Origin: an uncultured bacterium
GTDB taxonomy: Bacteria > Patescibacteriota > Minisyncoccia > Phycocordibacterales > UBA9973
Length of the DNA stretch: 64,000 nucleotides
NCBI GenBank assembly: GCA_903869825.1
Contig: CAIQAL010000001.1
Location: 7,185-71,184, forward strand
Direction of reading: 5' to 3'
Numbering within the stretch: position 1 is the stretch's first letter; each line of letters opens with the position of its first letter. The notes beneath the pieces are model-generated. The model did no database searches, had not been told where the DNA came from, and was given only the letters and a program-made list of their open reading frames with translations. Positions 1 through 64,000 of this stretch are shown here, piece by piece. The position numbers and the translations under genes were made by a program.

Positions 1-588
1 TTTGGTTGTTTTAGCTTACGTAGTAAAGAATATTGCATTTTAAATAAACAATACGGAAAAGCGGAATATGAAAAACTTGTACCAGAAATTATTGAAAATA
101 TGAGAGCGAGCGGGGACTGGGGTAATTTCTTTCCGGTTTGGATGAGTCCTTTCGGCTATAACGAGTCTATCTCAAATGAGTACATGCCGCTTGAGAAAAG
201 TGAAGCTTTGTCGCAAGGATTTACCTGGCGGGATAATATTCCATGTACGAAAGGGCAAGAAAATTGCAATTATAGAGACTTGCCAAAAGATTCCGTGGAA
301 TATTCCGATAAAGATTTACTAGATAAAATTTTGAAGTGTGAGTCTTGCGATAAAAATTATCGCTTTATTTCTCGTGAAATTTCCTTTTATAAACGAATGG
401 GTCTAGCTCTTCCCGCTAAGTGCTTTAATTGTCGGCACCAAGTGAGAATGAACAATAGAAATCCAAGAATTCTAAATGAGGTGACTTGTGTCGCTTGCGG
501 AGACAAAACCATGACTACTTATCCGAAAGAGAAGCACAAAATTTATAAAATATATTGCGAGGATTGTTATAAAAAAGAAATAAACTAA
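1..588 (+). CDS. Cys-rich double zinc-ribbon paralog family protein, copy A (5'-truncated by window edge; C-terminal ~195 aa present)
   Basis: Frame is open from base 1 (FGCFSLRSKEYCILNKQYGKAEYEKL...) to the TAA at 586-588. The ORF-track entry 100..588 is only the internal-Met portion. The C-terminal architecture (YKRMGLALPAKCFNCRH ... YCEDCYKKEIN) aligns with the C-termini of copies B-F. Confidence 0.6.
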   Translation, partial: FGCFSLRSKEYCILNKQYGKAEYEKLVPEIIENMRASGDWGNFFPVWMSPFGYNESISNEYMPLEKSEALSQGFTWRDNIPCTKGQENCNYRDLPKDSVEYSDKDLLDKILKCESCDKNYRFISREISFYKRMGLALPAKCFNCRHQVRMNNRNPRILNEVTCVACGDKTMTTYPKEKHKIYKIYCEDCYKKEIN

Positions 589-589
589 T

Positions 590-1936
590 ATGCAAAATTA
601 TAAAGAACAATTTAAGGGAAAGAAAATAACAGTCATGGGGCTTGGGTTACTTGGGCGAGGCGTTGGAGATACTGCCTACTTAGCCGAATGCGGAGCGAAT
701 TTGATTGTGACTGATTTGAAATCAAAAGAACAACTTGCTAGTTCTTTAAAAATTCTTTCAAAATATAAAAACATTAGTTACAGGCTCGGTGAGCATAATC
801 TGGAAGATTTCAAAAATAGAGATATGATTTTGAAGGCAGCGGGAGTACCACTTGATTCTATTTACGTTAATGAAGCCCATAAAAATAATATTCCAGTTGA
901 GATGAGTGCTTCGCTGTTTGCCAAGGTAGCTGGAATAAAAGTTGTTGGAATTACTGGGACCCGGGGAAAATCCACTGTGACTCATTTGATCAACCAAATT
1001 TTTAAACTTGCCGGAAAAAAGGTTTTACTGGGGGGTAATGTCCGTGGAGTTTCCACATTGCAACTTTTGAAAAAAGTGACCCCGAATTCAATTGCTCTCT
1101 TTGAGCTTGATTCTTGGCAGTTGCAAGGGTTTGGGGATTCGAAAATTAGCCCCAATATATCAATTTTTACTACTTTTTTAGATGATCATTTAAATTACTA
1201 CAAAGGGAATCGTGACTTGTATTTCGATGATAAAGCAAATATTTTTAAGTATCAAAAAGAGGAAGATATTTTTGTCGCAGGAGAAGGGTTGGTAAAAAGA
1301 TTGCATGCAAAAGTTCGCGCTCGCGCTTTAGTTGCTCGAGAGAAAGATTTGCCAAAAGCTTGGAAATTAAAAATTCCAGGAGAGCATAACCGTCTGAACG
1401 CTCAATGCGCAGTGCTGGCGGCTCGGAGAATGGGGATAAGTGAAAAAACTATCCGAAAAGTAGTGGAAAACTACGAAGGGGTAGAAGGACGTTTGCAATA
1501 TATTCGGGAAATAAAAGGGATAAAGATTTATAATGATAATAATTCTACGACACCAGATGCGACGGTTGCCGCTCTTCGAGCAGTGGGCGATAAGAAGAAA
1601 AGAAAAGTGGTTTTGATTGTTGGGGGCGATGATAAAAAGCTCGATACAAAAAAACTCTTACACGAGATGCCGAAATGGTGTTCCAAAATTGTGATGTTTA
1701 AAGAGCGGGGGACAGAAACTATCCGAGATGCAGTATTTAAATTTAAAAAGAAAGGCATCGAAGTGTATGAAGAAGAAGGATTGCCAAATACAGTAAAAAG
1801 AGCGTATTCTCTAGCCAAACCCGGTGAAACTATTCTATATAGTCCCGGCTTTTCTTCTTTTGGTAAATATTTTAATAATGAGTATGAGCGTAGTGATCAG
1901 TTTATGAAATTAATAAAAAATTTATTGTATGCATAA
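590..1936 (+). CDS. murD: UDP-N-acetylmuramoylalanine--D-glutamate ligase
   Basis: 448 aa. N-terminal Rossmann-like VMGLGLLGRGVG, Mur-ligase P-loop GITGTRGKST, C-terminal NDNNSTTPDATVAAL. Mur ligase family, best fit MurD; murC is a separate gene downstream. Confidence 0.8.
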   Translation: MQNYKEQFKGKKITVMGLGLLGRGVGDTAYLAECGANLIVTDLKSKEQLASSLKILSKYKNISYRLGEHNLEDFKNRDMILKAAGVPLDSIYVNEAHKNNIPVEMSASLFAKVAGIKVVGITGTRGKSTVTHLINQIFKLAGKKVLLGGNVRGVSTLQLLKKVTPNSIALFELDSWQLQGFGDSKISPNISIFTTFLDDHLNYYKGNRDLYFDDKANIFKYQKEEDIFVAGEGLVKRLHAKVRARALVAREKDLPKAWKLKIPGEHNRLNAQCAVLAARRMGISEKTIRKVVENYEGVEGRLQYIREIKGIKIYNDNNSTTPDATVAALRAVGDKKKRKVVLIVGGDDKKLDTKKLLHEMPKWCSKIVMFKERGTETIRDAVFKFKKKGIEVYEEEGLPNTVKRAYSLAKPGETILYSPGFSSFGKYFNNEYERSDQFMKLIKNLLYA

Positions 1937-2441
1937 AAAAATATTAATTTTAGGAGGAGTAGGTTCTGGAAAATCAACCTTGGCTAAAAAAATAGCTGAT
2001 TATACTGGCTATCCCTTAGTGCATTTAGATGAACTTTTGCTTGATGCAAATTGGAAAGCTGTAGACAAAAGCTTGTGGCAGGATATGTCAAAAGAATTCT
2101 TATCAAAAGAATTCGGGGTGATTGATGGTAATTATTCAAATTCCTTACCGGCAAGAATTGATTGGGCTGATCTTATTATTTTTATTGATATTTCCACTGT
2201 TCGGCAACTTTCACGAGTATTTGGAAGATATATCAAAAATAAAATAGGTCTTGAAAAAAGGATAGGTCACCCAAAGAATAGTAAAAATAAGCTGGAATTG
2301 GAGTTAATAACTTGGACTTATAACTGGAATCGGAAAAGCAAGAAAAAGACGCTAAATCTTCTTAAGAGAACCTATGATAAGAAAATAGTTTTTGTGACTC
2401 AACCCAAAAAACTGAAATTAAAAAAAATTTTATCAAAATGA
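1929..2441 (+). CDS. P-loop NTPase, topology-modulation (FlaR)-like / adenylate-kinase-like
   Basis: N-terminal ILILGGVGSGKSTLAKKIA Walker A. Size and pattern (DLIIFIDIS...GLEKRIG) resemble FlaR-like small kinases. Confidence 0.55.
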   Translation: MHKKILILGGVGSGKSTLAKKIADYTGYPLVHLDELLLDANWKAVDKSLWQDMSKEFLSKEFGVIDGNYSNSLPARIDWADLIIFIDISTVRQLSRVFGRYIKNKIGLEKRIGHPKNSKNKLELELITWTYNWNRKSKKKTLNLLKRTYDKKIVFVTQPKKLKLKKILSK

Positions 2442-2444
2442 ATT

Positions 2445-2867
2445 ATGAAAAAAGTTGTTTTTATTTGTAAAGGAAATATATTTCGCAGTCAGGTGGCGAA
2501 AGCTTTTTACAATCAATTGGCAAAAGGTGGCTCTCGGGCAGAGAGCTATGGTACATGGGTAGAGGAAGAGGGTAATCAGGAGTTAAAACTTTCTTTATAT
2601 CCAAAAAATTTAGGAATATTATTTACTGAATTAAAAAAGTATAATATAGATATTTTGAATGAACACTGTGAACAACTGAAAGAAGAATATCTAAAAGATG
2701 CAGACGAGATAATAGTAATGGCTGAAAAAGAATTTATTCCGGGGTGGCTTACAAAGTATCAATATGAATATTGGGAAAATCTTCCTAATCCAGAAGCCCA
2801 TACAGTAGAATTTATGGAAGATGCAGTTAAATTAATAAGAAATAAAGTTTTAGAATTGATTAAATAA
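2445..2867 (+). CDS. low-molecular-weight protein-tyrosine phosphatase / ArsC-like (CX5R P-loop)
   Basis: VVFICKGNIFRSQ, i.e. the C-x5-R signature at the N-terminus of a 140-aa protein. Confidence 0.6.
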   Translation: MKKVVFICKGNIFRSQVAKAFYNQLAKGGSRAESYGTWVEEEGNQELKLSLYPKNLGILFTELKKYNIDILNEHCEQLKEEYLKDADEIIVMAEKEFIPGWLTKYQYEYWENLPNPEAHTVEFMEDAVKLIRNKVLELIK

Positions 2868-2868
2868 T

Positions 2869-3441
2869 ATGAAAAAAAAAGAAAAAACATTAATAATGTT
2901 TATCGGAAAAACCCACTGCGGTAAAACTACTTGTGCTAAGGAATTAGAAAAAAAAGTAAAAGGCTTTGTCGCTCTCGAGGCTGACCCAATTGCCATTTTT
3001 ATGAAAAAGGAGTTTCCAATTTTAAGACAAAATGACGATAAAAAGATATATTCCGGTGCTGACAATAAAAATTCTTTAAAATTTCGTACCTTTTTGTTGT
3101 TTCTTGATTTCGCGTTGTTTCTAGGGAAGCCGATTTTACTTTCAAATGCAAATTTGTACTCAAACGGCCGTAAAACAATTATTAAATTATGCAAGAAGTA
3201 CAATTATAAAGTAGTTGGTGTTTATTTTGATTTTCCAGAAGAAATTCTTTTTGAAAGAGCAAAAAGTTCTGAGAGGAATAAGGATGTTTTAAGGGTTGTA
3301 AAAGATTTTAAAGACTTAATAACAATACAAAGAGACAGATTAGAAATTCCTAAACGTTCTGAATTTAATGAATTTTTTGTAGTCAAATCTCTACTCGAGG
3401 TCCAAAAATTACAAAAATTACTGGTGAAAAAATTAAAATAA
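2869..3441 (+). CDS. P-loop ATPase/kinase (AAA_33 / zeta-toxin-like)
   Basis: IMFIGKTHCGKTT Walker A; small 190-aa protein. Confidence 0.4.
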   Translation: MKKKEKTLIMFIGKTHCGKTTCAKELEKKVKGFVALEADPIAIFMKKEFPILRQNDDKKIYSGADNKNSLKFRTFLLFLDFALFLGKPILLSNANLYSNGRKTIIKLCKKYNYKVVGVYFDFPEEILFERAKSSERNKDVLRVVKDFKDLITIQRDRLEIPKRSEFNEFFVVKSLLEVQKLQKLLVKKLK

Positions 3442-3445
3442 AATT

Positions 3446-3910
3446 ATGAAAGAAAGCAAAGAAAAAATTTTATTTTGGAATGATGATGGAGAATATGGGT
3501 GTTTTTCTAATTTTGCAATTTACACGATAATGTACAATGAGGAACTTTGGCCCAGCACAGAACACGCCTATCAGGCGGCAAAATTTGATGAGGAAAAAAT
3601 AATACAGGAAATTTTTAAAGCTAAAACTCCTTTAGGTGCTTTTAATATTGGGAGAGACCCAAAAAATATTTTAAAAAAAGATTGGTTTGAAACCAGAATT
3701 AAAGTAATGGAAGAAATTGTCCGAGAAAAAATAAAACAATATCCGGAAATTGGAAAAAAACTTATAGAAACAGGCGATAGAGAAATAATAGAAGCATCAC
3801 CGATAGATTCATTTTGGGGTTGGGGTCCTGACAAAAAAGGAGAAAACAATATGGGTAAAATTTGGATGAAATTAAGAGAGGAAATTATAAATAAAGAAAT
3901 AATTTTGTGA
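3446..3910 (+). CDS. NADAR (YbiA-like, DUF1768) family protein
   Basis: FWNDDGEYGCFSNFA...WPSTEHAYQAAKF matches the NADAR core motif. Confidence 0.75.
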   Translation: MKESKEKILFWNDDGEYGCFSNFAIYTIMYNEELWPSTEHAYQAAKFDEEKIIQEIFKAKTPLGAFNIGRDPKNILKKDWFETRIKVMEEIVREKIKQYPEIGKKLIETGDREIIEASPIDSFWGWGPDKKGENNMGKIWMKLREEIINKEIIL

Positions 3911-4470
3911 AAAACAACGTATTTATTTTTCATGGGACAGAAGGGTACCCAGAAGAAAACTGGTTTCCTTGGATGAAAGAAAAACTTGAAGCAAAAGGTT
4001 GTAATGTTATCGTTCCGCAATTTCCAACTCCACCAATCGTGCCGGCCAAAATTACAGAATGGTTTGATGTTTTTAAAAAATACGAAGAATATATTGACGA
4101 AGATACGATTTTAATTGGGCATAGCCTGGGTGGAGTTTTTGCCTTACGAATTTTGGAAAAAATAAAGAGTCCCATCAAGGCGGTTTTCCTTATTGGAACA
4201 CCGATAGGGGTAAGGCCAGTTTTTAATTACAACAGAGATAGTAGTTTTTGTGGTTTTGATTTTGATTGGAGAAATATTAAAACAAAAACGAAACATTTTG
4301 ATGTTTTCCAGTCGGACAACGACCCTTTTGTATCTTTAGGGAATGGTGAGCAATTAGCAAAAGAATTAGGAGTGCCACTTACATTTATTCCAAATGCTGG
4401 ACATTTTAATGAAAAAGCAGGATATTTAACCTTCTCAAAGTTACTAGAAAAAATCGAAACAATTTTATGA
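3907..4470 (+). CDS. RBBP9/YdeN-like alpha/beta serine hydrolase
   Basis: VFIFHGTEGYPEENWFPW...IGHSLGG nucleophile elbow; ~190 aa; start overlaps the previous stop (ATGA-type coupling). Confidence 0.6.
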   Translation: MKNNVFIFHGTEGYPEENWFPWMKEKLEAKGCNVIVPQFPTPPIVPAKITEWFDVFKKYEEYIDEDTILIGHSLGGVFALRILEKIKSPIKAVFLIGTPIGVRPVFNYNRDSSFCGFDFDWRNIKTKTKHFDVFQSDNDPFVSLGNGEQLAKELGVPLTFIPNAGHFNEKAGYLTFSKLLEKIETIL

Positions 4471-5090
4471 AATTAATTCTTGGATCGGATTTAAGTTTTT
4501 TATTGAAATATGGCTATGATTTGACTTGTATTTCTAAAGACCAAATGAAAATTGGTTATATTACAACTGCAGCCAAAGGAGACAGAGGAGATTTTAGTCG
4601 TAAATTAAAGTTTGCGATTAAAGACGCTGGTTATAATTTTGAAGAAATAGACATCGAAGGCAAGACAAAAGAAGAATTAAGAAATTTATTTAAGGATAAA
4701 AATATTATCCACATAGAAGGAGGAAATAGTTTTTATCTTATTAAAGTAATTAGGGAAACAGGCTTTGCGGAAATATTAAAAGAACTATTAGAAGAAGGAA
4801 AAATATATATTGGAACGAGTGCTGGTTCATACATTATGTGTCCGACAATAGAGGTTTCAAATTGGGACACTACTGGGAAAATCCGTTATGGAGTTACCGA
4901 TTTTACTGCTCTCAACTATGTGCCTTATGTTTTCAAGGTTCACTATAAGGACGAACAGGAAAGCAAAGTTAGAGAAAATATGAAAACTCTTAAATACCCA
5001 CTGAGGATATTACGAGACGGTCAAGGCATTTTAGTTGAAGATGGCAAATATACTTTTGTGGGTGATGGGGAAGAAGTTAAATTTGATTAA
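4467..5090 (+). CDS. peptidase S51 (dipeptidase E-like)
   Basis: IIHIEGGNSFYL and YIGTSAGS motifs typical of PepE/cyanophycinase-fold S51 peptidases. Confidence 0.6.
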   Translation: MKLILGSDLSFLLKYGYDLTCISKDQMKIGYITTAAKGDRGDFSRKLKFAIKDAGYNFEEIDIEGKTKEELRNLFKDKNIIHIEGGNSFYLIKVIRETGFAEILKELLEEGKIYIGTSAGSYIMCPTIEVSNWDTTGKIRYGVTDFTALNYVPYVFKVHYKDEQESKVRENMKTLKYPLRILRDGQGILVEDGKYTFVGDGEEVKFD

Positions 5091-5096
5091 TCTATT

Positions 5097-5663
5097 ATGC
5101 AAAAAGTTATTTCCTTACACGGAAAGAATATTCCATATACTCTTAAAATAAACAAAAGAACCAAAGGGGTGAAGATGTCCATTCATCCTGGCGGCATTTG
5201 CATTGTGACAGTGCGAAGCAAGAGAATCCCCCAAATATTGATTGAAAGATTTATGAGAGAAAAAGAGGATTGGATTATAGAGAAAATAAGGAAGATGGCT
5301 CAGTATAAAGACACGAGAGTTGGAGCAAAAGAAGAGTATAAAAAATATAAAGAGGTGGCATTAAAAATTGCGGAAGAAAGGCTTAAATATTTTAACCAGT
5401 TTTACAATTTTAGGTGGAATCGCATCACGATAAGAAATCAAAAGACCCGGTGGGGAAGTTGTTCAAAGCGGGGGAATTTGAGTTTCAATTATAAGATTGC
5501 TTTGTTGGAATCTAAGGCAGTTGATTACATTGTCGTGCACGAACTGTGTCATTTAAAAGAATTTAACCACTCTACCCGCTTTTGGAATTTGGTAGCTCAA
5601 ACGGTGCCGGAATATTTAAGTATTCGAAAAGATTTACGTAAAAATAAGCTAAGAATTGATTAA
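5097..5663 (+). CDS. YgjP-like zinc metallohydrolase (DUF45, HExxH)
   Basis: WGSCSKRGNLSFNYKIA...DYIVVHELCHLKEFNHS matches the YgjP/DUF45 signature. Confidence 0.7.
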   Translation: MQKVISLHGKNIPYTLKINKRTKGVKMSIHPGGICIVTVRSKRIPQILIERFMREKEDWIIEKIRKMAQYKDTRVGAKEEYKKYKEVALKIAEERLKYFNQFYNFRWNRITIRNQKTRWGSCSKRGNLSFNYKIALLESKAVDYIVVHELCHLKEFNHSTRFWNLVAQTVPEYLSIRKDLRKNKLRID

Positions 5664-5680
5664 TTTGATATACTAAATTT

Positions 5681-6952
5681 ATGGATTTAGATTTAGTGAA
5701 AATCAAAAAAGTGTATTTCATCGGAATCGGAGGGATTGGGATTTCGGCGTTGGCGAAACTGGCAAAAACTCGGGGAATGGAAGTTAGTGGAGTGAACGAC
5801 GAGGAAGGGAAAACAGTAGATTTGCTTCGGGAATTTGGGATTATGGTCACTCGTCGTGAGGAATTTTTTGAATCTATGCCCTCGGAGAGGGGAAATTCGT
5901 TTTCATTTTCAGATTTATATGTTTACTCGGACGCTTGGCTTAATCGTGGACCTGAAATTTTGGAAGCGGCCAAGAAAACCGGGAAGCCAGTTTTAAGTTA
6001 TGCGGAAGCGCTTGGTGTTTTTGCGAAAGATTATAAAGTGATAGCAATCTCAGGGACTCATGGCAAGACCACGACCACGGCGATGGTGGCGGATATTTTG
6101 ATTGACGCGGGGATAGACCCGACGGTCATAGTGGGCTCTTTTGTCAAAAAGTTTGGCAGTAATTTTAGAAGTGGAAAAAGTCAGTATTTGGTAGTGGAAG
6201 CGGATGAGTATAACAGACACATGCTCGAACTTCATCCCTACATAGGAGCCATTACTAATATAGAAGCGGACCACCTGGACTGTTATAAAGATTTGGATGA
6301 TATCAAAATGGCTTTTGACCAGTTTCTAGCCCAAAGTCAGAACAAGATTTTGGATTATGGAGAATATATGGGGAAAGTCCCAAAGCTTTTGGTTCCCGGG
6401 GAACATAATAAAAAAAATGCTGCTTTAGCCTTAGCTATTGCCCGAATGCTTGGTTTAGACGAGAATCTTACCAAGAAATCACTGGAAGAGTTTCAGGGGA
6501 CCTGGCGTAGATTGGAAAAAAGGGGAGTAACCGAGTCGGGAACTATCGTTTATGACGATTATGCCCATCACCCGACCGAGGTCCGGGCCAGTATCGAAGC
6601 CTTAAGAGAATTTTACCCCACTGATCAAAAGAAGATTACCATTGTCTTTCAACCTCATTTGTATAGCAGAACGAAAGCTCTTTTTAAAGATTTTGCCAAA
6701 TGTTTTAAAGGGATAGACAAGATTATCCTCCTGCCGATCTATTTTGCTCGGGAGGCTCCGGACGAAAGTATCTCAAGCGGGAAATTAGCCGAAGCCATAT
6801 GCGAAAACGGGGAGAAAGCCATCGCTTTTACCGACTTTGAACTGGCGGAAGAGTACTTGAAGGGGCTGACTTTTGGAAAAGACGACATTTTTGTGACCAT
6901 GGGAGCGGGGGAGGCCTACAAAGTGGCTGACCAAATGCTAAAATTCTCCTAA
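5681..6952 (+). CDS. murC: UDP-N-acetylmuramate--L-alanine ligase
   Basis: YFIGIGGIGISALA Rossmann N-terminus; AISGTHGKTTTTAMVADIL Mur-ligase P-loop is near-identical to MurC. Confidence 0.85.
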   Translation: MDLDLVKIKKVYFIGIGGIGISALAKLAKTRGMEVSGVNDEEGKTVDLLREFGIMVTRREEFFESMPSERGNSFSFSDLYVYSDAWLNRGPEILEAAKKTGKPVLSYAEALGVFAKDYKVIAISGTHGKTTTTAMVADILIDAGIDPTVIVGSFVKKFGSNFRSGKSQYLVVEADEYNRHMLELHPYIGAITNIEADHLDCYKDLDDIKMAFDQFLAQSQNKILDYGEYMGKVPKLLVPGEHNKKNAALALAIARMLGLDENLTKKSLEEFQGTWRRLEKRGVTESGTIVYDDYAHHPTEVRASIEALREFYPTDQKKITIVFQPHLYSRTKALFKDFAKCFKGIDKIILLPIYFAREAPDESISSGKLAEAICENGEKAIAFTDFELAEEYLKGLTFGKDDIFVTMGAGEAYKVADQMLKFS

Positions 6953-7086
6953 GACCCGTCAAGGAGATATCCACTTTGTTAAAATTAACCATATTTTACA
7001 ATTATTTGTCAATGGTAACTAGTAAAAATATTCTTATTTTTCAAGCTATTTTCTATTTGACAGATGGAGAAATTGTTGTTTAACTA

Positions 7087-7115
7087 TTGACTTTCTGTTG
7101 CCAATATGCTAGTAT
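7087..7115 (+). promoter_or_regulatory. sigma70-like promoter candidate (TTGACT-17-TAGTAT) upstream of 7208 gene
   Basis: TTGACT at 7087-7092, 17-nt spacer, TAGTAT at 7110-7115. The genome is AT-rich, so the false-positive risk is high. Confidence 0.25.
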
Positions 7116-7207
7116 ATAGACAGGTCCACATCTTAGCTAGATATGGACATTTTTCTTAAAGTTGCAGTATTTCGGAAATGGAGTTTGACGGAGCATAACC
7201 GTTCTGT

Positions 7208-7855
7208 ATGAAAAATAAAAAATTGATACGGTTTGTAGAATCTTTTGTTTTACTACCAGTCATGACAATATCGTTACCACTAGGGAATCTCCCTAATGGC
7301 AGTGTAAATGTTGTTTTGACTCCTACAACCGCATTATCACAAAAACAAAATATTGAAGCTTCTGGTTTGCTTGCCTATAACCAGGCAGATGAACAGGAAG
7401 CCAAGCTCTTAAAGCTTAAAGCCGATGCAGTTGATGCTTATTTTAGGGAGCACAATATGCCATTAGAAGGAACAGGAAAGACAATGGTTCAAGAAGCCGA
7501 AGAAAACGGTTTGGACTGGCGTCTTTTGGCTGCAATTGCTGTTAGGGAATCTACCGGAGGAATCCACGCTTGTAAAAGTGTTACTTTTAATTCTTTTGGC
7601 TGGGGGTCTTGTAGGATTGGATTCAAGTCCAATGAACAAGCGATTGAAACTATCGCTAAGCATTTAGGTGGCAACATGAAAAGTACGGCAGATCACTATG
7701 ATAATAAGACGACTGAACAAATTCTCCGAACCTATAATCCTCCTAAAATCGTTAAAAGATATGCCGAACAGGTGATGGCGATAATGGATGATATTGGTCA
7801 AACAGACATGGCACTTACTCTCCCTACCAAGGAAACTGAAACGACTAATACTTAA
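7208..7855 (+). CDS. secreted hypothetical protein (N-terminal signal/anchor; weak lysozyme/SLT-like LLAAIAVRESTGG motif)
   Basis: Hydrophobic N-terminus FVESFVLLPVMTISLPLG. LLAAIAVRES resembles the catalytic-Glu region of lytic transglycosylases, but the rest does not align well. Confidence 0.35.
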   Translation: MKNKKLIRFVESFVLLPVMTISLPLGNLPNGSVNVVLTPTTALSQKQNIEASGLLAYNQADEQEAKLLKLKADAVDAYFREHNMPLEGTGKTMVQEAEENGLDWRLLAAIAVRESTGGIHACKSVTFNSFGWGSCRIGFKSNEQAIETIAKHLGGNMKSTADHYDNKTTEQILRTYNPPKIVKRYAEQVMAIMDDIGQTDMALTLPTKETETTNT

Positions 7856-7865
7856 TATTTAGCAA

Positions 7866-7902
7866 AAAAGACGGAAGCAATATTGCTTACGTCTTTTTTT
7901 TT
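7866..7902. terminator. bidirectional rho-independent terminator between convergent 7208 gene (+) and rpsA (-)
   Basis: AAAAAAGACGGAAGCAATATTGCTTACGTCTTTTTTTTT: a GC stem flanked by an A-run and a T-run. Confidence 0.5.
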
Positions 7903-7915
7903 GTAGAATTTGGAA

Positions 7916-9013
7916 TTATTCTAGATAAATCAAAGTCATCTTGTGACTCTTTGGTTCAAAGAGGGTGATTTGGAAGTTATATTTTTTACCAAGTTCTAAT
8001 TTCTCACGAAGTTTTGATTCGGAAGTGAAGGTGGAATTATGAACCAGTCCAGCAACTCCTTCTTTGATGGAAACGAGAGCTCCGTGCTTATTGTACTTAA
8101 TAACAACTCCTTCAATAATATCTCCTTTTTTCAATTTGCCTTCAAATTCTTTCCATGGGTTTTCTTTTAGGGCTTTAATTGAAAGTGAGATTTTGCCTTC
8201 TTTTATTTCGATGACTTTAGCTTTGATTTGTTCTCCAACTTTAAACATTGTTCGAGGATCTTCCACTAGCCCCCAGTCAAGTTCAGAAATGTGGACTAAT
8301 CCTTCCAGCCCGTCTTCTAGTTTCAAGAACATCCCGAAGTCAACAATCCCTGCGATGGTGCAAAGAAGTTCGTCTCCAACGTTGTATTTAGAAAGGATTT
8401 CTTTCTTTTCTTCCGGATTATTGTCTTTTTCTGAGAAAATTAATTTGCCTTCTTTTGGCAAAGTGGAAATAATGATGACAGAAATTTTTTGACCAACTAA
8501 TTTTTTCAATTCTTTTAAGATTTTATCTTTATCAGAATCTTCCACTCTTGGGTAATGGTCGCTCTTAAGCTGGGAAGCTGGTAGAAATCCTTGTATTCCT
8601 TGCCAGTCCAAGATGAGGCCTCCTTTATTTGCTTCTTTGATTTCAAGGTCCATCACAGTTTTTGCCTTGATTGCTTTTTCGGCTTCGCTCCAGATGAGTG
8701 CTTGTTTTGCTTCTCGTAGAGATAGTTCGGTATAACCATCTTCGTTTTCTGTTTCAATAACTTTTGCTTTGATTATGTCGCCGAGCGCGATTTTTTTAAT
8801 GATGTCTTTTGCGTTGATGAATTCTTTCCCGTAGATTATCCCTGTTCCAAACGGAGCCAAGTCAACGAAAACAGATGATTTTTTAATTAAAATAACTGGC
8901 CCTTCTACTAAGGATTCAAAAGCAGGCCTTGTTGCACTTCGGTCCACAATAGATTTTAAAACCAGATTCTCTTTTTCTTCTTCCATTACTTCTGCTACTT
9001 TTTTTGTTCTCAT
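7916..9013 (-). CDS. rpsA: 30S ribosomal protein S1
   Basis: 365 aa with repeated S1 domains (GxV..I..fG.FV....g.eGLvHiSe motifs recur 4 times). Confidence 0.8.
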   Translation of the reverse strand: MRTKKVAEVMEEEKENLVLKSIVDRSATRPAFESLVEGPVILIKKSSVFVDLAPFGTGIIYGKEFINAKDIIKKIALGDIIKAKVIETENEDGYTELSLREAKQALIWSEAEKAIKAKTVMDLEIKEANKGGLILDWQGIQGFLPASQLKSDHYPRVEDSDKDKILKELKKLVGQKISVIIISTLPKEGKLIFSEKDNNPEEKKEILSKYNVGDELLCTIAGIVDFGMFLKLEDGLEGLVHISELDWGLVEDPRTMFKVGEQIKAKVIEIKEGKISLSIKALKENPWKEFEGKLKKGDIIEGVVIKYNKHGALVSIKEGVAGLVHNSTFTSESKLREKLELGKKYNFQITLFEPKSHKMTLIYLE

Positions 9014-9180
9014 AATATTACCAAGTGAACTAAAACTAAAATTCCACCAAATACGGTGGATTTATGGCTTAGGCGTTCCACCAAGAGAGGTGAAGTGTTA
9101 ACCTAAAATCCCGTAATAATATATATTCACTTGTTTTCTATATTACTACAACTTTTGAAAATTGCAAGGGTAATATAAAT

Positions 9181-9216
9181 AAAAAAGCCGCTCCAAATAA
9201 TTTGAACGGCTGTGCC
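9181..9216 (-). terminator. rho-independent terminator downstream of pepD (minus strand)
   Basis: Minus-strand reading is AGCCGTTCAAATTATTTGGAGCGGCTTTTTT, a GCCG/CGGC stem plus T6. Confidence 0.4.
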
Positions 9217-9221
9217 TTTTT

Positions 9222-10694
9222 TTAAGGTCTTAGTTTTTTTTCTGGAATTGCTTCCAGGGTTGCTATCAAGTAAATCCAGAATTTATCTACTGAAGCGATG
9301 AGTACTTTTTCGTCTGGGGAGTGAGGGTAGCGTATGGTCGGGCCAAACGAAATCATATCCATGTTCGGATAAACTCCGCCAAGCAGACCGCATTCCAGCC
9401 CGGCATGAATGGCTTTAATCTCAGGAATTTTTCCATAGAGTTTCTGGTAAACGTCCTGCATGGTTTTTAGGATTGGAGAATCCATATTTGGTTTCCAGCC
9501 TGGATAAGTCCCATCCAGGTCAATTTCAGCGCCGGCAAGTTCAAATACGGCACGAACCATTTCTTCGAGTTCTTCCTTTGATGAATCCACTGAACTGCGC
9601 AACAGGCATTGGATCTTTATTTCACCGTTTCCGGATTTAACGCTCGATAAATTAGTGGAAGTTTCTACGAGGCCCGGCATTGCATCGCTCATACGGATTA
9701 CACCATTTGGACAGGCATAAATCGCATTGAAGAGCCTTTTCTGGGTGTCTTCATCAATTAATGAAGCAGGCAGCGCAACTGGCTCACAGATGAATTTCAG
9801 ATCAGTCTCTACGCCTGACAATTCGTGGAGAAAGGTCTGATAATATTTGGAAAGGCTTTTTGCAAAACGTTCTTCTTCTGAAGCAGGAATTGTAACGATT
9901 GCAAATGATTCCCGTGGAATTGCATTTCTGAGGCTTCCGCCGTCAATCCAGGAGAGACGGAGGTTATGTTCCATTGCGGAGTATTTCAGAAAGCGATTCA
10001 TCAGTTTGTTTGAATTGCCTCGTCCAAGAATAATTTCAAGTCCAGAATGCCCGCCTTTAAGCCCGGTGATAGCCAGTTTAAACGCTTTCTGACCAGCTGG
10101 GACCGGGGTTTCTTTATATGAAAAGCTGGCGTTTGCATTTGTGCCGCCGGCACAACCAACATAGAGTTCGCCTTCGTCTTCCGAATCAAGATTTAGCAAG
10201 ATTTCACTATTCAGGAGACCCGGTTTTAAACCAGATGCTCCAGTCATACCGGTTTCTTCATCGCAGGTGAATAATGCTTCGATAGGTCCGTGGATCAGGT
10301 ATCTACTTTCGAGCACTGTTATAATTACTGCAATCCCGATTCCGTTGTCGGCGCCAAGCGTAGTTCCGTTTGCTGTTACCCATTTACCGTCAATATAAGC
10401 TTCGATAGGGTCGGTATCAAAATCATGAACTTTATCGCTGTTTTTCTGAGGAACCATATCAAGATGCCCCTGGAGTACGACGCCCTTGCGGTTTTCCATA
10501 CCAGCAGTGGCAGGTTTGCGGATGATAATATTTCCTACTTCATCCACGATGGTTACCAGCCCAAGTTTATAGCCGAAATCGACAATAAACTGTTGAATTT
10601 TATTTTCATTTTTCGACGGACGCGGAACCTGCGTCAGACTGTAAAAGTTCTGCCAAATCTGCTTCGGCTCAAGGTTAAAAATCTCTTCTTTCAT
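9222..10694 (-). CDS. pepD: Xaa-His dipeptidase (aminoacyl-histidine dipeptidase, M20C)
   Basis: NIIIRKPATAGMENRKGVVLQGHLDMVPQKN is nearly identical to the PepD N-terminal signature; 490 aa. Confidence 0.8.
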   Translation of the reverse strand: MKEEIFNLEPKQIWQNFYSLTQVPRPSKNENKIQQFIVDFGYKLGLVTIVDEVGNIIIRKPATAGMENRKGVVLQGHLDMVPQKNSDKVHDFDTDPIEAYIDGKWVTANGTTLGADNGIGIAVIITVLESRYLIHGPIEALFTCDEETGMTGASGLKPGLLNSEILLNLDSEDEGELYVGCAGGTNANASFSYKETPVPAGQKAFKLAITGLKGGHSGLEIILGRGNSNKLMNRFLKYSAMEHNLRLSWIDGGSLRNAIPRESFAIVTIPASEEERFAKSLSKYYQTFLHELSGVETDLKFICEPVALPASLIDEDTQKRLFNAIYACPNGVIRMSDAMPGLVETSTNLSSVKSGNGEIKIQCLLRSSVDSSKEELEEMVRAVFELAGAEIDLDGTYPGWKPNMDSPILKTMQDVYQKLYGKIPEIKAIHAGLECGLLGGVYPNMDMISFGPTIRYPHSPDEKVLIASVDKFWIYLIATLEAIPEKKLRP

Positions 10695-10903
10695 AGTATA
10701 AATTTTTTAGAGGACCAACTGAATTGCTAATCCGCCTTAAATTCCAATAGAAGCTAAGGCAGACCAACAATTAGAAGACCAATAAAGTTTTTTCAAAATG
10801 CTCATTTGAATTTAAAGTAACACACATTGACTAGTATTGCAAGTTAAAAAAGTTCAGTTTTTACCAAATAAAGATATTTTTTCTTTTGTTTTTCTTTTAT
10901 TTT

Positions 10904-10912
10904 TGGTATAAT
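10904..10912 (+). promoter_or_regulatory. extended -10 element (TGgTATAAT) 7 nt upstream of the ATG at 10920; candidate leaderless transcript
   Basis: TGGTATAAT at 10904-10912, ATG at 10920, no SD between them. Confidence 0.3.
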
Positions 10913-10919
10913 AAAGAGA

Positions 10920-11546
10920 ATGATAATCACATATTTCGGAAAACAATTTTTCAAGATAACTCAAGGGGAAATGGCGATTGCTTTTAATCCTGTTAGTAAA
11001 AATTCAAAAACTGGCATTTCAGCCAAGTTTGGCGCCGATATTGGACTTGTTACCACTAACCATTATGACTACAACGGAATAGATCAAATTTCTCACGGAG
11101 ATAGAGTTCCGTTTATTATTTCCGGTCCTGGAGACTACGAAGTAAAAGAAATATTTGTGAAAGGAGCAATGTCTAAGGGAGAAATTGGCGGGAAAAAATA
11201 CATCAATACCATTTATCTTTTGACGGTGGACAATATTGATATAGTTTTTCTTGGAGCCTTGAATGATCCAGAGATAAGTAAAGAAGCACGGGAAGCAATT
11301 GAAGAGCCGGACATTTTATTTGTTCCGGTCAGTGGTAAAGGAACCCTGGAAGCAAAGCAAGCCGCAAAATTGGCTTCCTCGCTAGAACCAAAACTTATCA
11401 TCCCGATGGATTATGATTCAGCATCGCTCAAAGCTTTTTTGAAAGAAATTGGAGAAGAAAAAGCTGAGGTGGTGGATAAACTTACTTTAAAAAGAAAAGA
11501 CCTTGAAGGGAAAGAAGGAGAGGTCGTGGTTTTACAAGCAAATTAG
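10920..11546 (+). CDS. MBL-fold-like hydrolase (UPF0173-like), metal-binding His motif degenerate
   Basis: ITYFGKQFFKI...LVTTNHYDYNG resembles the N-terminus of UPF0173 MBL-fold proteins but lacks an intact HxHxDH. Confidence 0.4.
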   Translation: MIITYFGKQFFKITQGEMAIAFNPVSKNSKTGISAKFGADIGLVTTNHYDYNGIDQISHGDRVPFIISGPGDYEVKEIFVKGAMSKGEIGGKKYINTIYLLTVDNIDIVFLGALNDPEISKEAREAIEEPDILFVPVSGKGTLEAKQAAKLASSLEPKLIIPMDYDSASLKAFLKEIGEEKAEVVDKLTLKRKDLEGKEGEVVVLQAN

Positions 11547-11556
11547 TTCTAATTTT

Positions 11557-11817
11557 ATGAAAAAAGTAATCCATCATATAAGAAATATAAGAAGTAAGTC
11601 GGAAGAAGACAGAAGACATATTTTACATATCACGATAGTAATTGCTGGAATAATTATGGTACTTCTTTGGACATTTTCCTTGGGTAGAACTATTACTAAT
11701 CCAGACACAAAAACAAAAATAAAACAGGATTTGAAACCTTTTTCTGCTTTACAAAAAGATGTGGTCGGAAGTTTTAATGGTATAAACGGAAAGACTCCTT
11801 CAAGTTCTAACCAGTAA
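11557..11817 (+). CDS. small membrane protein, hypothetical
   Basis: Internal ATG at 11557 ([10 protein letters not shown]...) avoids overlap with the upstream gene. One TM helix ([16 protein letters not shown]); lies immediately upstream of gyrA. Confidence 0.3.
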
Positions 11818-11818
11818 T

Positions 11819-14284
11819 ATGGCAAAAAAATCAACTTATGAAAGTGCGCCGGAGGCGCCACGAAAAGATGGAATTCTCCCAGTAGATATTGTGGGAGAAA
11901 TGAAAGAATCATATTTGGCATATGCAATGTCGGTTATTACTTCGCGTGCTCTGCCGGATGTTCGAGACGGACTGAAGCCGGTTCATCGTAGAATATTATT
12001 TGCGATGAATGAAATGGGGCTCACTTCAAGTGCTCGATTTCGAAAATCGGCGGCGGTAGTGGGAGATGTGCTTGGAAGATATCATCCTCACGGAGATGTG
12101 GCAGTTTACGAAACAATGGTGGGGATGGCACAAGAATTTTCTTATCGTTACCCATTCATTTTAGGCCAAGGAAACTTTGGTTCGATTGACGGAGACAGCG
12201 CCGCGGCGATGCGCTATACCGAAGCAAAGATGGCAAAGATTTCAAACGAGCTACTAAAAGATTTGGAAAAAGAAACGGTTGATTTTCGACCAAATTATGA
12301 TCAAACAAGGAAAGAGCCAATTGTTCTTCCCGCTTCTGTTCCAGCTCTTCTATTGAACGGAACTTTAGGAATTGCAGTCGGGATGGCAACAAACATTCCT
12401 CCGCATAATTTAGCGGAAGTGGTGGATGCCACAGTACATTTGATCGACAATGAAGAGGCTACGACCGAAGACTTGATGCAATTTGTAAAAGGTCCTGACT
12501 TTCCAATGGGAGGAATTGCCTATGGTTCTAAAGATATGATTCACGCTTATTCCTCGGGACGAGGGGGAGTGGTTTGTCGAGGAGAAGCCGAGATTATCGA
12601 AACAAAAGGAGGGAGTTTTCAGATTGTCATTACTTCAATCCCATTTCGGGTCAATAAATCAAATTTGATAATGTCGATTGCAGAATTAGTACAAGAAAAA
12701 AAGCTGGATGGAATAAAAGGTTTGCGAGATGAATCGACAAAAGATATCAGAATCGTGATTGATTTAAAAAACGGTTCTCATCCGGAAAAAGTTTTAAACT
12801 ATATTTATAAAAATACTCAACTTGAATCGAATTTTAATTTCAACATGGTAGCTTTGGTGGATGGAGTTCCTCAAACTCTTTCCTTGAAATCAATTCTTTC
12901 AGAATTTATCACTCACAGAAGAGAAGTGGTAAAAAGAAGATCTCAATATGATCTTCGAAAAGCGGAAGAGCGGGAACATATTTTACTTGGTCTCAAGAAA
13001 GCTTTGGATAAGATTGATCGGGTTATTTCGATAATCAGGAGTTCAAAAGATGCCGGAATCGCGAAAGTAAATTTGATGAAAGAATTTAAATTTTCGGATT
13101 TACAGGCCACGGCAATTCTTGAAATGAAGTTGCAAAAACTTGCCGGGCTCGAAAGAAAAGCAGTAGAAGACGAATTGGCGGAAAGGCAGAAATTCATCAA
13201 AGAAATAAAGGAGCTTTTGGCTAATCCAAAAAAAATGCTTAAGGTTGTTTCGGAGGAATTAAAAGAAATTCGTGAAAAATATTGCGATGAACGTCGAACA
13301 AAAATAGTGAAAGGAGGAGTAAAAGAAATCAATGATGAAGATTTGATTCCCGATGAGGAAACGATGCTTGTTTTCACTGCTGGTGGATATGTAAAACGAA
13401 CTGATCCGAGTGAGTATCGTGCTCAAAAAAGAGGCGGAGTCGGAGTAGTAGACCTTGAAACAAAAGAAGAAGATTTTGTTACGAAACTTGTTTCTGGTTC
13501 AACCCACAGCGATTTGCTGTTCTTTACAAATTTGGGAAAAGCTTATCAAATAAAAATGTATGACATTCCGGAAGGACGCAGAGCAACAAAAGGAAAATCA
13601 ATTATGAATTTCCTTTCACTCGCTAGTGAAGAAAAAGTTACTTCCATTTTGCCGATGTCGAAAGAAATGAAAAAAACTCCGATTTCTTTGATGCTTGTAA
13701 CAAAAAATGGCACCGCAAAGAAAATGTCAGGTGAGAGCTTCACTGATGTTCGCCGAAGTGGCATTATTTCGATTCGTCTGGATAAGGGTGACGAATTAGT
13801 GCAAGCTTTACTCACTGACAAGGGAGATGAAGTAATGGTCGCCACAAACGGGGGACAGTCAATCCGCTTTAAAGAAAGTGATATTCGGGAAATGGGCCGT
13901 ACCGCTGGAGGTGTGCGCGGAGTAAAGCTTGGAAAGACGGATGAAGTTATTGCTGTTGACGTAATTAAAAAAGAAAAAAAAGACGGATTTTTCCTGACGA
14001 TGAGCGCAAACGGTTTTGGCAAAAAGACAGCTTTAAAAGAATACAAAGTTCAAAAGAGAGGTGGTTCTGGAATTAAAACTGCGAAGGTGACTCCAAAAAC
14101 AGGAAAGTTAATTGTGGCAAAAGTCTTAACCGGTGAAGAAGAAGAATTAATTGCAATGTCAAAGAAAGGACAAGTCATCCGAACTGCTTTAAAAGATATT
14201 CCGTCGCTTGGCCGACAAACTCAAGGCGTTACTATTATGCGACTTCGTGCCGGCGATGGTATTGCTTCCTTAACTTGCGTATAA
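11819..14284 (+). CDS. gyrA: DNA gyrase subunit A
   Basis: [30 protein letters not shown] ... YHPHGD ... C-terminal beta-pinwheel repeats; 821 aa. Confidence 0.95.
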
Positions 14285-14314
14285 CAACTGTGCACAAAAT
14301 GTTATAATTAAATT

Positions 14315-14857
14315 ATGTTTGCTGATCCAATAAAAAATTTAAAACAATTCGGACTTCGGGAAGATATGATTGTGGCAGATTTGGGGGCGGGCACCGGTTT
14401 TTATTCTGTCGCGGCCGCTAGAATGTTGCCAAAAGGAAAAGTATACGCGGTTGAAGTTATAAAGGATTACGTAACTACAATCAAAAATAAGGCAAAAGAA
14501 CTTCGATTAAATAATATCGAGTGTTTTTGGGGAGATATTGAAAAATTAGGAGGTACAAAATTAAAAAACGGTATTGTTGATGCCGTTATTTGTTCCAACA
14601 TTTTTTCTCAGATTTCTGACCACGATGGTTTAATCGCTGAAATAAAGAGGATAATAAAACCAACTGGTAAGATATTTTTTATTGAGTGGGTGGATGGGCC
14701 TTCTTTGGTTGGTCCCAAACAAGAAAAAATGTTTTCAAAAGAAAAAGTGGTTGGAATGTTTGAAAAAATAGGTTTCTCACTTGAAAGAGAGATAGATACC
14801 GGAAGCCATCATTATGGTATGATATTAATAAATAAAAAATATGAAAGGAAATTTTAA
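14315..14857 (+). CDS. class I SAM-dependent methyltransferase
   Basis: VADLGAGTGFYS motif I; 180 aa. Confidence 0.7.
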   Translation: MFADPIKNLKQFGLREDMIVADLGAGTGFYSVAAARMLPKGKVYAVEVIKDYVTTIKNKAKELRLNNIECFWGDIEKLGGTKLKNGIVDAVICSNIFSQISDHDGLIAEIKRIIKPTGKIFFIEWVDGPSLVGPKQEKMFSKEKVVGMFEKIGFSLEREIDTGSHHYGMILINKKYERKF

Positions 14858-16136
14858 GTTGATTTTAATAGTAGTTTTTATGGTGGCTGCTATTTTTGGC
14901 ATTTTGGTTTTTTCGGGATTGATTCCCCTCGGTAGCCAAAAAAACTCTGAAGGGTTACTTGGAACGGTTACTTTATGGGGGACCGAAAAAACAGTCAACC
15001 TGGCACAAGCATTAGAAAATTTTAATAAGGCGAATCCGACTTTTCTCGTAAAATATATAGAGAAAGATCCGGAAACCTTCGATAGTGATTTGCTTGAAGC
15101 ATTAGCGTCTGGCACAGGCCCGGATATGTTTTTAATTTCAAATAATTTAGCTTATAAATACAGTAATAAGATTTACACCATTCCGTACCAAAGTTATCCG
15201 CTTGCTTCGTTCAAAAACAATTTTGCCGGGGCAGGCGAAGTGTTTCTTACTTCAAAAGGAGTATTAGCTTTTCCGATTACAATAGATCCACTGGTTATGT
15301 ATTACAATCGTAGTATTTTGGATACCAATAATATTATCTATCCGCCCCAAACTTGGTCCGATTTCGATACATTGGTTCCAACCCTTACCAAGCTTGATGC
15401 CGGAAATAAAATCAAGACAAGTGCTGTTGCGATGGGACAGTTTGCAAATGTTTTAAACGCAAAAAGTATTTTAGCCACTCTTTTTATGCAAGTTGGAAAC
15501 CCAGTAATTGCCGAGAAAAATGGTATCTTCTCTTCTACTTTGGATGATAATACAAAGTCAGACTTAAGTTCGGTCCTAAAATTTTATACAAATTTTTCTG
15601 ATCCATTAAACAGTTTTTATACTTGGAATCGTTCACTTCAAAATTCTCAAGATGCTTTTAGTTCTGAAAACTTAGCTTTCTATTTTGGATATTCTAGCGA
15701 ACTCCCGTCTTTAGTTCAAAAGAATCCGAACGAAAATTTTGCGGTTGCTCCAATGCCCCAAGTAAAGAATTCGAATTATAAGACTACCGAAGCTGAAGTG
15801 ACCGGTATTGCGATTTCTTCTTTTTCAAAGAATTTTAACACTGCCTTTCTTGCAGCGAGCTTGATGGCAACGACTGACTTTGCGAAAAATTATATTAAAG
15901 CGGCCTCTCTTGTGCCAGCCAGAAGGGACCTTCTTTCCCAAAAGCAAACAGACGATTTTTACCCGGTATTTTATTCTTCTGCTTTATATGCCCGAAGTTG
16001 GATTGACCCGTTGGAAAGTGATACCAATGACATTTTTAGAAATATGGTGGAAGGGGTTCTTTCAAACAACATGACTCCCAGTGAAGCGATAAAGGATTCA
16101 AGTGCCAAACTTGATTTATTATTAATAAAAAAATAA
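14841..16136 (+). CDS. extracellular solute-binding protein (ABC-type SBP family 1-like), orphan
   Basis: N-terminal TM anchor, then LWGTEKT...FNKANP...GTGPDMFLISN, which is SBP_bac_1-like. No permease or ATPase genes are adjacent. Confidence 0.5.
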   Translation: MKGNFKLILIVVFMVAAIFGILVFSGLIPLGSQKNSEGLLGTVTLWGTEKTVNLAQALENFNKANPTFLVKYIEKDPETFDSDLLEALASGTGPDMFLISNNLAYKYSNKIYTIPYQSYPLASFKNNFAGAGEVFLTSKGVLAFPITIDPLVMYYNRSILDTNNIIYPPQTWSDFDTLVPTLTKLDAGNKIKTSAVAMGQFANVLNAKSILATLFMQVGNPVIAEKNGIFSSTLDDNTKSDLSSVLKFYTNFSDPLNSFYTWNRSLQNSQDAFSSENLAFYFGYSSELPSLVQKNPNENFAVAPMPQVKNSNYKTTEAEVTGIAISSFSKNFNTAFLAASLMATTDFAKNYIKAASLVPARRDLLSQKQTDDFYPVFYSSALYARSWIDPLESDTNDIFRNMVEGVLSNNMTPSEAIKDSSAKLDLLLIKK

Positions 16137-16550
16137 ATGAAAAAAAAATTTAGCGTATTATTAATTATTTTTCTTTTCAGTTTTATAGCTATGCCAGCTA
16201 TGTCCTTTGCGGAAGATACTCCACCAGATCTTTCTACCTCCGGGAACGGATTAACGGCCCCTTGCCCGACTGCCGGTTGTGGCTTCAATGACTTATTTGT
16301 ATTGGTAAAAAAAGTCATAAATTTTATTCTTTTTGCTTTAGCAGTTCCGATTGCCGCTATTATGTTTGCTTATGCCGGTTTTGAGTTGGTCACTTCCGGT
16401 GGCGAGTCTTCCAAAAGAACTAAGGCAAAAGAAATTTTTACGAACGTGGCCTTGGGACTTATTTTTGCGGCGGCTGCTTGGCTTATTGTACATACTTTAT
16501 TAACAATATTAGGATATCAGTCGACTTGGAGTACTTGGTTTGGCTTATAA
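16137..16550 (+). CDS. VirB2/TrbC-like pilin-family small membrane protein, paralog P1
   Basis: Sec signal peptide (MPAMSFA), Cys pair (CPTAGC), then two hydrophobic helices split by a short polar loop (TSGGESSKRTKAKE); 137 aa. Confidence 0.5.
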   Translation: MKKKFSVLLIIFLFSFIAMPAMSFAEDTPPDLSTSGNGLTAPCPTAGCGFNDLFVLVKKVINFILFALAVPIAAIMFAYAGFELVTSGGESSKRTKAKEIFTNVALGLIFAAAAWLIVHTLLTILGYQSTWSTWFGL

Positions 16551-16570
16551 AGTAAGGTATAATTATCATT

Positions 16571-16924
16571 ATGAAACATAATCGCAAGCTAGATTTATTA
16601 ACCATGTTCCTTGCATTTTTTGTATTGTTGGGTCCAATTGCTGTTCTCGCAGCGACATCAACGCCTACTATCGATAATCCAATTGGCCCGGCAACAGTAA
16701 ATGAATTCATTAAAACAATTTTAGAGGGAGTAATAAGAATAGGCATTCCGATTATAGCTTTAGCATTAGTCTACTGTGGTTTTTTGTTTGTCTCAGCCCG
16801 AGGCAATACCGAAAAGATAAATACAGCTAAGGATTCTTTAATTTATACATTAGTCGGGGCAGCGATACTCCTTGGGTCATGGGCAATCGCTCAGCTTATT
16901 TCTAATACGGTATTAAAATTATAA
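16571..16924 (+). CDS. VirB2/TrbC-like pilin-family small membrane protein, paralog P2
   Basis: Signal peptide (IAVLAATS), helix - SARGNTEKINTAKD loop - helix; 117 aa. Confidence 0.45.
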   Translation: MKHNRKLDLLTMFLAFFVLLGPIAVLAATSTPTIDNPIGPATVNEFIKTILEGVIRIGIPIIALALVYCGFLFVSARGNTEKINTAKDSLIYTLVGAAILLGSWAIAQLISNTVLKL

Positions 16925-16933
16925 ATATATTTT

Positions 16934-17683
16934 ATGAAAAATAAAAAGTTTGTGAAGATTAGTTTAATGATTTTTGTTTTAGCCATTCTGTTATTTTCTC
17001 CAGTATCGTCCTTTGCAGCAGCCCCTACTGGGCAAATAGTTTGTCGCGATGCTGTTACGAACATTAAAGACTTAATTTGCCGAGTTGGAGAAATATTAAA
17101 CTATATTATTCCATTTTTATTACTCCTTGGAGTCGTTTATTTTGTTTGGGGAGTAGTGCAATATGTGATTAAAGACGAAGAAGAAGCGAAAAAGAAAGGA
17201 CGAGATAAAATAATCTATGGCTTGATTGGGATCGTAGTTATTATTTCTATGTGGGGAATAGTAACTTTGATTATTAATACTTTTGGTATAAGTACAGCGG
17301 AACTCGCTCAAATTACTCCCGGAACAACTTTTTCTCAAACCAGCAATAATTATACTCAAGTTTCAAATATTTGCGCTACCAACTACAAATCTCTTTCAGA
17401 ACCGTTGTTAGGAGATTTGATAAATTATGTAACTTGTACCATCAGTAAATCTATTGTACCACTTCTCTTTACCCTGGCTACACTCTTGTTTGTTTGGGGA
17501 GTAGTTCAATATGTTATAAACGCTGATTCGGAAGAAAAACGAACCAAAGGAAGGGATTTTATGATTTGGGGAATTGTTGCACTTGCCGTAATGGCAGGGA
17601 TGTGGGGGTTAGTAAACATTTTTGGAACTACTTTTAACATCGGGAATGGTACCCAGTATGTCCCTCAGGTAAAAAGTAATTAG
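16934..17683 (+). CDS. VirB2/TrbC-like pilin-family protein, paralog P3 (internal tandem duplication: two pilin-like units)
   Basis: Signal peptide. Unit 1 is C..C + LLLLGVVYFVWGVVQYVIKDEEEAKKKGRDKIIYGLIGIVVIISMWGIV. Unit 2 is C.C + LLFTLATLLFVWGVVQYVINADSEEKRTKGRDFMIWGIVALAVMAGMWGLV. Confidence 0.5.
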   Translation: MKNKKFVKISLMIFVLAILLFSPVSSFAAAPTGQIVCRDAVTNIKDLICRVGEILNYIIPFLLLLGVVYFVWGVVQYVIKDEEEAKKKGRDKIIYGLIGIVVIISMWGIVTLIINTFGISTAELAQITPGTTFSQTSNNYTQVSNICATNYKSLSEPLLGDLINYVTCTISKSIVPLLFTLATLLFVWGVVQYVINADSEEKRTKGRDFMIWGIVALAVMAGMWGLVNIFGTTFNIGNGTQYVPQVKSN

Positions 17684-17811
17684 TTTTTTATTAATTGGTT
17701 ATCTGTTATAATTAGGTTAGCCTAAGAAAGGAGAATATTATTAGTAAGGTCGCATTATTATTATTTCAGCCACGAGCTGATCCGCATTAAGCGGAAGGAA
17801 AGTAAAATATT

Positions 17812-18192
17812 ATGAAAAAGAGATTAATTGTTTTGTCGAGTGTGTTGTCTTTAGTACCATTTTTGGCACTAGCCCAAAATGCCGGACTTTGTACCTACCA
17901 AACCGGGATCCAAGCGGTTATTTGTAAAATTGGAGAAATTTTAAATACGATAATTCCAATTTTGATTGTTTTGGGTGTTGTTTACTTCGTATGGGGAGTC
18001 ATCACCTATATGATTGGAGCAGACGAAGAAGCAAAAAAGAAAGGACGAGATAAGATTATTTACGGAATCATTGGTCTTGTTGTAATCGTTGGGATGTGGG
18101 GATTGGTAAAGATTGTTACTAGTACTTTTCAATTGAATAACTCAACTGGAGGGATTGTAACTCCTTGTGTTCCAGGAACTCCAGGCTGTTAA
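17812..18192 (+). CDS. VirB2/TrbC-like pilin-family small membrane protein, paralog P4
   Basis: Signal peptide (FLALAQN), CTYQTGIQAVIC Cys pair, LIVLGVVYFVWGVITYMIGADEEAKKKGRDKIIYGIIGLVVIVGMWGLV. Strong SD GGAAGGAAAG upstream. Confidence 0.5.
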   Translation: MKKRLIVLSSVLSLVPFLALAQNAGLCTYQTGIQAVICKIGEILNTIIPILIVLGVVYFVWGVITYMIGADEEAKKKGRDKIIYGIIGLVVIVGMWGLVKIVTSTFQLNNSTGGIVTPCVPGTPGC

Positions 18193-18201
18193 AGATAATT
18201 T

Positions 18202-18552
18202 ATGAACTTTCTTTTTACAAACATAGCATATGCAAGTGGTGAATCAGTAGGGGAGTTCATGGATAAGGTTGATACATTTATTATCAATCCTCTGATTTTG
18301 TTACTGTTTGCTTTAGCGGTTGTGTATTTCCTTTATGGAATAGTTGAATTTATTTCAAATGCACAGAATGAAGAAAAAAAAACTGCCGGCAAAAGTCATA
18401 TGATTTGGGGAATTGTTGGAATAGGAATAATGATGGCAGTATTTACTTTGATGCACATTGTTCTAAATACTTTAAACATCAAAGGTGTCGATCCTGAGAA
18501 TGGAAAAGTACAACTTGATGATTACAATCCGCCATCTTCGTATACTCAGTAA
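18202..18552 (+). CDS. VirB2/TrbC-like pilin-family small membrane protein, paralog P5
   Basis: Short N-terminal leader (MNFLFTNIAYA), LLLFALAVVYFLYGIVEFISNAQNEEKKTAGKSHMIWGIVGIGIMMAVFTLM. Confidence 0.45.
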   Translation: MNFLFTNIAYASGESVGEFMDKVDTFIINPLILLLFALAVVYFLYGIVEFISNAQNEEKKTAGKSHMIWGIVGIGIMMAVFTLMHIVLNTLNIKGVDPENGKVQLDDYNPPSSYTQ

Positions 18553-18570
18553 AAAAGAAAACGTTAAAAT

Positions 18571-18608
18571 AAAAAAGCGACCAGAGTGTAGGTCGCTTTT
18601 TTATTTTA
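18571..18608. terminator. bidirectional rho-independent terminator between pilin array (+) and IPT/TIG gene (-)
   Basis: AAAAAAGCGACCAGAGTGTAGGTCGCTTTTTTATTTT: GCGACC/GGTCGC stem, A-run and T-run. Confidence 0.55.
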
Positions 18609-18615
18609 TTTGTTG

Positions 18616-19362
18616 TTAAGCATGTTTTAAGGGCATTCTTTTTTCCTCTTCACTTACATAGAGTCTCCTCCAAAGGATTACTCCCAAAAGAATCAAGATG
18701 AAGAAGAAAATCCATTGTAGTAAGCTCGAAGGCATAAAAGCGTTGCTTCCAAAAATTGCACTTGCCGCTAAGTCTTTTGTTGTCGCGGTAGTGGCATCTT
18801 GTGTGTTTGTTGAATTGGAAGAATTATTTTGGTTAGAGGCTTGAGTGTTGTTGGTTCCATTATTGGTTGTTTGTGTATTATTGGCATAACCGTTGTTGTA
18901 ATTGTCTTTGATGGTGAACGTTACTTGATTTGATATTCCCCCGGCTGGGCTTGGATTAAAAACAGCTACCGAATAGTGAGAGGAATATTGCAAGGCAGTA
19001 GGGTTGAGCTCGGTAGTTAGAGTTCCGGAATTAAGATAGGTAGTCATTAAATCTGTACCGTTAATTCTAATAACTGATCCTTGGATAAAATTATATCCTG
19101 AAACAGTTATTGTTTGGTAAGAATTTCTAGGAACGGAATTTGGGCTGACGTAAGTAACTACCGGGACTGGGTTGACGACGTAATTATTGATATTATTAAC
19201 CGGCGGAGTATATGCTTGGTACCCGACGTAGGTATCACCTTGCCAACCTACTTGGTAATTTGCTTTAATTTGGGTAGCTGGAATAGCCAATAAACTCAAA
19301 GCTATAACAGAGAAAGTAATAAATTTTGGAGCTATTAAATTTTTCATATTTTTAATATTCAT
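18616..19362 (-). CDS. cell-surface protein: signal peptide + IPT/TIG domain + Asn/Thr-rich linker + C-terminal TM anchor
   Basis: YVSPNSVPRNSYQTITVSGYNFIQGSVIRINGTDL is IPT/TIG-like. It is followed by a low-complexity NNGTNNTQASNQNNSSNSTNTQD stretch and a C-terminal IFFFILILLGVILWRRLY hydrophobic anchor. Confidence 0.5.
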   Translation of the reverse strand: MNIKNMKNLIAPKFITFSVIALSLLAIPATQIKANYQVGWQGDTYVGYQAYTPPVNNINNYVVNPVPVVTYVSPNSVPRNSYQTITVSGYNFIQGSVIRINGTDLMTTYLNSGTLTTELNPTALQYSSHYSVAVFNPSPAGGISNQVTFTIKDNYNNGYANNTQTTNNGTNNTQASNQNNSSNSTNTQDATTATTKDLAASAIFGSNAFMPSSLLQWIFFFILILLGVILWRRLYVSEEEKRMPLKHA

Positions 19363-19368
19363 ACCTAT

Positions 19369-19397
19369 AGTATAGCATATACTGATTTAAAAGTCAA
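19369..19397 (-). promoter_or_regulatory. sigma70 promoter (minus strand TTGACT-17-TATACT) ending 7 nt before the ATG of the IPT/TIG gene; candidate leaderless mRNA
   Basis: Minus-strand reading is AACTTGACTtttaaatcagtatatgcTATACTataggtATG. Confidence 0.4.
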
Positions 19398-19414
19398 GTT
19401 AAAAATGGGTATTT

Positions 19415-19441
19415 AAAAAAGCAGTTAAATCTGCCTTTTTT
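19415..19441 (-). terminator. terminator after tRNA cluster (minus strand)
   Basis: AAAAAAGCAGTTAAATCTGCCTTTTTT: GCAG/CTGC stem flanked by A6 and T6. Confidence 0.45.
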
Positions 19442-19442
19442 G

Positions 19443-19524
19443 TGCTGGAGGAGGGACTCGAACCCTCAAGCCTTGCGGCACTAGTTCCTAAGACTAGCGC
19501 GTATACCAATTCCGCCACTCCAGC
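19443..19524 (-). tRNA. tRNA-Leu (anticodon TAG), type II, long variable arm
   Basis: Reverse complement GCTGGAG-TG-GCGGAATTGGTATACGC-...-CTAGT-CTTAGGA-ACTAG-long arm-GGGTTCGAGTCCC-CTCCAGC-A. Acceptor 7 bp; anticodon loop CTTAGGA; CCA not encoded. Confidence 0.8.
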
Positions 19525-19562
19525 AAACATAATTTTATATAAATGTTTTAATTAAACATTTG

Positions 19563-19635
19563 TCCGCCCTGAAGGGATCGAACCTTCGACCTTATCCTTA
19601 AGAGGGATCTGCTCTACCAGCTGAGCTAAGGGCGG
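19563..19635 (-). tRNA. tRNA-Lys (anticodon CTT)
   Basis: Reverse complement CCGCCCT-TA-GCTCAGCTGGTAGAGC-A-GATCC-CTCTTAA-GGATA-AGGTC-GAAGGTTCGATCCCTTC-AGGGCGG-A. Anticodon loop CTCTTAA. Confidence 0.7.
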
Positions 19636-19681
19636 ATAATTAACTTTAACATGAAAATGAAAACAAATCTTATTAAGTTGT

Positions 19682-19763
19682 GTGCCCGGAGTGGGAGTCG
19701 AACCCACATCCCTTGCGAGACACGATTTTAAGTCGTGCGCGTATACCAATTCCGCCATCCGGG
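19682..19763 (-). tRNA. tRNA-Leu (anticodon TAA), type II
   Basis: Reverse complement GCCCGGA-TG-GCGGAATTGGTATACGC-...CACGA-CTTAAAA-TCGTG-long arm-GGGTTCGACTCCC-TCCGGGC-A. Confidence 0.8.
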
Positions 19764-19781
19764 CATTCTTGATTTGGACGG

Positions 19782-19853
19782 GAGGCCTGGGCCGGAATTG
19801 AACCGGCGTATATTCCTTTTGCAGAGGAATGCCTTACCACTTGGCTACCAGGC
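19782..19853 (-). tRNA. tRNA-Cys (anticodon GCA)
   Basis: Reverse complement GGCCTGG-TA-GCCAAGTGGTAAGGC-A-TTCCT-CTGCAAA-AGGAA-...-GCCGGTTCAATTCCGGC-CCAGGCC-T. Confidence 0.75.
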
Positions 19854-19911
19854 CTGAAAAATTTCAAATTTATCTTACTTAACTCCCAAGCTTCAAAAAA
19901 CCTTTTTAATC

Positions 19912-20241
19912 TTAACCGTTTCGCAACAGTTCGTCAATTTTCTGTCGATTCTTTTCTCCTCGATCAATTTCAATTTCAATAAAAGGAACATTTTTCATAT
20001 TCATATTTTTCTTCAAAAATTCGCGTAGTTCTTTTCTTTTTCTTTTAGCAAAAAGAAGAGCGGTATGTTCTTTTTCGTCTGGTAAAACAGTAATAAAGAC
20101 AGTTGAACGTTTTAGGTCGGGGGAGGTGTTACAAGAAATAACAGTTATGAGTGAGGTCCGATTATTTTCCCGGCCCAAAAACTGAGCAGAAAGCTCTTTA
20201 ATTAAATTTGATACCTTTTCGGTTCGGTTGTTTTGTTCCAT
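19912..20241 (-). CDS. rbfA: ribosome-binding factor A
   Basis: 109 aa, in the position immediately downstream of infB. The ...LITVISCNTSPDLKRSTVFITVL... pattern is typical of RbfA. Confidence 0.7.
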   Translation of the reverse strand: MEQNNRTEKVSNLIKELSAQFLGRENNRTSLITVISCNTSPDLKRSTVFITVLPDEKEHTALLFAKRKRKELREFLKKNMNMKNVPFIEIEIDRGEKNRQKIDELLRNG

Positions 20242-21746
20242 TATTTTTGCACCAAAGTAAATGATTCTATAATATCTCCAGCTACGATTTCGATTTTTGA
20301 CTCGATCATCATCCCGAATTCAGAGCCTTCTTCAACAAAAGCTGTTTTTGCTTTGTTTTTTTCTAAATTGACAATTCGTCCATTTCCAATTTCAAAATCT
20401 CGCCTTAAAATTTTTACCACTCCATTTAAGACAATTTTCCCCTCGGAAACTTTTCCTCCAAGGATTTGTCTTTCTTTTGTTCTACTAAAAGCCTTTAAGA
20501 TTTTAGCTTTACCTGTTATCTCGGTTGTTTCCACCCTAAGTCGACGATTGTCCATCTCAATAGCTAGCCATTCGGAAAGCTTATAAATAATGTCAAAATA
20601 TGAAATAGAAATACCACGTTTTTCGGCAAGTTCTCTCGCGCTCCGGTCTGCTTTTACATTAAACCCTATAATAAGTGCATTTTCTGCCGAAGCCACTGCT
20701 TTTACATCCGATTCAAGAATCGTCCCTGCTCCTTTTTGAATTATTCTAAATTCGGTATTTTCGCTTTTTATTTTTCCAATTTCTTTTTCAATTGCTTCAA
20801 GCGAACCAGAAACGTCGGCCTTCAGAACAATCGGAATTATTTTTTTATTTGAATTGTCAGTTCCGGTTGATTTTTCAAAAACAGTATTTTTGGAATTTTC
20901 CGAATATTGCTCTGCTTCTTTTTTATTTTTGAAAGAAACAAATGGAGAACCAATTTGAGGCATTTTATCAAAACCGATTAATCGGACGGGAGACGAGAAA
21001 GTCGCTTCTTTAATATTTTTTCCCAAGAAATTTTCAATTATTCTGGTTGAGCAAATAGATCCTTCTACGACCACTGTCATCCCACTTTTTAGACTTCCAT
21101 TTTTTATTAATAAGGTTGCTTGAATTCCACGTTTTGAATCTAAATTTGCTTCAATGACGAAACCCGAGGCTTCTTTGTCTGGATTTCCATTAAGGTTTTC
21201 CAAATCAGCTAATATCAAAAGAAGCAACAGGAGATTATCAATTCCTTCTCCTGTTTTGGCGGAAATTTCGGCAAAAGGTATTTTTCCTCCATAGTTTTCG
21301 AGGTATATTTCATTCTCAGCCAGTTCCATTTTTGTCTTTTCAATATTTGCTCCTGGTCGGTCGATTTTATTTATTGCAACGATATAGGGAATTTTGTTTT
21401 CGACAATTGTTTTCCAGGCTTCAACCGTCTGGGGCTTTACACCGTCTTCCGCGGAAACAATCAAAACTGCAATGTCGGCAATTTGCGCCCCACGTTCACG
21501 CATTTTTGAAAAAGCTTCATGTCCGGGAGTATCCAAAAAAGTAATTTTCCTATCTTTCCCATTTTCATCCTTCTGGACGACTTCATAAGCGGAGATGTGC
21601 TGAGTAATCCCGCCGGCTTCACCTGCAACAGTGTTGCTTTTTCGAATAAAATCCAGCAAGGTCGATTTTCCGTGGTCAACATGTCCCATCACCACTATTA
21701 CTGGTGGTCGTTCAACTGTATTTTCTTTTGTAATTGTTTTTTCCAT
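20241..21746 (-). CDS. infB: translation initiation factor IF-2 (short form)
   Basis: [18 protein letters not shown]1 motif, [12 protein letters not shown]; 501 aa without a long N-terminal extension. Confidence 0.9.
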
Positions 21747-21748
21747 AA

Positions 21749-22204
21749 TTAAACTTGTGCTTTTTTCAAAGCCTGCTTTTCCTCTTCCGATAATTCATAT
21801 TCCGACTTTCCTCCTTTAACCGGTTTGGCAAAAATACTCATTCGTTCTCTTGAATATAAACTCGAAAGCACTACTCCATCACCTTCTTCATTTAACATGC
21901 CGATAGCAAAGCTCTGATTGCTCCCTTGGTCCGGGAAGGGATTGAAGCGCAAAGTTTCTAGCCCTCGGATGCTTTTTTTTAGTTTAAGATTTATTGAAGC
22001 GAGCTCTTTTTCTGTTTCATTTTTTGCTTTGCTCAATCTGGCGATGTCGGTTTCAAGTGAAATCAAAGTGTCTTCCAAATCTTTTGCTTTTTTCCCGATA
22101 AAAAACCTTTTAAGCCTTTTTTCGGTTTTTACTGCCCAAATTGCGTTTATGAGGAGAATAACAAGTATAACGACAAAAAAAGCGATTTGAAGCTTTATAT
22201 TCAT
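21749..22204 (-). CDS. membrane-anchored coiled-coil protein (DUF4446-like), hypothetical
   Basis: N-terminal TM (IAFFVVILVILLINAIWA) followed by a charged coiled-coil region. Confidence 0.35.
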   Translation of the reverse strand: MNIKLQIAFFVVILVILLINAIWAVKTEKRLKRFFIGKKAKDLEDTLISLETDIARLSKAKNETEKELASINLKLKKSIRGLETLRFNPFPDQGSNQSFAIGMLNEEGDGVVLSSLYSRERMSIFAKPVKGGKSEYELSEEEKQALKKAQV

Positions 22205-22231
22205 AGATATTTAATATATACTATTTTTATG

Positions 22232-23446
22232 GAAAAATCAAAGAATATATATCTAGATTATGCTTCTGCTACCCCGATTGATGTGTCTGTAATTGAAGAA
22301 ATAAACAAATCGTTAGTGGAGAATTTTGCTAATCCGGGCTCAATTCATACGCTTGGGATGAATGTTAAAAATAAATTAGAAAAAGTGAGGGGAGAGATTG
22401 CGAAAATTATCGTAGCACACCCCGATGAAATTATTTTTACCTCGGGGGCTACGGAATCAAATAACCTGGCTATCAAGGGGGTTCTTGAAAATTATTTTAA
22501 AAATTTTCAACAGATTCCACACATAGTGACAACAAACATTGAGCATTCTTCTGTATTGGAAGTATATAAATATTTGGAAATAAACAAATTGGCTGAAGTA
22601 ACCTTTGTTCCGGTTGAAAAGAATGGAATTGTGGATTCAAAAAAAATAAAAAAGGCACTGAAATCAAATACAGTTTTAGTGTCAGTTATGTATGCCAATA
22701 ATGAAATTGGGACAATACAGCCAATTCGCGAAATTGCCAAAGAAATTAGACTCTTTCAAAAGACTTTTAAAAACAAAACCTTTCCATTGTTTCATACTGA
22801 TGCCACCCAAGCTGTTAATTATTTGCCAATTGGGGTTGAAAGGTTAGGGATAGATTTAATGTCCTTCAATGGTGGCAAAATTTATGGTCCCAAAGGAGTG
22901 GGGATATTATATGTAAAAAGAAAAACCCCAATAAGTAAAATTTTATTTGGGGGGGGTCAAGAAATAGGGGTAAGGCCCGGTACAGAAAATTTGCCTTTGA
23001 TAATTGGAGTGGCAAAAGCACTGGAAATTACTGAAAAAGTGAAAGAAAAAGAATCAGAACGATTATTAATGCTGAGAAATTATTTTATTAAAGAATTATT
23101 TAATTCCAAAATATTTGCCGAGTATAAAATAATTTTAAATGGAGATTTTATGAATCGCTTGCCGAACAACGTGAATATAACCGTTCCTAAAATTCCAAGT
23201 GATTTGCTAGTTCTTGAGCTTTCGGCCCGTGGAATATACATATCGGAGAAGAGCGCCTGTAAATCCGGTGAGAAAACGAGTTCTTATGTAATTCGGGCTA
23301 TTACTTGCGGGAATAAGACTATTTGCAAAAAAAATGAAGGTTCTTTGCGTTTTTCACTTGGACGAAAAACTACCAAAGCGGACATTGACGATACTCTCAA
23401 ATCATTGGACCTAATTTTAGCTAAATTAAAAAAGTGGTATAATTAA
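22232..23446 (+). CDS. cysteine desulfurase (class V aminotransferase, IscS/NifS-like)
   Basis: IYLDYASATP...FTSGATESNNLAIKG... and SFNGGKIYGPKGVGILYV (the PLP-Lys region). Start taken at the internal ATG 22232 to avoid overlapping the convergent upstream gene. Confidence 0.8.
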   Translation, partial: EKSKNIYLDYASATPIDVSVIEEINKSLVENFANPGSIHTLGMNVKNKLEKVRGEIAKIIVAHPDEIIFTSGATESNNLAIKGVLENYFKNFQQIPHIVTTNIEHSSVLEVYKYLEINKLAEVTFVPVEKNGIVDSKKIKKALKSNTVLVSVMYANNEIGTIQPIREIAKEIRLFQKTFKNKTFPLFHTDATQAVNYLPIGVERLGIDLMSFNGGKIYGPKGVGILYVKRKTPISKILFGGGQEIGVRPGTENLPLIIGVAKALEITEKVKEKESERLLMLRNYFIKELFNSKIFAEYKIILNGDFMNRLPNNVNITVPKIPSDLLVLELSARGIYISEKSACKSGEKTSSYVIRAITCGNKTICKKNEGSLRFSLGRKTTKADIDDTLKSLDLILAKLKKWYN

Positions 23447-23449
23447 TTT

Positions 23450-23893
23450 ATGGAGAACATCTATGAAAAACCAATTATGGAATTGCACCCGCACTTCTTA
23501 AGTTTTTTTGGCAGTTATCTGATGGGTTCAATTTTGGTGATTTCCGGACTCGCATCTTTTGTTTTTTCATTATTCGTTTTAGGAGCCATCGCGATTCTGG
23601 TCGGAGTGATTACTTTTTTATTGACAGAAATTTCTCGGCGGGCAGAGACTTTTTATGTGTTGGATAATGGTGTTGCAAAAGAATATAAAATGTTTTCTAC
23701 CTCCCGTAAATTTGTTGAATATGAAAAAATTCAAGATGTTGAAATAAGCCAGAGTTTTTTGCAAAAGATATTTGGTATAGGACATATAGATTTTGACACG
23801 GCTAGTGTAGAAAAAGTGATAGTAGATTTCAAAAATGTTCGGGATCCTTATAGAATTGAAAAAATAGTTCGAGATAAGATGAAGAAAGAGTAA
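23450..23893 (+). CDS. bacterial PH-domain (bPH_2, YdbS/YdbT-like) membrane protein
   Basis: Two N-terminal TM helices, then FYVLDNGVAKEYKMFSTSRKFVEYEKIQDVEISQSFLQKIFGIGHIDFDTAS. Confidence 0.55.
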   Translation: MENIYEKPIMELHPHFLSFFGSYLMGSILVISGLASFVFSLFVLGAIAILVGVITFLLTEISRRAETFYVLDNGVAKEYKMFSTSRKFVEYEKIQDVEISQSFLQKIFGIGHIDFDTASVEKVIVDFKNVRDPYRIEKIVRDKMKKE

Positions 23894-23936
23894 GAAAGAA
23901 ATTTTGACTAAATAAATAAAGTGATATAATAGAGGC

Positions 23937-24695
23937 ATGGACATGAAAGATTTAAACCAATCACAATTAATATTATTGGCTATTTTAATAAGTTTTATAA
24001 CCTCTATTGCCACAGGAATTGTTACGGTTACCTTATTGCAACAGGCTCCAGCTTCAGTAACAATGCCGATAAATAGAATCGTGAGACAAACAGTTGAAAA
24101 AATAGTTCCTGGGGAAGGAAAGAATACTGTCCAGACAGTTGTAGTAAAAGAGGAAGATTTAGTAGTAGACGCCATTGCCAAAAATGAGTCAGCAGTGTTT
24201 AGTGTGACTAAAGATGGGCTGGATCAAAACGGATCATATGGTGAAGTTTCTGCGGGACGAGGGGTCGCGGTTTCCAGTTCAGGAATTATAGCTGTTGATG
24301 CAAGCCTTGCGCCTGGTAGCGGGAATTATTATGTTAAAAATGGTAGTGGAAAATTTAAAGCAACTTTTCTCTTAGTCGACAAACTCGGATTCTCTCTTTT
24401 AAAGGTAGAGGATTCACTTGATTCAAAAAACAAATTAGCTTATACCAAACCCGTGGCAGGAGATTTGAGTAAAATGAAGGCCGGACAAAAAATAATCTTG
24501 TTTGGCAGTTCAATAGCTTCATTCATTTATGATGGTTCAGATGATTTGAAAATAAGTGTTGCAAAATCAAACGCTGGGGGACTAATACTTGATTTAGATG
24601 GAAATGCTCTTGGGGTTGCTTTATCTGGTGAAAATACTTCTTTTGTTTCAATTTCCGATGTATTTAAAGTATCCGAGGCGTCTCCGAAAGTGTAA
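23937..24695 (+). CDS. membrane-anchored trypsin-like (HtrA/S1C-fold) domain protein, apparently catalytically inactive
   Basis: N-terminal TM. Core aligns to S1C motifs but lacks His and Ser: AVDASL where TNxHV is expected, SNAGGLILDLDGNALGV where GNSGGPL is expected. Confidence 0.4.
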   Translation: MDMKDLNQSQLILLAILISFITSIATGIVTVTLLQQAPASVTMPINRIVRQTVEKIVPGEGKNTVQTVVVKEEDLVVDAIAKNESAVFSVTKDGLDQNGSYGEVSAGRGVAVSSSGIIAVDASLAPGSGNYYVKNGSGKFKATFLLVDKLGFSLLKVEDSLDSKNKLAYTKPVAGDLSKMKAGQKIILFGSSIASFIYDGSDDLKISVAKSNAGGLILDLDGNALGVALSGENTSFVSISDVFKVSEASPKV

Positions 24696-24760
24696 TTCTC
24701 GGATAAATAATTTTGCCCAGAAATCTTGATTATAATTTATAAATTCAGTATTTAATTCAT

Positions 24761-27460
24761 ATGCCACCATTAAATAAATTTACAACCAAAGCAAAGGATG
24801 CCATTAAAAAAGCCCATGAGCTTGCCATTGAGCGTGGGCAAAATCACGTTTCGGCACAGCATTTATTATCGGCGCTACTTTTACAAGATGAAAGTATGGT
24901 TAATTCTATTTTAGATAAACTCGAAGTGGACACTGTGCTTTTGACAGATTCCGTTTTAGAAGCTATTGAAACTCCAGAATCTCGTAGTACCATTTCTCCG
25001 TCATACCAGATTTATTTGAATGCTGATTTTGCTCAAGCAATTGAGCACTCTGTCAAATTGGCTGAATACTTGAAAGATGAATTTGTTTCGACTGAGCACT
25101 TATTCTTAGCTGTTTTAGAGGTTCCGGGAGAGGCAAGTGAAATTTTAGCTCGGCACCGAATATCAAAAGATATAGTGATAAAAGTTTTAGAAGAATTACG
25201 TAGCCAAAATATAAATGAAATAAGTGAGCCAAAAAAATTCAAACTGATTTTGAAATATACGAGGAATCTTACAAAACTTGCGAAAGAAGACAAGCTTGAC
25301 CCAGTGATTGGTCGCGATAATGAAATCACCAGAATAATGCAAATACTTTCTCGTCGCACTAAAAATAATCCGATTTTAATTGGAGAGGCAGGAACGGGGA
25401 AAACTGCAGTAGTAGAAGGATTAGCTCAACGCATTGCCAAAAATAATATACCAGAATCTCTGAAGGACAAAGAGCTTGTTTCACTTGACCTTGGAATGTT
25501 GATTGCGGGTACGAAATACCGGGGAGAGTTTGAAGAAAGACTAAAAGGAATAATGAAAGAAATAGAAAAAGCCGATAGCAAAGTAATTATGTTTATTGAT
25601 GAGATTCATACTATTGTCGGAGCCGGTGGAGGAGAAGGGACAATGGATGCTTCCAATATGTTGAAGCCGGCTCTTTCTCGAGGAGAACTTCGAGCGATCG
25701 GAGCAACTACTTTAAAAGAGTACCAAAAATATATTGAAAAAGATCCAGCCCTGGCTCGAAGATTCCAACCAGTTTATATTGATGAACCTTCGACAGAAGA
25801 CGCAATTACAATTTTGCGGGGATTAAAAGAAAAATATGAACTTTTCCATGGAGTCAGAATTACTGATGATGCAATAGTTTCTGCGGTAAATTTATCCACT
25901 CGTTATATCACAAACAGATTTTTGCCCGACAAGGCGGTTGATTTAATTGACGAAGCTTCTTCATCGCTCAAGATAATGTTGGAAAACAAACCTCCAATTT
26001 TGGAAGATGCGCACCGAAAAATTATGCGTTTGGAAATAGAAAAAGAAGCATTGAAAAAAGAAGTAGAAAACGAAGGAGGAAAAAAAATAAAAACGAGAAT
26101 TAAAGATATCGACAAAGAGATAGGAAACTTACAAGAACAAACAAAAGAGCTAGAACTAAAGTGGCAAAACGAAAAAGGAATCGTTATAGAAATTCGTGCT
26201 ATAAAAAAAGAACTTGAAACATTTCGAATCGATGCTGAAAATGCTGAAATGCACGCTGATCTTTCTAAGGCAGCGGAGATTCGTTACGGAAAAATTCCGA
26301 CTTTGAAAAAAGAACTCGATCTAAAATTAACGCGTTTAAAAAAATTACAGAAATCGAGAAGGATATTGAAAGAAGAAATTACGGCCGAAGATATTGCGGA
26401 AGTGGTGGCACGCTGGACAGGTATTCCACTTTCGAAAATGCTGGAAGAAGAGAGAGCAAAACTTGAAAAAATGGAAGTCGGATTAAATAAAAGAGTGGTG
26501 GGTCAAAATCTGGCGATTGGAAGGGTGGCAGACGTGATTAGACGTTCCCGAGCGGGGATTTCAGACCCTAATCGACCAATCGGTTCCTTTATTTTTTTGG
26601 GTCCTTCCGGAGTTGGTAAAACTGAACTTACGAAAGCCCTTGCCCAGTTTATGTTTAATGACGACCGAGCTTTAATTCGGGTTGATATGTCGGAATATAT
26701 GGAAAAGCATTCTGTCTCAAAATTGATTGGTTCACCTCCTGGCTATGTTGGCTACGAAGAAGCTGGTCAATTGACTGAGGCTGTCCGACACCGACCATAT
26801 TCAGTAGTACTTTTTGATGAAATCGAAAAGGCACATCCGGAAGTATTTAATATGCTGCTTCAAGTAGTTGACGAAGGAAGATTAACAGATGGAAAAGGAA
26901 GAGTAGTGAACTTTAAAAACACTATCATAATTTTAACCTCAAATTTAGGTTCACAATTTGTCGAGAAAATGGAATCAATTGGATTCTCAAATAATTCTGA
27001 AAAACAAGATTACGGCAATATGAAAGAAAAAGTGTTGGAAGCATTGAAAGATAGTTTCCGTCCGGAGTTCTTAAATCGTCTTGATGAAATAATTGTTTTT
27101 GATGTTCTTTCAAAAGAAGCAATAATGGAGATCGTTAGTCTTAGAATTCAAGTTGTCAGAGAAAGACTTAAGGCCAAAGGAATAGGACTTAAAATTTCTG
27201 AAGAAGCTTTGGCATATTTAGGCAAGGAGGGATACAATCCCCACTATGGAGCACGGCCAATTAACCGTCTAATTCAGAGTAAAATTTTGAATCAGGTTGC
27301 TTCTTACATTATTTCAAACGGAGTAAAGAAAGGAGATACAGTGTCGGTTACCGTAAAAGCGGGAGAGCTCTTAATAGAAAAAGATAAGAGTTTGCCCCCT
27401 GGTAAAAGTAAAATCAATAGCTCGTTCGGCGTTCATTCAAATTCACCTAAAAAAGCGTAA
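24761..27460 (+). CDS. clpB: ATP-dependent chaperone ClpB
   Basis: Two AAA+ modules ([15 protein letters not shown]; [15 protein letters not shown]) separated by a long coiled-coil M-domain; 899 aa. Confidence 0.9.
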
Positions 27461-27507
27461 CGAAAAATTAAAGACCTTCTTGTAAAAACAAGGAGACCTT
27501 TTCGGTG

Positions 27508-27590
27508 TGCGTCGGGTAGGATTCGAACCTACGTAGCCCGAAGGCGACAGATTTACAGTCTGTTGTAATTGACCACTCTACCACCGACGC
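27508..27590 (-). tRNA. tRNA-Tyr (anticodon GTA), type II
   Basis: Reverse complement GCGTCGG-TG-GTAGAGTGGTCAATTAC-...CAGA-CTGTAAA-TCTG-long arm GCCTTCGGGCTAC-GTAGGTTCGAATCCTAC-CCGACGC-A. Confidence 0.75.
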
Positions 27591-27624
27591 ATTTATATAA
27601 AATAACATAAAATAATTTTTTTCG

Positions 27625-27653
27625 CATCTTTTCCCTATATTTTAAGGTATAAT
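27625..27653 (+). promoter_or_regulatory. promoter candidate for P-type ATPase gene (-10 TATAAT at 27648-27653; weak -35)
   Basis: GGTATAATGG sits 14 nt upstream of the ATG at 27668. Confidence 0.25.
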
Positions 27654-27667
27654 GGATTTATCTATAT

Positions 27668-30304
27668 ATGAATTGGCTGAAACACATTTTTATCAAGAAT
27701 CAGACAATAGATACGTCAGAATCCTTTAAAAAGGAGATGTTTCAAAGACTTTCATTATTTTCACGAAATGAGCTCGAGTTTTCTTTCAAAAAATTAGGAG
27801 GTAGAGAGGAAGGGCTTGAAACCACTGAGGCAAAGGAAAGAATCAAAATATTTGGCTACAACAATATTGCTGATGAAAAAAGAGCAAATCACTTTTTAAA
27901 ATTATTTAAAATTGCCCGAGACCCTCTCAATTTACTTTTGTTGGCTTTGGCAATAGTTTCACTCTTAATTGGGGATATGAAAGCTGCTTCGGTTATTTTT
28001 TTAATGGTTTTTCTTTCTATTATCTTAAATTTTTATCAAGAAACAAAAGCCGGGATTGCTGCGGACAAACTGAAAGGAATAATTCACACTAAAACTACAG
28101 TTATCCGAAATGGGAAACCAGCAGAAATTCTCTCGAGAGAAATTGTTCCGGGCGACATCGTGGAACTTTATTCTGGGACGATTATCCCAGGAGATGTCCG
28201 TTTGATTTCTTCCAAAGATCTTTTTATTAATCAAGCAATGCTAACTGGTGAATCAATGCCGGTCGAAAAACATATTTTGGAAAATGATTCAGGAAAGAAA
28301 AATTTGATAGATTTGTGTAACCTGTGTTTTTTTGGAACAAGTGTTGAGAGTGGAGTAGCTAAGGCAATTGTCATCAACACTGGGAAAAGCACTTACTTGG
28401 GAACGATTGCTTCCGATATGTCCGAGAGTGACCATATCTCCGATTTCAATAAAGAACTAAAACAATTTGTGGTTTTAACTCTCAAATTTATGGCGATTAT
28501 GGTACCGGCAGTTTTTATCTTAAACGGAATTTTCAAAGGCAATTGGTTTGAGGCTTTTTTGTTTGCTATTGCGGTCGCGGTAGGAGTGGCACCAGAAATG
28601 ATTCCGACGATTGTCGCGGTAAACTTATCAAAAGGGGCACTAGTCTTGTCCAAGAATAAAGTTATTGTGAAGCATTTGGACGCCATTGAGAACTTGGGGG
28701 TAATGGATATCCTGTGTACAGACAAGACCGGGACCTTGACTGAAGGGAAAATTGTCCTTGAGAGACATTTGGATATTAATGGCAAGGAAAGCGTCGACTC
28801 GATTCATTATGCTTATTTGAATAGCTACTTTCAGACAGGGTTAAACGATATAATGGATAAAGCAATACTGAAGCACGAAGAAGCTGAGGAGAGATTTCCA
28901 ATAAAAGAATTCAAAAAAATTGACGAACTGCCTTTTGACTTTAATCGTCGTAAAATGTCGGTGATTGTTTCGGACGGGAAAGAAAAACATCTCTTGGTTT
29001 GTAAAGGGGCGGTGGAAGAAATTGTGGCAAGCTCCACTAATGTTTTAATTGGTGGAAAAGTTCTTTCGATGAAAGATTTTACCGATGATCGAAAATTATC
29101 GATGGAGGAAGAATTAAATAAAGAAGGTTTCCGGGTGATAGCGGTCGCTTACAAAGAAGTGTTGGCTGAGAAAAAAGTTTTTACTTTAGAAGACGAAGGC
29201 GAGCTTATTTTGGTCGGCTTTTTGGCTTTCTTTGACCCTCCGAAGGCTTCTGTGGTGGAAACAATCAAAGATTTAGAAGCACTCGGAGTTGAAATAAAAA
29301 TCTTAACCGGAGACAACGAATTTGTAACTGAAAAAATCTGTAAAGACGTCGGGATTGTATTTGATCAAATACTACTTGGGAAAGAAGTTGAAAGTCTTTC
29401 TGAGAGTGACTTGGCAGAAAAAGTAAAAAATATTTCAGTTTTTGCCAAGCTCTCTCCGTACGACAAAGAAAAAATAATTAAAAGCTTGAGGAAGAATAAT
29501 CACGTAGTCGGATTCTTAGGGGACGGTATCAATGATTCTCTGTCACTTATAGCGGCGGACGTAGGTATTTCGGTGGACACAGCGGCTGATATCGCCAAAG
29601 AATCTTCCGACCTCATATTACTTGAAAAAAGTCTGGCTGTGTTAAAAGATGGAATCAAAGAGGGGAGACGTATTTTTGATAACATTATCAAGTATATAAA
29701 AATGGCGGCAAGCTCGAACTTTGGAAATATGTTTTCAGTTGTTGGGGCAAGTATTTTCTTGCCTTTTTTGCCAATGTTGCCGATTCAGATTTTGACCAAT
29801 AATATGCTGTACGATTTTTCGCAGATGACCATTCCGACGGACAAGGTGGATGAAGACCATTTATCAAAACCTAAAAAATGGAATTTCAAAAATATCAAAA
29901 GATTTATTTTATTTTTCGGCCCGATTAGTTCTTTGTTTGATTATGCCACCTTCTTTGTTTTGTTGATTGTATTTCACACTTGGGCTAATATCCCTGCGAA
30001 CGCTGCACTATTTCACACCGGTTGGTTCGTGGAATCACTCCTTACTCAGACTTTAATCGTCCACATTATTCGGACTTCGAAAATTCCATTTTTTCAAAGT
30101 TGGGCTTCGAAGCCACTCCTTATTTCTACCATATGTGTCATTGCTGTTGGTATTTATTTGCCATTTTCACCATTCGCCGGTATTTTCCAATTTGTGCCAT
30201 TACCCCCACTTTATTTCGGACTCCTCTTCATTGGCCTCATTTTATACTTTCTAGTTACTCAATTCTTAAAAGTCTGGTTTATCAAAAAATATGAGTGGAT
30301 ATAA
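27668..30304 (+). CDS. P-type ATPase, MgtA-like Mg2+-importing type
   Basis: CTDKTGTLT phosphorylation motif, GDGINDSLSL, TGES; 878 aa with 10 predicted TM helices. Architecture and N-terminal extension are typical of the MgtA/MgtB subfamily. Confidence 0.75.
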   Translation: MNWLKHIFIKNQTIDTSESFKKEMFQRLSLFSRNELEFSFKKLGGREEGLETTEAKERIKIFGYNNIADEKRANHFLKLFKIARDPLNLLLLALAIVSLLIGDMKAASVIFLMVFLSIILNFYQETKAGIAADKLKGIIHTKTTVIRNGKPAEILSREIVPGDIVELYSGTIIPGDVRLISSKDLFINQAMLTGESMPVEKHILENDSGKKNLIDLCNLCFFGTSVESGVAKAIVINTGKSTYLGTIASDMSESDHISDFNKELKQFVVLTLKFMAIMVPAVFILNGIFKGNWFEAFLFAIAVAVGVAPEMIPTIVAVNLSKGALVLSKNKVIVKHLDAIENLGVMDILCTDKTGTLTEGKIVLERHLDINGKESVDSIHYAYLNSYFQTGLNDIMDKAILKHEEAEERFPIKEFKKIDELPFDFNRRKMSVIVSDGKEKHLLVCKGAVEEIVASSTNVLIGGKVLSMKDFTDDRKLSMEEELNKEGFRVIAVAYKEVLAEKKVFTLEDEGELILVGFLAFFDPPKASVVETIKDLEALGVEIKILTGDNEFVTEKICKDVGIVFDQILLGKEVESLSESDLAEKVKNISVFAKLSPYDKEKIIKSLRKNNHVVGFLGDGINDSLSLIAADVGISVDTAADIAKESSDLILLEKSLAVLKDGIKEGRRIFDNIIKYIKMAASSNFGNMFSVVGASIFLPFLPMLPIQILTNNMLYDFSQMTIPTDKVDEDHLSKPKKWNFKNIKRFILFFGPISSLFDYATFFVLLIVFHTWANIPANAALFHTGWFVESLLTQTLIVHIIRTSKIPFFQSWASKPLLISTICVIAVGIYLPFSPFAGIFQFVPLPPLYFGLLFIGLILYFLVTQFLKVWFIKKYEWI

Positions 30305-30330
30305 ATTATTTTTTTTAGTATATTAAAGAT

Positions 30331-32116
30331 ATGGAAATTCTAAACGAGATTTGTCAAAATTGTAAAGAAGATTTTTTGATTGATTATGAAGACTTAAGTT
30401 TTTACGAAAAAATGAAAGTCCCTCCGCCGACGTTTTGTTGGCTTTGTCGGGCACAAAGACGAATGGCATGGCGCAACGAGAGTAGTCTCTTTAAAAGAAA
30501 AAGTGATTATTCCGGAAAAGAGATTTTTTCTGCGTTTTCTCCGGAATCACCAGTAAAAGTATATGAAAAAGATGTTTGGCTTTCCGATGTTTGGGAACCA
30601 ATAGATTACGGCAGAGAATATGATTTTTCAAAGTCTTTTTTTGAACAATTCAAGGAGTTACTTCGCACTGTACCACTAAAAAATTTAAACGTTATTCGTG
30701 GAGTGAACAGTGATTATTGCAACAACATAACAAATCCAAAAAATTCTTATTTATGTTTCAACGGAAAGGATGCGGAAGATTGTATGTATTCAAATGGACT
30801 GGCATACTTAAAAGACTGTGTAGATAGTTCTAACTGCGCCAAAAGCGAACGATGCTATGAATCTTTTTGGTTGAATTCTTGTACAGACACAGTTTTTTCT
30901 TCTCAGTGTCAAAATTCTTTTAAGTTATCTTTTTGTCGAGACTGCGCCAATTGTAATGATTGTTTTGGCTGCGTAGGGCTGAGAGGGAAAAGTTATTGTG
31001 TTTTTAATGAACCTTATAACAAAGAAAATTATTTTAAAAAAATTAATGAATACGATGTTTCCTCATATGTTGGCTTGCAGAATCTTTTAAAATTAAGGGC
31101 AGAGTTTTGGAAAAAATTTCCTAGAAAATTTATCGAGGGGTATCAAAATACAAATGTAGCAGGGAATTATATTGATAATTCCAGAAATGTGCGAAATTCA
31201 TATTTGATACGGGAGGGAGAAAATTTACGGTATTGCCAATATGTTCAAGAATTACCTGGAAGTAAGGATTGTTATGACTACACTGCCTGGGGGGACTCCA
31301 ACGAACTAGTGTATGAGTGCTCAGCTTGTGGTAACGGTACAAATTCAATTAAGTTTTGCTACAATGTTCAAGAAAACTCCTATAACGTAGAATATTCCTA
31401 TATGTGCACGGGTTCTTCATATTTATTTATTTGGTTGTGTTGGTTTAAAGAAAAAACAGTATTGTATTTTTAATAAACAGTATCCAAAAGAAGAATATGA
31501 AGTAATTGTTGAAAAAATTAAAAAACAAATGAACGAAATACCTTACTTGGATAAGAAAGGAAGAATATATAAATACGGAGAATTTTTTCCTATTGAACTT
31601 TCACCTTTTGCCTATAATGAAACATTAGCTCAAGAGTTTTTTGTTAAATCAGTTAAAGAAGCCAAAGAAGATGGATATTCTTGGACAAATGATGCTGACA
31701 AAAATTATGTTCCTACTAAAAGAACAAACGATTTACCGAACAGAATAGAAGAGGTTTCTGATGAAATTGTTAATGAGATTGTTGAATGTGAACATCAAGG
31801 CAAGTGTAATGACCGCTGTGCGACAGCTTTCAGAATTACTGAAAAAGAGCTCCAGTTTTATAGAAGGATGAAAATTCCTCTACCAAGACTTTGTCCCAAT
31901 TGCCGTCATTTTAAACGTTTGGAACAACGAACATTGTTGCAGACAGTGCATAAGAATTGTCAGTGTGCCGGCAATAATTCAGATGGTGGAATTTACAACA
32001 ACACAGTTGAACATCCTCATGGTGACAAACCTTGCTCTAATGAATTTGAAACAAATTATACTAGTGACACCGATATTATCTATTGTGAGAATTGCTACAA
32101 GAAAGAAGTGTATTAG
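30331..32116 (+). CDS. Cys-rich double zinc-ribbon paralog family protein, copy B (reading frame interrupted at an (ATTT)3 tract ~31418-31433)
   Basis: ORFs 30331..31473 and 31529..32116 are one gene. The downstream frame ...IYLFGCVGLKKKQYCIFNKQYPKEEYEVIVEKIKKQMNEIPYLDKKG... continues the paralog alignment; removing one ATTT unit restores a ~595-aa protein. Confidence 0.6.
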
Positions 32117-32160
32117 TTCTTTGTTGTTCACAAATTTGATTTATACTATATAATATAAGA

Positions 32161-33459
32161 GTGAAGAATTATTTAAAAAAAAATTTACCAATAACCATTA
32201 TTGCTATTTTAGCTCTTGTTCCTATAATTAGATGGTTTTGCTTAGAACAAATGTCATTTCGTTTTTTTGATTTGAATTCCACCTCCACTTCTTTTGGGCA
32301 GATTACAGGACTTCTCGGAATGATGCTCTTTTCGTTAAATTTGATAATAAGCAATCGAAATAAATTCTTTGATGATTTTTTTTCGGGAATGGACCATTTC
32401 TATGATACCCATAAATGGCTAGGACAGATGGCTTTTTCACTTCTATTATTTCATCCGATTTTTTTAGTGGTAAAATATTTAAGTGTTTCCGTGCACGATG
32501 CAGCTTTTTTTCTGATTCCAAGTGGAAATTTTGCCAATACTATGGGCATTGTTGCTCTTTTTGGGATGATTCTACTTTTAGGTATTACCCTCTACTTGAA
32601 AATCAAATATCATATCTGGAGGTTTTCTCATAAATTTATGGTTTTAGTTTTTTGTTTCGCCATTTTGCATGTGATTTTAATTTCAAGCGATGTCTCTAGA
32701 GATCTCTTTTTAAGATATTATATTTTACTCTTTGCATTCATCGGACTTGTCTTCGGATTTTACCGGTCATTTTTGAGGATATTTTTCAATAACGATTATG
32801 AACTGAAGGTGAAGCGGTTAACTATTTTAAATAATAGTGTAACTGAGATAGAATTGACCCCAAAAGAAAAAATTTATTTTATCCCTGGCCAATTTCTTTT
32901 TATTCGTTTTTTTGGAAAAGAAATAAGTTCCGAACCGCATCCATTTTCATTTAGTTCTGCTCCAGGAGAAAGTAGTGTTAAAATTGCGATTAAATCTTTG
33001 GGGGACTATACTAGTAAAGTAAAAAATATCAAGAAAGGAACCAAGGCAAAGATAGAAGGCCCGTATGGAAAATTTTATGAAGTTGAAAAAGGGAAAAAAG
33101 AGATTTGGATTGCCGGCGGAGTCGGAATTACTCCATTCTTAAGTATGGCTAGAAGTCTTGAAGAAATAACCAATCAAATAGATTTGTACTATACTGTAGT
33201 AGAGAAGAAAGAACTTATTTTCTCGGAGGAGTTACAGTGGATTGCAGACAGAAATAAAAATTTTCGATTTTTTCCATGGCACTCGAGAGAAAATGGATAT
33301 TTAAATGCGTTAAAAATTAAAGAACTGAGCAGTGGGTTATTGGACGCAGATATATTTATTTGCGGGCCACTTTCCTTAATGAGAGCTTTAAAAAAACAAT
33401 TTATTAGTTTGGGAGTCGAAAAGAAAAATATACATTTTGAAGAATTTAATCTTTTATGA
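32161..33459 (+). CDS. NOX/ferric-reductase-like transmembrane flavocytochrome (heme-binding TM domain + FAD + NAD(P)H-binding domains)
   Basis: GTG start. TM domain carries paired His (HKWLG...LLLFHP; HKFMV...ILHVI). FAD-binding FR-type region IPGQFLFIRF...HPFSFSS; NAD-binding IWIAGGVGITPFLSM. Confidence 0.7.
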   Translation: MKNYLKKNLPITIIAILALVPIIRWFCLEQMSFRFFDLNSTSTSFGQITGLLGMMLFSLNLIISNRNKFFDDFFSGMDHFYDTHKWLGQMAFSLLLFHPIFLVVKYLSVSVHDAAFFLIPSGNFANTMGIVALFGMILLLGITLYLKIKYHIWRFSHKFMVLVFCFAILHVILISSDVSRDLFLRYYILLFAFIGLVFGFYRSFLRIFFNNDYELKVKRLTILNNSVTEIELTPKEKIYFIPGQFLFIRFFGKEISSEPHPFSFSSAPGESSVKIAIKSLGDYTSKVKNIKKGTKAKIEGPYGKFYEVEKGKKEIWIAGGVGITPFLSMARSLEEITNQIDLYYTVVEKKELIFSEELQWIADRNKNFRFFPWHSRENGYLNALKIKELSSGLLDADIFICGPLSLMRALKKQFISLGVEKKNIHFEEFNLL

Positions 33460-33974
33460 AAAAACTAACTGGGGTATCTTTGTTTATATATTTTTGTGTT
33501 GTGACTGCAATCTTAATTGTTGGACTTCTTTTTTATCAAATTAAAAATAACAATAGCAACGGCACCACAGGACCAAACACAAGAGCTCAAAATAAAACTG
33601 CAGATTTAGCAAATCTTCTGTCTTCCGGGGCTGCATTGCTTGATAACGTGGAAGTTTCTAAGCACAATGCCATTTCTGATTGTTGGATTATTGTGAATAG
33701 TAAAATTTATGATATTTCCGGCTATGCATCAGCTCATCCGGGCGGGGTAAGAAATATTGCATCATCTTGCGGAAAAGAATCTACTCAAGCTTACGACACA
33801 AAAGGGGGAAGAGGGAGTCCTCATTCGGCGTCGGCGAACCAAATGCTTGCACAATATTATATAGGAGATTTAAACCAAAAAATCAATCAAAGTACTCTTA
33901 CTCAAAATATTCAAAAAGCAAAAACTAACCCGGTTTCGGCAGTTTCAACGCAAGACGCTGGGTCGGATGATTAG
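33456..33974 (+). CDS. membrane-anchored cytochrome b5-like heme-binding domain protein
   Basis: N-terminal TM, then the cyt b5 signature ...DCWIIVNSKIYDISGYASAHPGG... Start overlaps the NOX-like stop (ATGA), which suggests translational coupling. Confidence 0.65.
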   Translation: MKKLTGVSLFIYFCVVTAILIVGLLFYQIKNNNSNGTTGPNTRAQNKTADLANLLSSGAALLDNVEVSKHNAISDCWIIVNSKIYDISGYASAHPGGVRNIASSCGKESTQAYDTKGGRGSPHSASANQMLAQYYIGDLNQKINQSTLTQNIQKAKTNPVSAVSTQDAGSDD

Positions 33975-34029
33975 CGTTTGTTTTTTTAAGAAATTGTGAT
34001 ATAGTAAAAAAGACGAAAAAAGCCCGAAG

Positions 34030-34050
34030 GCTTTTTTTGATTAAACAACA
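34030..34050 (+). terminator. rho-independent terminator
   Basis: AAAGCCCGAAGGCTTTTTTT. Confidence 0.5.
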
Positions 34051-34052
34051 AT

Positions 34053-35861
34053 ATGGAAATTAGAAATATCGCAATTATTGCTCACGTGGACCACGGTAAG
34101 ACAAAACTGACCGATTCTTTGATGAAGCAAAATGGTGGTTTGCAGGATGAAAATATCTCAATGGACTCGAACGATTTAGAAAAAGAGCGCGGGATTACAA
34201 TTTATTCCAAAAATACTTCCATTTATTATAAAGATACAAAAATTAACATCGTAGACACGCCTGGTCACGCTGACTTTGGTTCAGAGGTTGAACGAGTATT
34301 GAGAGCTATCGACTCAGTACTTCTCTTGGTGGACGCAGTAGAAGGTCCGATGCCCCAGACTCGGTTTGTTTTAAAAAAATCTCTAGAACTTGGTTTAAAG
34401 CCGATAGTGGTAATAAACAAAATAGACAAAAAAGCAGCTGATCCGCATCGAGCACACGAAGAAGTGTTAGATTTATTTTTTGAGCTTGGTGCAAGCGAAG
34501 AACAGGCAAATTTTGAAACGGTTTACGCAATTGGTCGGGAAGGGATTGCTAAGAAAAATTTAAATGATGAATCAATTGACCTGACTCCGCTTCTAGATGT
34601 AATTTTAGAAAAAGTGCCACCAGCTTCTTTAAATGAGAGTGGACTAATGAGCGCTCAAGTTTTTAATTTGGGTTACGATAATTTTTTAGGACGACTTGCT
34701 ATTGCCAGAATTTATTCCGGCAAAATGGATTCCGGCAGTCAGGTTTTTGTAAAAGGAGAGAATGGAACCAGAACCGGGAAAATTACAAAACTTTTTACCT
34801 TTGAGGGAGTTCAGAGAAAAGAAGTGCGTGAAGTAACATCTGGAGACATTGTGCTTCTATCGGGGATTCCGGATATTTATATCGGGGAAACGATTTGTGA
34901 AAATGAATCAGTCGCGCCAATGCCACACATTGCTATTGACGAGCCGACGATTTCACTTAACTTTTTAGTAAACGATTCTCCTTTTGCCGGGAAAGAAGGT
35001 AAATTTGTTACTTCAAGGCAAATAAAAGAAAGACTTGAAAAAGAATTGGAAATGAATGTAGGATTAAAAGTTGATTTTTCACCCGACCAGGGAAAAGTTA
35101 AATCTGGTCCAAGTTTTTTTAAAGTTTATGGTCGGGGGGAATTACATATTGCAATTCTACTCGAAAATATGAGGAGAGAAGGTTTTGAGATGCAGGTTTC
35201 TCAGCCAGAAGTAATTATCAAAGATATTGATGGAGCAAAGACTGAACCTTATGAAGAATTGATAATTGATGTACCAAACGAATCATCAGGCGCAGTAATC
35301 GAGAAGATTGGAAAGCGTAGAGGATTAATGAAAAATATGTCCGAAAAAGAAGGTATTTCAAGAATAACTTTTGATATCCCGACCAGGGGGTTATTAGGAT
35401 ACAGAGGGGAATTTATTGTAGACACAAAAGGGGAAGGGATAATGTCCTCACGTGTTTTAGGATTCAGGGAGTTCGCTGGGGAAATAAAGAAAAGAGAGTA
35501 TGGTTCAATGGCTTCAATGGTTGGAGGAAAGGCAGTAGCCTTCTCCCTTGCAAATTTACAGGAACGTGGTATACTTTATATAGGACACGGTGAGGAAGTT
35601 TACGAAGGAATGGTCATCGGGAACGTCCTAAAAGGAAATGATATGGCAGTAAATCCAACTAAAGGGAAGCAATTGACCAATATGCGTGCTTCCGGTACCG
35701 ATGATGCTATCGTCCTTAATCCAGCCTTTAATTTAAATATAGAAAGAGGCCTGGAAGTTATGGGAGACGACGAATATCTGGAAATTACTCCAAAGAGCGT
35801 GAGACTCAGAAAAAAATATTTAACCGAGCTTGATCGAATAAGAATAAATAGGCTTGCTTAA
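34053..35861 (+). CDS. typA: translational GTPase TypA/BipA
   Basis: IAIIAHVDHGKTKLTD, DTPGHADF, NKID; 602 aa with the EF-G-like domain layout. Confidence 0.9.
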   Translation: MEIRNIAIIAHVDHGKTKLTDSLMKQNGGLQDENISMDSNDLEKERGITIYSKNTSIYYKDTKINIVDTPGHADFGSEVERVLRAIDSVLLLVDAVEGPMPQTRFVLKKSLELGLKPIVVINKIDKKAADPHRAHEEVLDLFFELGASEEQANFETVYAIGREGIAKKNLNDESIDLTPLLDVILEKVPPASLNESGLMSAQVFNLGYDNFLGRLAIARIYSGKMDSGSQVFVKGENGTRTGKITKLFTFEGVQRKEVREVTSGDIVLLSGIPDIYIGETICENESVAPMPHIAIDEPTISLNFLVNDSPFAGKEGKFVTSRQIKERLEKELEMNVGLKVDFSPDQGKVKSGPSFFKVYGRGELHIAILLENMRREGFEMQVSQPEVIIKDIDGAKTEPYEELIIDVPNESSGAVIEKIGKRRGLMKNMSEKEGISRITFDIPTRGLLGYRGEFIVDTKGEGIMSSRVLGFREFAGEIKKREYGSMASMVGGKAVAFSLANLQERGILYIGHGEEVYEGMVIGNVLKGNDMAVNPTKGKQLTNMRASGTDDAIVLNPAFNLNIERGLEVMGDDEYLEITPKSVRLRKKYLTELDRIRINRLA

Positions 35862-35873
35862 AGGGTAAAAAAT

Positions 35874-35901
35874 TTGACACAAATTGTACGATGTGTATAA
35901 T
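35874..35901 (+). promoter_or_regulatory. consensus sigma70 promoter TTGACA-16-TATAAT
   Basis: TTGACA at 35874-35879 and TATAAT at 35896-35901, 40 nt upstream of the ATG at 35942. Confidence 0.5.
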
Positions 35902-35941
35902 TAAGGTATAAAAAAGGTTATTATTTTTAATTTACAAAAAA

Positions 35942-36970
35942 ATGTCAACAATAACATTTAAACCAAAACAAGTTACAAAAAAAATCACTTCTCATCTCCA
36001 TGACCGTGCAAACGACGTAATAATGAACCGTTTTGGTTTGAATTCTGACGCTGAAAGAAAGACCTTGGAAGAAATCGGGAAGAAATACAGCATCACTCGC
36101 GAGAGGGTTAGACAAATCGAAGAAGCGGCTCTTACTTTGATAAAAAAATCAGAAGCTTACAAAGAAGAGCAGGCGGTTTTTGACGAATTGAAACAAGTGA
36201 TAAACTCTCTTGGTTCGATTGTTGCCGAACATGAACTTCTCCCTCATATCTCCAAAGATAAAGCAACCCAAAATCACATTCATTTTTATTTGGTACTTGG
36301 TGACGCATTTAAAAAACATCGTGAAGATAATAATTTTCATACCCGCTGGAGTGTGGATGATGAAGTAGCGGCAAAAGTTCATGAATCTTTGAAAAAACTT
36401 TATATCAGTTTGAAAGACGAAGACTTGATTACCGAAACAGAAATGATTAAAAGATTTTGCGACCAAACTAAAGAGGTTGCTGAAGAATATAAGAATGAAG
36501 AAATCATCAAACGATGGCTTTCAATGTCGAAAACTATTTCAAAAAATCCATTGGGAGAATGGGGGAAATCAACCTCTCCAAATATTCGTACTCGTGGCGT
36601 AAAAGATTATGCATTTCTCGTAATGAGACGCCATGGATCCCCAATGCACTTTCGAGAAGTGGCTGACAATATTTCAAAAACTTTTCACCGAAAAACTCAC
36701 TATGCCACTTGTCACAATGAACTTATCAAAGACCCAAGGTTCGTATTGGTAGGTCGTGGTATGTATGCACTAGCTGAATGGGGGTACAAAGCCGGAATTG
36801 CTCGAGAAATCATCCGAGATATTTTGAAACGAGAAGGACCACTTTCAAAAGACGATGTAGTTGAGAGAGTAATGAAAGAAAGATATTTTAAGAAAAACAC
36901 TATTTTAGTAAACTTGGTAAACTCAAAGTACTTCAAAAAAAACAAATCGGGACTTTACGCCTTAGTCTAA
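35942..36970 (+). CDS. DNA-binding protein with sigma-70 region-4-like HTH (N-terminal) and HARE-HTH-like winged helix (C-terminal)
   Basis: EEIGKKYSITRERVRQIEEAAL is sigma region-4.2-like. The C-terminus AFLVMRRHGSPMHFREVADNI...FVLVGRGMYALAEW resembles HARE-HTH. Confidence 0.5.
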   Translation: MSTITFKPKQVTKKITSHLHDRANDVIMNRFGLNSDAERKTLEEIGKKYSITRERVRQIEEAALTLIKKSEAYKEEQAVFDELKQVINSLGSIVAEHELLPHISKDKATQNHIHFYLVLGDAFKKHREDNNFHTRWSVDDEVAAKVHESLKKLYISLKDEDLITETEMIKRFCDQTKEVAEEYKNEEIIKRWLSMSKTISKNPLGEWGKSTSPNIRTRGVKDYAFLVMRRHGSPMHFREVADNISKTFHRKTHYATCHNELIKDPRFVLVGRGMYALAEWGYKAGIAREIIRDILKREGPLSKDDVVERVMKERYFKKNTILVNLVNSKYFKKNKSGLYALV

Positions 36971-37053
36971 AAAATTAAAAAGGACGGGGAGCTAAGCTTT
37001 TCGTCTTTTTTAATTGCTTCCTTTTATTATCTTTCTGTATTAAAATGTAAGGC

Positions 37054-38364
37054 ATGGAGAGTATTTTAATAACTGCCTTTAATTTCATCATTAGTGTTAT
37101 CCTATGGCTTTCTCCGCTTATCGGGGCGCTACTTTTAGGTTGGGCTGCTTGGAATATCTGGCTTCATTATGTCCAGCAAAGTTTTATTTCTGGAATCGAT
37201 TATTGTCTTCTTGAAATAGTCCCGCCGAGAGATGTGCTAAGGTCCCCACGGGGAATGGAATTATTTTTTACTTCTGCCCTTTATCATAAAAGCAATAAGG
37301 GAGGGGTAGAAGAATATTGGCAAGGAGCGGTATGGTTCTGGTTTTCCCTTGAGATTGCTTCGATTGACGGGCAGGTTCATTTTTATGTTCGTACTCCGAC
37401 TCGGGTGAAGGGGTTAATTGAAACCCAGATGTATGCTCAGTACCCTCAAGCTCAGGTAAAAGAAGTTGAAGACTATACTTTAGCAATTGATGAAATTTCC
37501 GAAAACAGTGAATATAATCTTTGGGGATGTGAATTTAAATTAAATAAACCCGAATCGTTTCCACTTAAAACTTACGTGGATTTTGGTTTAGATAAAGATC
37601 CAAAGGAAGAATTTAAAGTTGATCCCATTTCTTCAATCATTGAGCTTTTCGGTTCAATTAAAAAGGGAGAACAAATGTGGATGCAAATTGTTGTTACTCC
37701 TGCCCGTCAAAAATATCATACGGAAGGAACTTTTTTTAAGCATCACGACTGGGTAATAGAGGCGGAAATATTGATTAAAAAACAATTGGCAGAATACACT
37801 CGGGAGCATCCGAAGGCAGATGGAACTTTCGCCAAAGAAATTCGGGCCCCGGCATACATGGATGCTGTAGTAAAAGGAGCAGGAGGAAAAATTTTAAAGC
37901 TTGGATTTGATACAGGAATCAGAGTATGTTATGTGGCAAAAAGAGACGTTTTTGATATGAGCAGTCGCAGAAATATGCGTTTGATGTTTCGCCAGTTTGC
38001 GAGTCCATTTCTAAATCAGCTTGATCGTTATAATTCAACTCAGGCAGATGCTTTCGGTGGAAACTTTTTCAAATCATTTTTCTTGATTTCACGCAAGACT
38101 GTTACTCGTCTAGCAAACAGAATGCTGGAAGAATACCGAGAACGGGCCTTTTTCTACTTACCTTTACGACACCATCTTTCTGGGTTTATTCCCTGGCCTC
38201 TTTCGCCATATATTTTTCCAAATTACTTTCATCATAAAACTTTTGTGTTAAATACCGAAGAACTTGCGACTCTGTGGCACTTTCCAGGTCAAATGCTCAA
38301 GGTTCCTACTTTGGAACGTATTGAATCAAAAGAAGCTTCTCCTCCGACAAATTTGCCGATGTAA
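37054..38364 (+). CDS. hypothetical membrane protein (N-terminal TM hairpin + large cytoplasmic domain)
   Basis: Two N-terminal TM helices (ITAFNFIISVILWLSPLIGALLLGWAAWNIWL); 436 aa; no family recognised. Confidence 0.3.
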   Translation: MESILITAFNFIISVILWLSPLIGALLLGWAAWNIWLHYVQQSFISGIDYCLLEIVPPRDVLRSPRGMELFFTSALYHKSNKGGVEEYWQGAVWFWFSLEIASIDGQVHFYVRTPTRVKGLIETQMYAQYPQAQVKEVEDYTLAIDEISENSEYNLWGCEFKLNKPESFPLKTYVDFGLDKDPKEEFKVDPISSIIELFGSIKKGEQMWMQIVVTPARQKYHTEGTFFKHHDWVIEAEILIKKQLAEYTREHPKADGTFAKEIRAPAYMDAVVKGAGGKILKLGFDTGIRVCYVAKRDVFDMSSRRNMRLMFRQFASPFLNQLDRYNSTQADAFGGNFFKSFFLISRKTVTRLANRMLEEYRERAFFYLPLRHHLSGFIPWPLSPYIFPNYFHHKTFVLNTEELATLWHFPGQMLKVPTLERIESKEASPPTNLPM

Positions 38365-38370
38365 TATTTT

Positions 38371-39309
38371 ATGGAAAACGAATTTATCTCAAACAACCAA
38401 GTTGTCTCTGGCGACTATCATGCTGGACCAAAATTTTTACTAAAGAGAATTATTTTTTTACTATTTGGTTTAGTAACGTTTCTAGTACTTTTTTATGTTT
38501 TGTTTTTTAGTGCACCAAATAATTTTCCTAAAGGGATAGTAATAAGTATCGGAAAAGGTGAAAACCTAAGGAATCTTTCTCTTGATTTAAAACAAAAAAA
38601 AGTAATTCGTTCCAGAATTTCTTTTGAAGCATTTGTTATTTTATTAGGTGGGGAAAGACACATAGCGGAAGGAGATTATTTACTTGAAAATAAGTTGCCA
38701 GTTTTTGAAATGGCCAGACGCATAGTAAACAAAGATCGACACCTAGCCTCGATAAAGGTTACTATCCCTGAAGGTTTTGACAATATTCAAATTGCGGATA
38801 CTTTTGCGATTTCTTTAAAGAATTTTAATAAAGATAAGTTTCTAGGGAAAGCAAAAATAGGTTATCTTTTCCCAGACACTTATTTTTTCTTTTCTACTGA
38901 TGATGAAAGGGATGTCTTAGAGTACATGAACCAAAATTTTAATAAAAAATTAAAGCCATATATATCCGAAATTGTTTCTTCCGGAAAAAGTGAGAACGAA
39001 ATAATTGCAATGGCTTCTCTAATAGAGAAGGAAGCAAAAGGAAATGCGGATCGAGAAAATATTTCCGGAATTTTGTGGAATAGATTAGCGAAAAAGATGC
39101 CTTTGCAAGTTGATTCAGCTCCTGAGACGTATAAGGCTAGAGGGTTGCCTGAAAATCCGATTAGTAACCCTGGGCTATCTTCTATTATTGCTGCGATTCA
39201 TCCTTCTATTTCTAATTATTTATATTATTTACATGACAAAAATGGCTTGATTCACTATGCAAAGACTTTTGAGGAACATAAAATTAATAAAGCGAAATAC
39301 TTAAAGTAA
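38371..39309 (+). CDS. mltG: endolytic murein transglycosylase MltG (YceG-like)
   Basis: N-terminal TM; C-terminal ...RGLPENPISNPGLSSIIAAIHP...YLYYLHDKNGLIHYAKTFEEH matches the MltG signature. Confidence 0.8.
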   Translation: MENEFISNNQVVSGDYHAGPKFLLKRIIFLLFGLVTFLVLFYVLFFSAPNNFPKGIVISIGKGENLRNLSLDLKQKKVIRSRISFEAFVILLGGERHIAEGDYLLENKLPVFEMARRIVNKDRHLASIKVTIPEGFDNIQIADTFAISLKNFNKDKFLGKAKIGYLFPDTYFFFSTDDERDVLEYMNQNFNKKLKPYISEIVSSGKSENEIIAMASLIEKEAKGNADRENISGILWNRLAKKMPLQVDSAPETYKARGLPENPISNPGLSSIIAAIHPSISNYLYYLHDKNGLIHYAKTFEEHKINKAKYLK

Positions 39310-39317
39310 TTAAGAAT

Positions 39318-39845
39318 ATGAGAAAACACAATTTAGCTTTTATTGATATGGAAATGACTGGTCTGAATGTTATTAAACACGAAATTATTGAAATCGGTTG
39401 TGTTGTTACAGATTTATCTTTCAAAGTAATTGAGGAATTCGAGCTTAAAATAAAACCTGAGCGAATTGAACTGGCAGATCCTGTGGCACTCAAAATAAAT
39501 CATTATAACAAAAACGATTGGGAAGAAGCTTATGAAACAAAAGAAGCTTTAGAAGTTTTTACTAAGAAAGTTAAAGGTTGTATTATGGTTGGTCAAAATG
39601 TTGCCTTTGATTCAGGTTTTTTAGAGTACAACTTAGCAAAGTACAAATTGACAAATACGATGCATTATCATCGTTTAGATACCATCTCAATCGCTTGGGC
39701 AAAGTTGAATAGAAAAACGGATATTGATCATTATTCCTTACGAGAGCTGTGCAAATATTTTGGTATTACAAACATAAATCCTCACAGTGCTCTTTCTGAT
39801 GCTCGAGCTACGTTTGAACTTTATAAAAAACTTATGGATTTATAA
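39318..39845 (+). CDS. DEDDh 3'-5' exonuclease (DnaQ/oligoribonuclease-like)
   Basis: AFIDMEMTGLN (Exo I) ... HSALSDARAT (Exo III); 175 aa. Confidence 0.7.
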   Translation: MRKHNLAFIDMEMTGLNVIKHEIIEIGCVVTDLSFKVIEEFELKIKPERIELADPVALKINHYNKNDWEEAYETKEALEVFTKKVKGCIMVGQNVAFDSGFLEYNLAKYKLTNTMHYHRLDTISIAWAKLNRKTDIDHYSLRELCKYFGITNINPHSALSDARATFELYKKLMDL

Positions 39846-39850
39846 AACAG

Positions 39851-39890
39851 AAAAAAAAAGAACTCCGACAAATATGTCGGAGTTCTTTTG
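39851..39890. terminator. bidirectional rho-independent terminator (12-bp perfect stem)
   Basis: AAAAAAAAAGAACTCCGACAAATATGTCGGAGTTCTTTTG. Confidence 0.6.
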
Positions 39891-39910
39891 AAGTTAGTTT
39901 ACTTTTCTGA

Positions 39911-40306
39911 TTAATTAGGCGTAGTACTCGGGGTAGGGGTTGATGGTGTCGGAGAATAAACCATTTTTGAGTTCGGGCCATATTCGTTATCCCCAGGAGT
40001 GCTATCGGTGGCGGCAAGAATGATGAACCAAATAAATCCAGCGATAGGAATTAAATTTATTAAAACCATCCAGCCGCTTTTTCCAATGTCGTGCATTCTT
40101 CTGACTGAGACAGCGATGCTAGGGATTAATGTTGCTAAAGCATATATTATGGTAATAAAGTTAAAAACAGAACTTACTTTCGAAATAAGGATATTTAAAA
40201 TTATACTTATAATCAAGTTAAACAATAAAAAATACCAATATTCCGATCTTCTTGATCTCCCGCTAAACACTGCATACTTTTTTAAAACATCTAGATAATA
40301 GTGCAT
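39911..40306 (-). CDS. DUF805 (YhaH-like) inner-membrane protein
   Basis: GRSRRSEYWYFLLF...SVRRMHDIGKSGWMVL signature; C-terminal Pro/Ser/Thr-rich tail. Confidence 0.75.
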   Translation of the reverse strand: MHYYLDVLKKYAVFSGRSRRSEYWYFLLFNLIISIILNILISKVSSVFNFITIIYALATLIPSIAVSVRRMHDIGKSGWMVLINLIPIAGFIWFIILAATDSTPGDNEYGPNSKMVYSPTPSTPTPSTTPN

Positions 40307-40356
40307 AGATTTTAACTTAATTTACAAATGTTGATAATATAGTTATTATAACAATA

Positions 40357-41418
40357 ATGGTCAAGAATAAAAAGATAAAAAATGTATTTGTGGGAATGTC
40401 TGGGGGAGTTGACTCTTCTGTGTCTGCTGCCTTGCTCAAAGACCAAGGGTATGATGTCGTTGGGGTCTTTATTCGAACTTGGCATCCAGACTTCATAACG
40501 TGTAACGAAGAGGGAGAGCGAATGGATGCGATGAGGGTTGCAACGCACTTAGATATTCCTTTTTTAACCTTCGATTTAGAAGAAGTATACAAAAAAGAAG
40601 TGGCAGATTATATGATTAGAGAGTACAAAGCTGGACGGACACCAAATCCGGATGTAATGTGTAATAAAGAAGTAAAATTTGGAGCTTTCCTGAAGAAATC
40701 ACTCAATATTGGAGCAGATTTTGTTGCTACTGGACATTATGCACAAAATAAAAAGGGGGCATTATTAAAAGGGGTTGATCCTTCCAAAGACCAAAGTTAT
40801 TTTCTTTGGACCCTTGAACAAAAACAACTTTCAAAAATTATTTTTCCGGTTGGTCATTTGAAAAAAATCGAAGTAAGAAAACTTGCAAAAAAATATAAAT
40901 TACCGGTGGCAGAGAAAAAAGACAGCCAGGGAATTTGTTTTTTGGGAGCGGTTGATTTGAAAGAATTTTTAAAACATTATATTAAAGAAAAAAAAGGCCA
41001 AGTGAAAAATGAAAAAGGGCAGACAGTTGGATTTCACTATGGAGTATTTTTTCATACCTTGGGTGAAAGACATGGATTTACCATTACCAAGAAAAGTCCG
41101 AATGATCGGCCATATTACATTGTCGGAAAAGATGTAAAGAAAAATATTTTATATGTGTCACAAGATGTAAAGGAAATGCTTTCTAACTTTTCGCACTCGA
41201 ATTTTTTAAGTGAGGTAAATTGGATTTTCAAAGTTCCTGAACCAAATAAAAATTATACTTGCCAAATTCGTTATCATGGAGAATTTTTCTCATGTAAGAT
41301 CAAAACAAAAAATAAAATTACTGAAGTAATTTTTAATAAACCAGTTTTAGTTGCCCCTGGTCAATCGATCGTCGTTTACGATAAAGATGTTTGTCTTGGC
41401 GGTGGCGTTGTTGTATAA
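40357..41418 (+). CDS. mnmA: tRNA 2-thiouridine(34) synthase MnmA
   Basis: VFVGMSGGVDSSVSAALL PP-loop; catalytic Cys region; 353 aa. Confidence 0.9.
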   Translation: MVKNKKIKNVFVGMSGGVDSSVSAALLKDQGYDVVGVFIRTWHPDFITCNEEGERMDAMRVATHLDIPFLTFDLEEVYKKEVADYMIREYKAGRTPNPDVMCNKEVKFGAFLKKSLNIGADFVATGHYAQNKKGALLKGVDPSKDQSYFLWTLEQKQLSKIIFPVGHLKKIEVRKLAKKYKLPVAEKKDSQGICFLGAVDLKEFLKHYIKEKKGQVKNEKGQTVGFHYGVFFHTLGERHGFTITKKSPNDRPYYIVGKDVKKNILYVSQDVKEMLSNFSHSNFLSEVNWIFKVPEPNKNYTCQIRYHGEFFSCKIKTKNKITEVIFNKPVLVAPGQSIVVYDKDVCLGGGVVV

Positions 41419-41426
41419 TAAAGTCT

Positions 41427-41906
41427 ATGACACAATATTTTTTGCAGAATGGTGAAGTTATTTTAAAATTAATATTAGCAGTTTTTCTGGGAATGCTTAT
41501 CGGAGCTGAACGATATTTGGTTCACAAAGAAGCTGGTCTTAAGACACACTCTTTGGTTTCAATGGGCTCCGCACTTTTTATAATTATTTCTGAAATGATG
41601 GTTTTAAAATATGCGAGCATCGGTGGTTTTGATCCAATGCGTATGGCATCACAGATTGTTGTTGGGATAGGATTTCTTGGTGCCGGTACGATCATGCTGA
41701 CCGGATCACGACTCCGGGGATTAACTACTGCAAGTGGACTCTGGGTAACTGCTGGGATAGGGATGGCTGCTGGTTTTGGACTTTCTTCTTTGGCAATTAT
41801 TTCCACGGTTTTGGTTTTACTTATTTTAGTTTTAATGAATATTTTTGAAAAACCACTTCTTAAGATTTCTGAGACTAAGTCTCTGGAAGAGAGTGAAGTT
41901 AAATAA
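41427..41906 (+). CDS. mgtC: MgtC/SapB family membrane protein
   Basis: LKLILAVFLGMLIGAERYLVHKEAGLKTHSLVSMGSALF signature. Start taken at ATG 41427 (MTQYF). Confidence 0.75.
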   Translation: MTQYFLQNGEVILKLILAVFLGMLIGAERYLVHKEAGLKTHSLVSMGSALFIIISEMMVLKYASIGGFDPMRMASQIVVGIGFLGAGTIMLTGSRLRGLTTASGLWVTAGIGMAAGFGLSSLAIISTVLVLLILVLMNIFEKPLLKISETKSLEESEVK

Positions 41907-41911
41907 AAGTT

Positions 41912-43762
41912 ATGAATTCAAGTGAAATTAGAACAAGATTTTTAAAATTTTTTGAAAACCGGGGACATGCTTTTGTCCCTTCTGCTTCGTTAGTGACTAC
42001 CAATGAAGCGGGGGCGCTCGATGCGACTTTATTTAATACGGCTGGAATGCAACCTTTTATTCCGTATCTTTTAGGAGAACCTCATCCAAAAGGAATGCGT
42101 TTGGTAAATGTGCAAAAATGTTTGAGAACAATCGACCTCTCGGAAGTTGGAGACACTACCCATAATACTTTTTTTGAAATGATGGGTAATTGGTCCTTGG
42201 GAGATTATTTTAAAAAAGATGCGATTACTTGGAGTTACGAATTCCTTACATCAAAAGAAGAAGGGCTTGGACTTAATGTGTCTCGTTTGTATGTGACTGT
42301 TTTTGATGGTAATGAAAAAATAGAACGTGACACTGAATCAGTAAAAATTTGGAAATCTCTTGGATTAGCGGAAAACCGTATTTATTACAAAAATTCAAAA
42401 TCAAATTGGTGGAGTGCAGGGCTGAACTCTCCGGCTGGTCCAAGCACCGAAATGTTTTATGATATTACTGGAGAGTTAGGAGATTTGACTCCAGAGGAAT
42501 TTGAAAAATATGAAAATGAACAAAAGATTGTAGAAATTTGGAATGATGTATTTATGACCTACAAACTTGTAAATGGTGAAATTATTGGAGAACTTCCTCA
42601 AAAAAACATTGATACAGGGGCAGGCCTTGAACGGATAACAACAATGGTACAAGGGAAAAAAAGTGTTTATGAGACGGATTTATTTTTACCTATTATCAAA
42701 AAAATTGAAGAATTATCTGGACTTTCATATGGAGATAAATCTGACGACGAATATATAAAGAGTGGCGATAAATGTTTCTCTGACACAAGGAAATACATAA
42801 GAATTGTTGCAGATCATGTTCGTACTGCGGTATTTATCATTGCAGATGGAGTAGTGCCGTCTAATACAGGAAGAGGATATATCCTTCGTCGAATTATTCG
42901 CCGAGCGATAAGATATTCTGATTTAATTTCACTCAAAAAAGGCTCTCTTCTTACTCTTGCTGAAATTGTAATAGAAGAGTATAAAAATATTTATCCAGAA
43001 CTTTTAAAAAATATTGATATTATAAAAAAGGAAATTGAAACAGAAGAGAACAAATTCCGAGATAATCTTGAAAGGGGACTAAAAGAATTTGAAAAATTCT
43101 TAATTAAAGGTCAGACATTAACGGGACATGATGCTTTTATTTTTTTCTCGTCATATGGTCTTCCCTTAGAACTAACGATTGAAGTTGCTAAAGAAAAAGG
43201 AGTAATAATGACAAAAACCATAGACGAAGAATTTAATGCAGAACTAGAACAACATCAAAAACTTTCACAGACTGCCTCTGCTGGAATGTTTAAGGGTGGA
43301 CTTGCGAACAATAATGAACAAACGACCAGGTTGCATACCGCGCATCATTTGCTTTTGGCGGGACTTCAAGCGGTCGTTGGTCCGGAAGTAAAACAAAAAG
43401 GAAGTAACATTACGGAAGAACGTTTGAGGATGGATTTTATTTGCGACCACAAACTCACAGATGAAGAAAAAAGTGAAGTGGAAATTTGGGTAAACAAAAA
43501 AATAAAAGAAAACCTGGAAGTGATTTGTAAAGAGATGCCCAAAGACGAAGCGGAAAAAATTGGAGCTGAAATGGAATTCGGAATGAAATATCCAAAAAAA
43601 GTAAAAGTATATTTTATTTTAAATAAAAATGGTAATTCTATTTCCAAAGAATTTTGTGGAGGACCACACGTTCTAAATACCGGCGAACTTGGCACTTTTA
43701 AAATCTTGAAAGAAGAAGCCGTTTCTTCTGGAGTAAGGCGTATAAAAGCCGTTCTTCTTTAG
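41912..43762 (+). CDS. alaS: alanine--tRNA ligase (short form: catalytic + editing domains, no C-Ala domain)
   Basis: N-terminal LVTTNEAGALDATLFNTAGMQPF...HNTFFEMMGNWSLGDYFK. Editing-domain TAHHLLLAGL and CGGPHV motifs. Ends at 616 aa. Confidence 0.85.
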   Translation: MNSSEIRTRFLKFFENRGHAFVPSASLVTTNEAGALDATLFNTAGMQPFIPYLLGEPHPKGMRLVNVQKCLRTIDLSEVGDTTHNTFFEMMGNWSLGDYFKKDAITWSYEFLTSKEEGLGLNVSRLYVTVFDGNEKIERDTESVKIWKSLGLAENRIYYKNSKSNWWSAGLNSPAGPSTEMFYDITGELGDLTPEEFEKYENEQKIVEIWNDVFMTYKLVNGEIIGELPQKNIDTGAGLERITTMVQGKKSVYETDLFLPIIKKIEELSGLSYGDKSDDEYIKSGDKCFSDTRKYIRIVADHVRTAVFIIADGVVPSNTGRGYILRRIIRRAIRYSDLISLKKGSLLTLAEIVIEEYKNIYPELLKNIDIIKKEIETEENKFRDNLERGLKEFEKFLIKGQTLTGHDAFIFFSSYGLPLELTIEVAKEKGVIMTKTIDEEFNAELEQHQKLSQTASAGMFKGGLANNNEQTTRLHTAHHLLLAGLQAVVGPEVKQKGSNITEERLRMDFICDHKLTDEEKSEVEIWVNKKIKENLEVICKEMPKDEAEKIGAEMEFGMKYPKKVKVYFILNKNGNSISKEFCGGPHVLNTGELGTFKILKEEAVSSGVRRIKAVLL

Positions 43763-43787
43763 TAGCTCACTGTGGTATAATTATAAA

Positions 43788-44960
43788 ATGAGTATTTTAG
43801 GAAGTACGAAAAATACAAATGAAATAACGCTGGTTTTTGATATCGGATCCTCTTCGGTTGGAGGAGCGATATTTTATATGCGGAGCGAAGGAGAACCTGA
43901 AATGATTTATTCTTACCGGGAATCAATTCCACTTGAAAGGAAATTGAGTTTTGAGAAATTTTTTGATTTAACTTTAAAATCTCTTGAGACTGTTGCTCAA
44001 AAAATTAGTTTGTCTGGTGTCGGTGCTCCAAAAAAGATTTTTTGTGTTCTTTCATCCCCTTGGTATGCTTCTCAAACTCGAAGTATTGTTCTAAAAAAAA
44101 ATATTCCCTTTGTCTTTGATCAAAAGTTAGCCGACGATTTGATTCAAAAAGAAATTTTGGCTTTTACCGAAGAGTGCCAAAACAAGTACTCGAACATAGA
44201 GAAGATTTCTCCGATTGAGTTAAAAAATATGTTGATTACTTTAAATGGCTATCCAACTGAAAAACCCTTGGATCAAAAAACAACCGAACTTGAAATGAAG
44301 ATTTTTGTTTCAATGACCGGTGAAAAAGTGCTTTCTCAAATAAAAGAGGCAATCGGGAAACATTTTTATTCAAAAAATATAAGATTTTCATCTTTTGTTA
44401 TGGCCTCTTTTGCGGTTGCTCGCGATACATTTTCACATCAAGATAATTTTTTGCTAATTGATATCGGGGGAGAAGTCACAGACATTTCAATGATAAAAAA
44501 AGATATTTTATCTTCATCCATTTCTTTTCCGTTAGGTAAAAACTTTTTAATTCGAGAAGTAGCTGGAATTCTGGATTGCCATTTAGATGAAGCAAAATCT
44601 TACATTTCTTTATATAAGGACGGACACATCGGAGATGAGAGCTTAAAAAAAATAGAACCGATAATAAACAAATTAAAATTAGAATGGCTTACAAAATTTC
44701 AAGAATGTTTGGTTAATCTTTCGAATGATATTTCTATCCCATCCACGATTTTTTTGACGGTAGATGAAAAATTGTCCGAATTTTTTACCGAAACAATAAA
44801 GTCCGAACAATTTAATCAATATACTTTGACCGAATCAAAGTTCAACGTAATATATCTAGGACCGGAGGCATTTGGAAGTGCTATTGTGTTTCGAGAAAAC
44901 GTAGAGAGAGACGCATTTTTAATCATTGATTCGATATATATTAATCGATTTTTGAAATAA
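43788..44960 (+). CDS. actin-fold (ASKHA) ATPase, FtsA/PilM-like
   Basis: Phosphate-1 ITLVFDIGSSSVGGAIF and phosphate-2 LLIDIGGEVTDISMI motifs; 390 aa. Confidence 0.4.
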   Translation: MSILGSTKNTNEITLVFDIGSSSVGGAIFYMRSEGEPEMIYSYRESIPLERKLSFEKFFDLTLKSLETVAQKISLSGVGAPKKIFCVLSSPWYASQTRSIVLKKNIPFVFDQKLADDLIQKEILAFTEECQNKYSNIEKISPIELKNMLITLNGYPTEKPLDQKTTELEMKIFVSMTGEKVLSQIKEAIGKHFYSKNIRFSSFVMASFAVARDTFSHQDNFLLIDIGGEVTDISMIKKDILSSSISFPLGKNFLIREVAGILDCHLDEAKSYISLYKDGHIGDESLKKIEPIINKLKLEWLTKFQECLVNLSNDISIPSTIFLTVDEKLSEFFTETIKSEQFNQYTLTESKFNVIYLGPEAFGSAIVFRENVERDAFLIIDSIYINRFLK

Positions 44961-44965
44961 AAAAT

Positions 44966-46213
44966 ATGGCTCAAAAAATTCTACAAGATATGAATATCAA
45001 AAAACCCAAAGCGGTTCTTTCACCTGCCAAGGTTGTCGATGTTCCGAGAGAAACTGAAATCAGAAATGTTCCAAGAAGTAATTCAAGATATACCCTTTGG
45101 ATTATTGCTCTAATTTCCGTTGTGTTTCTGTTTTTTGGGATATCTTCAATTTTTGCCAATGCTAAAGTGACAATTAACCCTAAATCAAAAGATTTTATCC
45201 TGAATCAAAATCTGTCCGCTACCAAAGATGCTAATTCCGGAATGTCTTATCATCTTGTTGGTCCTCTCACTGGAGAGGAATCAAAGCAAGTGGCTGCGGG
45301 AGAAGAGAAAAATTATTCTGTAGCTGCTACTGGAAATGTTTTGATTTACAATGCTTTTAGCTCTAGTTCTCAAATTTTAGCCAAAAATTCAAAGCTGGAA
45401 GGCTCAAATGGTAAAATTTATCAAACCACGGAGGAGATAACCATTCCAGGAGCTGCAAAAGACGGTACTCCCGGGAAAATCAGCATTGGGATATCGGCAA
45501 CTATCCCGGGAGAGGAATTCAACAGTGCTCCACTTGATTTCAAAATTGTTGGGTTCAAAGGTACAAAAAAATATTCTAAATTCTACGGAAGGTCCGTAGG
45601 GGAGATTGCTGGTGGTTTAATTGGAAAATCTCGTCAAGTAAGCGAAGCAGATAAAGTCCAGGTTATTACTGAGTTGACAAGTGCTTTGAAAAACAAACTT
45701 TATAAAAATGCGAAAGATCAGACTCCGGCAGAATTTATCTTGTTCCCGGATGCAGATTATTTGACGGTGGACGATCAAATCATTGGGACGGTTGGAGAAA
45801 ATGGAAGTGCAACAATTAGCATCAAAGGAACATATTATGGTTTTGTTTTTAACCGACAAGAGTTGTCAAAAAAAATAACCGATACGGTGTTGGATGATAC
45901 AGAAAAAAATGATAGTGTTTATATCCCGAATCTTCCCGATGCAAAAATTACGCTAACTGATAAAACTCAAGCATTGTTTACCGATGCAATGGAAATTTCT
46001 TTCAACTTATCCGGTTCGGTAAAGGTTGTTTGGAAAGTTGATGCTGATAAAGTCTTAGCAGATATTTTGGGCAAAAATAAATCTGATTTTAATGATATTC
46101 TGAGGGGGTATACCAATATCGAATCTGCCAATCTTTCTATCAAACCCGTTTGGAAATCGTCTTTCCCAGACAAAAGTAATAATATAAAAGTTATTGTAAA
46201 TTATCAGCAATAA
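44966..46213 (+). CDS. bitopic membrane protein (short cytoplasmic N-terminus, one TM, large extracytoplasmic domain), hypothetical
   Basis: TM YTLWIIALISVVFLFFGISSIF at residues ~42-63; 415 aa; starts 5 nt after the ASKHA ATPase gene. Confidence 0.3.
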   Translation: MAQKILQDMNIKKPKAVLSPAKVVDVPRETEIRNVPRSNSRYTLWIIALISVVFLFFGISSIFANAKVTINPKSKDFILNQNLSATKDANSGMSYHLVGPLTGEESKQVAAGEEKNYSVAATGNVLIYNAFSSSSQILAKNSKLEGSNGKIYQTTEEITIPGAAKDGTPGKISIGISATIPGEEFNSAPLDFKIVGFKGTKKYSKFYGRSVGEIAGGLIGKSRQVSEADKVQVITELTSALKNKLYKNAKDQTPAEFILFPDADYLTVDDQIIGTVGENGSATISIKGTYYGFVFNRQELSKKITDTVLDDTEKNDSVYIPNLPDAKITLTDKTQALFTDAMEISFNLSGSVKVVWKVDADKVLADILGKNKSDFNDILRGYTNIESANLSIKPVWKSSFPDKSNNIKVIVNYQQ

Positions 46214-46220
46214 ATTTTCT

Positions 46221-47932
46221 ATGGAAAATAGGATATGCCAAAACTGTCAGAAAGATTTCACAATCGAATCGGAGGATTTTTCATTTTACGAAAAAATTAA
46301 AGTCCCTTTACCAACCTTTTGCCCGGATTGTCGAACTCAAAGACGTTTTACCTGGAGAAATGAAAGAAATTTATATCGCAATAAGTGTGCAGCCACCGGA
46401 GCAAATGTAATCTCAGGTTTTTCCGTCGATTCTGGTATGACAATCTATGAAAGAGAATACTGGTGGAGCGACAAATGGGATCCAATGTCTTTTGGAGTGG
46501 ACTATGATTTTTCAAAACCTTTTTTCCTACAGTTTCAAAGTTTTATGAAAAGCACTCCGATGCCTTCCTCATTCAATGCCCGTACAATAAATAGCGAGTA
46601 TTTCAGCATACCGGAGATTTTAAGAATGCTTATCTGGTACACGCTTCCTGGGGTGGGGAGAATGTTTCTTATGCCGCACGAGTAAGCGAAGTAAAAGATT
46701 CTATGGATTCATTGGTTCTTTCTAACTCGGAACTTTGTTACGAAGTGATTGCCAGTAACAAATGCTACAACGTGACCCATTCCCAAAATCTTGAAGGTTG
46801 CAATAATTCTTCATTTTTATTTGAGTGTCGTGGATGTTCTGATTGTTTTGGTTGCGTTAACTTGCGCAACCAGAGTTACCATATTTTTAACGAACCATAC
46901 AGTCGGGAAAAATATTTAGAAAAAGTAAATGAATTTAACATTGGGAGTTATAAAAATTTTAAAGAAATCGAAAAGAACTTCAAGGATCTTAAGCAGAAAG
47001 CGATTCAAAAATACGCAAACATTGTAAATTCTCCCAACTGTACCGGAGATAATATCGTAAATTCATATAACTCTAAAAATTGTTTTGATCTTTATGGAGA
47101 GGTCAGGGATTGTAAGTTTATCCAAAATTGCGCCAAGTTCTTGAAAGACAGTTATGACGGATATGGAGTCGGCTCTTCGGCTGATCTTACCTATGAAGTT
47201 TTTGATACCGGGGTGCAAGGTTCTAGACTTTGTTTCGGGGCGGTTGTCTATGGTGGTCATGATGTCTATTATTCTTACAATTGTCACGGGAGTCAAAATT
47301 GTTTTGCTTGTGTAGGACTTCGCTCAAAATCTTACTGCATTTTTAATAAACAATACACCAAAGATGAGTATGAATCACTTGTTCCAAAGATAATAAAACA
47401 TATGAATGAAATGTCGTATGTTGATGCAAAGGGGAGAACATACAAATATGGAGAATTTTTCCCAAGTGACTTGAGTCCTTTTGCCTACAATGAAACTATC
47501 GCCCAAGAATATTTTTCATTAACCAAAGAAGAAGTTTTGAAACAAGGTTATAAATGGAGAGAAAAAGATGGAAGAAGCTACCAGATGGATATTAAAAATG
47601 AAAATATTCCAGATGATATTAAGGAAGTAGGTGAATCAATAATCGGGAAGGTTATAGAGTGTGAACACAAGGGTACCTGTAACGAACAATGTACTGAGGC
47701 CTTCAAACTTATCCCAGATAAATTACAATTTTACAAAAGGATGAATTTACCTTTACCTCGCATCTGCCCCAATTGTCGTCACTATGAAAGACTAGGAAAA
47801 AGAAATCCAATGAAGCTTTGGCTCAGAAAATGCATGAAGGAAGGTTGTCAAAACGAATTTGAAACGAGCTATGCTCCCTACCGATCGGAAACCGTTTATT
47901 GTGAAAGATGTTACCAACAAGAAGTCTACTAG
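46221..47932 (+). CDS. Cys-rich double zinc-ribbon paralog family protein, copy C (frame interrupted at a T-run ~46606-46612)
   Basis: ORFs 46221..46685 and 46703..47932 are one gene. In the -1 frame, NSEYF is followed by QHTGDFKNAYLVHASWGGENVSYAARVSEVKDSMDSLVLSNSELCYEV, which aligns to copy D. One extra T in the tatttc run restores the frame. Confidence 0.6.
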
Positions 47933-47979
47933 ACCATTGACTCAAATATTATATTTTGCTATAATTCTTTTACCTAATA

Positions 47980-48213
47980 ATGAGTGATACAAAAAATGAA
48001 AAAATATTGACTGCGCGTGGCTTAGTCACTGAAGCCTTACCTAGTACTTTATTTAGGGTAAAAATTGAAGGATCCGGCGAAGAAGGGAAAGAAATTCTGG
48101 CATATCTCGGAGGAAAAATGAGAATGCATCGAATCAAAGTTTTAATTGGTGATCACGTAGAAGTTGTTCTTGACCCGTACGGCGGGAAAGGGAGAATCGT
48201 TAAAAGGTTGTAA
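47980..48213 (+). CDS. infA: translation initiation factor IF-1
   Basis: 77 aa S1-like OB fold; ...RVKIEGSGEEGKEILAYLGGKMRMHRIKVLIGDHVEVVLDPYGGKGRIVKRL. Confidence 0.9.
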   Translation: MSDTKNEKILTARGLVTEALPSTLFRVKIEGSGEEGKEILAYLGGKMRMHRIKVLIGDHVEVVLDPYGGKGRIVKRL

Positions 48214-48276
48214 TTATTTTAAAATAGTGTATCATAGTAAATACAGTTAGCAATAAGTAAGGAACATCGAGAAAAT

Positions 48277-48297
48277 AAGGGTAATTTCCCTTGTTTT
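48277..48297 (+). terminator. hairpin + T-run between infA and rpmJ (partial terminator/attenuator candidate)
   Basis: AAGGGTAATTTCCCTTGTTTT. Confidence 0.3.
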
Positions 48298-48316
48298 CAA
48301 TTTGTTATATATATAA

Positions 48317-48427
48317 ATGAAAATAAAATCAACAGTAAAAAAAATTTGTGATAATTGTAAAATGGTAAAGCGTAACAGACATCTTCGTGTAATTTGTTCA
48401 AATCCTAAGCATAAACAAAAACAATAA
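48317..48427 (+). CDS. rpmJ: 50S ribosomal protein L36
   Basis: Not in the ORF track because it is too short. Translates to [36 protein letters not shown], the canonical L36 C-x2-C...C...H zinc ribbon. Stop lies 1 nt before rpsM. Confidence 0.85.
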
Positions 48428-48428
48428 A

Positions 48429-48809
48429 ATGAGAATATTAGGAATCACAGTCCCAAATGAAAAGAGATTAGAAATTGGATTAACTTGCGTCTATGGTATT
48501 GGTATTTCCAGTGCCCGAAAAATTTTAGATAAAGTGTCCATTGACCACGGGAAAAAAGCAAAAGACCTTACTTCTGATGAAGAGAATAAAATTAGAGCAA
48601 TCGTTGAAGGAATGAAAATTGAGGGAAATTTGAAAAGAGAAGTGTCTGCTAACATCAAAAGACTGAAAGACATCAAAACTTACCGCGGAGTTCGTCACAT
48701 GAAAAGATTGCCAGTTCGAGGACAAAGAACAAAAACTAATTCCAGAACCGTTCGAGGAAACGTCCGAAAAACAATGGCTTCAGGTAAGAGAAAAGAAAGT
48801 AAAACATAA
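48429..48809 (+). CDS. rpsM: 30S ribosomal protein S13
   Basis: MRILGITVPNEKRLEIGLTCVYGIGISSARKIL...; 126 aa. Confidence 0.9.
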   Translation: MRILGITVPNEKRLEIGLTCVYGIGISSARKILDKVSIDHGKKAKDLTSDEENKIRAIVEGMKIEGNLKREVSANIKRLKDIKTYRGVRHMKRLPVRGQRTKTNSRTVRGNVRKTMASGKRKESKT

Positions 48810-48821
48810 TTTTAATTAAAA

Positions 48822-49256
48822 ATGGGAAAAACAAAAATTACAACCGAAGAATCAACTGAAGTTACAAAAGACGAAGTAAAAGTTGCTCCGAGCAAAACCC
48901 CGAAGAAGAAAATAACTTCCGGAATGGTGTTTATCGATGCGACCTTTAATAATACCAAAGTTCTCTTTGGAGATAAACAAGGTAATACTTTATTTTGGTC
49001 TAGCGCAGGTTCACTTGGTTTCAAAGGTGCAAAAAAAGGAACCCCGTTTGCTGCTTCTAAAGTGGGCGATATCATCGGAACGAAAGCGTTTGCCCTAGGA
49101 GTGAAAGAAGCAGATGTAGTAGTAAAGGGAGTAGGTTCCGGAAGGGAACCAGCAGTCCGAGCCTTTATGGCCCGCGGGATTGAGATAACTTCCATTAAAG
49201 ATGCTACTCCGGTTCCTCACAATGGTCCAAAACCAAAGAAACCACGAAGAGTTTAA
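48822..49256 (+). CDS. rpsK: 30S ribosomal protein S11
   Basis: GMVFIDATFNNTKVLFGDKQGNTLFWSSAGSLGFKGAKKGTPFAA...; 144 aa. Confidence 0.9.
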   Translation: MGKTKITTEESTEVTKDEVKVAPSKTPKKKITSGMVFIDATFNNTKVLFGDKQGNTLFWSSAGSLGFKGAKKGTPFAASKVGDIIGTKAFALGVKEADVVVKGVGSGREPAVRAFMARGIEITSIKDATPVPHNGPKPKKPRRV

Positions 49257-49288
49257 ATATTAAAATTGAGAATTAAGAATTACAAAAA

Positions 49289-49894
49289 ATGATAACCAAA
49301 CCAAAATTTAAAATTTGTAGAAGACTAGGTCCTGGAGTTTATGACAAATGTCAGACGTCTAAGTTTTCGACTACAACTGGTAAATTTGGTGGTGTTGGCG
49401 GAAAGCGTCCAAAAGCTCTTTCAGAATATGGAACCCAACTTATTGAAAAACAAAAAATTCGATTTTCATATGGGATTACTGAACGTCAACTCGCAAATTA
49501 TATTAAGAAAGCTTCTTTGGTAAAAGGAGCCGGCACCGCAGAAAGATTTTATGAAGAATTGGAATCTAGACTCGATAACGTAATTTATCGAATGGGGCTA
49601 GCCACAAGTAGACGAGCGACCAGACAAATGGTGTCACATGGGCACTTTATTGTGAACGACAAAAAAGTAACAATTCCATCGTACGAAGTAAAGCCTGGCG
49701 ATATGGTAAAAATTCGTGAAGGTTCGAAGACTAAGAAGATTTTTGATAATATGCCTGAAAAGTTGAAAGATTACACAGCTCCTGTTTGGGTTTCGTTTGA
49801 TGCCGGAAAAATGGAAGGAAAAGTTTTGGCTAAGCCAAAAAATATTGAAACTTTCCTCGATTTGAATGCTGTTCTTGAATTTTACAGCCGTTAG
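49289..49894 (+). CDS. rpsD: 30S ribosomal protein S4
   Basis: ...RQMVSHGHFIVNDKKVTIPSYEVKPGDMV... S4 domain; 201 aa. Confidence 0.9.
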   Translation: MITKPKFKICRRLGPGVYDKCQTSKFSTTTGKFGGVGGKRPKALSEYGTQLIEKQKIRFSYGITERQLANYIKKASLVKGAGTAERFYEELESRLDNVIYRMGLATSRRATRQMVSHGHFIVNDKKVTIPSYEVKPGDMVKIREGSKTKKIFDNMPEKLKDYTAPVWVSFDAGKMEGKVLAKPKNIETFLDLNAVLEFYSR

Positions 49895-49977
49895 TTAATT
49901 TATTTTTTCCCCATCGAAGGGTGGATAAGTATTATTAAATTAAATATTATTAAGTTAAGAGTAATTTTTATAACATT

Positions 49978-50949
49978 ATGCCTGAATATAAAATAATTAT
50001 GCCTTCAAAGCCGAAAGTTGTGCTTGAAGAAGGAGATAAAGGAGTGTTTGAGATAGATGGACTCTATCCGGGGTATGGACATACTTTGGGGAATTCATTG
50101 CGAAGAATCATTCTCTCATCACTACCTGGCGCAAGTGTCACTTCAATAAAAATTGAAGGTATTTCTCATGAATTTTCCACAATGGAAGGCATAAAGGAAG
50201 ACATAATTGTTATGATTCTGAATATTAAAAAGACTCGTTTTAAAATGGCATCTGATGAGCCTCAGATCGTTACTCTTTCTATCAAGGGACCAAAAGTGGT
50301 AACCGCAGCAGATATCAAAACTACTGGACAAGTCGAAGTATTAAACCCCGAATTATATATTTGCGAAGTAACCGGAAAAGTAAATTTAAATATTGAACTT
50401 AAGATTGAAAAAGGTCTTGGTTTTATTCCGAAAGAAATTATGCAAAAAGACAAAGTTGAGATCGGAACTATTGCGGTTGATGCAATTTTTACCCCGGTTC
50501 GACGTGTTTCTTACGAAGTAGAAAATATGCGCGTGGGGGACAAGACCAACCACAATCGCCTAAGAATTTCTATTGAAACAGATGGGACATTGACCCCACG
50601 AGAAGCATTATCTCGCTCGATTGAAATAATGATTAATCAATTAAAAGCAATTATTGATTTCAAAGAACCCGAGGTTGAAGTTGAAAAGGAAGCAGAAAAA
50701 AGTGAAGAAAAAGACGAGGATGAAGAAAAGAAAGAAAGTGATTTTACTGATGTTCTAAAAACCAGAACCGATAATCTGGATCTTTCGACCAGAACTTTAA
50801 ACGCGCTTACCGCTGCAAACATCAGAACTCTTGGCGGGTTAGCGCGGAAGAGAAAAGAAGATCTCCTTGAAATAGAAGGAATCGGGGAAAAAGGGATTAC
50901 CGAAATTAAAAAAGTGCTGGCAAAATACGGCTTTAATCTAAAAGAATAA
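49978..50949 (+). CDS. rpoA: DNA-directed RNA polymerase subunit alpha
   Basis: N-terminal dimerisation domain (GHTLGNSLRRILLSSLPG), acidic linker, C-terminal alpha-CTD HhH (LDLSTRTLNALTAANIRTLG). Confidence 0.9.
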   Translation: MPEYKIIMPSKPKVVLEEGDKGVFEIDGLYPGYGHTLGNSLRRIILSSLPGASVTSIKIEGISHEFSTMEGIKEDIIVMILNIKKTRFKMASDEPQIVTLSIKGPKVVTAADIKTTGQVEVLNPELYICEVTGKVNLNIELKIEKGLGFIPKEIMQKDKVEIGTIAVDAIFTPVRRVSYEVENMRVGDKTNHNRLRISIETDGTLTPREALSRSIEIMINQLKAIIDFKEPEVEVEKEAEKSEEKDEDEEKKESDFTDVLKTRTDNLDLSTRTLNALTAANIRTLGGLARKRKEDLLEIEGIGEKGITEIKKVLAKYGFNLKE

Positions 50950-50953
50950 TAAT

Positions 50954-51307
50954 ATGAGACACGGAAACAACAAACGAAAATTTGGACGAGAAAAGAATCA
51001 AAGAAATGCACTTATGATATCTTTGGCACTTAATTTGATTATCAGAGAAAAAATAAAGACTACTGAACCAAAAGCAAGAGAACTCAGGCCTTTTATTGAA
51101 AAGCTTGTTACTCGAGCAAAAAAAGATACTTTAGCGAACCGCCGAGTAGTTCTTTCAAAAACTCTAAACCGAGACAAAGAAGTGAAGAAACTTTTTGAAA
51201 AAATAGCTCCAAAATATGTGGATATCAATGGTGGCTATACCAGAGTTTTGAAATTAGGAGCCAGAAAGTCCGATGGCGCCAAAATGGCCATTATTGAATT
51301 TGTATAA
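50954..51307 (+). CDS. rplQ: 50S ribosomal protein L17
   Basis: MRHGNNKRKFGREKNQRNALM...; 117 aa. Confidence 0.9.
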   Translation: MRHGNNKRKFGREKNQRNALMISLALNLIIREKIKTTEPKARELRPFIEKLVTRAKKDTLANRRVVLSKTLNRDKEVKKLFEKIAPKYVDINGGYTRVLKLGARKSDGAKMAIIEFV

Positions 51308-51318
51308 TTATAACGATT

Positions 51319-51687
51319 ATGAAAAAAGAAAATAACAAAAAAGAAGTGAAAGTGATTGATGCGAGCGGAAGAACGCTCGGTCGAGTGGCCACTGAAGTTG
51401 CTATGTCTTTGATGGGTAAAACCAAAGTTACTTTCGAGCGGAATGTTTATTCCGGGATTCCGGTTAAGGTTGTGAATGCATCAAAAATAAAAATAACTGC
51501 CAAAAAATTGGAAGGGATTGATCACAAAAGATATTCCGGGATGCGAGGGGGGCTTCGAATCACAAAAGGTACCGAAACAGTTGAGAAAAAAGGATTCAAT
51601 GAATTACTTAAGTTGGCAATCTTCCAAATGCTTCCAGGAAATAAATTACGAAGAGAAATGATGAGACATTTAACAATAGAAAATTAG
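51319..51687 (+). CDS. rplM: 50S ribosomal protein L13
   Basis: KVIDASGRTLGRVATEVAMSLMGK...; 122 aa. Confidence 0.85.
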   Translation: MKKENNKKEVKVIDASGRTLGRVATEVAMSLMGKTKVTFERNVYSGIPVKVVNASKIKITAKKLEGIDHKRYSGMRGGLRITKGTETVEKKGFNELLKLAIFQMLPGNKLRREMMRHLTIEN

Positions 51688-51693
51688 AAATTT

Positions 51694-52101
51694 ATGGAGA
51701 AAAAAATGACAAAAGAAAAATATATCGAGGCAGTTGGGAGAAGAAAAACTTCTACCGCGAGAGTGCGAATTACCGAGGGCAGCAAGTCCAGCTTTATTGT
51801 GAATGAAATGGATGCCAAAGATTATTTTAAGACCGATGAACAGAAACGCCTTATTATCGATCCGTTGGCCTCGATCACTGGAAGTAAATGGCACGTAGAA
51901 GTCCGAGTTTCAGGTGGAGGAATCCACTCTCAGGCTGAAGCAATCCGACATGGACTCTCAAGAGCTTTGGTAGAATCTGATCCAGAAATGCGTGGAAAAT
52001 TAAAAACATTGGGATTCCTGAAAAGAGACCCAAGAGCGAAAGAACGAAGAAAATTCGGACTCAAGAAAGCCCGCAAGGCTCCACAGTGGAGTAAACGTTA
52101 A
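51694..52101 (+). CDS. rpsI: 30S ribosomal protein S9
   Basis: GRRKTSTARVRITEG ... KKARKAPQWSKR C-terminus; 135 aa. Confidence 0.9.
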   Translation: MEKKMTKEKYIEAVGRRKTSTARVRITEGSKSSFIVNEMDAKDYFKTDEQKRLIIDPLASITGSKWHVEVRVSGGGIHSQAEAIRHGLSRALVESDPEMRGKLKTLGFLKRDPRAKERRKFGLKKARKAPQWSKR

Positions 52102-52103
52102 AA

Positions 52104-52131
52104 TAAAAAAATCCCCGAAAGGGGATTTTTA
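52104..52131 (+). terminator. rho-independent terminator after rpsI
   Basis: AAAAAAATCCCCGAAAGGGGATTTTT. Confidence 0.6.
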
Positions 52132-52163
52132 ATTGATAGTAATTTATGATAGTATAGAAATGT

Positions 52164-52775
52164 ATGAAAGATGAAGAAAAAGAAAAAAAAGAGGAAAATA
52201 AGGATGAAATGACGCCGAAGGAAGATGCTTCTGAGGTTTTAGAGTTTGAATTTAATGATGACGGAGAAGAAGATCTTAAAAAAACCATAAAAAAGCTTCG
52301 AGCAGAATTAAAGAAAATTAAAGCCGAAAAAGACGAATATTTAACCGGCTGGCAGAAAGAACGAGCGGATTTTGTGAACTACAAGAAACAAGACGAAGAC
52401 AGAAAGTTGAATTTCTCCGAATCAATCCGGGAAAGAATTCTAACCAGGTTTTTGAGTGTGGCGGACAGCTTCAATATGGCCTTTGCAAATAAAGAAGCTT
52501 GGGAAAAAGTTGATGAAAATTGGCGCAAAGGGGTGGAATATATCTATGGTCAGATGAATACTATATTTGAAGAATATGGAGTAAAATCAATCGGGGAAGC
52601 GGGAGAAAGTTTTGATCACAACATCCATCATTCGATAGAAATGATTCCGACTGATAAAAAAGAAGACGATCATAAAATTGCTGAGGTTATTCAAAGAGGA
52701 TACAAACTTGGTGACCGCGTAATTCGAGCTGCCCGAGTGAATGTTTTTGAGTACCATGACAAGCCCACAGAATAA
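52164..52775 (+). CDS. grpE: nucleotide exchange factor GrpE
   Basis: Acidic N-terminus, coiled coil (LRAELKKIKAEKDEYLTGWQKERADFVNYKK), C-terminal IQRGYKLGDRVIRAARVNV. Confidence 0.85.
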   Translation: MKDEEKEKKEENKDEMTPKEDASEVLEFEFNDDGEEDLKKTIKKLRAELKKIKAEKDEYLTGWQKERADFVNYKKQDEDRKLNFSESIRERILTRFLSVADSFNMAFANKEAWEKVDENWRKGVEYIYGQMNTIFEEYGVKSIGEAGESFDHNIHHSIEMIPTDKKEDDHKIAEVIQRGYKLGDRVIRAARVNVFEYHDKPTE

Positions 52776-54480
52776 AACCTGTCAGAATTGCAAGTGTGAC
52801 TTCATAATCGAATCTGAAGATTTTAATTTTTACGAGAAGATAAAGGTTCCACCACCGACTTGGTGTCCGGAATGTCGAATGATAAGACGTATGTCCTTTC
52901 GTGATTACAGGGTACTTTATAAAAGGAAAAGTGATAAAACGGGGAAAATAATTTTTTCTATTTTTCCACAAGAATCTCCTTTTAAAGTTTGGGAACGTGA
53001 TATTTGGTGGTCGGATGAATTGAATGCTCTTGATTACGGGAAAAACGTAGATTTTAATAAAAATTTCTTTATTCAACTAAAAGAACTTTTTTTTGATGTT
53101 CCTTCATCGGGGCAAACTTGTTGGAATATGGTCAATAGTGAGTATTGCACTGGTGCTAATAGTTTAAAAAATTGTTACCTGGTATTTGTATCCACGTTTT
53201 CAGAAGATTCCATGTATTGTGCAGAAATAAATAGAACAAAGAATTCTATTGACGTTACAAGAATCGAGTCGTCGGAATTGTGCTATCAATCTTTTGCTCT
53301 CATAAAGTGTTATCAAGCTTTCTTTTCTTCTCATTGTGAAAACTGCATGGATATCTGGTTTTCCAGAAACTTAGTTGGTTGTAATTATTGTTTTGGTTGT
53401 ACAAATTTAAGAAACAAGCAATACTGCGTTTTTAATAAACAATACACAAAAGAAAATTATATCAAATATGTAGATGATCTTGACCTAAGCTCTTACAAAT
53501 CAATGAAAGCGGTAAAAGAAAAGGCAGAAAAAGTAGTGGAAAAAAGTATCAGAAAATTCATGGAAGGACGATACAATTCTAATGTTTCCGGTGAGTACAT
53601 CAATAACTCAAAAAATACTTTTAATAGCTATTACGTTATTCAAGGAGAAGACAGTAAGTATGTTCAATCTTTTTTCACTCCTGGTTTTAAAGACTGCTAT
53701 GATTGTACGATGTGGGGACAAAATTCCGAATTATGCTATGAATGTTCTTCTGTCGGAGAAAATTGTTATAACAATAAATTTAATTATCGTTGCAGTAGAG
53801 GTTCGCATGATTGTGAGTATTCCTATAGTTGCTATGGAAGTTCAAATATTTTTGGTTGTTCTGGACTTATTAATAAACAATATTGCATTTTAAATAAACA
53901 GTACACAAAGGAAGAATATTCCAGACTAAGAGAAAAAGTAATCAAACACATGAATGATGTCCCATACTTAGACAAAAAGGGGACAATGTATACGTACGGA
54001 GAATTCTTCCCCTTAGAATTGTCTCCTTTTTCTTACAATGAATCAATGGCCCAGGATTATTTTCCCCTAGAAAAAAAACAAGCCGTTAACCTAGGTTTTA
54101 GGTGGAAGGATAAAGAAGAAAGGAATTACAAGATAGATATCAAAAATGAAAATATTCCTGATAGTAATAAAGACATTACGGAAGATATCTTAAACAAGGC
54201 GATTGAATGTGAAAACAAAAACAAAAACGTCGAATATTGTACTGAAGCGTTTAAAATTATTAAATCAGAGTTGCAGTTTTATAAAAAATTTAATTTACCA
54301 TTACCAAGATTATGCCCAAACTGTAGGCATTTTGATCGTTTAAAAATGAGGAATTCTTTGAAACTTTGGAACCGCAAATGTATGAAAGAAGGTTGTCAGA
54401 ATGAATTTGAAACCAGCTACGCTCCCGAATGTCCTGAAATCGTTTACTGTGAACGTTGTTATCAACAAGAAGTATACTAA
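52756..54480 (+). CDS. Cys-rich double zinc-ribbon paralog family protein, copy D
   Basis: Intact, ~575 aa. Start at ATG 52756 (MTSPQNKTCQNCKCDF...) overlaps the grpE stop by 20 nt in another frame; the ORF track's alternative start is 52741. Full architecture described in the findings. Confidence 0.65.
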   Translation: MTSPQNKTCQNCKCDFIIESEDFNFYEKIKVPPPTWCPECRMIRRMSFRDYRVLYKRKSDKTGKIIFSIFPQESPFKVWERDIWWSDELNALDYGKNVDFNKNFFIQLKELFFDVPSSGQTCWNMVNSEYCTGANSLKNCYLVFVSTFSEDSMYCAEINRTKNSIDVTRIESSELCYQSFALIKCYQAFFSSHCENCMDIWFSRNLVGCNYCFGCTNLRNKQYCVFNKQYTKENYIKYVDDLDLSSYKSMKAVKEKAEKVVEKSIRKFMEGRYNSNVSGEYINNSKNTFNSYYVIQGEDSKYVQSFFTPGFKDCYDCTMWGQNSELCYECSSVGENCYNNKFNYRCSRGSHDCEYSYSCYGSSNIFGCSGLINKQYCILNKQYTKEEYSRLREKVIKHMNDVPYLDKKGTMYTYGEFFPLELSPFSYNESMAQDYFPLEKKQAVNLGFRWKDKEERNYKIDIKNENIPDSNKDITEDILNKAIECENKNKNVEYCTEAFKIIKSELQFYKKFNLPLPRLCPNCRHFDRLKMRNSLKLWNRKCMKEGCQNEFETSYAPECPEIVYCERCYQQEVY

Positions 54481-54481
54481 T

Positions 54482-56137
54482 ATGAAACCAGAAACAAGAA
54501 CATGCGAACATTGTGGTAAGGAATTCTCTATTTCAGAAGAAGAATTAAATATGTATAAGAAGATAGATATTGAATTACCGACTATTTGCTTTTTTTGCCG
54601 AGTAAAAATTCACTTGTCTTTTTGGATGTTCGGAAAATTTCGAAAAGGAAAATCTGATCTTTCTGGGGAAAGCTTAATAACAGTTTTGCCTAATAAAAAT
54701 CGTTATCCAATCTATACTCTAACGGAATGGTGGAGCGATAAATGGGATGCAATGGATTTTGGACAAGATTACGATCAACAAAGAACTTTTTTTTCTCAGC
54801 TAAAGGAATTGCAAGAAAAAGTCCCGCATCCACATCAAAACGGTAGTAAAAATACAGGATGTGATTGGTGTGACGATGTTTGGAATTCTAAAAATTGTTA
54901 TTTAGCTCGCTCGATGGTTGATTGTGAAGATTTATATTATTCTTACAGAAACTTAAATGTTAAAAATTCTATAGATGTGACTGTTTGCTATAACTCTGAA
55001 AAGCTATTTGATTCGTTAAATTGCCTTCATTCTTTTAAAATTTTTTATTCAAGAAACTCAAGAGACTGTGTAGAATCGTATTTTTTATTTGATTGTCGTA
55101 ATTGTCAAAATTGTTTCATGTGCTGGAACTTGAGAGGTAAATCATTTTGTATAGAAAATATCCAATATACTAGGGATGATTATTTTGAAAAATTAAAATC
55201 ATTTAACTTAGGGTCATATAAGTCAATTCAAAATTTCAAAATAAGATTTGAGGAAATAGCACGTACCGAAGTTGTGCATAGAGAAAATTTTAACCTTAAA
55301 ATTCATAATTCTGACGGAGATCAATTAATTAACTGTAAGAATTGTCATAACTCGTTTACTATAAGCGATTCAGAAGATAGTTATAATTGCATAAGAGGAA
55401 AGAATGAAAAGTCTAACATTGACGCCAATGGCACATGGGATTCTGAATTAATAGGTAATTGTAGTTCTTGTTTTGGTGGTTATATGCAAAAATATTGTGC
55501 TTGGTCAACTTCTCGATTTTCAGAATACTTGGATTTATGTTTAGAATGCGAAAATTGTTTTGGTTGTGTCGGACTTAAAAAGAAAAAATATTGTATTTTA
55601 AATAAGCAATATGAAAAAGAAGAATATGAAAAACTTATGTTGGAAATTATTACTAATATGAAAAAAAGGGGAGAGTATGGAAAGTTTTTACCTTTTCTAA
55701 TGTCTGCAGGGCCATTTAATTTCTCTACAAGCTTTCTGTATTTTCCAGAAACGAAAAAAGAAGATATTTTAAAGCTTGGAGGTTATTGGGAGGATGTTGA
55801 TGAAAGTCATATCGAAGGAATGCTGACTAGTGAATTACCTGATAGCATAAAAGATGTTCCTGATAATATTATTACCGAAGCCTTAATTTGTCCACAAACT
55901 GGTTGGCGTTTCAATATTGCACAGAACGAACTAAATTTTTACCGGCAAAATAATATTCCGCTGCCTAGACGACATTTTGATGTTAGAATTAAAGACAATA
56001 TAAAATATTCGACAGTGTTGCAATCTTATCATTACAAATGTTTTTATTGTAAAATAGATATCGATGGCTATTATCCGCCGGAGTGGGAATATAAAAAAAT
56101 TGCTTGTGAAGAGTGTTACAAGCAAAATATTAACTAA
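54482..56137 (+). CDS. Cys-rich double zinc-ribbon paralog family protein, copy E
   Basis: Starts 1 nt after copy D's stop (MKPETRTCEHCGKEFSISEEELNMYKKIDIELPTICFFCR...). The ORF-track start 54401 lies inside D and is rejected. ~551 aa. Confidence 0.65.
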   Translation: MKPETRTCEHCGKEFSISEEELNMYKKIDIELPTICFFCRVKIHLSFWMFGKFRKGKSDLSGESLITVLPNKNRYPIYTLTEWWSDKWDAMDFGQDYDQQRTFFSQLKELQEKVPHPHQNGSKNTGCDWCDDVWNSKNCYLARSMVDCEDLYYSYRNLNVKNSIDVTVCYNSEKLFDSLNCLHSFKIFYSRNSRDCVESYFLFDCRNCQNCFMCWNLRGKSFCIENIQYTRDDYFEKLKSFNLGSYKSIQNFKIRFEEIARTEVVHRENFNLKIHNSDGDQLINCKNCHNSFTISDSEDSYNCIRGKNEKSNIDANGTWDSELIGNCSSCFGGYMQKYCAWSTSRFSEYLDLCLECENCFGCVGLKKKKYCILNKQYEKEEYEKLMLEIITNMKKRGEYGKFLPFLMSAGPFNFSTSFLYFPETKKEDILKLGGYWEDVDESHIEGMLTSELPDSIKDVPDNIITEALICPQTGWRFNIAQNELNFYRQNNIPLPRRHFDVRIKDNIKYSTVLQSYHYKCFYCKIDIDGYYPPEWEYKKIACEECYKQNIN

Positions 56138-56138
56138 T

Positions 56139-56672
56139 TTATTTTTTGAGAGCTTTAAGAAATTCCAGATTTGTTTCCGGATCAAGTTTTTCAGTAACAA
56201 TAATCATCAATTCCGAACAAAGGCCCAAATCTTTTTTAATATTCGTGAAAAGATATTCGTATGGATGAGGGGAGATCCAGACGGTATTTTTTATGCAAAC
56301 GAAATTCGCTTTCTTGAGTAAGTAGCGTAATGCTTCACGTTCGCTTTTTCTTTCTTCAGGAATATCTAAAATTATAATTCGCCAAAGTCCGTCCCAGGTA
56401 TTTGACACGAGTGCTTCTTCGCCTTCGAGACGAATGGAGTTTAATTTTCTTTGGCCTTTTTTGGTAATTTTCAGGTATTTTTGGTTGTCGGAACTGTGGA
56501 TTTCCACGCAACCTGATTCGATTAATTGCTTGATAGAGCGGGCGAGGGCATAGTTTTTCTTTTGGTCTTTCCCTTTTATTGCTTCAACAGAAATGGCAGG
56601 TTTTTCAGACAAAACTTTCAAAATAGCCTTTTGAATATTGGGTTTTTTGATGTTTTTTACTACTTTATCCAT
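56139..56672 (-). CDS. PaaX-family-like transcriptional regulator (N-terminal winged helix + PaaX_C-like domain), short form
   Basis: WDGLWRIIILDIPEERKSEREALRYLLKKANFVCIKNTVWISPHPYE matches the PaaX C-terminal signature (WDG.W...D.PE..R..R..L...GF..L.NSVW.SP). N-terminal wHTH IQKAILKVLSEKPAISVEAI. Its stop is 1 nt from copy E's stop on the other strand. Confidence 0.5.
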   Translation of the reverse strand: MDKVVKNIKKPNIQKAILKVLSEKPAISVEAIKGKDQKKNYALARSIKQLIESGCVEIHSSDNQKYLKITKKGQRKLNSIRLEGEEALVSNTWDGLWRIIILDIPEERKSEREALRYLLKKANFVCIKNTVWISPHPYEYLFTNIKKDLGLCSELMIIVTEKLDPETNLEFLKALKK

Positions 56673-56709
56673 AACACTTGCATTATACCAAAATCTGATT
56701 ATAATATCA

Positions 56710-56739
56710 ACAAGTATTTTGCGACCACGAAATACTTGT
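56710..56739. promoter_or_regulatory. perfect 10-bp inverted repeat ACAAGTATTT-N10-AAATACTTGT (operator candidate) in the regulator/dnaK divergent region
   Basis: Arms at 56710-56719 and 56730-56739. The right arm overlaps the putative dnaK -35 box. Confidence 0.45.
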
Positions 56740-56764
56740 CAAAATTATTAGATGGGTATATACT
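56736..56764 (+). promoter_or_regulatory. sigma70 promoter candidate for dnaK (TTGTCA-17-TATACT)
   Basis: TTGTCA at 56736-56741 and TATACT at 56759-56764; leader ~55 nt to the dnaK ATG. Confidence 0.4.
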
Positions 56765-56825
56765 TGAAAAGTAAAATAAATTATTAGCTTGCCCCGCCAA
56801 AAGCGTGGGATAATCGAAAAAAAAT

Positions 56826-58736
56826 ATGTCAAAAATTATTGGGATAGACTTAGGTACAACAAATTCAGCGGTAGCTATAATTGAAGGAGGCGTACCAAAA
56901 ATTATTGAAAACGTCGAAGGAAATCGCACGACTCCTTCGGTGGTAGCAACTGCTAAAAATGGCGATCGTATCGTGGGGTTACTTGCAAAAAGACAAGCAG
57001 TGACAAATCCAGAAAATACCATCGCGGAAATCAAGCGCTATATGGGGCACCGCTTTGATGATCCGGGAGTGCAAAAAGATAAAATTTCTGCTCCATTTAA
57101 AATTGAAGCTGAAGAAAACGGCGGAGTGAAAGTAAAAATGTCCGACAAATTTTATCGGCCGGAAGAAATTTCTGCCATGGTATTGCAGAAAATAAAAGCA
57201 GACGTCGAAGCAAAATTGGGAGAAAAAATTACCGAAGCGGTCATTACCGTGCCGGCATATTTTAATGATGCTCAAAGAAAGGCAACGAAAGATGCTGGTC
57301 TTATTGCTGGGCTTGATGTAAAGAGAATTATCAACGAACCGACGGCCGCAGCGCTTGCTTACGGATTCAATAAAAAGAAAAATGAAAAGATTGTGGTATA
57401 CGATTTCGGAGGTGGAACCTTTGATGTGTCTGTACTTGAGATCGGAGATGATGTAATAGAAGTAAAATCGACCGATGGAGACTCTCACATGGGCGGAGGT
57501 GATATTGATCGAAAAATAATTACTTGGATTGCGGAAGAATACAAAAAGGAATCTGGAGTGGACGTTAGAAAAGATCCACTTGCTCACCAACGTTTAAAGG
57601 AAGCGGCTGAAAAAGCAAAACACGAACTCTCTACCACAATGGAAACAGAAATCAATATTCCTTTTATCACTTCCGATGCATCAGGACCGAAACACTTACT
57701 CATGAAAATGTCTCGAGCCACCTTGGAATCTTTGGCCAAAGAATACATTGACCGCTCGATAGAGATAACCAAGCGTGCTTTAGAAGCTTCGCCGTTTAAA
57801 ATGGCGGAGATAGATGAGATTATTATGGTTGGCGGTCAAACTCGAATGCCAGCTATTGTAGAGGCGGTAAAAAACCTTTTCGGGAAAGCTCCAAATATGT
57901 CTATCAACCCGGATGAAGTCGTAGCTCTTGGAGCTGCAGTGCAGGCAGGAGTGTTGGCAGGAGACGTGCGAGATGTTTTACTGCTCGACGTCATTCCACT
58001 TTCCTTGGGAATTGAAACCTTGGGAGGCGTGGGAACAAAATTGATTGAAAGAAATACTACTATTCCGGCTTCAAAATCACAAGTGTTTTCAACTGCTGCC
58101 GACAATCAAACAAGCGTTGAGATTCATATTGTCCAAGGAGAACGTCCGATGGCCGCTGACAACAAATCACTCGGCCGGTTTATTTTGGATGGTGTTCCAC
58201 CATCTCCTCGAGGAATGCCTCAAATCGAAGTCACTTTTGATATTGATGCAAACGGAATCTTAAATGTGAAAGCGCAAGATAAAGCATCCGGGAAAGTGCA
58301 ATCAATCAAGATTGAAGCAAGTTCTGGATTAAAAGATGAGGATATTAAAAAAATGCAAGCGGATGCTGAAATTCACGCAGAAGAAGATAAAAAGAAAAGG
58401 GAATTAGTGGATGTGAAAAATACCGCTGAGATGATTATTTACACTGCGGAAAAAGCAGTGAAAGAGAATGATGCAAAAATTCCGGAAGATATCAAGAAAA
58501 CAGTAAATGAGAAAATCTCAGCTCTTCGTTCAGTAAAAGACAGTACGGATATGGAGGCTGTCAAAAAAGCGACCGAAGAACTTTCAGCTGAGATGTCTAA
58601 AATCGGCGAAGCTATGGCAAAAGCTGGAGCGACCGATACCAAAGACACAACCCCAGAAGAACAAAATCCAGAAGTGTACGATGCCGAATTCAAGGAAGAT
58701 AAAGACAAGCCTGGAAGCGAAGCTCCTAAACAATAA
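56826..58736 (+). CDS. dnaK: molecular chaperone DnaK (Hsp70)
   Basis: [34 protein letters not shown]; 636 aa. Confidence 0.95.
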
Positions 58737-58749
58737 AATTTGTTTTCAA

Positions 58750-58778
58750 AAAGACCCAACATGGGGCTTTTTGTTTTT
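58750..58778 (+). terminator. terminator candidate after dnaK (imperfect stem + T-rich run)
   Basis: AAGACCCAACATGGGGCTTTTTGTTTTT. Confidence 0.35.
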
Positions 58779-58787
58779 CACCTTTGT

Positions 58788-58796
58788 GATATAATT
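58788..58796 (+). promoter_or_regulatory. extended -10 (TGaTATAAT) 7 nt upstream of the ATPase-1 ATG; candidate leaderless transcript
   Basis: TGTGATATAAT at 58786-58796; ATG at 58803. Confidence 0.35.
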
Positions 58797-58802
58797 TATC
58801 TA

Positions 58803-61037
58803 ATGGAAATGCCGAAAATACCTATGAATAAGGATATGACCTATATTGGTTTGACCACTTATCGTGATAAAAACCAGCTTTTTGGGATTAAACGAAAAGA
58901 CCGTCGTCAGCATGTATATTTACTAGGGAAGTCTGGTACCGGTAAATCCGTCCTGATGTTCAATATGATTATCCAGAACATCAAGAATGGCGATGGAGTT
59001 TGTGTAGTTGACCCGCACGGAGAACTCGTGGAAGGAGTTCTTTCTGCTATTCCACCACACCGAATGAAAGATGTTGTTTACTTTAATCCAGCCGATCCGG
59101 ACTATCACATTGGTTTTAATGTGCTTGAACTTATTGACCCGAAATACAAACACCTTATCGCTTCGGGCCTCATGGGAATTTTTACCAAAATTTGGGCGAA
59201 TGCTTGGAGTGCTCGAATGGAATACATTTTGAACAATGCTATTTTGGCTTTGCTTGATACTCCGGGGACGACGATGCTTGGAATCCCGAGAATGCTGGTG
59301 GACAAAGATTATCGCCAGAAAATAATTTCAAATTTAAAAGACCCGGTCATTAAAGCTTTTTGGATTCATGAATATGAAGAATGGCAAGACAAATTTCGAA
59401 ACGAAGCGATTGCTCCTATTCAAAATAAAGTCGGGCAATTTCTTTCGACCCCGATTATCAGAAATGTCGTTGGCCAAGCGGAAAGCACAATAAATATTTT
59501 TGACATAATGAACGAAGGAAAGATTTTCTTAGTGAACGTTTCAAAAGGACGTATCGGAGAAGATAACTCATCGCTTTTGGGAGGAATGATTATTACCAAA
59601 ATTCAGTTGGCTGCAATGGAACGGGTTCGAATTCCGGAAGAGGAACGAAGAGATTTTTATTTGTATGTTGACGAATTTCAAAATTTTGTTACCGATTCTT
59701 TTGCCGGGATATTGTCGGAAGCTAGAAAATACCGCTTAAACTTAACGGTGGCGCACCAGTACACTGCCCAGCTTGTTTCGGACAAAAGTTCCAGTGTTAG
59801 AGATGCTGTTTTCGGAAACGTTGGAACAATGATTGTTTTTCGAGTAGGTTCGGATGACGCAGACTTTTTGGAAAAGGAATTTGATCCAGAATTTACTCCC
59901 CAAGATATTGTAAACTTACCAAACTACAAAATTTATCTTAAATTAATGATTGATGGAGTCACTTCTAGACCATTCTCAGCTAAAACTTTGCCACCAATGG
60001 CGCACGGAGATCCGAAAGTGGAAGAAGAAGTAATAAAAAGTTCTCGTGAACTTTATTGTAAGACAAGAGAAATAGTAGAACGGGAAATAAATAATTGGAG
60101 TGGAATGTCGCTCGGCAATGAGAATGATACTGGAGGGGTTGAAAAGTTTCCTGCGGTTTGTTCAATTTGCAAAAAAGAAACTTTTGTCCCATTTAAACCT
60201 GAACCAGGCAGACCTGTTTACTGTAAGGATTGTATTGCAAAATTAAAATCAGGTGAATTAAAACCAGTCAAGGGTTCGATTAACCAGATCAAATATGATG
60301 AAGGTAAATTCTATAAACCACTGTCGGATCTAGGAATTGAATTTGAACAAAAAACTCCATCAGTGGCGCAAGCAAAAACAATGGAAGGAGATAGATATCC
60401 TGAGAGAACAGACAGAATAGGGCATGTGGATAATAATCAGACAAATGCTCGACCCGGAATTTTCTCCGCAATTAAAAAAGTATTTAATAAAAATGCTATG
60501 CCTGTCGGATTACAACCAAAGGGTAATTTAAATACGCAGCCGGTTAGAAATAATTTTATGAAAAATAAGCCAAAGGCAGTTCATTCAGCTAATGGCAATA
60601 TTGCCTTGAAGGAAATATTGAATAAAACCTTAAATGAAGCTTTGGCCGAAAAAAAACAAGTTCCAGAAATCAAGCCTGAACAGATTGTTAAAGAAAACCC
60701 AAATATTCCAAAACCAATTTCCTTAAATGAACTTAAAACTCAAACACCTGAAGTAACTTTTGTCCCGAAAGATAAATCAGCCAAACCGGAAGATATGAAT
60801 AGATTGAAGAATTTTATAATAGGAAAAAATTTAGAACATAAAGAAGAAGTTGTTCAGACTTCACCTTCCGTCGAACCTATTCCAGTATCAACTTCAACAT
60901 CAATGCCGATACCGGAACCAATTCCTGAACCAATTCCATCTCCGATTCCTCTTGCATTATCACCTGAACAAACACCGGAACCAAAAACTTCAACTAAGGA
61001 AGTGCCTGAAGATGTTCTCAGAAAAATGCTAGAGTAA
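58803..61037 (+). CDS. TraG/TraD/VirD4-type (type IV coupling-protein-like, AAA_10/TraG-D_C) ATPase with C-terminal CxxC...CxxC zinc ribbon and Pro-rich low-complexity tail (ATPase-1)
   Basis: Walker A LLGKSGTGKS, VVDPHGEL, Walker B FYLYVDEFQNF, and RKYRLNLTVAHQY...NVGTMIVFRVG (TraG-D_C-like). No N-terminal TM. C-terminal ribbon CSICKKETFVPFKPEPGRPVYCKDC. Start at 58803, because the upstream part of ORF 58740 contains the dnaK terminator. Confidence 0.6.
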   Translation: MEMPKIPMNKDMTYIGLTTYRDKNQLFGIKRKDRRQHVYLLGKSGTGKSVLMFNMIIQNIKNGDGVCVVDPHGELVEGVLSAIPPHRMKDVVYFNPADPDYHIGFNVLELIDPKYKHLIASGLMGIFTKIWANAWSARMEYILNNAILALLDTPGTTMLGIPRMLVDKDYRQKIISNLKDPVIKAFWIHEYEEWQDKFRNEAIAPIQNKVGQFLSTPIIRNVVGQAESTINIFDIMNEGKIFLVNVSKGRIGEDNSSLLGGMIITKIQLAAMERVRIPEEERRDFYLYVDEFQNFVTDSFAGILSEARKYRLNLTVAHQYTAQLVSDKSSSVRDAVFGNVGTMIVFRVGSDDADFLEKEFDPEFTPQDIVNLPNYKIYLKLMIDGVTSRPFSAKTLPPMAHGDPKVEEEVIKSSRELYCKTREIVEREINNWSGMSLGNENDTGGVEKFPAVCSICKKETFVPFKPEPGRPVYCKDCIAKLKSGELKPVKGSINQIKYDEGKFYKPLSDLGIEFEQKTPSVAQAKTMEGDRYPERTDRIGHVDNNQTNARPGIFSAIKKVFNKNAMPVGLQPKGNLNTQPVRNNFMKNKPKAVHSANGNIALKEILNKTLNEALAEKKQVPEIKPEQIVKENPNIPKPISLNELKTQTPEVTFVPKDKSAKPEDMNRLKNFIIGKNLEHKEEVVQTSPSVEPIPVSTSTSMPIPEPIPEPIPSPIPLALSPEQTPEPKTSTKEVPEDVLRKMLE
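60895..60960 (+). repeat. low-complexity PIPEPIPEPIPSPIP coding repeat in the ATPase-1 tail
   Basis: ccgataccggaaccaattcctgaaccaattccatctccgattcct. Confidence 0.5.
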
Positions 61038-61056
61038 CACTTCACAAAGCCGTGGT

Positions 61057-62823
61057 GTGTTCAAAAATTTTATGAATTCGGAAACTAAAACCCCCAATTT
61101 TGATAAATTGTTAGATGAAATTTTAGAAAAAATTGTGCCTCACGAAAGAGAATGTGCACAGAAAGATATCTCAAAATATTGTGAAAAAAAATTCAGAATT
61201 TATGATGAAGATATAAAATTTTATAAATTACTTCGGGTGCCACCCCCAAAGTGTTGTCCGACTTGCCGGCGGCAGAGACGGAATGCCTTTACCAACAGAA
61301 TATATTTATATAAAAGAAAAGATGATGCTCCCGGGAATTCAAAGGAAGTAATATCTTTTGTTCCTCCTGTCTCGCCATTTGTTGTTTATAATTTGGATTA
61401 TTATAGAAGTTCCAAATGGGACCCAATTTCTTTTGCTGTTGACTATGATTTCTCAGTGCCATTTTTTGATCAATTTTTTGATTTACGATTGAAAGTGCCC
61501 CAGTATGCTATTGTACGGGACCCTTCAAGTATTAATAGCGAGTATTCTTTAAATGGGCGTAACTTAAAAAATGGTTATTTAGTGAGTGGTGGAACCGACT
61601 CAGAAAATCTCTGGTATAGTATTTTTATAAAAAATTCAAGGGAAGTTATGGACAGTCATAGTATAGACAAGTGCGAACAGTGCTCTGAAATGATTTTGAC
61701 CAAAAATATGAATCTATGCTTCTATTGTTATTTTTCTTTCAACTGTATCAGTTCTTATTTTTTACTTGATTGTCGTAATTGCCAAAATTGTTTTGGCTGT
61801 TCAAATTTGCGCAATAAAAAATATTGCTTTTTTAATAAACAACTTGGGAAAGTTGAGTACGAAGAAAAAATAAAATCTATGAGATTAGATTCTAGGTCTG
61901 GACTTAAAGATGCAAGAAAAAAATTTTGGGAATTCGTAAAGCAAAATCCAGTAAGAGCTTCTCGTTCCAGCCGGTCAGTAAATTCCAGTGGGTTGGCCAT
62001 TATCAATTCAAGGAATTGTCAGAATGTTATATCTTGTGAAAACGGAGAAAATGAAAGGTATGTCAATATGGTCACTAACCACAAAGACTCGATGGATGTG
62101 TACACTTCAGGTGATTCAGAACTTTTGTATGAAGTATCTTGGGTAGGAGCGGGCGCTTCAAATATTAAATTCTCATTTGGTTCAAAAAATGTTACTAATT
62201 GCGAATTTGTTATTAATTGTCATTATTGTGACAATTGTTTTGCTTGTATCGGACTTGAAAATAAAAAATATCATATTTTAAATCGCCCTTATGGTAGAGA
62301 CGAATATTTCAAAGAATTGGATAAAATTAAGTTATCTCTTTTAAAGAGCGGAGAGTATGGTGAGTTCCTACAGTGTCGATTTAGTACTTTTGCGTACAAT
62401 GGCTCTGAAGCAGATTTATATTTTCCACTTGATCAATACGAGACAAAAAAAATTGGGGCATACTATCAACCTGATAGTGGAATAGAAACACAAGGGATAA
62501 AAATTGCAGAAGCAAAAGATATCCCAGACAAAATAATTGATGTGGAAGATAATATTTTAGACGAAGCAATTACTTGCGAAAAAACCGGTCGCCTTTTTAA
62601 AATTATTAAAAGCGAACTTGATTTCTATAGAAGATATAAGCTACCCATTCCTACCTTTCACCCTTTGGAGCGAATGAAAAGCACTTATTGGTATTTGGTT
62701 GGAGATAATATCGTTTATAAAGATTTTTGTGATAAATGTGGAATTCCGATAGAAACAATCTATAATCCAAAAAATAATTGGAGACTTTATTGTGAAAGTT
62801 GTTATCAAAAAGAGGTATATTAA
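61057..62823 (+). CDS. Cys-rich double zinc-ribbon paralog family protein, copy F
   Basis: 588 aa, intact. CEKKFRIYDEDIKFYKLLRVPPPKCCPTCRRQRR ... CRNCQNCFGCSNLRNKKYCFFNKQ ... CEKTGRLFKIIKSELDFYRRYKLPIPTF ... YCESCYQKEVY. Confidence 0.65.
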   Translation: MFKNFMNSETKTPNFDKLLDEILEKIVPHERECAQKDISKYCEKKFRIYDEDIKFYKLLRVPPPKCCPTCRRQRRNAFTNRIYLYKRKDDAPGNSKEVISFVPPVSPFVVYNLDYYRSSKWDPISFAVDYDFSVPFFDQFFDLRLKVPQYAIVRDPSSINSEYSLNGRNLKNGYLVSGGTDSENLWYSIFIKNSREVMDSHSIDKCEQCSEMILTKNMNLCFYCYFSFNCISSYFLLDCRNCQNCFGCSNLRNKKYCFFNKQLGKVEYEEKIKSMRLDSRSGLKDARKKFWEFVKQNPVRASRSSRSVNSSGLAIINSRNCQNVISCENGENERYVNMVTNHKDSMDVYTSGDSELLYEVSWVGAGASNIKFSFGSKNVTNCEFVINCHYCDNCFACIGLENKKYHILNRPYGRDEYFKELDKIKLSLLKSGEYGEFLQCRFSTFAYNGSEADLYFPLDQYETKKIGAYYQPDSGIETQGIKIAEAKDIPDKIIDVEDNILDEAITCEKTGRLFKIIKSELDFYRRYKLPIPTFHPLERMKSTYWYLVGDNIVYKDFCDKCGIPIETIYNPKNNWRLYCESCYQKEVY

Positions 62824-62887
62824 CGGCGGCGGGATTTTTGTGCTTATTTTGAAAAAGACGGAAAAAGTGGTAAAATAGCAGAATATT

Positions 62888-64000
62888 ATGCCAAAACCGA
62901 ATCGAGTTCAAATAATCAAATATGCGCCACCCCCACCGGAATTACCGGTTTTTGGTAAGGTGAAACCGGAAGAAGTTTCTTTTATTGGGCGCACGAACTA
63001 TGTGGCAGCTCTCGAGGAAAAGAAATTTATTTTTGGATTAAAGCGAGTTGATCGAAGGAGGCATTTATATATTATTGGGAAGTCAGGGGTGGGGAAAACA
63101 AAACTACTGGAACTATTTATTCGCCAGGATATCACTTACAATCACGGACTGTGTTTGATTGACCCTCACGGAGATGTTATCGAAGGCGTACTTGATTACA
63201 TTCCGAAAGAAAGAATGGAAGATGTATGTATTATCGATCCGACAGATACTGAATTCCCTGCATCATTTAATCCACTTGCGAACGTTGACCCATTGTTTAA
63301 ATTTCAGTTGACTCAAGGGTTGATTGAAGTCTTCCAGAAACAATTTGGAGCCAATTGGACACCTCGCCTCGAACACGTTTTCCGTTTTACCTGTCTTGCA
63401 TTGCTTGATTATCCACATGCCACGATGCGAGGAATGATTTCAATGTTGACCGACCGAAATTATCGACAGAAGGTAGTGGAATATATTACAGACGATATGG
63501 TAAAAAGATTCTTCGCTATTGAATTCGCGGACTGGTCCGAGAAATTCGATACTGATGCTATTATTCCACTTGTAAACAAGCTCGGTCAATTTCTGTCCGA
63601 TCCGCTCTTACGTAATATTTTTGGACAAAAAGAAAACAAGATTGATATTAGTCAATTAATGAATGATGAAAAAATCATTCTGATTAATTTATCAAAAGGG
63701 CGCTTAGGAGAAGAAAATTCAAGTTTCTTGGGATCAATTTTCTTGACTAAAATCAAGCAAGCAGGGATGGAGCGGGCGGCTATCCCAGAATCAGAACGTA
63801 AAGATTTCTATCTGTACGTGGACGAGTTTCAAAACGTGGTGACTCAGACATTTGAAAACATTTTATCGGAAGCCAGAAAGTATGCCCTGAATCTGACTAT
63901 CGCGCATCAGTATGTCGGTCAGATTATCCCTCGAGTACATCAAGCAGTGCTCGGGAACTGTGGTTCCGTTATTACTTTCCGTATTGGGGGGGAAGACGCG
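62888..64000 (+). CDS. TraG/TraD/VirD4-type ATPase, paralog of ATPase-1 (ATPase-2; 3'-truncated by window edge)
   Basis: Not in the ORF track because there is no stop in the window. MPKPNRVQIIKYAPPPPELPVFGKVKPEEVSFIGRTNYVAALEEKKFIFGLKRVDRRRHLYIIGKSGVGKTKLL...IDPHGDV...FYLYVDEFQNVV...RKYALNLTIAHQY...NCGSVITFRIGGEDA is collinear with ATPase-1. TGGTAAAAT extended -10 at 62868-62876. Confidence 0.6.
   Translation, partial: MPKPNRVQIIKYAPPPPELPVFGKVKPEEVSFIGRTNYVAALEEKKFIFGLKRVDRRRHLYIIGKSGVGKTKLLELFIRQDITYNHGLCLIDPHGDVIEGVLDYIPKERMEDVCIIDPTDTEFPASFNPLANVDPLFKFQLTQGLIEVFQKQFGANWTPRLEHVFRFTCLALLDYPHATMRGMISMLTDRNYRQKVVEYITDDMVKRFFAIEFADWSEKFDTDAIIPLVNKLGQFLSDPLLRNIFGQKENKIDISQLMNDEKIILINLSKGRLGEENSSFLGSIFLTKIKQAGMERAAIPESERKDFYLYVDEFQNVVTQTFENILSEARKYALNLTIAHQYVGQIIPRVHQAVLGNCGSVITFRIGGEDA

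Follow-up and report, generated by a model that had tools for sequence, protein, structure and literature searches.

Gene organization of the locus

The window (the whole 64-kb stretch of DNA analyzed) carries, in order, rpsI, a terminator, grpE, two Cys-rich genes (D and E), a PaaX-like gene on the minus strand and dnaK. On the 3' side of dnaK these are followed by a soluble ATPase resembling type IV coupling proteins (T4CPs), a further Cys-rich gene (F) and a second ATPase that is truncated at the window end.

52107..52130, no strand assigned: intrinsic-terminator-like hairpin after rpsI, AAAAATCCCC-gaaa-GGGGATTTTT
52147..52155, plus strand: candidate grpE promoter of the extended -10 type, TGaTAGTAT, 8 nt upstream of the start codon
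52164..52775, plus strand: grpE, nucleotide exchange factor (PF01025, E = 1.6e-36)
52756..54480, plus strand: Cys-rich copy D, 574 aa (579 aa from the alternative ATG at 52741)
54482..56137, plus strand: Cys-rich copy E, 551 aa counted from the ATG favored by homology, which lies 1 nt past the D stop
56139..56672, minus strand: mini-PaaX-like regulator, 177 aa (PaaX_M, PF20803, E = 2.3e-19; AF2 model)
56682..56710, minus strand: promoter-like site for the regulator, TTGATA-17-TATAAT with TG, 11 of 12
56710..56739, no strand assigned: predicted 30-bp palindromic operator, ACAAGTATTTTGCGACCACGAAATACTTGT, a perfect 10-N10-10 inverted repeat
56736..56764, plus strand: distal dnaK promoter-like site, TTGTCA-17-TATACT, 10 of 12
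56806..56814, plus strand: possible proximal dnaK extended -10, TGgGATAAT, from sequence reading only
56826..58736, plus strand: dnaK (Hsp70; PF00012, E = 4e-243; NF001413, 937 bits against a cut-off of 648)
58740..61037, plus strand: T4CP/HerA-like ATPase 1 (TrwB_AAD_bind, T4SS-DNA_transf, DUF87 and zf_Tbcl_2 matches)
61057..62823, plus strand: Cys-rich copy F, 588 aa, with a C-terminal zinc finger weakly matching zf_Tbcl_2
62888..64000, plus strand: T4CP/HerA-like ATPase 2, truncated by the window end; its orthologs are followed by dnaJ

Gene calls and profile matches bear out the order given in the initial annotation (grpE, D, E, PaaX-like gene, dnaK, ATPase). For E, the N-terminal family alignment indicates ATG 54482 as the most likely start, in place of 54401. 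NCBIfam GrpE models match the window grpE below their cut-offs only. The hairpin after rpsI divides the ribosomal-protein operon from grpE, and a hairpin with a T-run lies 5' of grpE in most relatives. The initial annotation was right that grpE is separated from dnaK, and this separation is specific to the lineage; in sister lineages, the PaaX-like gene and the operator still adjoin a contiguous grpE-dnaK-dnaJ.

No hrcA was found among window ORFs of at least 150 aa, and the best match to CIRCE in the 64 kb has three mismatches and lies inside gyrA, both as previously annotated. The reported lack of an adjacent dnaJ holds within the window; in relatives, however, dnaJ comes right after the second T4CP-like ATPase. 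As the window ends inside this gene, the missing dnaJ is probably an edge effect, and the relatives' gene order would place it just past the window.

A PaaX-like regulator divergent from dnaK

The regulator consists of a winged helix-turn-helix (HTH) and a Cas2-like dimerization domain, and the closest PDB fold match of its model is E. coli PaaX (8a39, E = 3e-5). We found 1763 homologs, the top 120 at 63–100% identity; across 61 genome loci, identity to the window copy is 44–84%. Its stop codon lies 1 nt from that of E. The gene is convergent with E, as previously annotated, and divergent from dnaK across a 153-bp spacer. The divergent neighbor is dnaK or grpE-dnaK in 61 of 66 loci, from ~60 species-level genomes; in the other five the sequence ends too near the regulator for this neighbor to be visible. 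The initial annotation treated the regulator merely as an interruption and left the perfect inverted repeat in its spacer unreported, whereas we regard regulator and operator as the more informative part of the locus.

A conserved palindrome at the dnaK promoter

The spacer houses the strongest inverted repeat within 11 kb, a palindrome with half-sites ACAAGTATTTcGcG-NN-CgCGAAATACTTGT in which the outer 10 nt of both arms pair perfectly (consensus palindrome of relatives, ACAAGTATTTcGcGgtCgCGAAAtACTTGt). Scored with a position weight matrix (PWM), it reaches 46.9 bits and is the sole position in the window at or above the 8-bit reporting threshold, compared with a best score of 2.9 across 20 shuffles. 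When a site had to match the consensus at 20 or more of 28 positions, 62 of 66 loci had one, and L059 had two weak candidates. Information content across the aligned loci is highest on the palindrome and drops in the flanks, and all 17 metagenome contigs with a PWM score of at least 27 bits are regulator-dnaK junctions.

Judged from its placement among relatives, the operator tracks the Hsp70 genes rather than the regulator. Sister lineages with contiguous grpE-dnaK-dnaJ carry a palindrome with the same ACAAGT/CTTGT arms upstream of grpE: L187 (27.7 bits) and L189 (38.8 bits) have the operator itself upstream of this operon, while in L064 (8.3 bits) and L188 (below threshold) the palindromes share the arms and differ in the core. 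A membrane-protein gene parts regulator from operator in L065, where the operator still lies 35 nt upstream of dnaK; L014 has a transposase-like gene inserted on the regulator side, and L033 has a weaker second site immediately upstream of dnaJ. Within the window, the PWM scan gave no site at clpB (24761-27460) or grpE. The regulon in the host genome would comprise at most one operon, an uncommonly small set for a general heat-shock regulator.

The operator sits between the region's two best promoter-like sites, which face dnaK and the regulator respectively, and at each end it abuts or overlaps one of their -35 boxes; the distal dnaK -35 overlaps the right arm. The regulator -10 lies 9 nt 5' of the ATG. 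A gTATATAAT -10-like element with the same spacing is the majority (50–80%) in 59 aligned relatives. The operator center falls at about -46 or -49 relative to the predicted starts, a position that by itself may permit activation. The possible proximal extended -10, 11 nt before the dnaK ATG, could start transcription ~80 nt past the operator, too far for simple occlusion. At grpE, the candidate promoter would give a leaderless-type mRNA, and a TGnTAnnAT element recurs in relatives 6–9 nt 5' of the ATG. No palindromic operator was found at the grpE promoter in the window (PWM scan) or in relatives, the region's only conserved operator being that at the dnaK promoter.

Cys-rich genes and ATPases flanking dnaK

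D, E and F are paralogs (32–34% identity) with 28–36 Cys each, arranged as terminal CxxC zinc ribbons, C-x8-C ladders and CxxCxxCxxC...C motifs; the AF2 model of D has a pLDDT of 81.5. They belong to a very large, uncharacterized cytoplasmic family whose members carry treble-clef zinc ribbons at either end and a pair of solenoid-like Cys-ladder modules. More than 7196 homologs were found, none of them named and almost none with a Pfam domain, and the family has no Pfam or PDB relative. The window holds six copies, two of them frameshifted. Family members also occur in the mur cluster, adjoining recA and before infA; the family is scattered among housekeeping operons. The position after grpE recurs, as do several others, and is no sign of a chaperone function.

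Between grpE and the regulator, the number of copies varies from 0 to 5 across species. Among 39 relatives with both genes visible, ~22 have a Cys-rich gene directly 3' of grpE, and 17 relatives have no copy in this slot; the two alignments overlap or abut in ~13 of 20 relatives with the pair adjacent. Orthologs of E (72–75% identity) immediately follow grpE in L018, L020, L022 and L028. In the window, D overlaps the 3' end of grpE by 20 or 35 nt (ATG 52756 or 52741, respectively), and neither a terminator-like site nor a promoter-like site scoring above 9 of 12 lies within the grpE-D-E junctions. These features make it plausible that D and E are co-transcribed with grpE, as previously proposed.

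ATPase 1, which probably starts at the ATG near 58803, follows dnaK in 30 of 35 loci with enough flank. Its features include a treble-clef zinc finger of the form CxxC-x17-CxxC and an extended tail of low complexity; no N-terminal membrane segment is evident on sequence inspection. ATPase 2 in 18 other loci is 75–95% identical to the L006 copy (87–95% in 16 of the 18).

A model for control of the Hsp70 genes

Taken together, we consider it likely that this is an Hsp70 chaperone locus of Paceibacteria-type Patescibacteria (CPR) in a lineage-specific, expanded arrangement with a PaaX-like regulator and its operator. Its full layout would be rpsI, terminator, grpE-(Cys-rich)n, the mini-PaaX-like regulator pointing back toward them, operator, and dnaK-ATPase1-(Cys-rich)n-ATPase2-dnaJ. 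The regulator most likely binds the 30-bp palindrome as a dimer. As two near-consensus promoters stand back to back here and each has its -35 box overlapped by an end of the palindrome, a bound regulator would repress both its own gene and the dnaK transcription unit. We infer that regulator and palindrome form a lineage-specific Hsp70 repressor and operator, which probably take the place of HrcA/CIRCE and would fill the role held elsewhere by that pair or by HspR/HAIR. Release would come under proteotoxic stress, through thermolability of the regulator or its titration by DnaK/DnaJ; the regulator lacks the PaaX ligand domain, which makes release by a small ligand unlikely. In the host lineage, grpE would be uncoupled from the operator and served by its own extended -10 promoter, with D and E downstream.

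The palindrome might instead serve only to autoregulate the PaaX-like gene, or act as an activator site, and its proximity to dnaK would then say nothing about dnaK regulation. Divergent regulators commonly autoregulate, a center near -46 to -49 fits some activators too, and the possible proximal dnaK promoter would also be compatible. This reading is nonetheless very improbable: the site stays beside dnaK in L065, stands upstream of grpE-dnaK-dnaJ in L187 and L189 (with related palindromes in L064 and L188), recurs upstream of dnaJ in L033 and keeps its linkage across ~60 species, while the flanking promoters are so near consensus that they should need no activator.

Two further readings give the neighboring genes a chaperone role. 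In one, which we regard as unlikely, the products of the Cys-rich genes and the two soluble ATPases would act together with DnaK/DnaJ as a lineage-specific machine, perhaps remodeling or delivering substrates, and dnaK-ATPase1-CysF-ATPase2-dnaJ would be a single regulon controlled by the PaaX-like repressor. Relatives keep the order dnaK-ATPase1-(Cys)n-ATPase2-dnaJ, no terminator-like site separates dnaK from ATPase 1, ATPase 2 is 75–95% identical to the L006 copy while the regulator reaches only 44–84% to the window copy, and a C-terminal treble-clef zinc finger is common to ATPase 1 and the Cys-rich family. That zinc-finger similarity is weak, however (hhalign E 0.0098, probability 4%), a promoter-like site lies 5' of ATPase 2, sister lineages have dnaK-dnaJ without ATPases or Cys-rich genes, and the sequences lend no support to physical or regulatory coupling. 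The other, held in the initial annotation, makes D and E clients or metal-dependent co-chaperones that are heat-shock co-regulated through the grpE transcript. The tight grpE-D-E junctions, the frequent occupation of the post-grpE slot (by an E-type ortholog in several genomes), the members between dnaK, the ATPases and dnaJ, and the presence of Cys-rich genes in 24 of 30 loci with a T4CP-like ATPase versus 1 of 5 without one all speak for it. Yet the grpE promoter has neither operator nor other conserved element, the slot varies in copy number and is often empty, the family recurs in mur, recA and ribosomal clusters, two window copies are frameshifted, and D, E and F have no CxxCxGxG, HPD motif, J-domain or chaperone-related Pfam match. 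We thus find this reading quite improbable; of the earlier interpretation, the grpE/dnaK split stands, D-E co-transcription is plausible, and the heat-shock and chaperone links are unsupported.

Comparison with known systems

The ATPases share with type IV coupling proteins (VirD4/TraD/TrwB) and HerA/FtsK-like ATPases the P-loop core and the TrwB_AAD_bind, T4SS-DNA_transf, TraG-D_C and DUF87 matches. Unlike those proteins, they have no N-terminal membrane anchor on inspection and no adjacent T4SS genes, sit between dnaK and dnaJ, carry the CxxC-x17-CxxC finger and score far below the cut-off of every NCBIfam conjugation model. D, E and F resemble the DnaJ zinc-finger domain (CxxCxGxG x4) in being Cys-rich and probably zinc-binding, but have neither its repeats nor a J-domain or HPD. 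The canonical (hrcA-)grpE-dnaK-dnaJ operon has the same three genes in the same order and strand, contiguous in sister lineages; here, two Cys-rich genes and the regulator part grpE from dnaK, and in relatives two T4CP-like ATPases and more Cys-rich genes part dnaK from dnaJ.

HrcA/CIRCE provides class I heat-shock control of the dnaK and groESL operons. As in that system, a dedicated gene for a regulator, here a predicted repressor, lies beside the Hsp70 genes, a long palindrome marks the grpE/dnaK/dnaJ promoter and the regulator is probably autoregulated. In contrast, the window regulator comes from an unrelated family (wHTH plus Cas2-like PaaX_M, 177 aa) and is divergently transcribed rather than the first gene of the operon, its operator (ACAAGTATTTcGcG-N2-CgCGAAATACTTGT) is unrelated in sequence to CIRCE (TTAGCACTC-N9-GAGTGCTAA), and no groESL or clpB site was seen in the window. 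HspR, of the MerR family, is encoded at the 3' end of the dnaK operon in actinobacteria and others, and its HAIR element (CTTGAGT-N7-ACTCAAG) is absent from the window; both systems nevertheless tie the regulator physically to the dnaK operon, with a small regulon centered on Hsp70 genes and plausible feedback through DnaK.

PaaX represses the paa catabolon in E. coli and Pseudomonas and responds to phenylacetyl-CoA. The window regulator differs from it in having no C-terminal five-helix domain that binds phenylacetyl-CoA, no paa genes nearby, a TIGR02277 score of 26.7 bits against a cut-off of 264.55, and a compact 30-bp palindrome in place of TGATTC-N27-GAATCA. It shares the wHTH and central Cas2-like domain of PaaX, its closest fold match, and E. 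coli PaaX is an autoregulated repressor at divergent promoters that competes with RNA polymerase (PMC9493321).

Gene organization of the Hsp70 locus

An open reading frame (ORF) map and domain scans of the window gave the following layout of the Hsp70 locus, listed with clpB and further Cys-rich copies.

Features of the Hsp70 locus and related genes
51694-52101: rpsI
52107-52130: terminator-like hairpin after rpsI
52164-52775: grpE
52741 or 52756 to 54480: Cys-rich copy D, about 575 aa
54482-56137: Cys-rich copy E, about 575 aa
56139-56672, minus strand: regulator gene, 177 aa, PaaX_M domain
Between the regulator gene and dnaK: spacer of 153 bp
56826-58736: dnaK
58740-61037: T4CP/HerA-like ATPase1, with a CxxC-x17-CxxC zinc finger
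61057-62823: Cys-rich paralog F
Start near 62888, window ends inside: T4CP-like ATPase2
24761-27460: clpB, full length (Clp_N, two AAA modules, ClpB_D2-small), 30 kb upstream of the locus
1-585: Cys-rich copy at the window start, incomplete
30331-31473 with 31529-32116, and 46221-46685 with 46703-47932: frameshifted Cys-rich copies

With corrections, this layout bears out the initial annotation, in which grpE is followed by D and E, a PaaX-like regulator gene and then dnaK. The 3' end of grpE and D overlap by 20-35 nt, the family alignment places the start of E 1 nt after the stop codon of D, and the stop codons of E and the regulator gene are 1 nt apart. The grpE-dnaK distance is given as 3363 bp, with D, E, the regulator gene and the 153-bp promoter spacer in between; grpE, dnaK and dnaJ in the window's lineage thus do not form the contiguous, co-directional canonical operon. 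Base composition is even across the window, which therefore gives no sign of a foreign island. We rejected the tight convergent junction of E and the regulator gene as a conserved antisense feature, as its gap is 10 nt or less in only 11 of 49 loci. A search of the whole window against Rfam returned five tRNAs and nothing else; four tRNA genes are clustered at 19443-19854, and a single one (27508-27590, minus strand) lies between clpB and a P-type ATPase gene.

In the window's lineage grpE is preceded directly by the rpsI terminator and then, only a few nucleotides short of its ATG, by an extended -10 element of its own; no palindrome was found at the grpE promoter in the window or in relatives. 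Start codons here follow an extended -10 (TGnTAnAAT) at 8-11 nt, and a Shine-Dalgarno sequence is absent (52147-52163, 56673-56690 and 56806-56825 in the window; upstream of grpE in L009, L025, L066 and other relatives' loci), which suggests widespread leaderless or near-leaderless expression in the lineage.

A conserved palindrome lies between the divergent promoter-like sites of the regulator gene and dnaK

The spacer between the regulator gene and dnaK holds an inverted repeat, ACAAGTATTT-N10-AAATACTTGT, at 56710-56739, which the initial annotation had missed. It is the top inverted repeat of the 11-kb region; the exact 10-N10-10 repeat has one match in the window at up to three mismatches, and only one of 100 shuffles gives any match. 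The region's two best sigma-70-like sites directly flank the palindrome, and each -35 box touches or overlaps the end of a palindrome arm:

Toward the regulator gene: TTGATA-17-TATAAT
Toward dnaK: TTGTCA-17-TATACT

Look-ups, together with a scan of GTDB species representatives, gave 66 loci, in which we scored the palindrome as at least 20 of 28 consensus matches. One palindrome is found in 62 of the 66 loci and two weak candidates in L059, always in the divergent promoter region. The 59 unique palindrome sequences align without gaps, with the highest information content on ACAAGTATTTcGcGgtCgCGAAAtACTTGt and lower values in the flanks; on the dnaK side, a -10-like gTATATAAT follows at fixed spacing with a majority of 50-80%. 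A position weight matrix (PWM) built from the relatives' sites scores 46.9 bits on the window site, compared with 2.9 bits for the best of 20 shuffles, and no further position in the window reached the 8-bit reporting threshold. Across the window and the 66 loci, extra sites occur only in L033, where a weaker second one directly precedes dnaJ, and in L036, where the site is weak; upstream of clpB there is neither a PaaX-like operator nor CIRCE. The regulon thus appears to be a single operon.

An independent pattern scan of metagenomes returned 17 contigs in which a site of at least 27 bits is flanked by dnaK and, wherever the contig reaches far enough, by the regulator gene as well. The other half-site-pattern matches, mostly chance occurrences in unrelated GC-rich contigs, were set aside, and sites of 20-30 bits with no nearby dnaK were inspected and dismissed.

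The predicted operator follows the Hsp70 genes

By tblastn, the divergent neighbor of the regulator gene is dnaK (grpE-dnaK in L064) in 61 of the 66 loci; the remaining five end too near the regulator gene to show a neighbor. A synteny comparison, which the initial annotation had called for, finds grpE-dnaK-dnaJ still contiguous in sister lineages, where the regulator gene is divergent from this operon and next to rpsI:

L064: 2585-3862
L187: 5184-6549
L188: 5281-6573
L189: 5354-6519

The operator lies upstream of grpE in L187, with a score of 27.7 bits, and in L189, with 38.8 bits. The palindromes upstream of grpE in L064 (8.3 bits) and L188 (below threshold) have the same ACAAGT/CTTGT arms and a different core; in L188 the outer arms are kept and the core is replaced by CATATATATG. 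Insertions within the divergent promoter region point the same way: in L065 a membrane-protein gene (9302-10099) parts the regulator gene from the site, which is still 35 nt upstream of dnaK, and in L014 an IS200/RayT-like transposase gene (9278-9997) is inserted on the regulator side and the operator stays with dnaK. The operator thus follows the Hsp70 genes. Fic-domain and ABC transporter genes are variably inserted in the relatives' Hsp70 locus (L191 946-2046 and 9881-11662; L005 3730-4167), which makes this locus a gene-gain hotspot.

The initial annotation also stated that no dnaJ is adjacent. None lies within the window, and the order in relatives is dnaK, ATPase1, zero to two Cys-rich genes, ATPase2 and dnaJ. 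Because of this order, and because the incomplete last ORF of the window closely resembles, by eye, the ATPase2 of L006, dnaJ would be expected some 0.5 kb past the end of the window. Calls of an absent dnaJ and of a split operon thus hinge on window edges and lineage-specific insertions.

The regulator combines a predicted winged HTH with a Cas2-like domain

The sole Pfam domain found in the regulator is PaaX_M (PF20803, Cas2-like), at residues 91-169 (E 2.3e-19, 69.7 bits against a cut-off of 24). The N-terminal PaaX-type wHTH (PF07848) gave no match at E ≤ 0.01, and the N-terminus has only weak sequence matches, to MarR/TcaR. In the AF2 model (pLDDT 77.9), residues 13-78 fold as a winged HTH and residues 97-176 as a beta-alpha-beta-alpha-beta-alpha domain. 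The top PDB match of this model in Foldseek is E. coli W PaaX (8a39, E 3e-5); next in rank are MarR and PadR wHTH proteins along with the PaaX-like 3kfw and 3l09. The rmsd is high because the domain orientation differs. Compared with the PDB, the modeled two-domain fold resembles that of solved PaaX.

The regulator has 1763 detectable homologs, of which the best 120 are 63-100% identical to it, and those named among these 120 all come from Paceibacterota, Nomurabacteria or Patescibacteria MAGs. Regulators in the 61 genome loci share 44-84% identity with the window copy.

A predicted repressor-operator pair for the Hsp70 operon

Patescibacteria are abundant, mostly uncultured bacteria with reduced genomes and, to our knowledge, almost nothing is known of their gene regulation. 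Linkage of the regulator gene and the Hsp70 genes, together with a conserved site that overlaps core promoter elements, points to a predicted Hsp70 repressor-operator pair, which would be specific to this Patescibacteria clade. In the mechanism that we propose, a regulator dimer would bind the 30-bp palindrome and occlude the -35 box of each of two back-to-back promoters with high intrinsic strength, which would repress the regulator's own gene and the dnaK unit; stress would lift the repression via thermolability or chaperone titration. The pair is conserved in about 60 species and offers a concrete hypothesis for the control of these cells' main chaperone.

Other modes of control were weighed against this one. 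The position of the site may also be compatible with activation; a candidate proximal extended -10 for dnaK lies at 56806-56814. For control by HrcA, a mismatch-tolerant search of the window for CIRCE (TTAGCACTC-N9-GAGTGCTAA, up to three mismatches) gave a single match, at 12906 inside gyrA, and none upstream of dnaK or grpE, as the initial annotation had claimed. No hrcA was found among the window ORFs of at least 150 aa or, in relatives, among genes called at the 15 loci for which Pfam annotation was returned. HAIR (CTTGAGT-N7-ACTCAAG) is likewise not found at the dnaK promoter; its one two-mismatch match in the window, at 18164, compares with 2.5 expected by chance. We also rejected an RNA thermometer in the dnaK 5' UTR, where the hairpin is no better than in shuffles (z -0.6). 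Full-text literature searches returned no description of a dnaK regulator in Patescibacteria and no paper that ties PaaX-like proteins to dnaK.

A broader reading joins the repressor to its neighbors. It holds that the truncated PaaX-like protein (wHTH plus Cas2-like domain) and its 30-bp operator are an undescribed, clade-wide Hsp70-operon repressor system that replaces HrcA/CIRCE in Paceibacteria-type Patescibacteria, and that two highly conserved soluble T4CP/HerA-like ATPases, along with proteins of a zinc-ribbon/Cys-ladder family of more than 7000 members, were recruited into the dnaK unit as new lineage-specific proteostasis components. We give this joint reading only a slim chance of being correct.

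ATPases and Cys-rich proteins at the locus

Two soluble T4CP/HerA-like ATPases lie between dnaK and dnaJ clade-wide. ATPase2 from 18 other loci shares 75-95% identity (87-95% in 16) with the L006 copy (3397-4977) and is far more conserved than the regulator; ATPase1 carries, besides its zinc finger, a long Pro/Glu/Lys-rich tail. These dnaK-linked ATPases are worth a separate study.

The Cys-rich family comprises at least 7196 scored homologs; the named ones among the matches listed are all hypothetical, almost none has a Pfam domain, and no paper describing the family was found in a full-text literature search. At the N-terminus, invariant cysteines make up a CxxC...CxxC ribbon, and at the C-terminus two ribbons; two internal C-x8-C ladder modules each end in CxxCxxC(xxC)-x8-C. 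The only Pfam matches are weak treble-clef ones (zf_Tbcl and zf_Tbcl_2), a PDB profile search yielded only weak LIM-like zinc-finger matches (E 0.02), and the last zinc finger is weakly like the ATPase1 finger and LIM fingers. Neither NCBIfam nor PADLOC nor Pfam, the last also at E ≤ 5, was informative on function, Foldseek found nothing in the PDB with E below 4, and the proteins have neither a signal peptide nor a hydrophobic segment.

Between grpE and the regulator gene, relatives carry zero to five Cys-rich copies, with none in 17. The E-type ortholog keeps its place beside grpE in several genomes, and L191 has four copies after grpE, the last of them a close D ortholog. Where the ATPase is present, 24 of 30 loci have a Cys-rich gene, compared with one of five where it is absent, a descriptive count over loci that are not phylogenetically independent. 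Family members also occur downstream of murG and upstream of recA, infA and murD. Members at the edge of a mur cluster are seen in L192 (8001-9782, after murG) and in the window (1-585, before a MurD-like ligase, 590-1936), and one lies directly before recA in L193 (8001-9821).

Co-transcription of D and E with grpE, proposed in the initial annotation, is likely; the chaperone-specific role proposed with it is not supported, given the family's occurrence at mur, recA and infA genes, its variable copy number and the motifs considered below. The family is cytoplasmic and zinc-ribbon-rich, lies dispersed in housekeeping operons and shows no chaperone-specific link, which narrows its possible functions. 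We rejected a defense system or mobile element: PADLOC gave no matches, the paralogs are old (32-48% identity), and different genomes retain orthologs at matching positions. The family is among the large unannotated families of the phylum and also merits a study of its own.

Two of the six Cys-rich copies in the window are split by frameshifts (offsets 1 and 2), for which pseudogenization, an assembly error and programmed frameshifting are all conceivable. Directly after one split copy and a P-type cation ATPase gene come genes for a ferric-reductase-like membrane flavoprotein and a cytochrome b5-like protein (32161-33974), a metal- or redox-related setting that could be relevant to the family's metal content. 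Elsewhere, the window encodes a protein with two T4SS_pilin (PF18895) repeats (16934-17683), near the gene of a TIG-domain protein (18616-19362, minus strand), and a 342-aa protein with Sigma70_r4 and HARE-HTH domains (35942-36970).

Comparison with known systems

DnaJ-type co-chaperones are recognized by a J-domain, a zinc finger or both; D, E and F lack the motifs of both, with no CxxCxGxG, J-domain or HPD by regular expression and no DnaJ match in Pfam even at E ≤ 5. The ATPases match T4CP-type Pfam domains above cut-offs, but differ from type IV coupling proteins in family-level score (every NCBIfam TraD/VirD4 conjugation model is far below its cut-off), in membrane anchor (no hydrophobic N-terminus is seen in the translations) and in T4SS context, as their neighbors are dnaK and dnaJ.

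PaaX is a three-domain autoregulated repressor whose C-terminal domain binds phenylacetyl-CoA and whose operator is TGATTC-N27-GAATCA (PMC9493321). The regulator lacks this C-terminal helical domain (no PaaX_C, PF08223, match in Pfam): it stops at residue 177, right after PaaX_M, whereas E. coli PaaX has 305 aa. Its operator differs, it scores 26.7 bits against the TIGR02277 cut-off of 264.55, and no paa genes were found in the window or among those called at the 15 Pfam-annotated loci of relatives. The regulator is not a PaaX ortholog, and "PaaX" annotations in these genomes are misleading. As judged from the model, it shares its fold with PaaX and probably also its mode of action; if the predicted pair is real, stress control would be a further role of the PaaX/Cas2-like regulator fold.

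Follow-up and report, generated by a model that had tools for sequence, protein, structure and literature searches.

The 64 kb of patescibacterial DNA analyzed here, which we refer to as the window, host the gene of the chaperone DnaK (Hsp70) back to back with the gene of a small regulator. A perfect 10-bp inverted repeat lies in the short region between the two genes and overlaps the -35 box of a possible dnaK promoter. Is this repeat the operator through which the neighboring regulator controls dnaK, or is there another reason for its presence? An earlier note on this DNA had proposed that a repressor other than HrcA acts on dnaK through the repeat and that it possibly controls its own gene as well. 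The landmarks of that proposal, namely the two arms, the 10-nt interval between them, the promoter TTGTCA-17-TATACT and a regulator gene whose ATG lies 38 nt to the left of the first base of the repeat, are all located where it had placed them. The features of the region that are relevant to the question are the following:

56139..56672, minus strand: open reading frame of the regulator, 177 aa (PF20803, E 2.3e-19)
56678..56705, plus strand: P1, predicted promoter towards dnaK, with -35 TTGCAT at 56678-56683, a 16-nt spacer and -10 TATAAT at 56700-56705 (from the sequence)
56682..56710, minus strand: predicted promoter of the regulator, with -35 TTGATA at 56710..56705, a 17-nt spacer and a TG-extended -10 TATAAT at 56687..56682 (11/12 consensus)
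56710..56739, no strand: 30-bp palindromic operator-like element ACAAGTATTT-TGCGACCACG-AAATACTTGT (sequence and conservation)
56720..56729, no strand: GC-rich core of the element, taken for a spacer in the earlier note (highest information content in the element)
56736..56764, plus strand: P2, predicted promoter towards dnaK, with -35 TTGTCA at 56736-56741, a 17-nt spacer and -10 TATACT at 56759-56764 (10/12 consensus)
56826..58736, plus strand: dnaK (Hsp70), the presumed controlled gene (PF00012, E 4e-243)

The inverted repeat belongs to a conserved 30-bp palindrome

The left arm of the repeat, ACAAGTATTT, spans positions 56710-56719 and the right arm, AAATACTTGT, positions 56730-56739, with the core tgcgaccacg between them (56720-56729). 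The palindrome continues imperfectly to arms of 19 nt (56701-56719 and 56730-56748), since the -35 boxes on its two sides mirror each other. Taken by itself, a perfect 10-bp repeat is not rarer than chance in this AT-rich window. Dinucleotide shuffles of the 64 kb return 3.8 +/- 2.6 perfect 10-bp inverted repeats with spacers of at most 20 nt, and the real sequence has 17 overlapping ones at 6 places, most of them terminator-like. Single arms with at most one mismatch are found 16 times versus 10.2 expected, which corresponds to the chance level. Since the repeat is statistically unremarkable, its meaning had to be judged from relatives, and conservation is the decisive evidence.

We scanned one genome per GTDB species with an alignment of the regulator and obtained a species-representative set of 80 loci, where the regulators are 56-84% identical. 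The 30-bp element, with at least 22 matches out of 30, is present in 77 of 78 regulator-dnaK intergenic regions. A position weight matrix (PWM) of the element detects it in 79 of the 80 loci with scores of 26-48 bits, and the 80th locus comes without upstream DNA. A scan of metagenome contigs that relied on DNA only, with the pattern ACAAGTNTTTNGYGRYCRCNAAA, returned at least 120 stretches. Among the matches listed, the regulator, dnaK or both directly adjoin the site in 106 of 120 stretches. We discarded 13 of the other 14 listed matches as chance occurrences, which lie in DNA of 42-56% GC that is mostly coding or correspond to the cyanobacterial HIP1 repeat (L099); the remaining one is a site of clpB (L149) and was retained. 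That the repeat is kept upstream of dnaK in relatives, as the proposal of the earlier note implied, is therefore confirmed both in the species set and in the metagenomes.

Altogether, the site scores at least 26 bits in at least 186 loci from Paceibacterota/Nomurabacteria. Among the matches listed, the regulator and dnaK diverge from the site in each of the 159 loci that include both gene starts, and dnaK and grpE are the neighbors of the regulator in 159 out of 159. The identity between regulators ranges from 39% to 88% over all loci, with the lowest value (39%) in metagenome loci. Each locus has one site; the only locus with two (L127) was rejected, as the entire locus is duplicated there in mirror image, probably through an assembly artifact. 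In the species set, dnaK is the divergent upstream neighbor of the regulator wherever the contig is long enough, grpE occurs downstream, often after large Cys-rich paralogs, and a TraD-like ATPase gene follows dnaK. We considered whether dnaK is co-transcribed with the TraD-like gene in the window and rejected this arrangement, as a terminator-like hairpin and a TG-extended -10 box lie between the two genes; both were read by eye and were not called by the scanner. A GC hairpin in the 5' UTR of dnaK is not exceptional (z = -0.65).

The conservation is concentrated in the element itself. It holds approximately 42 bits of information over 30 bp, corresponding to about 1.4 bits per position, versus about 0.1 in the flank on the dnaK side. 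The consensus of the family is ACAAGTATTT-YGYG-RY-CRCR-AAATACTTGT. Positions C2, T9, G12, G14, C17, C19, A22 and G29 are nearly invariant, and six of them (G12, G14, C17, C19, C2 and G29) account for 2.9-3.0 bits each. The interval between the arms is thus the best-conserved segment of one 30-bp palindrome and not a spacer. Across loci, its center is found in either orientation (GACC or GGTC). In the window, the PWM gives the element 47.1 bits, and no other match in the 64 kb reaches 8 bits.

The distance between the site and codon 17 of the regulator is narrowly distributed (median 61 nt; 40-140 nt in 165 of 179 loci), and an IS200-like open reading frame (Y1_Tnp) separates the two in L009 and in approximately five further loci. 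The distance to the ATG of dnaK ranges from 26 to 1397 nt. The long distances are due to additional open reading frames in the transcription unit on the dnaK side, such as a DUF3467-like one in L001 and two in L032.

Predicted promoters overlap the element in both directions

To relate the element to transcription, we anchored 75 species loci on it and scanned them for sigma-70-type hexamers. Three promoters recur; both their assignment and their start sites are predicted solely by agreement with the consensus. P1 reads towards dnaK, and its predicted start at about 56712 falls inside the left arm. Its -35 box is weak in the window (TTGCAT, 3/6); in about 62 of the 75 loci it is a perfect TTGACA, and in 68 of the 75 a TATACT or TATAAT box begins 9-13 nt ahead of the element, so that P1 is near-consensus in most species (TTGACA-17-TATACT). 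Given the position of the -10 box, the transcript should start at the left edge of the element, which would then occupy about +1 to +30. P2 reads in the same direction, with a -35 box that overlaps the right arm and a -10 box at element positions 50-55; the center of the element lies near -46 relative to its predicted start. The same architecture at the same offset is detectable in 35 of the 75 loci. The earlier note had rightly recognized P2 as a plausible sigma70 promoter with its -35 box over the right arm, but it had missed the stronger P1 further upstream. Where just 26 nt separate the element from the ATG of dnaK, P1 is the only usable promoter.

The third promoter drives the regulator in the opposite direction. 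Its -35 box abuts the left arm and overlaps its first base, and its -10 box ends 9 nt before the ATG, a spacing from which a nearly leaderless mRNA would result. This mirror-image promoter recurs in about 35 of the 75 loci, in support of the autoregulation that had been considered possible from the window alone. The element therefore overlaps core promoter elements in both directions. Whether it lies at +1 to +30 or covers a -35 box, such a site has the position of a repressor.

The regulator combines a winged helix with the central domain of PaaX

The regulator matches PF20803 (PaaX_M, the central Cas2-like domain) over residues 91-169 with 69.7 bits versus a cut-off of 24 (E 2.3e-19). The protein motif that the earlier note had read as PaaX_C-like belongs to this domain instead. 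PaaX_C was not found by Pfam at E <= 0.01, and the protein ends at residue 177, just past PaaX_M. The score for the PaaX equivalog TIGR02277 (26.7 bits) is below the cut-off of 264.55. Public data contain 1763 homologs with lengths of 159-213 aa. The best 120 of these 1763 are at least 63% identical to the regulator and, where the source is named, come from Paceibacterota, Nomurabacteria or Patescibacteria.

The AlphaFold2 model of the protein (pLDDT 77) displays an N-terminal winged helix, composed of helices H13-23 and H37-52 and of the hairpin E56-69, followed by an alpha/beta domain. Its pTM of 0.49 indicates moderate confidence, and how the two domains are oriented to each other is uncertain. 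Foldseek ranks PaaX of E. coli W (8A39) first, with E 2.7e-5, a TM of 0.55 on the query and an alignment of 178 columns; Rv0674 (3KFW) and PaaX of Jannaschia (3L09) come next. Identity in the alignments with PaaX folds is as low as 11-14%, and a sequence search of the PDB returned only insignificant matches to MarR/HxlR winged helix-turn-helix (wHTH) proteins (E 0.06-0.7). The relationship with PaaX is visible only at the level of fold and Pfam. On the basis of the domain match and the model, the regulator is a 'mini-PaaX', with a winged helix and a Cas2-like PaaX_M domain and without PaaX_C.

Four residues of helix H37-52 (K38, Y41, R45 and K48) are invariant in an alignment of 35 sequences. 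We take this as the putative recognition helix, whose invariance parallels that of the operator bases. Mutual information between operator variants and wHTH residues is at most 0.38 bits, is spread over many positions and is confounded by phylogeny, so that no clear signal of specificity emerged. No recognizable sensor domain was seen in the regulator.

PaaX responds to phenylacetyl-CoA. It represses the phenylacetate genes, competes with RNA polymerase and autoregulates (PMC9493321). The mini-PaaX resembles it over the whole of its 177 residues, that is, in the wHTH and in the central Cas2-like domain. However, PaaX has about 305 aa (its family, about 280-310 aa) and a helical C-terminal domain that is missing here, and its operator TGATTC-N27-GAATCA (PMC9493321) contrasts with the compact 30-bp palindrome of different sequence. 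No paa genes could be recognized by eye among the open reading frames of the window. By C-terminal domain, equivalog score, gene context and operator the regulator is outside the PaaX family; it agrees with PaaX in the PaaX_M domain and in the overall fold.

The element as a probable operator and alternative explanations

The conserved position between two divergent genes suggests that the element is probably the operator of the adjacent mini-PaaX, which would act as an autoregulated repressor of dnaK. The regulator and the site occur strictly together at a fixed spacing, which argues that they form a cognate pair. Three other explanations of the palindrome have to be weighed against this one.

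The palindrome could act mainly as RNA, in the form of a hairpin at the 5' end of the dnaK mRNA that stabilizes the transcript or senses temperature, while the regulator acts elsewhere. P1 is indeed the best-conserved promoter and is predicted to start transcription at the left edge of the element. The transcribed element folds as a 12-bp hairpin (-12.3 kcal/mol, z = -6.8), and on the dnaK sense strand there are slightly more G:T than A:C mismatches (107 versus 62), chiefly in the two positions at the center and in pair 13/18. However, it is the sequence that is conserved and not the pairing. C2:G29, T9:A22 and G14:C17 do not vary among the 65 unique sites, G12:C19 is kept in 64 of these, double-sided changes occur only at pair 1/30 in 4 sites, and variable positions break the pairing (A:A, T:T) with no compensation. 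In a hairpin, the most conserved bases would lie in the loop or beside it. Masking of the ribosome binding site is impossible over distances of 26 to 1397 nt to the start codon of dnaK, and the occurrence of the core in both orientations also speaks against a role as RNA. The copies found at clpB, described below, are upstream of their -10 box and would not be transcribed, and Rfam has no match in 56600-56900 even at E <= 1. On these comparisons we favor a DNA site bound by a protein, with which an accessory role as RNA may coexist, and consider a palindrome that works mainly as RNA unlikely.

It is less probable still that the palindrome is a by-product of back-to-back promoters with mirror-image -35 boxes and that no dedicated factor binds it. 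This explanation accounts for the outer arms, which overlap the mirror-image boxes TTGTCA of P2 and TTGATA of the regulator promoter, and for the recurrence of promoter-like hexamers in both directions across species. It does not account for the core, as the highest conservation is at positions 12-19, outside the -35 and -10 hexamers of P2 and of the regulator promoter. Spacer DNA would not be expected to stay invariant when the regulators of the species are 40-87% identical, and a GC-rich core stands out as an anomaly from the AT-rich DNA between the genes of these loci (about 26% G+C). Moreover, the loci that have no P2 and only 26 nt between the element and the ATG of dnaK keep the whole element.

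A small chance remains that the element is a true protein site with a different use, either with mini-PaaX as an activator that acts from about -46 on P2 and on the regulator promoter or with another protein bound there. From the predicted P2 start, the center of the element is approximately 46 bp upstream, and the mirror symmetry gives the same distance for the start of the regulator; such a position is compatible with an activator. Yet in most species a near-consensus P1 reads through the site, which places the site where a repressor would act and leaves no need for an activator. The strict co-occurrence of site and regulator gene speaks against another protein, and the nearest relative in structure, PaaX, acts as a repressor in competition with RNA polymerase (PMC9493321). 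Repression of dnaK by the adjacent mini-PaaX through this element thus remains the explanation that we prefer.

dnaK is the universal presumed target and clpB a candidate in one sublineage

According to the earlier note, further copies of the repeat in the genome, if present, would define a regulon. The PWM returns no further site in the window (at least 8 bits) or in loci L001-L080 (at least 12 bits), and a half-site scan (at least 20 bits) of 1.49 Mb of collected sequence finds nothing beyond the pattern-selected matches, which include the clpB site of L149. In the window, the upstream regions of clpB (24761-27460) and grpE have no site (-22 and -37 bits). No site precedes clpB in four Nomurabacteria-type loci either, and two of these four share contigs with canonical dnaK sites (L205/L019 and L207/L055). 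Upstream of groES in L207 there is neither a site nor a CIRCE element.

The exception is a single sublineage. In L149, a site lies 85 nt upstream of clpB, and its intact arm overlaps a TTGTCA box that is followed by 17 nt and TATAAT, which reproduces the architecture of P2. The four closest retrievable homologs of this ClpB (70-76% identical) have a related element at the same position. Weaker copies of the element are therefore found in 5 out of 5 clpB genes of the sublineage, with scores of 11-23 bits (23.4 in L149), whereas the background reaches at best about -7 to -12 per 4.7 kb. The universal target of the site is presumably dnaK, and clpB is a plausible candidate target in one sublineage, known from the clpB loci alone. 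Since clpB, grpE and groES (the latter in L207) otherwise have no site, reading these targets as a heat-shock regulon relies on dnaK and on the clpB genes of this sublineage.

Comparison with known chaperone-gene repressors

The known bacterial repressors of chaperone genes are HrcA, HspR, CtsR and RheA. HrcA is the heat-shock repressor that acts through CIRCE on the dnaK and groESL operons of many bacteria. The system proposed here would occupy the same functional niche and resembles it in having a dedicated repressor, a palindromic operator over the dnaK promoter and a regulator gene in the grpE-dnaK neighborhood. The differences concern the protein, the gene order and the operator. The regulator has no HrcA domain, since Pfam and NCBIfam return only PaaX_M and weak wHTH matches, and its gene diverges from dnaK, whereas hrcA is the first gene of the operon. 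No hrcA is recognizable by eye within the 64-kb window; the sequence that we read comprised 64 kb of this genome and flanks of up to 10 kb in relatives. CIRCE consists of 9-bp arms and a non-conserved 9-nt spacer, while the element described here has its most conserved part in the center. The earlier note had compared the two and had correctly called their sequences unrelated; the likeness in geometry is only superficial because the apparent spacer of the palindrome is its conserved core. CIRCE (TTAGCACTC-N9-GAGTGCTAA) does not occur near dnaK, and its only match in the window with at most 3 mismatches is inside gyrA (12906-12932).

HspR belongs to the MerR family; in Actinobacteria, Helicobacter and others its gene closes the dnaK operon, and DnaK serves as its corepressor. 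HspR is an autoregulated repressor of the dnaK operon and of clpB that binds an inverted-repeat operator, HAIR, at the promoter; in our loci an inverted repeat at the promoter is associated with dnaK always and with clpB in one sublineage. The mini-PaaX differs from HspR in its PaaX-like fold, in the divergent transcription of its gene and in the lack of any MerR match. HAIR (CTTGAGT-N7-ACTCAAG) is not found near dnaK either, and the only HAIR-like match of the window (18164-18184) is at chance level. The resemblance to MarR-type repressors, which are small dimeric wHTH proteins that bind a palindrome in a divergent intergenic region and control themselves and their neighbor, would be one of organization. 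Weak matches of MarR/HxlR proteins, in sequence and in fold, involve only the N-terminal domain of the regulator, which would dimerize through its Cas2-like alpha/beta domain, while MarR does so through a helical bundle. Taken together, a regulator that is not HrcA, the lack of CIRCE and HAIR near dnaK and the conservation of the site support the idea, put forward from the window, that dnaK is probably under a control different from HrcA.

A possible repressor of Hsp70 in Paceibacteria

We propose that a dimer of mini-PaaX would bind the 30-bp palindrome in the compact divergent promoter region and block RNA polymerase at three promoters. At P1, the operator would span about +1 to +30; at P2, the bound protein would cover the -35 box that lies in the right arm; at the promoter of the regulator, it would cover the -35 box at the left arm and so bring about autoregulation. 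Repression would be lifted under protein-folding stress. Chaperone titration is the mode of release of HrcA and HspR, and by analogy release could occur through titration or through lability of the repressor, both of which are guesses. In one sublineage, clpB would join the regulon. Cognate binding, repression as the sign of the control and its stress-dependent release are the parts of this model that we infer.

In a broader reading, which we put forward tentatively and with less than even confidence, Hsp70 of Paceibacteria, a large CPR lineage, would be under a new family of repressors that would take the place of HrcA/CIRCE. The Cas2-like domain of mini-PaaX would then work both as a dimerization module and as a stress sensor, for example as a client of DnaK or as a labile domain, and the regulon would be composed of dnaK, the regulator itself and, in some lineages, clpB. 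Full-text searches of the literature returned no account of such PaaX-like regulation of dnaK in Patescibacteria/CPR. To our knowledge, almost nothing is known about transcriptional regulation in this group, whose members are mostly uncultivated and have very few regulators. On the strength of sequence comparisons, the regulator is a likely chaperone-gene repressor that derives from a different protein family and belongs to a poorly understood phylum.

If this reading is true, a new protein family joins HrcA, HspR, CtsR and RheA, and for the widespread proteins that have PaaX_M only, a function outside aromatic catabolism would be predicted for the first time. The same palindrome is surrounded by two predicted dnaK promoters in tandem and by the mirror-image promoter of the regulator, so that one operator is proposed to serve three promoters. 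With a defined site, a candidate protein and a target gene at roughly 180 loci, the proposal can be tested in vitro or in a heterologous host with no need to culture these bacteria.

Copies of the predicted operator at other chaperone promoters

Copies of the dnaK operator, the predicted palindrome between dnaK and the divergent gene of the PaaX-like regulator, were also found in the clpB promoters of one sublineage of relatives. These copies are weaker, scoring 11-23 bits against the position weight matrix built from operator sites, and in each of them the intact arm overlaps the -35 box (TTGTCA or TTGTAA). They lie in the following related loci:

L149, 3400-3429: clpB operator copy
L201, about 797-826: clpB operator copy
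L202, L203 and L204, approximately 100-145 nt 5' of clpB: clpB operator copies

No operator copy was detected at clpB of the window or of the related loci L205-L208. The region 5' of groES-groEL in one relative (L207 3886-4095), whose dnaK carries a canonical operator, has no operator of the dnaK type. The same region has no CIRCE, the operator of the heat-shock repressor HrcA; the best match had 7 mismatches. It does contain a promoter (TTGCAA-17-TACAAT) and an imperfect inverted repeat that is unrelated.

Leader and end of the dnaK transcript

The 5'UTR of dnaK in the window carries a GC-rich hairpin (CCCCGC-caaaa-GCGTGGG, 56791-56809) around 17 nt 5' of the ATG, with an unexceptional folding energy (z = -0.65), and we recognized no clear Shine-Dalgarno sequence upstream of the gene. 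In several relatives GC-rich hairpins of differing sequence occur 11-23 nt 5' of the dnaK ATG.

The region past the dnaK stop codon (58737-58802), inspected by eye, has a hairpin that resembles a terminator (AAAAAGACCC-aacat-GGGGCTTTTT, with GTTTTT directly 3') and, downstream of it and ahead of the next gene, an extended -10 (TGaTATAAT) that the consensus promoter scanner did not call. The dnaK gene of the window is probably monocistronic. The gene that comes next, in the window as in most related loci, is

58740-61037 (likely start ATG 58803): TraD/VirD4/HerA-like ATPase, which contains a treble-clef zinc finger internally

The N-terminal part of this ATPase shares 81-93% identity between species, a conservation that equals that of DnaK.

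Genes around the operator

Three related loci have lineage-specific open reading frames (ORFs) as insertions beside the operator:

L001, 3067-3345 (-): DUF3467-like ORF of 92 aa, between operator and dnaK
L032, 1837-2677 (-): two unknown ORFs, between operator and dnaK
L009, 2778-3497 (+): IS200-like Y1_Tnp ORF of 239 aa, between operator and regulator

An IS200-like Y1_Tnp ORF between operator and regulator was also found in approximately five metagenome loci. In another locus, L127, the complete grpE-regulator-operator-dnaK unit occurs twice in mirror orientation (3151-7131 and 8365-11091), which is probably an assembly artefact. The L127 lineage has dnaJ immediately 3' of dnaK, in contrast to the window, where no dnaJ was recognized.

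The tRNA genes of the window are ordinary:

19442-19855 (-): cluster of four, Leu-tag, Lys-ctt, Leu-taa and Cys-gca
27507-27590 (-): tRNA-Tyr, apart from the cluster

At least six copies or fragments of a Cys-rich protein family (approximately 570-590 aa) lie within the 64-kb window, and two of the copies appear to be each broken into neighboring ORFs:

100-588: copy or fragment
30331-31473 and 31529-32116: adjacent ORFs
46221-46685 and 46703-47932: adjacent ORFs
52741-54480: copy
54401-56137: copy
61057-62823: copy

When compared to Pfam and NCBIfam, the only domain recognized in this family is a C-terminal treble-clef zinc finger (CxxC-x17-CxxC). In most related loci, one to three copies of the family occupy the interval between grpE and the regulator.

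Follow-up and report, generated by a model that had tools for sequence, protein, structure and literature searches.

Type IV coupling proteins (T4CPs; TrwB of R388, TraD, VirD4, Cag-beta and DotL) combine a RecA-like NBD with an inserted helical domain, and TraD and DotL bind adaptors through long C-terminal tails, that of TraD binding TraM and that of DotL binding IcmS/W, LvgA and DotY/Z. Substrates of type IV secretion systems (T4SS) typically carry C-terminal signals. VirB3-VirB4 fusions have the domain order VirB3, VirB4 NTD, VirB4 CTD. A survey of Patescibacteria reported 5,713 VirD4-type homologues in 2,918 genomes, only 148 of them near virB4, and its authors raised the possibility of exaptation; in S. 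epibionticum, as reported there, the T4CP homologue is dispensable while the T4SS is essential (PMC12102498). Here we analyze a pair of ATPases with the T4CP domain plan, encoded at one end of a 64,000-nt stretch of Patescibacteriota DNA (the window), together with the genes that surround them:

52164..52775, plus strand: grpE, first gene of the conserved chaperone locus
52741..54480, plus strand: Cys-rich member in the grpE-paaX slot, 579 aa
54401..56137, plus strand: Cys-rich member in the grpE-paaX slot, 578 aa
56139..56672, minus strand: PaaX-like wHTH regulator, divergent from dnaK, position conserved
56710..56739, no strand: 10-bp perfect inverted repeat ACAAGTATTT-N10-AAATACTTGT in the paaX/dnaK divergent promoter region
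56826..58736, plus strand: dnaK (Hsp70), directly upstream of ATPase-1
58803..61037, plus strand: ATPase-1, T4CP-like P-loop NBD followed by a zinc ribbon and a tail
60159..60233, plus strand: zinc ribbon of ATPase-1 (C453..C477), PF23477/TIGR04272
60459..60491, plus strand: tail island IFSAIKKVFNK of ATPase-1 (aa 553-563), consensus GIFSAIKKVF
61057..62823, plus strand: Cys-rich member F, 588 aa, 28 Cys, between ATPase-1 and ATPase-2
62888..64000, running past the window end, plus strand: ATPase-2, paralog of ATPase-1 with intact Walker A and B

Classification of the paired ATPases

ATPase-1 and ATPase-2 are collinear paralogs, as the original prediction held (48% identity over 348 aa, E 6e-120), with all the motifs it listed in place. 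Walker A reads GKSGTGKS at aa 42 of ATPase-1 and GKSGVGKT at aa 64 of ATPase-2, DPHGE in the former corresponds to DPHGD in the latter, FYLYVDEFQN is common to both, and the RKY-type motif is RKYRLNLTVAHQY in ATPase-1 and RKYALNLTIAHQY in ATPase-2. Both look like active subunits, with Walker A, Walker B and the RKY motif conserved without exception in the two paralogs. The ATPase-1 reading frame opens upstream, at TTG 58740, but the ATG start, which yields 744 aa, is favored because a 100% identical database protein (P0001) has this length. Its NBD spans aa 1 to ~445, with only about 35 residues ahead of the P-loop, and in a predicted model of moderate confidence only (pLDDT 72) about seven helices (aa 113-237) are inserted between the core strands. 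This helical insertion is retained in both paralogs. The window holds the N-terminal 371 of about 500 residues of ATPase-2, whose full-length orthologs (483-525 aa) have a short, charged C-terminal tail in which the final EAEPMI is conserved. Neither ATPase-1 nor a full-length ATPase-2 ortholog (95% identity) contains a TM-like segment, in agreement with the predicted lack of an N-terminal TM pair.

The Pfam models TrwB_AAD_bind, T4SS-DNA_transf and TraG-D_C match the ATPases above cut-off, TrwB is the sole match in a PDB sequence search and the top Foldseek neighbor of the ATPase model, and the best NCBIfam matches are TraD and VirD4-like, at scores (about 50 bits) far under the cut-offs of 250-650. 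Searches with HMMs, PDB sequences and Foldseek agree on the TraG/TraD/VirD4 class put forward earlier. The Pfam AAA_10 and CagE/VirB4-type models stay below threshold, NCBIfam VirB4 matches are weak and Foldseek places TrwK/VirB4 far below TrwB. ATPase-1 and ATPase-2 are anchor-less P-loop ATPases closest to the type IV coupling proteins (TrwB/VirD4). They differ from these in that the N-terminal TM domain is missing from the polypeptide chain, that they form two obligately paired paralogs with an added zinc ribbon, that they are near-invariant across species, and that they lie between dnaK and dnaJ with no linkage to VirB4, a relaxase or any mobile element. EssC/EccC of type VII secretion offers an analogy only, since its fold match is much more distant; EssC is a multi-domain, TM-anchored single chain, unlike the ATPases described here, and WXG100-type partners are absent from the locus.

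Weak PADLOC matches to mad8, HerA and DndH, and the presence of DptH, Sir2-HerA and DUF4297-HerA complexes among the structural neighbors, bring to mind an anti-phage defense ATPase pair of the HerA/DptH type. These matches, however, reflect superfamily-level similarity only; the ATPases lack the HAS-barrel N-domain of the HerA/DptH-DndH clade, whose members act in DNA end resection and defense, no NurA or Dnd partner and no effector (Sir2, nuclease, DUF4297) accompanies them, and single-copy, universal, nearly invariant genes at a fixed housekeeping locus are the opposite of the pattern seen in defense islands. We regard a defense role as extremely unlikely.

Gene order and conservation of the locus

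Comparison of gene order in 80 related genomes revealed a nearly universal arrangement: grpE, zero to four Cys-rich genes, the paaX-like gene on the opposite strand, dnaK, ATPase-1, zero to four Cys-rich genes, ATPase-2 and dnaJ. The upstream dnaK is kept in 60/62 related loci and the downstream dnaJ in 57/57, a context that the original prediction does not mention. Of the 61 loci holding both ATPases, about three quarters have one to four Cys-rich genes in between, so the sandwiching of F is not a chance arrangement. The 19-nt (ATPase-1/F) and 64-nt (F/ATPase-2) spacers are as described before; the first may be 34 nt, with translation of F starting at Met6, because its orthologs are mostly 577-583 aa long. 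The start of the Cys-rich gene at 54401..56137 is probably Met28, at 54482. A hairpin resembling a terminator lies in the dnaK/ATPase-1 spacer together with an extended -10 box, and the F/ATPase-2 spacer has a predicted promoter-like site of its own, which speaks against assuming co-transcription. The inverted repeat at the paaX/dnaK promoter region occurs nowhere else in the window (chance expectation 0.01), is found upstream of dnaK in 38/60 related loci and is a candidate operator.

The median identity to the window among related genomes is 88% for the ATPase-1 domain and 91% for ATPase-2, compared to 86% for DnaK, 81% for RpoA and 72-77% for neighboring ribosomal proteins; at the level of sequence identity, the ATPases are shown to be under stronger purifying selection than DnaK. 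Close homologs number >8000, and narrow search patterns matched 385 species-representative genomes. Nearly all of the related genomes sampled, spanning many Paceibacteria (CPR) species, have the pair between dnaK and dnaJ, and because it is almost invariant and fixed at this position it looks like a core cellular machine, not a gene-transfer apparatus. The proposal of a scattered T4SS island is at odds with this core chromosomal stretch, in which the pair is conserved above DnaK, RpoA and ribosomal proteins, and the window ORFs that were scanned include no gene for VirB4, VirB6 or a relaxase. The VirB2/TrbC-like pilin array noted at 16.1-18.6 kb is confirmed but shows no connection to the ATPase and Cys-rich genes.

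A more specific form of that T4SS idea would let the ATPases, encoded apart from virB4, fill the place of the 'missing' coupling proteins in the non-conjugative T4SS that Patescibacteria carry on the chromosome, with the Cys-rich proteins as secreted substrates recognized by the C-terminal ribbon and kept export-competent by DnaK/DnaJ. T4CPs are indeed the known family that matches best, and the window also encodes VirB2/TrbC-type pilins. Wang et al. note that the Saccharibacteria T4SS has no recognizable coupling protein or relaxase (PMC10633639), and linkage of t4cp genes to virB4 is often lacking (PMC12102498). Yet the scarcity of homologues near virB4 (148/5,713) and the dispensability of the S. 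epibionticum homologue next to an essential T4SS (PMC12102498) argue against it, as does the failure to find VirB4/VirB6 among the scanned ORFs, and conservation higher than that of DnaK would be unusual for a secretion accessory. We consider this explanation unlikely, though worth weighing.

Linkage to dnaK is lineage-specific. A Liptonbacteria contig presents the order ATPase-2, seven Cys-rich genes and ATPase-1, headed by DUF8128, without dnaK, and a clade of about 50% identity has a single ATPase and no dnaK, with murC-like, methylase, DUF4015 and epimerase genes as neighbors. Because dnaK is missing in both, chaperone coupling may be incidental.

Zinc ribbons and the Cys-rich family

The ribbon of ATPase-1 (aa 447-480; C453-x2-C456-x17-C474-x2-C477) scores 45.5 bits against Pfam zf_Tbcl_2 (curated cut-off 27) and 47.7 against NCBIfam TIGR04272 (curated cut-off 36), which makes it a member of the CxxC-x17-CxxC domain family. 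Here, unlike in other members of the family, the proteins to which the domain is appended are a ring ATPase and beta-solenoid proteins of ~580 aa. All 81 ATPase-1 orthologs carry the ribbon, and none of 62 ATPase-2 orthologs has any CxxC...CxxC ribbon, answering in the negative a point previously left beyond the window end. The idea that ATPase-1 and the Cys-rich family share a ribbon type applies to the C-terminal ribbon of the family (hhalign probability 96.6%, E 7e-10) but not to its N-terminal CxxC-x24-CxxC 'FY' modules, which are unrelated (probability 1%). F begins with an FY-type treble-clef module, which is followed by two beta-solenoid segments with Cys ladders, then by a second, degenerate FY-type module and finally by the ribbon (aa 558-582, nt 62728-62802), identical in spacing to that of ATPase-1 but sub-threshold in Pfam (18.9 bits).

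Alongside the ribbon in 81/81 ATPase-1 orthologs, the Cys-rich family is present in 65 loci, whereas a ribbon-less ATPase clade shows 0/80 ribbons and 0/80 loci with the family; counting against the association, 17/81 loci keep the ribbon with no Cys-rich gene within 10 kb. This co-distribution and the synteny in two independent genomic contexts strengthen the proposed functional link, and the best reading of these patterns is that the ATPase pair is functionally tied to the Cys-rich proteins. Frozen gene order without shared function, the ribbon being a widespread promiscuous zinc module, would accommodate the distant clade and the Liptonbacteria contig without dnaK linkage, the possible separate promoters, the occurrence of PF23477/TIGR04272 in unrelated small archaeal proteins and the Cys-rich genes found elsewhere: three further copies in the window, and one gene among pyrimidine genes, with no ATPase nearby, in a Kuenenbacteria contig. 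It is improbable, given that the adjacency persists after relocation to a different locus, that slot-specific Cys-rich orthologs are kept across dozens of species, that ribbon and family are jointly present or jointly absent in the two clades sampled, and that the DUF8128 fusion described below implies at least one functional, not just positional, partner.

The Cys-rich proteins also bear on the secretion hypothesis. All of them finish in the ribbon, as substrates with C-terminal signals might, but the paralogs are stable, slot-specific, one-per-genome orthologs, whereas cargo often turns over quickly, and they have many apparent cytoplasmic zinc sites and no export signal.

Behind the ribbon, the tail of ATPase-1 (aa 485-744, 260 aa) has the K/P-rich composition predicted for it (12% Pro, 12% Lys, 10% Glu); short islands within it are conserved, as is the C-terminal sequence EVPEDVLRK(I/M)LE. 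Ribbon and basic tail could instead bind DNA or RNA, the ATPases then acting as a nucleic-acid translocase in DNA uptake, in repair or in the handling of the chromosome, as in TrwB, FtsK, HerA, the archaeal Ced system or Thermus TdtA, with the Cys-rich and chaperone neighbors as co-regulated bystanders or nucleic-acid-binding accessories. The structural neighborhood of the ATPases consists wholly of DNA pumps, the tail is Lys-rich, a core DNA transaction would fit the extreme conservation, and CPR bacteria need imported nucleic acid (PMC10633639). This role nevertheless seems rather doubtful, as it leaves unexplained the recurrent interleaving of Cys-rich genes in two contexts and the co-distribution of ribbon and family, and no nuclease, relaxase or competence gene occurs at the locus. 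Small Methanosarcina proteins with the CxxC-x17-CxxC domain bind zinc experimentally, and zinc binding is all that is known of it, with no nucleic-acid binding reported (PMC12704099).

A candidate membrane partner and the proposed motor

One further gene in the window belongs to this picture:

37054..38364, plus strand: free-standing DUF8128-type protein, 436 aa, N-terminal TM region

Along its full length this protein is a homolog of the N-terminal domain fused to the ATPase family in other CPR lineages, and it matches an annotated DUF8128 protein (E 3e-47); no sequence relatives of DUF8128 are detectable in the PDB. DUF8128 is fused N-terminally to the ATPase in 59 of the 150 closest cluster representatives (E down to 2e-43), and many fusions carry an N-terminal TM helix. 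Their order of TM helix, ~350-aa DUF8128 and ATPase resembles that of VirB3-VirB4 NTD-CTD proteins. The missing anchor of the ATPases is probably this separate gene, its product being a candidate membrane partner, although it lies 20 kb from the ATPase locus in the window and within 10 kb in only 1/80 relatives. A TM partner, separate or fused, would also suit a T4SS coupling protein, as would a long C-terminal adaptor-binding tail like those of DotL and TraD. A Sigma70_r4/HARE-HTH DNA-binding protein is encoded ahead of DUF8128 in the window as well as in the Liptonbacteria contig, a point in favor of nucleic-acid translocation.

Our preferred, still tentative, explanation is a fixed two-subunit motor derived from coupling proteins, with a split-off membrane partner and tied to the Cys-rich proteins; its mechanistic steps are drawn from synteny, fusion and homology. 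ATPase-1 and ATPase-2 would each be one of two soluble subunits in a motor that is fixed in the chromosome throughout the lineage, originating in the coupling-protein (VirD4/TrwB) branch of the FtsK-HerA ATPases and removed from its conjugation context. Both paralogs would form a mixed ring, docking at the membrane via the DUF8128 protein as a split version of the T4CP-type N-terminal anchor. Partners may be recruited by the ATPase-1 ribbon and the short conserved motifs of its long flexible tail, a role we liken to that of the TraD and DotL tails, which the extension with putative docking motifs on one subunit resembles. The Cys-rich proteins would be clients, adaptors or regulators of the motor, with their C-terminal ribbon as the shared element for docking or recognition. 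Expression of the module in this lineage would go together with that of DnaK/DnaJ/GrpE under the PaaX-like repressor, and the chaperones might then prepare or release clients.

Within the tail, the IFSAIKKVFNK island, whose KKVF is invariant in 14 sequences, would fold as a strongly amphipathic helix (hydrophobic moment 0.69) and is, as a lead only, a candidate membrane- or partner-binding motif.

The two ATPases and their class

The genes of the ATPase pair frame F, a member of the Cys-rich family, and all three lie on the same strand as dnaK:

58803-61037, same strand as dnaK and downstream of it: ATPase-1, 744 aa
61057-62823, same strand as dnaK: F, Cys-rich ORF
62888 to the window end, same strand as dnaK: ATPase-2, 371 aa visible

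The ATG start of ATPase-1 is confirmed by a database protein of 744 aa that is 100% identical to it, and the spacers of 19 and 64 nt reported around F are both correct in length. The collinear paralogy originally proposed for the two ATPases holds across 348 aa (48% identity, E 6e-120), with the motifs quoted for them at collinear positions. Both proteins are probably active as ATPases, given that neither paralog shows variation in Walker A, Walker B or the RKY segment.

The placement of the pair in the TraG/VirD4 class is borne out by profile models and structure comparison. ATPase-1 exceeds the Pfam cut-offs for TrwB_AAD_bind (41.8 bits; cut-off 20.5), T4SS-DNA_transf (33.3; 20.1) and TraG-D_C (25.3; 22), and ATPase-2 those for the first two models. 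TrwB was the sole match in a sequence search of the PDB and ranked first in Foldseek (E 3e-10), followed by HerA, Cag-beta and DotL, with VirB4/TrwK appearing much later. The AlphaFold2 model of ATPase-1 aa 1-500 (pLDDT 72) comprises a RecA-like core and a small ribbon, with about seven helices inserted at aa 113-237, between the strands at 91-94 and 241-245, where local pLDDT is only 46-75; the TrwB_AAD_bind alignment covers these helices. The best NCBIfam matches, TraD and the CD1115 VirD4-like family, fall far under the curated equivalog cut-offs (SXT_TraD, 50.6 bits versus 366; CD1115 VirD4-like, 40-47 versus 250), and the DUF87 central-domain model passes (33.3 versus 23.2) as a superfamily-level match. 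Neither ATPase shows the N-terminal domain of about 400 aa and C-terminal ATPase fitting VirB4 models that define VirB4, the FtsK_SpoIIIE motor domain with gamma domain of FtsK/SpoIIIE, or the HAS-barrel N-domain of HerA, only about 35 residues preceding the P-loop. The ATPases fall within the VirD4/VirB4/HerA branch, with type IV coupling proteins (T4CPs) as their nearest relatives. A profile search of the full database placed 8,551 clusters (50% identity) in this ATPase family, with E values no higher than 1e-30.

Like T4CPs, the two proteins have an FtsK-HerA-type NBD with Walker A and B and fit T4CP profile models, and the model of ATPase-1, at the local pLDDT of 46-75, has an all-alpha domain inserted in the NBD. 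Unlike T4CPs, they have no N-terminal TM domain (the reported absence of the TM pair is upheld, since neither ATPase-1 nor an ATPase-2 ortholog of full length contains a hydrophobic segment), and their flanks are dnaK and dnaJ with only Cys-rich genes interposed, without relaxase, VirB4 or mobile-element linkage at the locus. An alternative is that the ATPases translocate DNA or RNA; a motor handling DNA might supply the cytoplasmic drive for nucleic-acid traffic that these symbionts have so far lacked. That the pair constitutes a defence system is unlikely: PADLOC does return matches, but at superfamily level only, and no HerA-type partner, be it NurA or a defence effector, was found in 80 related loci from GTDB species representatives.

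The two paralogs differ at their C-termini. The ribbon described for ATPase-1 is an exact CxxC-x17-CxxC at aa 453-477, above curated thresholds of both Pfam (PF23477, zf_Tbcl_2; 45.5 bits versus 27) and NCBIfam (TIGR04272; 47.7 versus 36), and the long K/P-rich tail that follows it spans 260 aa (12% Pro, 12% Lys, 10% Glu). The ribbon is kept in 81 of 81 ATPase-1 orthologs, with (D/E)VLRKILE at the C-terminus. The C-terminal part of ATPase-2 is known from orthologs of 483-525 aa (95% identical), whose tail is short and charged and terminates in a conserved EAEPMI; the ribbon that the original prediction had left to be sought beyond the window is absent from them (0/62). Short islands are conspicuous within the disordered ATPase-1 tail when 14 orthologs of about 75% overall identity are compared: QIKxDExKFxKPLxDLGIEF, GIFSAIKKVF, NxALREILNKTL, KDRSASxEDMNKLK and the terminal EVPEDVLRKILE; the island IFSAIKKVFNK (60459-60491) is strongly amphipathic. 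These islands and the EAEPMI terminus look like linear docking motifs for partners.

A conserved module between grpE and dnaJ

The gene upstream of ATPase-1 is dnaK, with a PaaX-like regulator divergent from it, and grpE lies further upstream:

52164-52775: grpE

Across related contigs and the 80 loci, a near-universal order is observed: grpE, zero to four Cys-rich genes, the paaX-like gene on the opposite strand, dnaK, ATPase-1, zero to four Cys-rich genes, ATPase-2 and dnaJ. The upstream neighbour is DnaK in 60 of 62 loci and the downstream neighbour DnaJ in 57 of 57, and one to four Cys-rich genes separate the ATPases in about three quarters of the 61 loci with both. An earlier reading of F as a genome-specific insertion, drawn from the first four related loci, was overturned by the 80-locus survey. 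We found no paper describing linkage of dnaK to a T4CP or a grpE-to-dnaJ gene arrangement with ATPases, and Rfam and tRNA scans of 52-64 kb returned nothing. After dnaJ, most related loci encode a conserved protein of 196 aa that has no Pfam match and for which six TM segments are predicted (14739-15329 in related contig L001); its ORF runs into the beginning of polyamine-pathway genes (CN_hydrolase, PAD_porph).

Median identity to the window is 91% for ATPase-2, 88% for the ATPase-1 domain, 86% for DnaK, 81% for RpoA and 72-77% for four ribosomal proteins, in loci that were chosen by similarity to ATPase-1 and not to ATPase-2 or the comparison genes; the Cys-rich proteins (34%) and the tail of ATPase-1 (41%) are the parts that diverge. 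The Patescibacteria account for much of bacterial diversity, and their genomes are tiny; a gene pair more constant than DnaK in such genomes must therefore do something central. The ATPase locus is part of the core chromosome and does not represent a T4SS island, whether mobile or scattered. A role for the pair as a DnaK-linked disaggregase replacing ClpB was dropped, the window containing a complete ClpB (24761-27460).

The region separating dnaK from the divergent paaX-like gene contains a perfect 10-bp inverted repeat, ACAAGTATTT-N10-AAATACTTGT (56710-56739), which overlaps the best divergent promoter-like sites there. It occurs once in the window and is found upstream of dnaK in 38 of 60 relatives, GC-rich centre included, making it a candidate operator of the PaaX-like repressor, of heat-shock type, that would replace HrcA/CIRCE. 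The dnaK/ATPase-1 spacer (58737-58802) holds a terminator-like A-tract/hairpin/U-tract (dG -11.4 kcal/mol) and, after the hairpin, a TGTGATATAAT box only 10 nt before the ATPase-1 ATG, and the F/ATPase-2 spacer (62824-62887) a promoter-like TTGAAA-16-TAAAAT with TG. Each ATPase gene may be transcribed from a promoter of its own, with a very short leader.

The Cys-rich family and the shared ribbon

The Cys-rich family is unannotated, of constant length (about 580 aa) and present across Paceibacteria-type lineages. Besides two split copies and one fragment, the window holds three full-length copies:

52741-54480: full-length Cys-rich copy
54401-56137: full-length Cys-rich copy
61057-62823: full-length Cys-rich copy (F)

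Zinc modules of two kinds occur in the family: the FY module (CxxC-x24-CxxC), which is N-terminal and has a degenerate repeat near the C-terminus, and a terminal CxxC-x17..19-CxxC ribbon. The original prediction held that the ribbon of ATPase-1 is of the same type as those of the family, and this is sustained for the terminal ribbon (hhalign probability 96.6%, family-level profile-profile comparison) and rejected for the FY modules (1%). The C-terminal ribbon of F has the CxxC-x17-CxxC spacing and scores 18.9 and 18.2 bits with the Pfam and NCBIfam models, under their cut-offs; some members of the family carry a precomputed PF23477 match. Zinc binding by a CxxC-x17-CxxC domain has been shown only for small Methanosarcina proteins (PMC12704099).

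We located 199 full-length Cys-rich copies in 77 loci, 101 of them downstream of ATPase-1 (80 confirmed between ATPase-1 and ATPase-2) and 81 upstream of paaX (53 confirmed between grpE and paaX). Several clusters at >=50% identity are one-per-genome and slot-specific: one subfamily, present in 27 loci, almost always occupies the grpE-paaX slot, and others, in 24 and 15 loci, always follow ATPase-1. The paralogs are stable positional orthologs of ancient origin, neither fast-turnover cargo nor recent duplications. Outside the chaperone locus, copies at 30331-32116, just downstream of ClpB and a P-type ATPase, and at 46221-47932 are each split in two ORFs and are possible pseudogenes or two-gene versions; the window start (100-588) holds a C-terminal fragment-like ORF.

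Other contexts, a candidate membrane partner and function

Linkage to dnaK is not universal, being absent from a metagenome ATPase clade of about 50% identity and from a Liptonbacteria contig. The metagenome clade has a single ATPase gene with no ribbon (0/80) and neither a Cys-rich gene nor dnaK nearby (0/80); its gene order (murC-like ligase, TP_methylase, DUF4015, ATPase and NAD-dependent epimerase genes, the last often in more than one copy) is a housekeeping-like neighbourhood, not a T4SS. The Liptonbacteria contig, reached from the Cys-rich side, encodes in this order Sigma70_r4/HARE-HTH, a TM-bearing DUF8128 protein, a 157-aa ORF, ATPase-2 (80% identical), seven Cys-rich genes and a ribboned ATPase-1, inside which the locus ends. 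The near-universal order could also mean that the synteny of ATPase, Cys-rich and chaperone genes is merely frozen; the ATPase/Cys-rich association nonetheless survives outside the chaperone locus, since it is present in this contig, whose retrieved 21.7 kb contain no dnaK.

The window encodes a protein of the DUF8128 type as well:

37054-38364: free-standing DUF8128-type protein, 436 aa, N-terminal TM region

It is a full-length homolog of the Liptonbacteria DUF8128 protein (E 3e-47) and is likewise preceded by a Sigma70_r4/HARE-HTH gene (35942-36970). In 59 of the 150 closest cluster representatives the ATPase carries DUF8128 as an N-terminal fusion, often with a TM helix ahead of it, and this fusion suggests that DUF8128 is a membrane anchor, or a partner, that became separated from the soluble ATPase pair. 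DUF8128 had no Pfam match and no relative in the PDB by sequence or profile, a single adiponectin match being a repeat artefact, and no paper on DUF8128 was found.

According to a census, a Patescibacteria genome has about two VirD4-type genes, usually a long way from virB4, and exaptation was raised there (PMC12102498). For one large VirD4-type class, we add a fixed dnaK-dnaJ position, a ribbon-sharing partner family, a probable split-off DUF8128 anchor and a candidate operator with its repressor. The ATPase pair is T4CP-derived and embedded in a chaperone locus; its partner family is marked by the ribbon, and its membrane domain has probably been split off. The data establish the class of the ATPases and their conservation, a synteny that recurs in a second context, the homology of the ribbon and its co-distribution with the family, and the fusion to DUF8128. 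ATPase-1 and ATPase-2 could form a mixed ring docked at the membrane on DUF8128, with the ATPase-1 ribbon and tail motifs serving as a recruitment platform, by analogy with TraD and DotL; the Cys-rich proteins, recognised via the shared ribbon, would serve as its clients, adaptors or regulators, and DnaK/DnaJ/GrpE might assist their handling in the dnaK-linked lineage. If the motor does handle proteins, a conjugation component would have been turned into a housekeeping or host-interaction machine. Whether proteins or DNA are handled, candidate roles emerge for three large 'hypothetical' families.

A bolder reading posits an undescribed Paceibacteria core machine, a heteromeric T4CP-derived ring anchored by DUF8128 and working with DnaK/DnaJ/GrpE, in which the C-terminal ribbon would be an address tag, Cys-rich beta-solenoid proteins would be translocated or assembled at or across the membrane, and the ribbon of ATPase-1 itself would serve as a pseudo-substrate or docking element built into the motor. 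We consider this improbable; if true, it would represent a new protein-targeting or secretion route evolved from a conjugation coupling protein.

The matches to T4CP models and a pilin array elsewhere in the window would suit a rival in which the ATPases are the true coupling protein of a chromosomal T4SS and the Cys-rich proteins its cargo. The scattered T4SS-like apparatus envisaged in the original prediction fails as a framing, the genes sitting in a core dnaK/dnaJ module with no VirB4 or relaxase among the window ORFs scanned. The 431-aa ORF preceding the pilin array (14841-16136) has no Pfam match, and no VirB4 was seen nearby. The array itself (16137-18552) consists of five tandem small ORFs, all matching Pfam T4SS_pilin (PF18895) and two also TrbC/VirB2, one of these above cut-off, and is of the same kind as the VirB2-like pilin arrays reported for Patescibacteria (PMC12102498).
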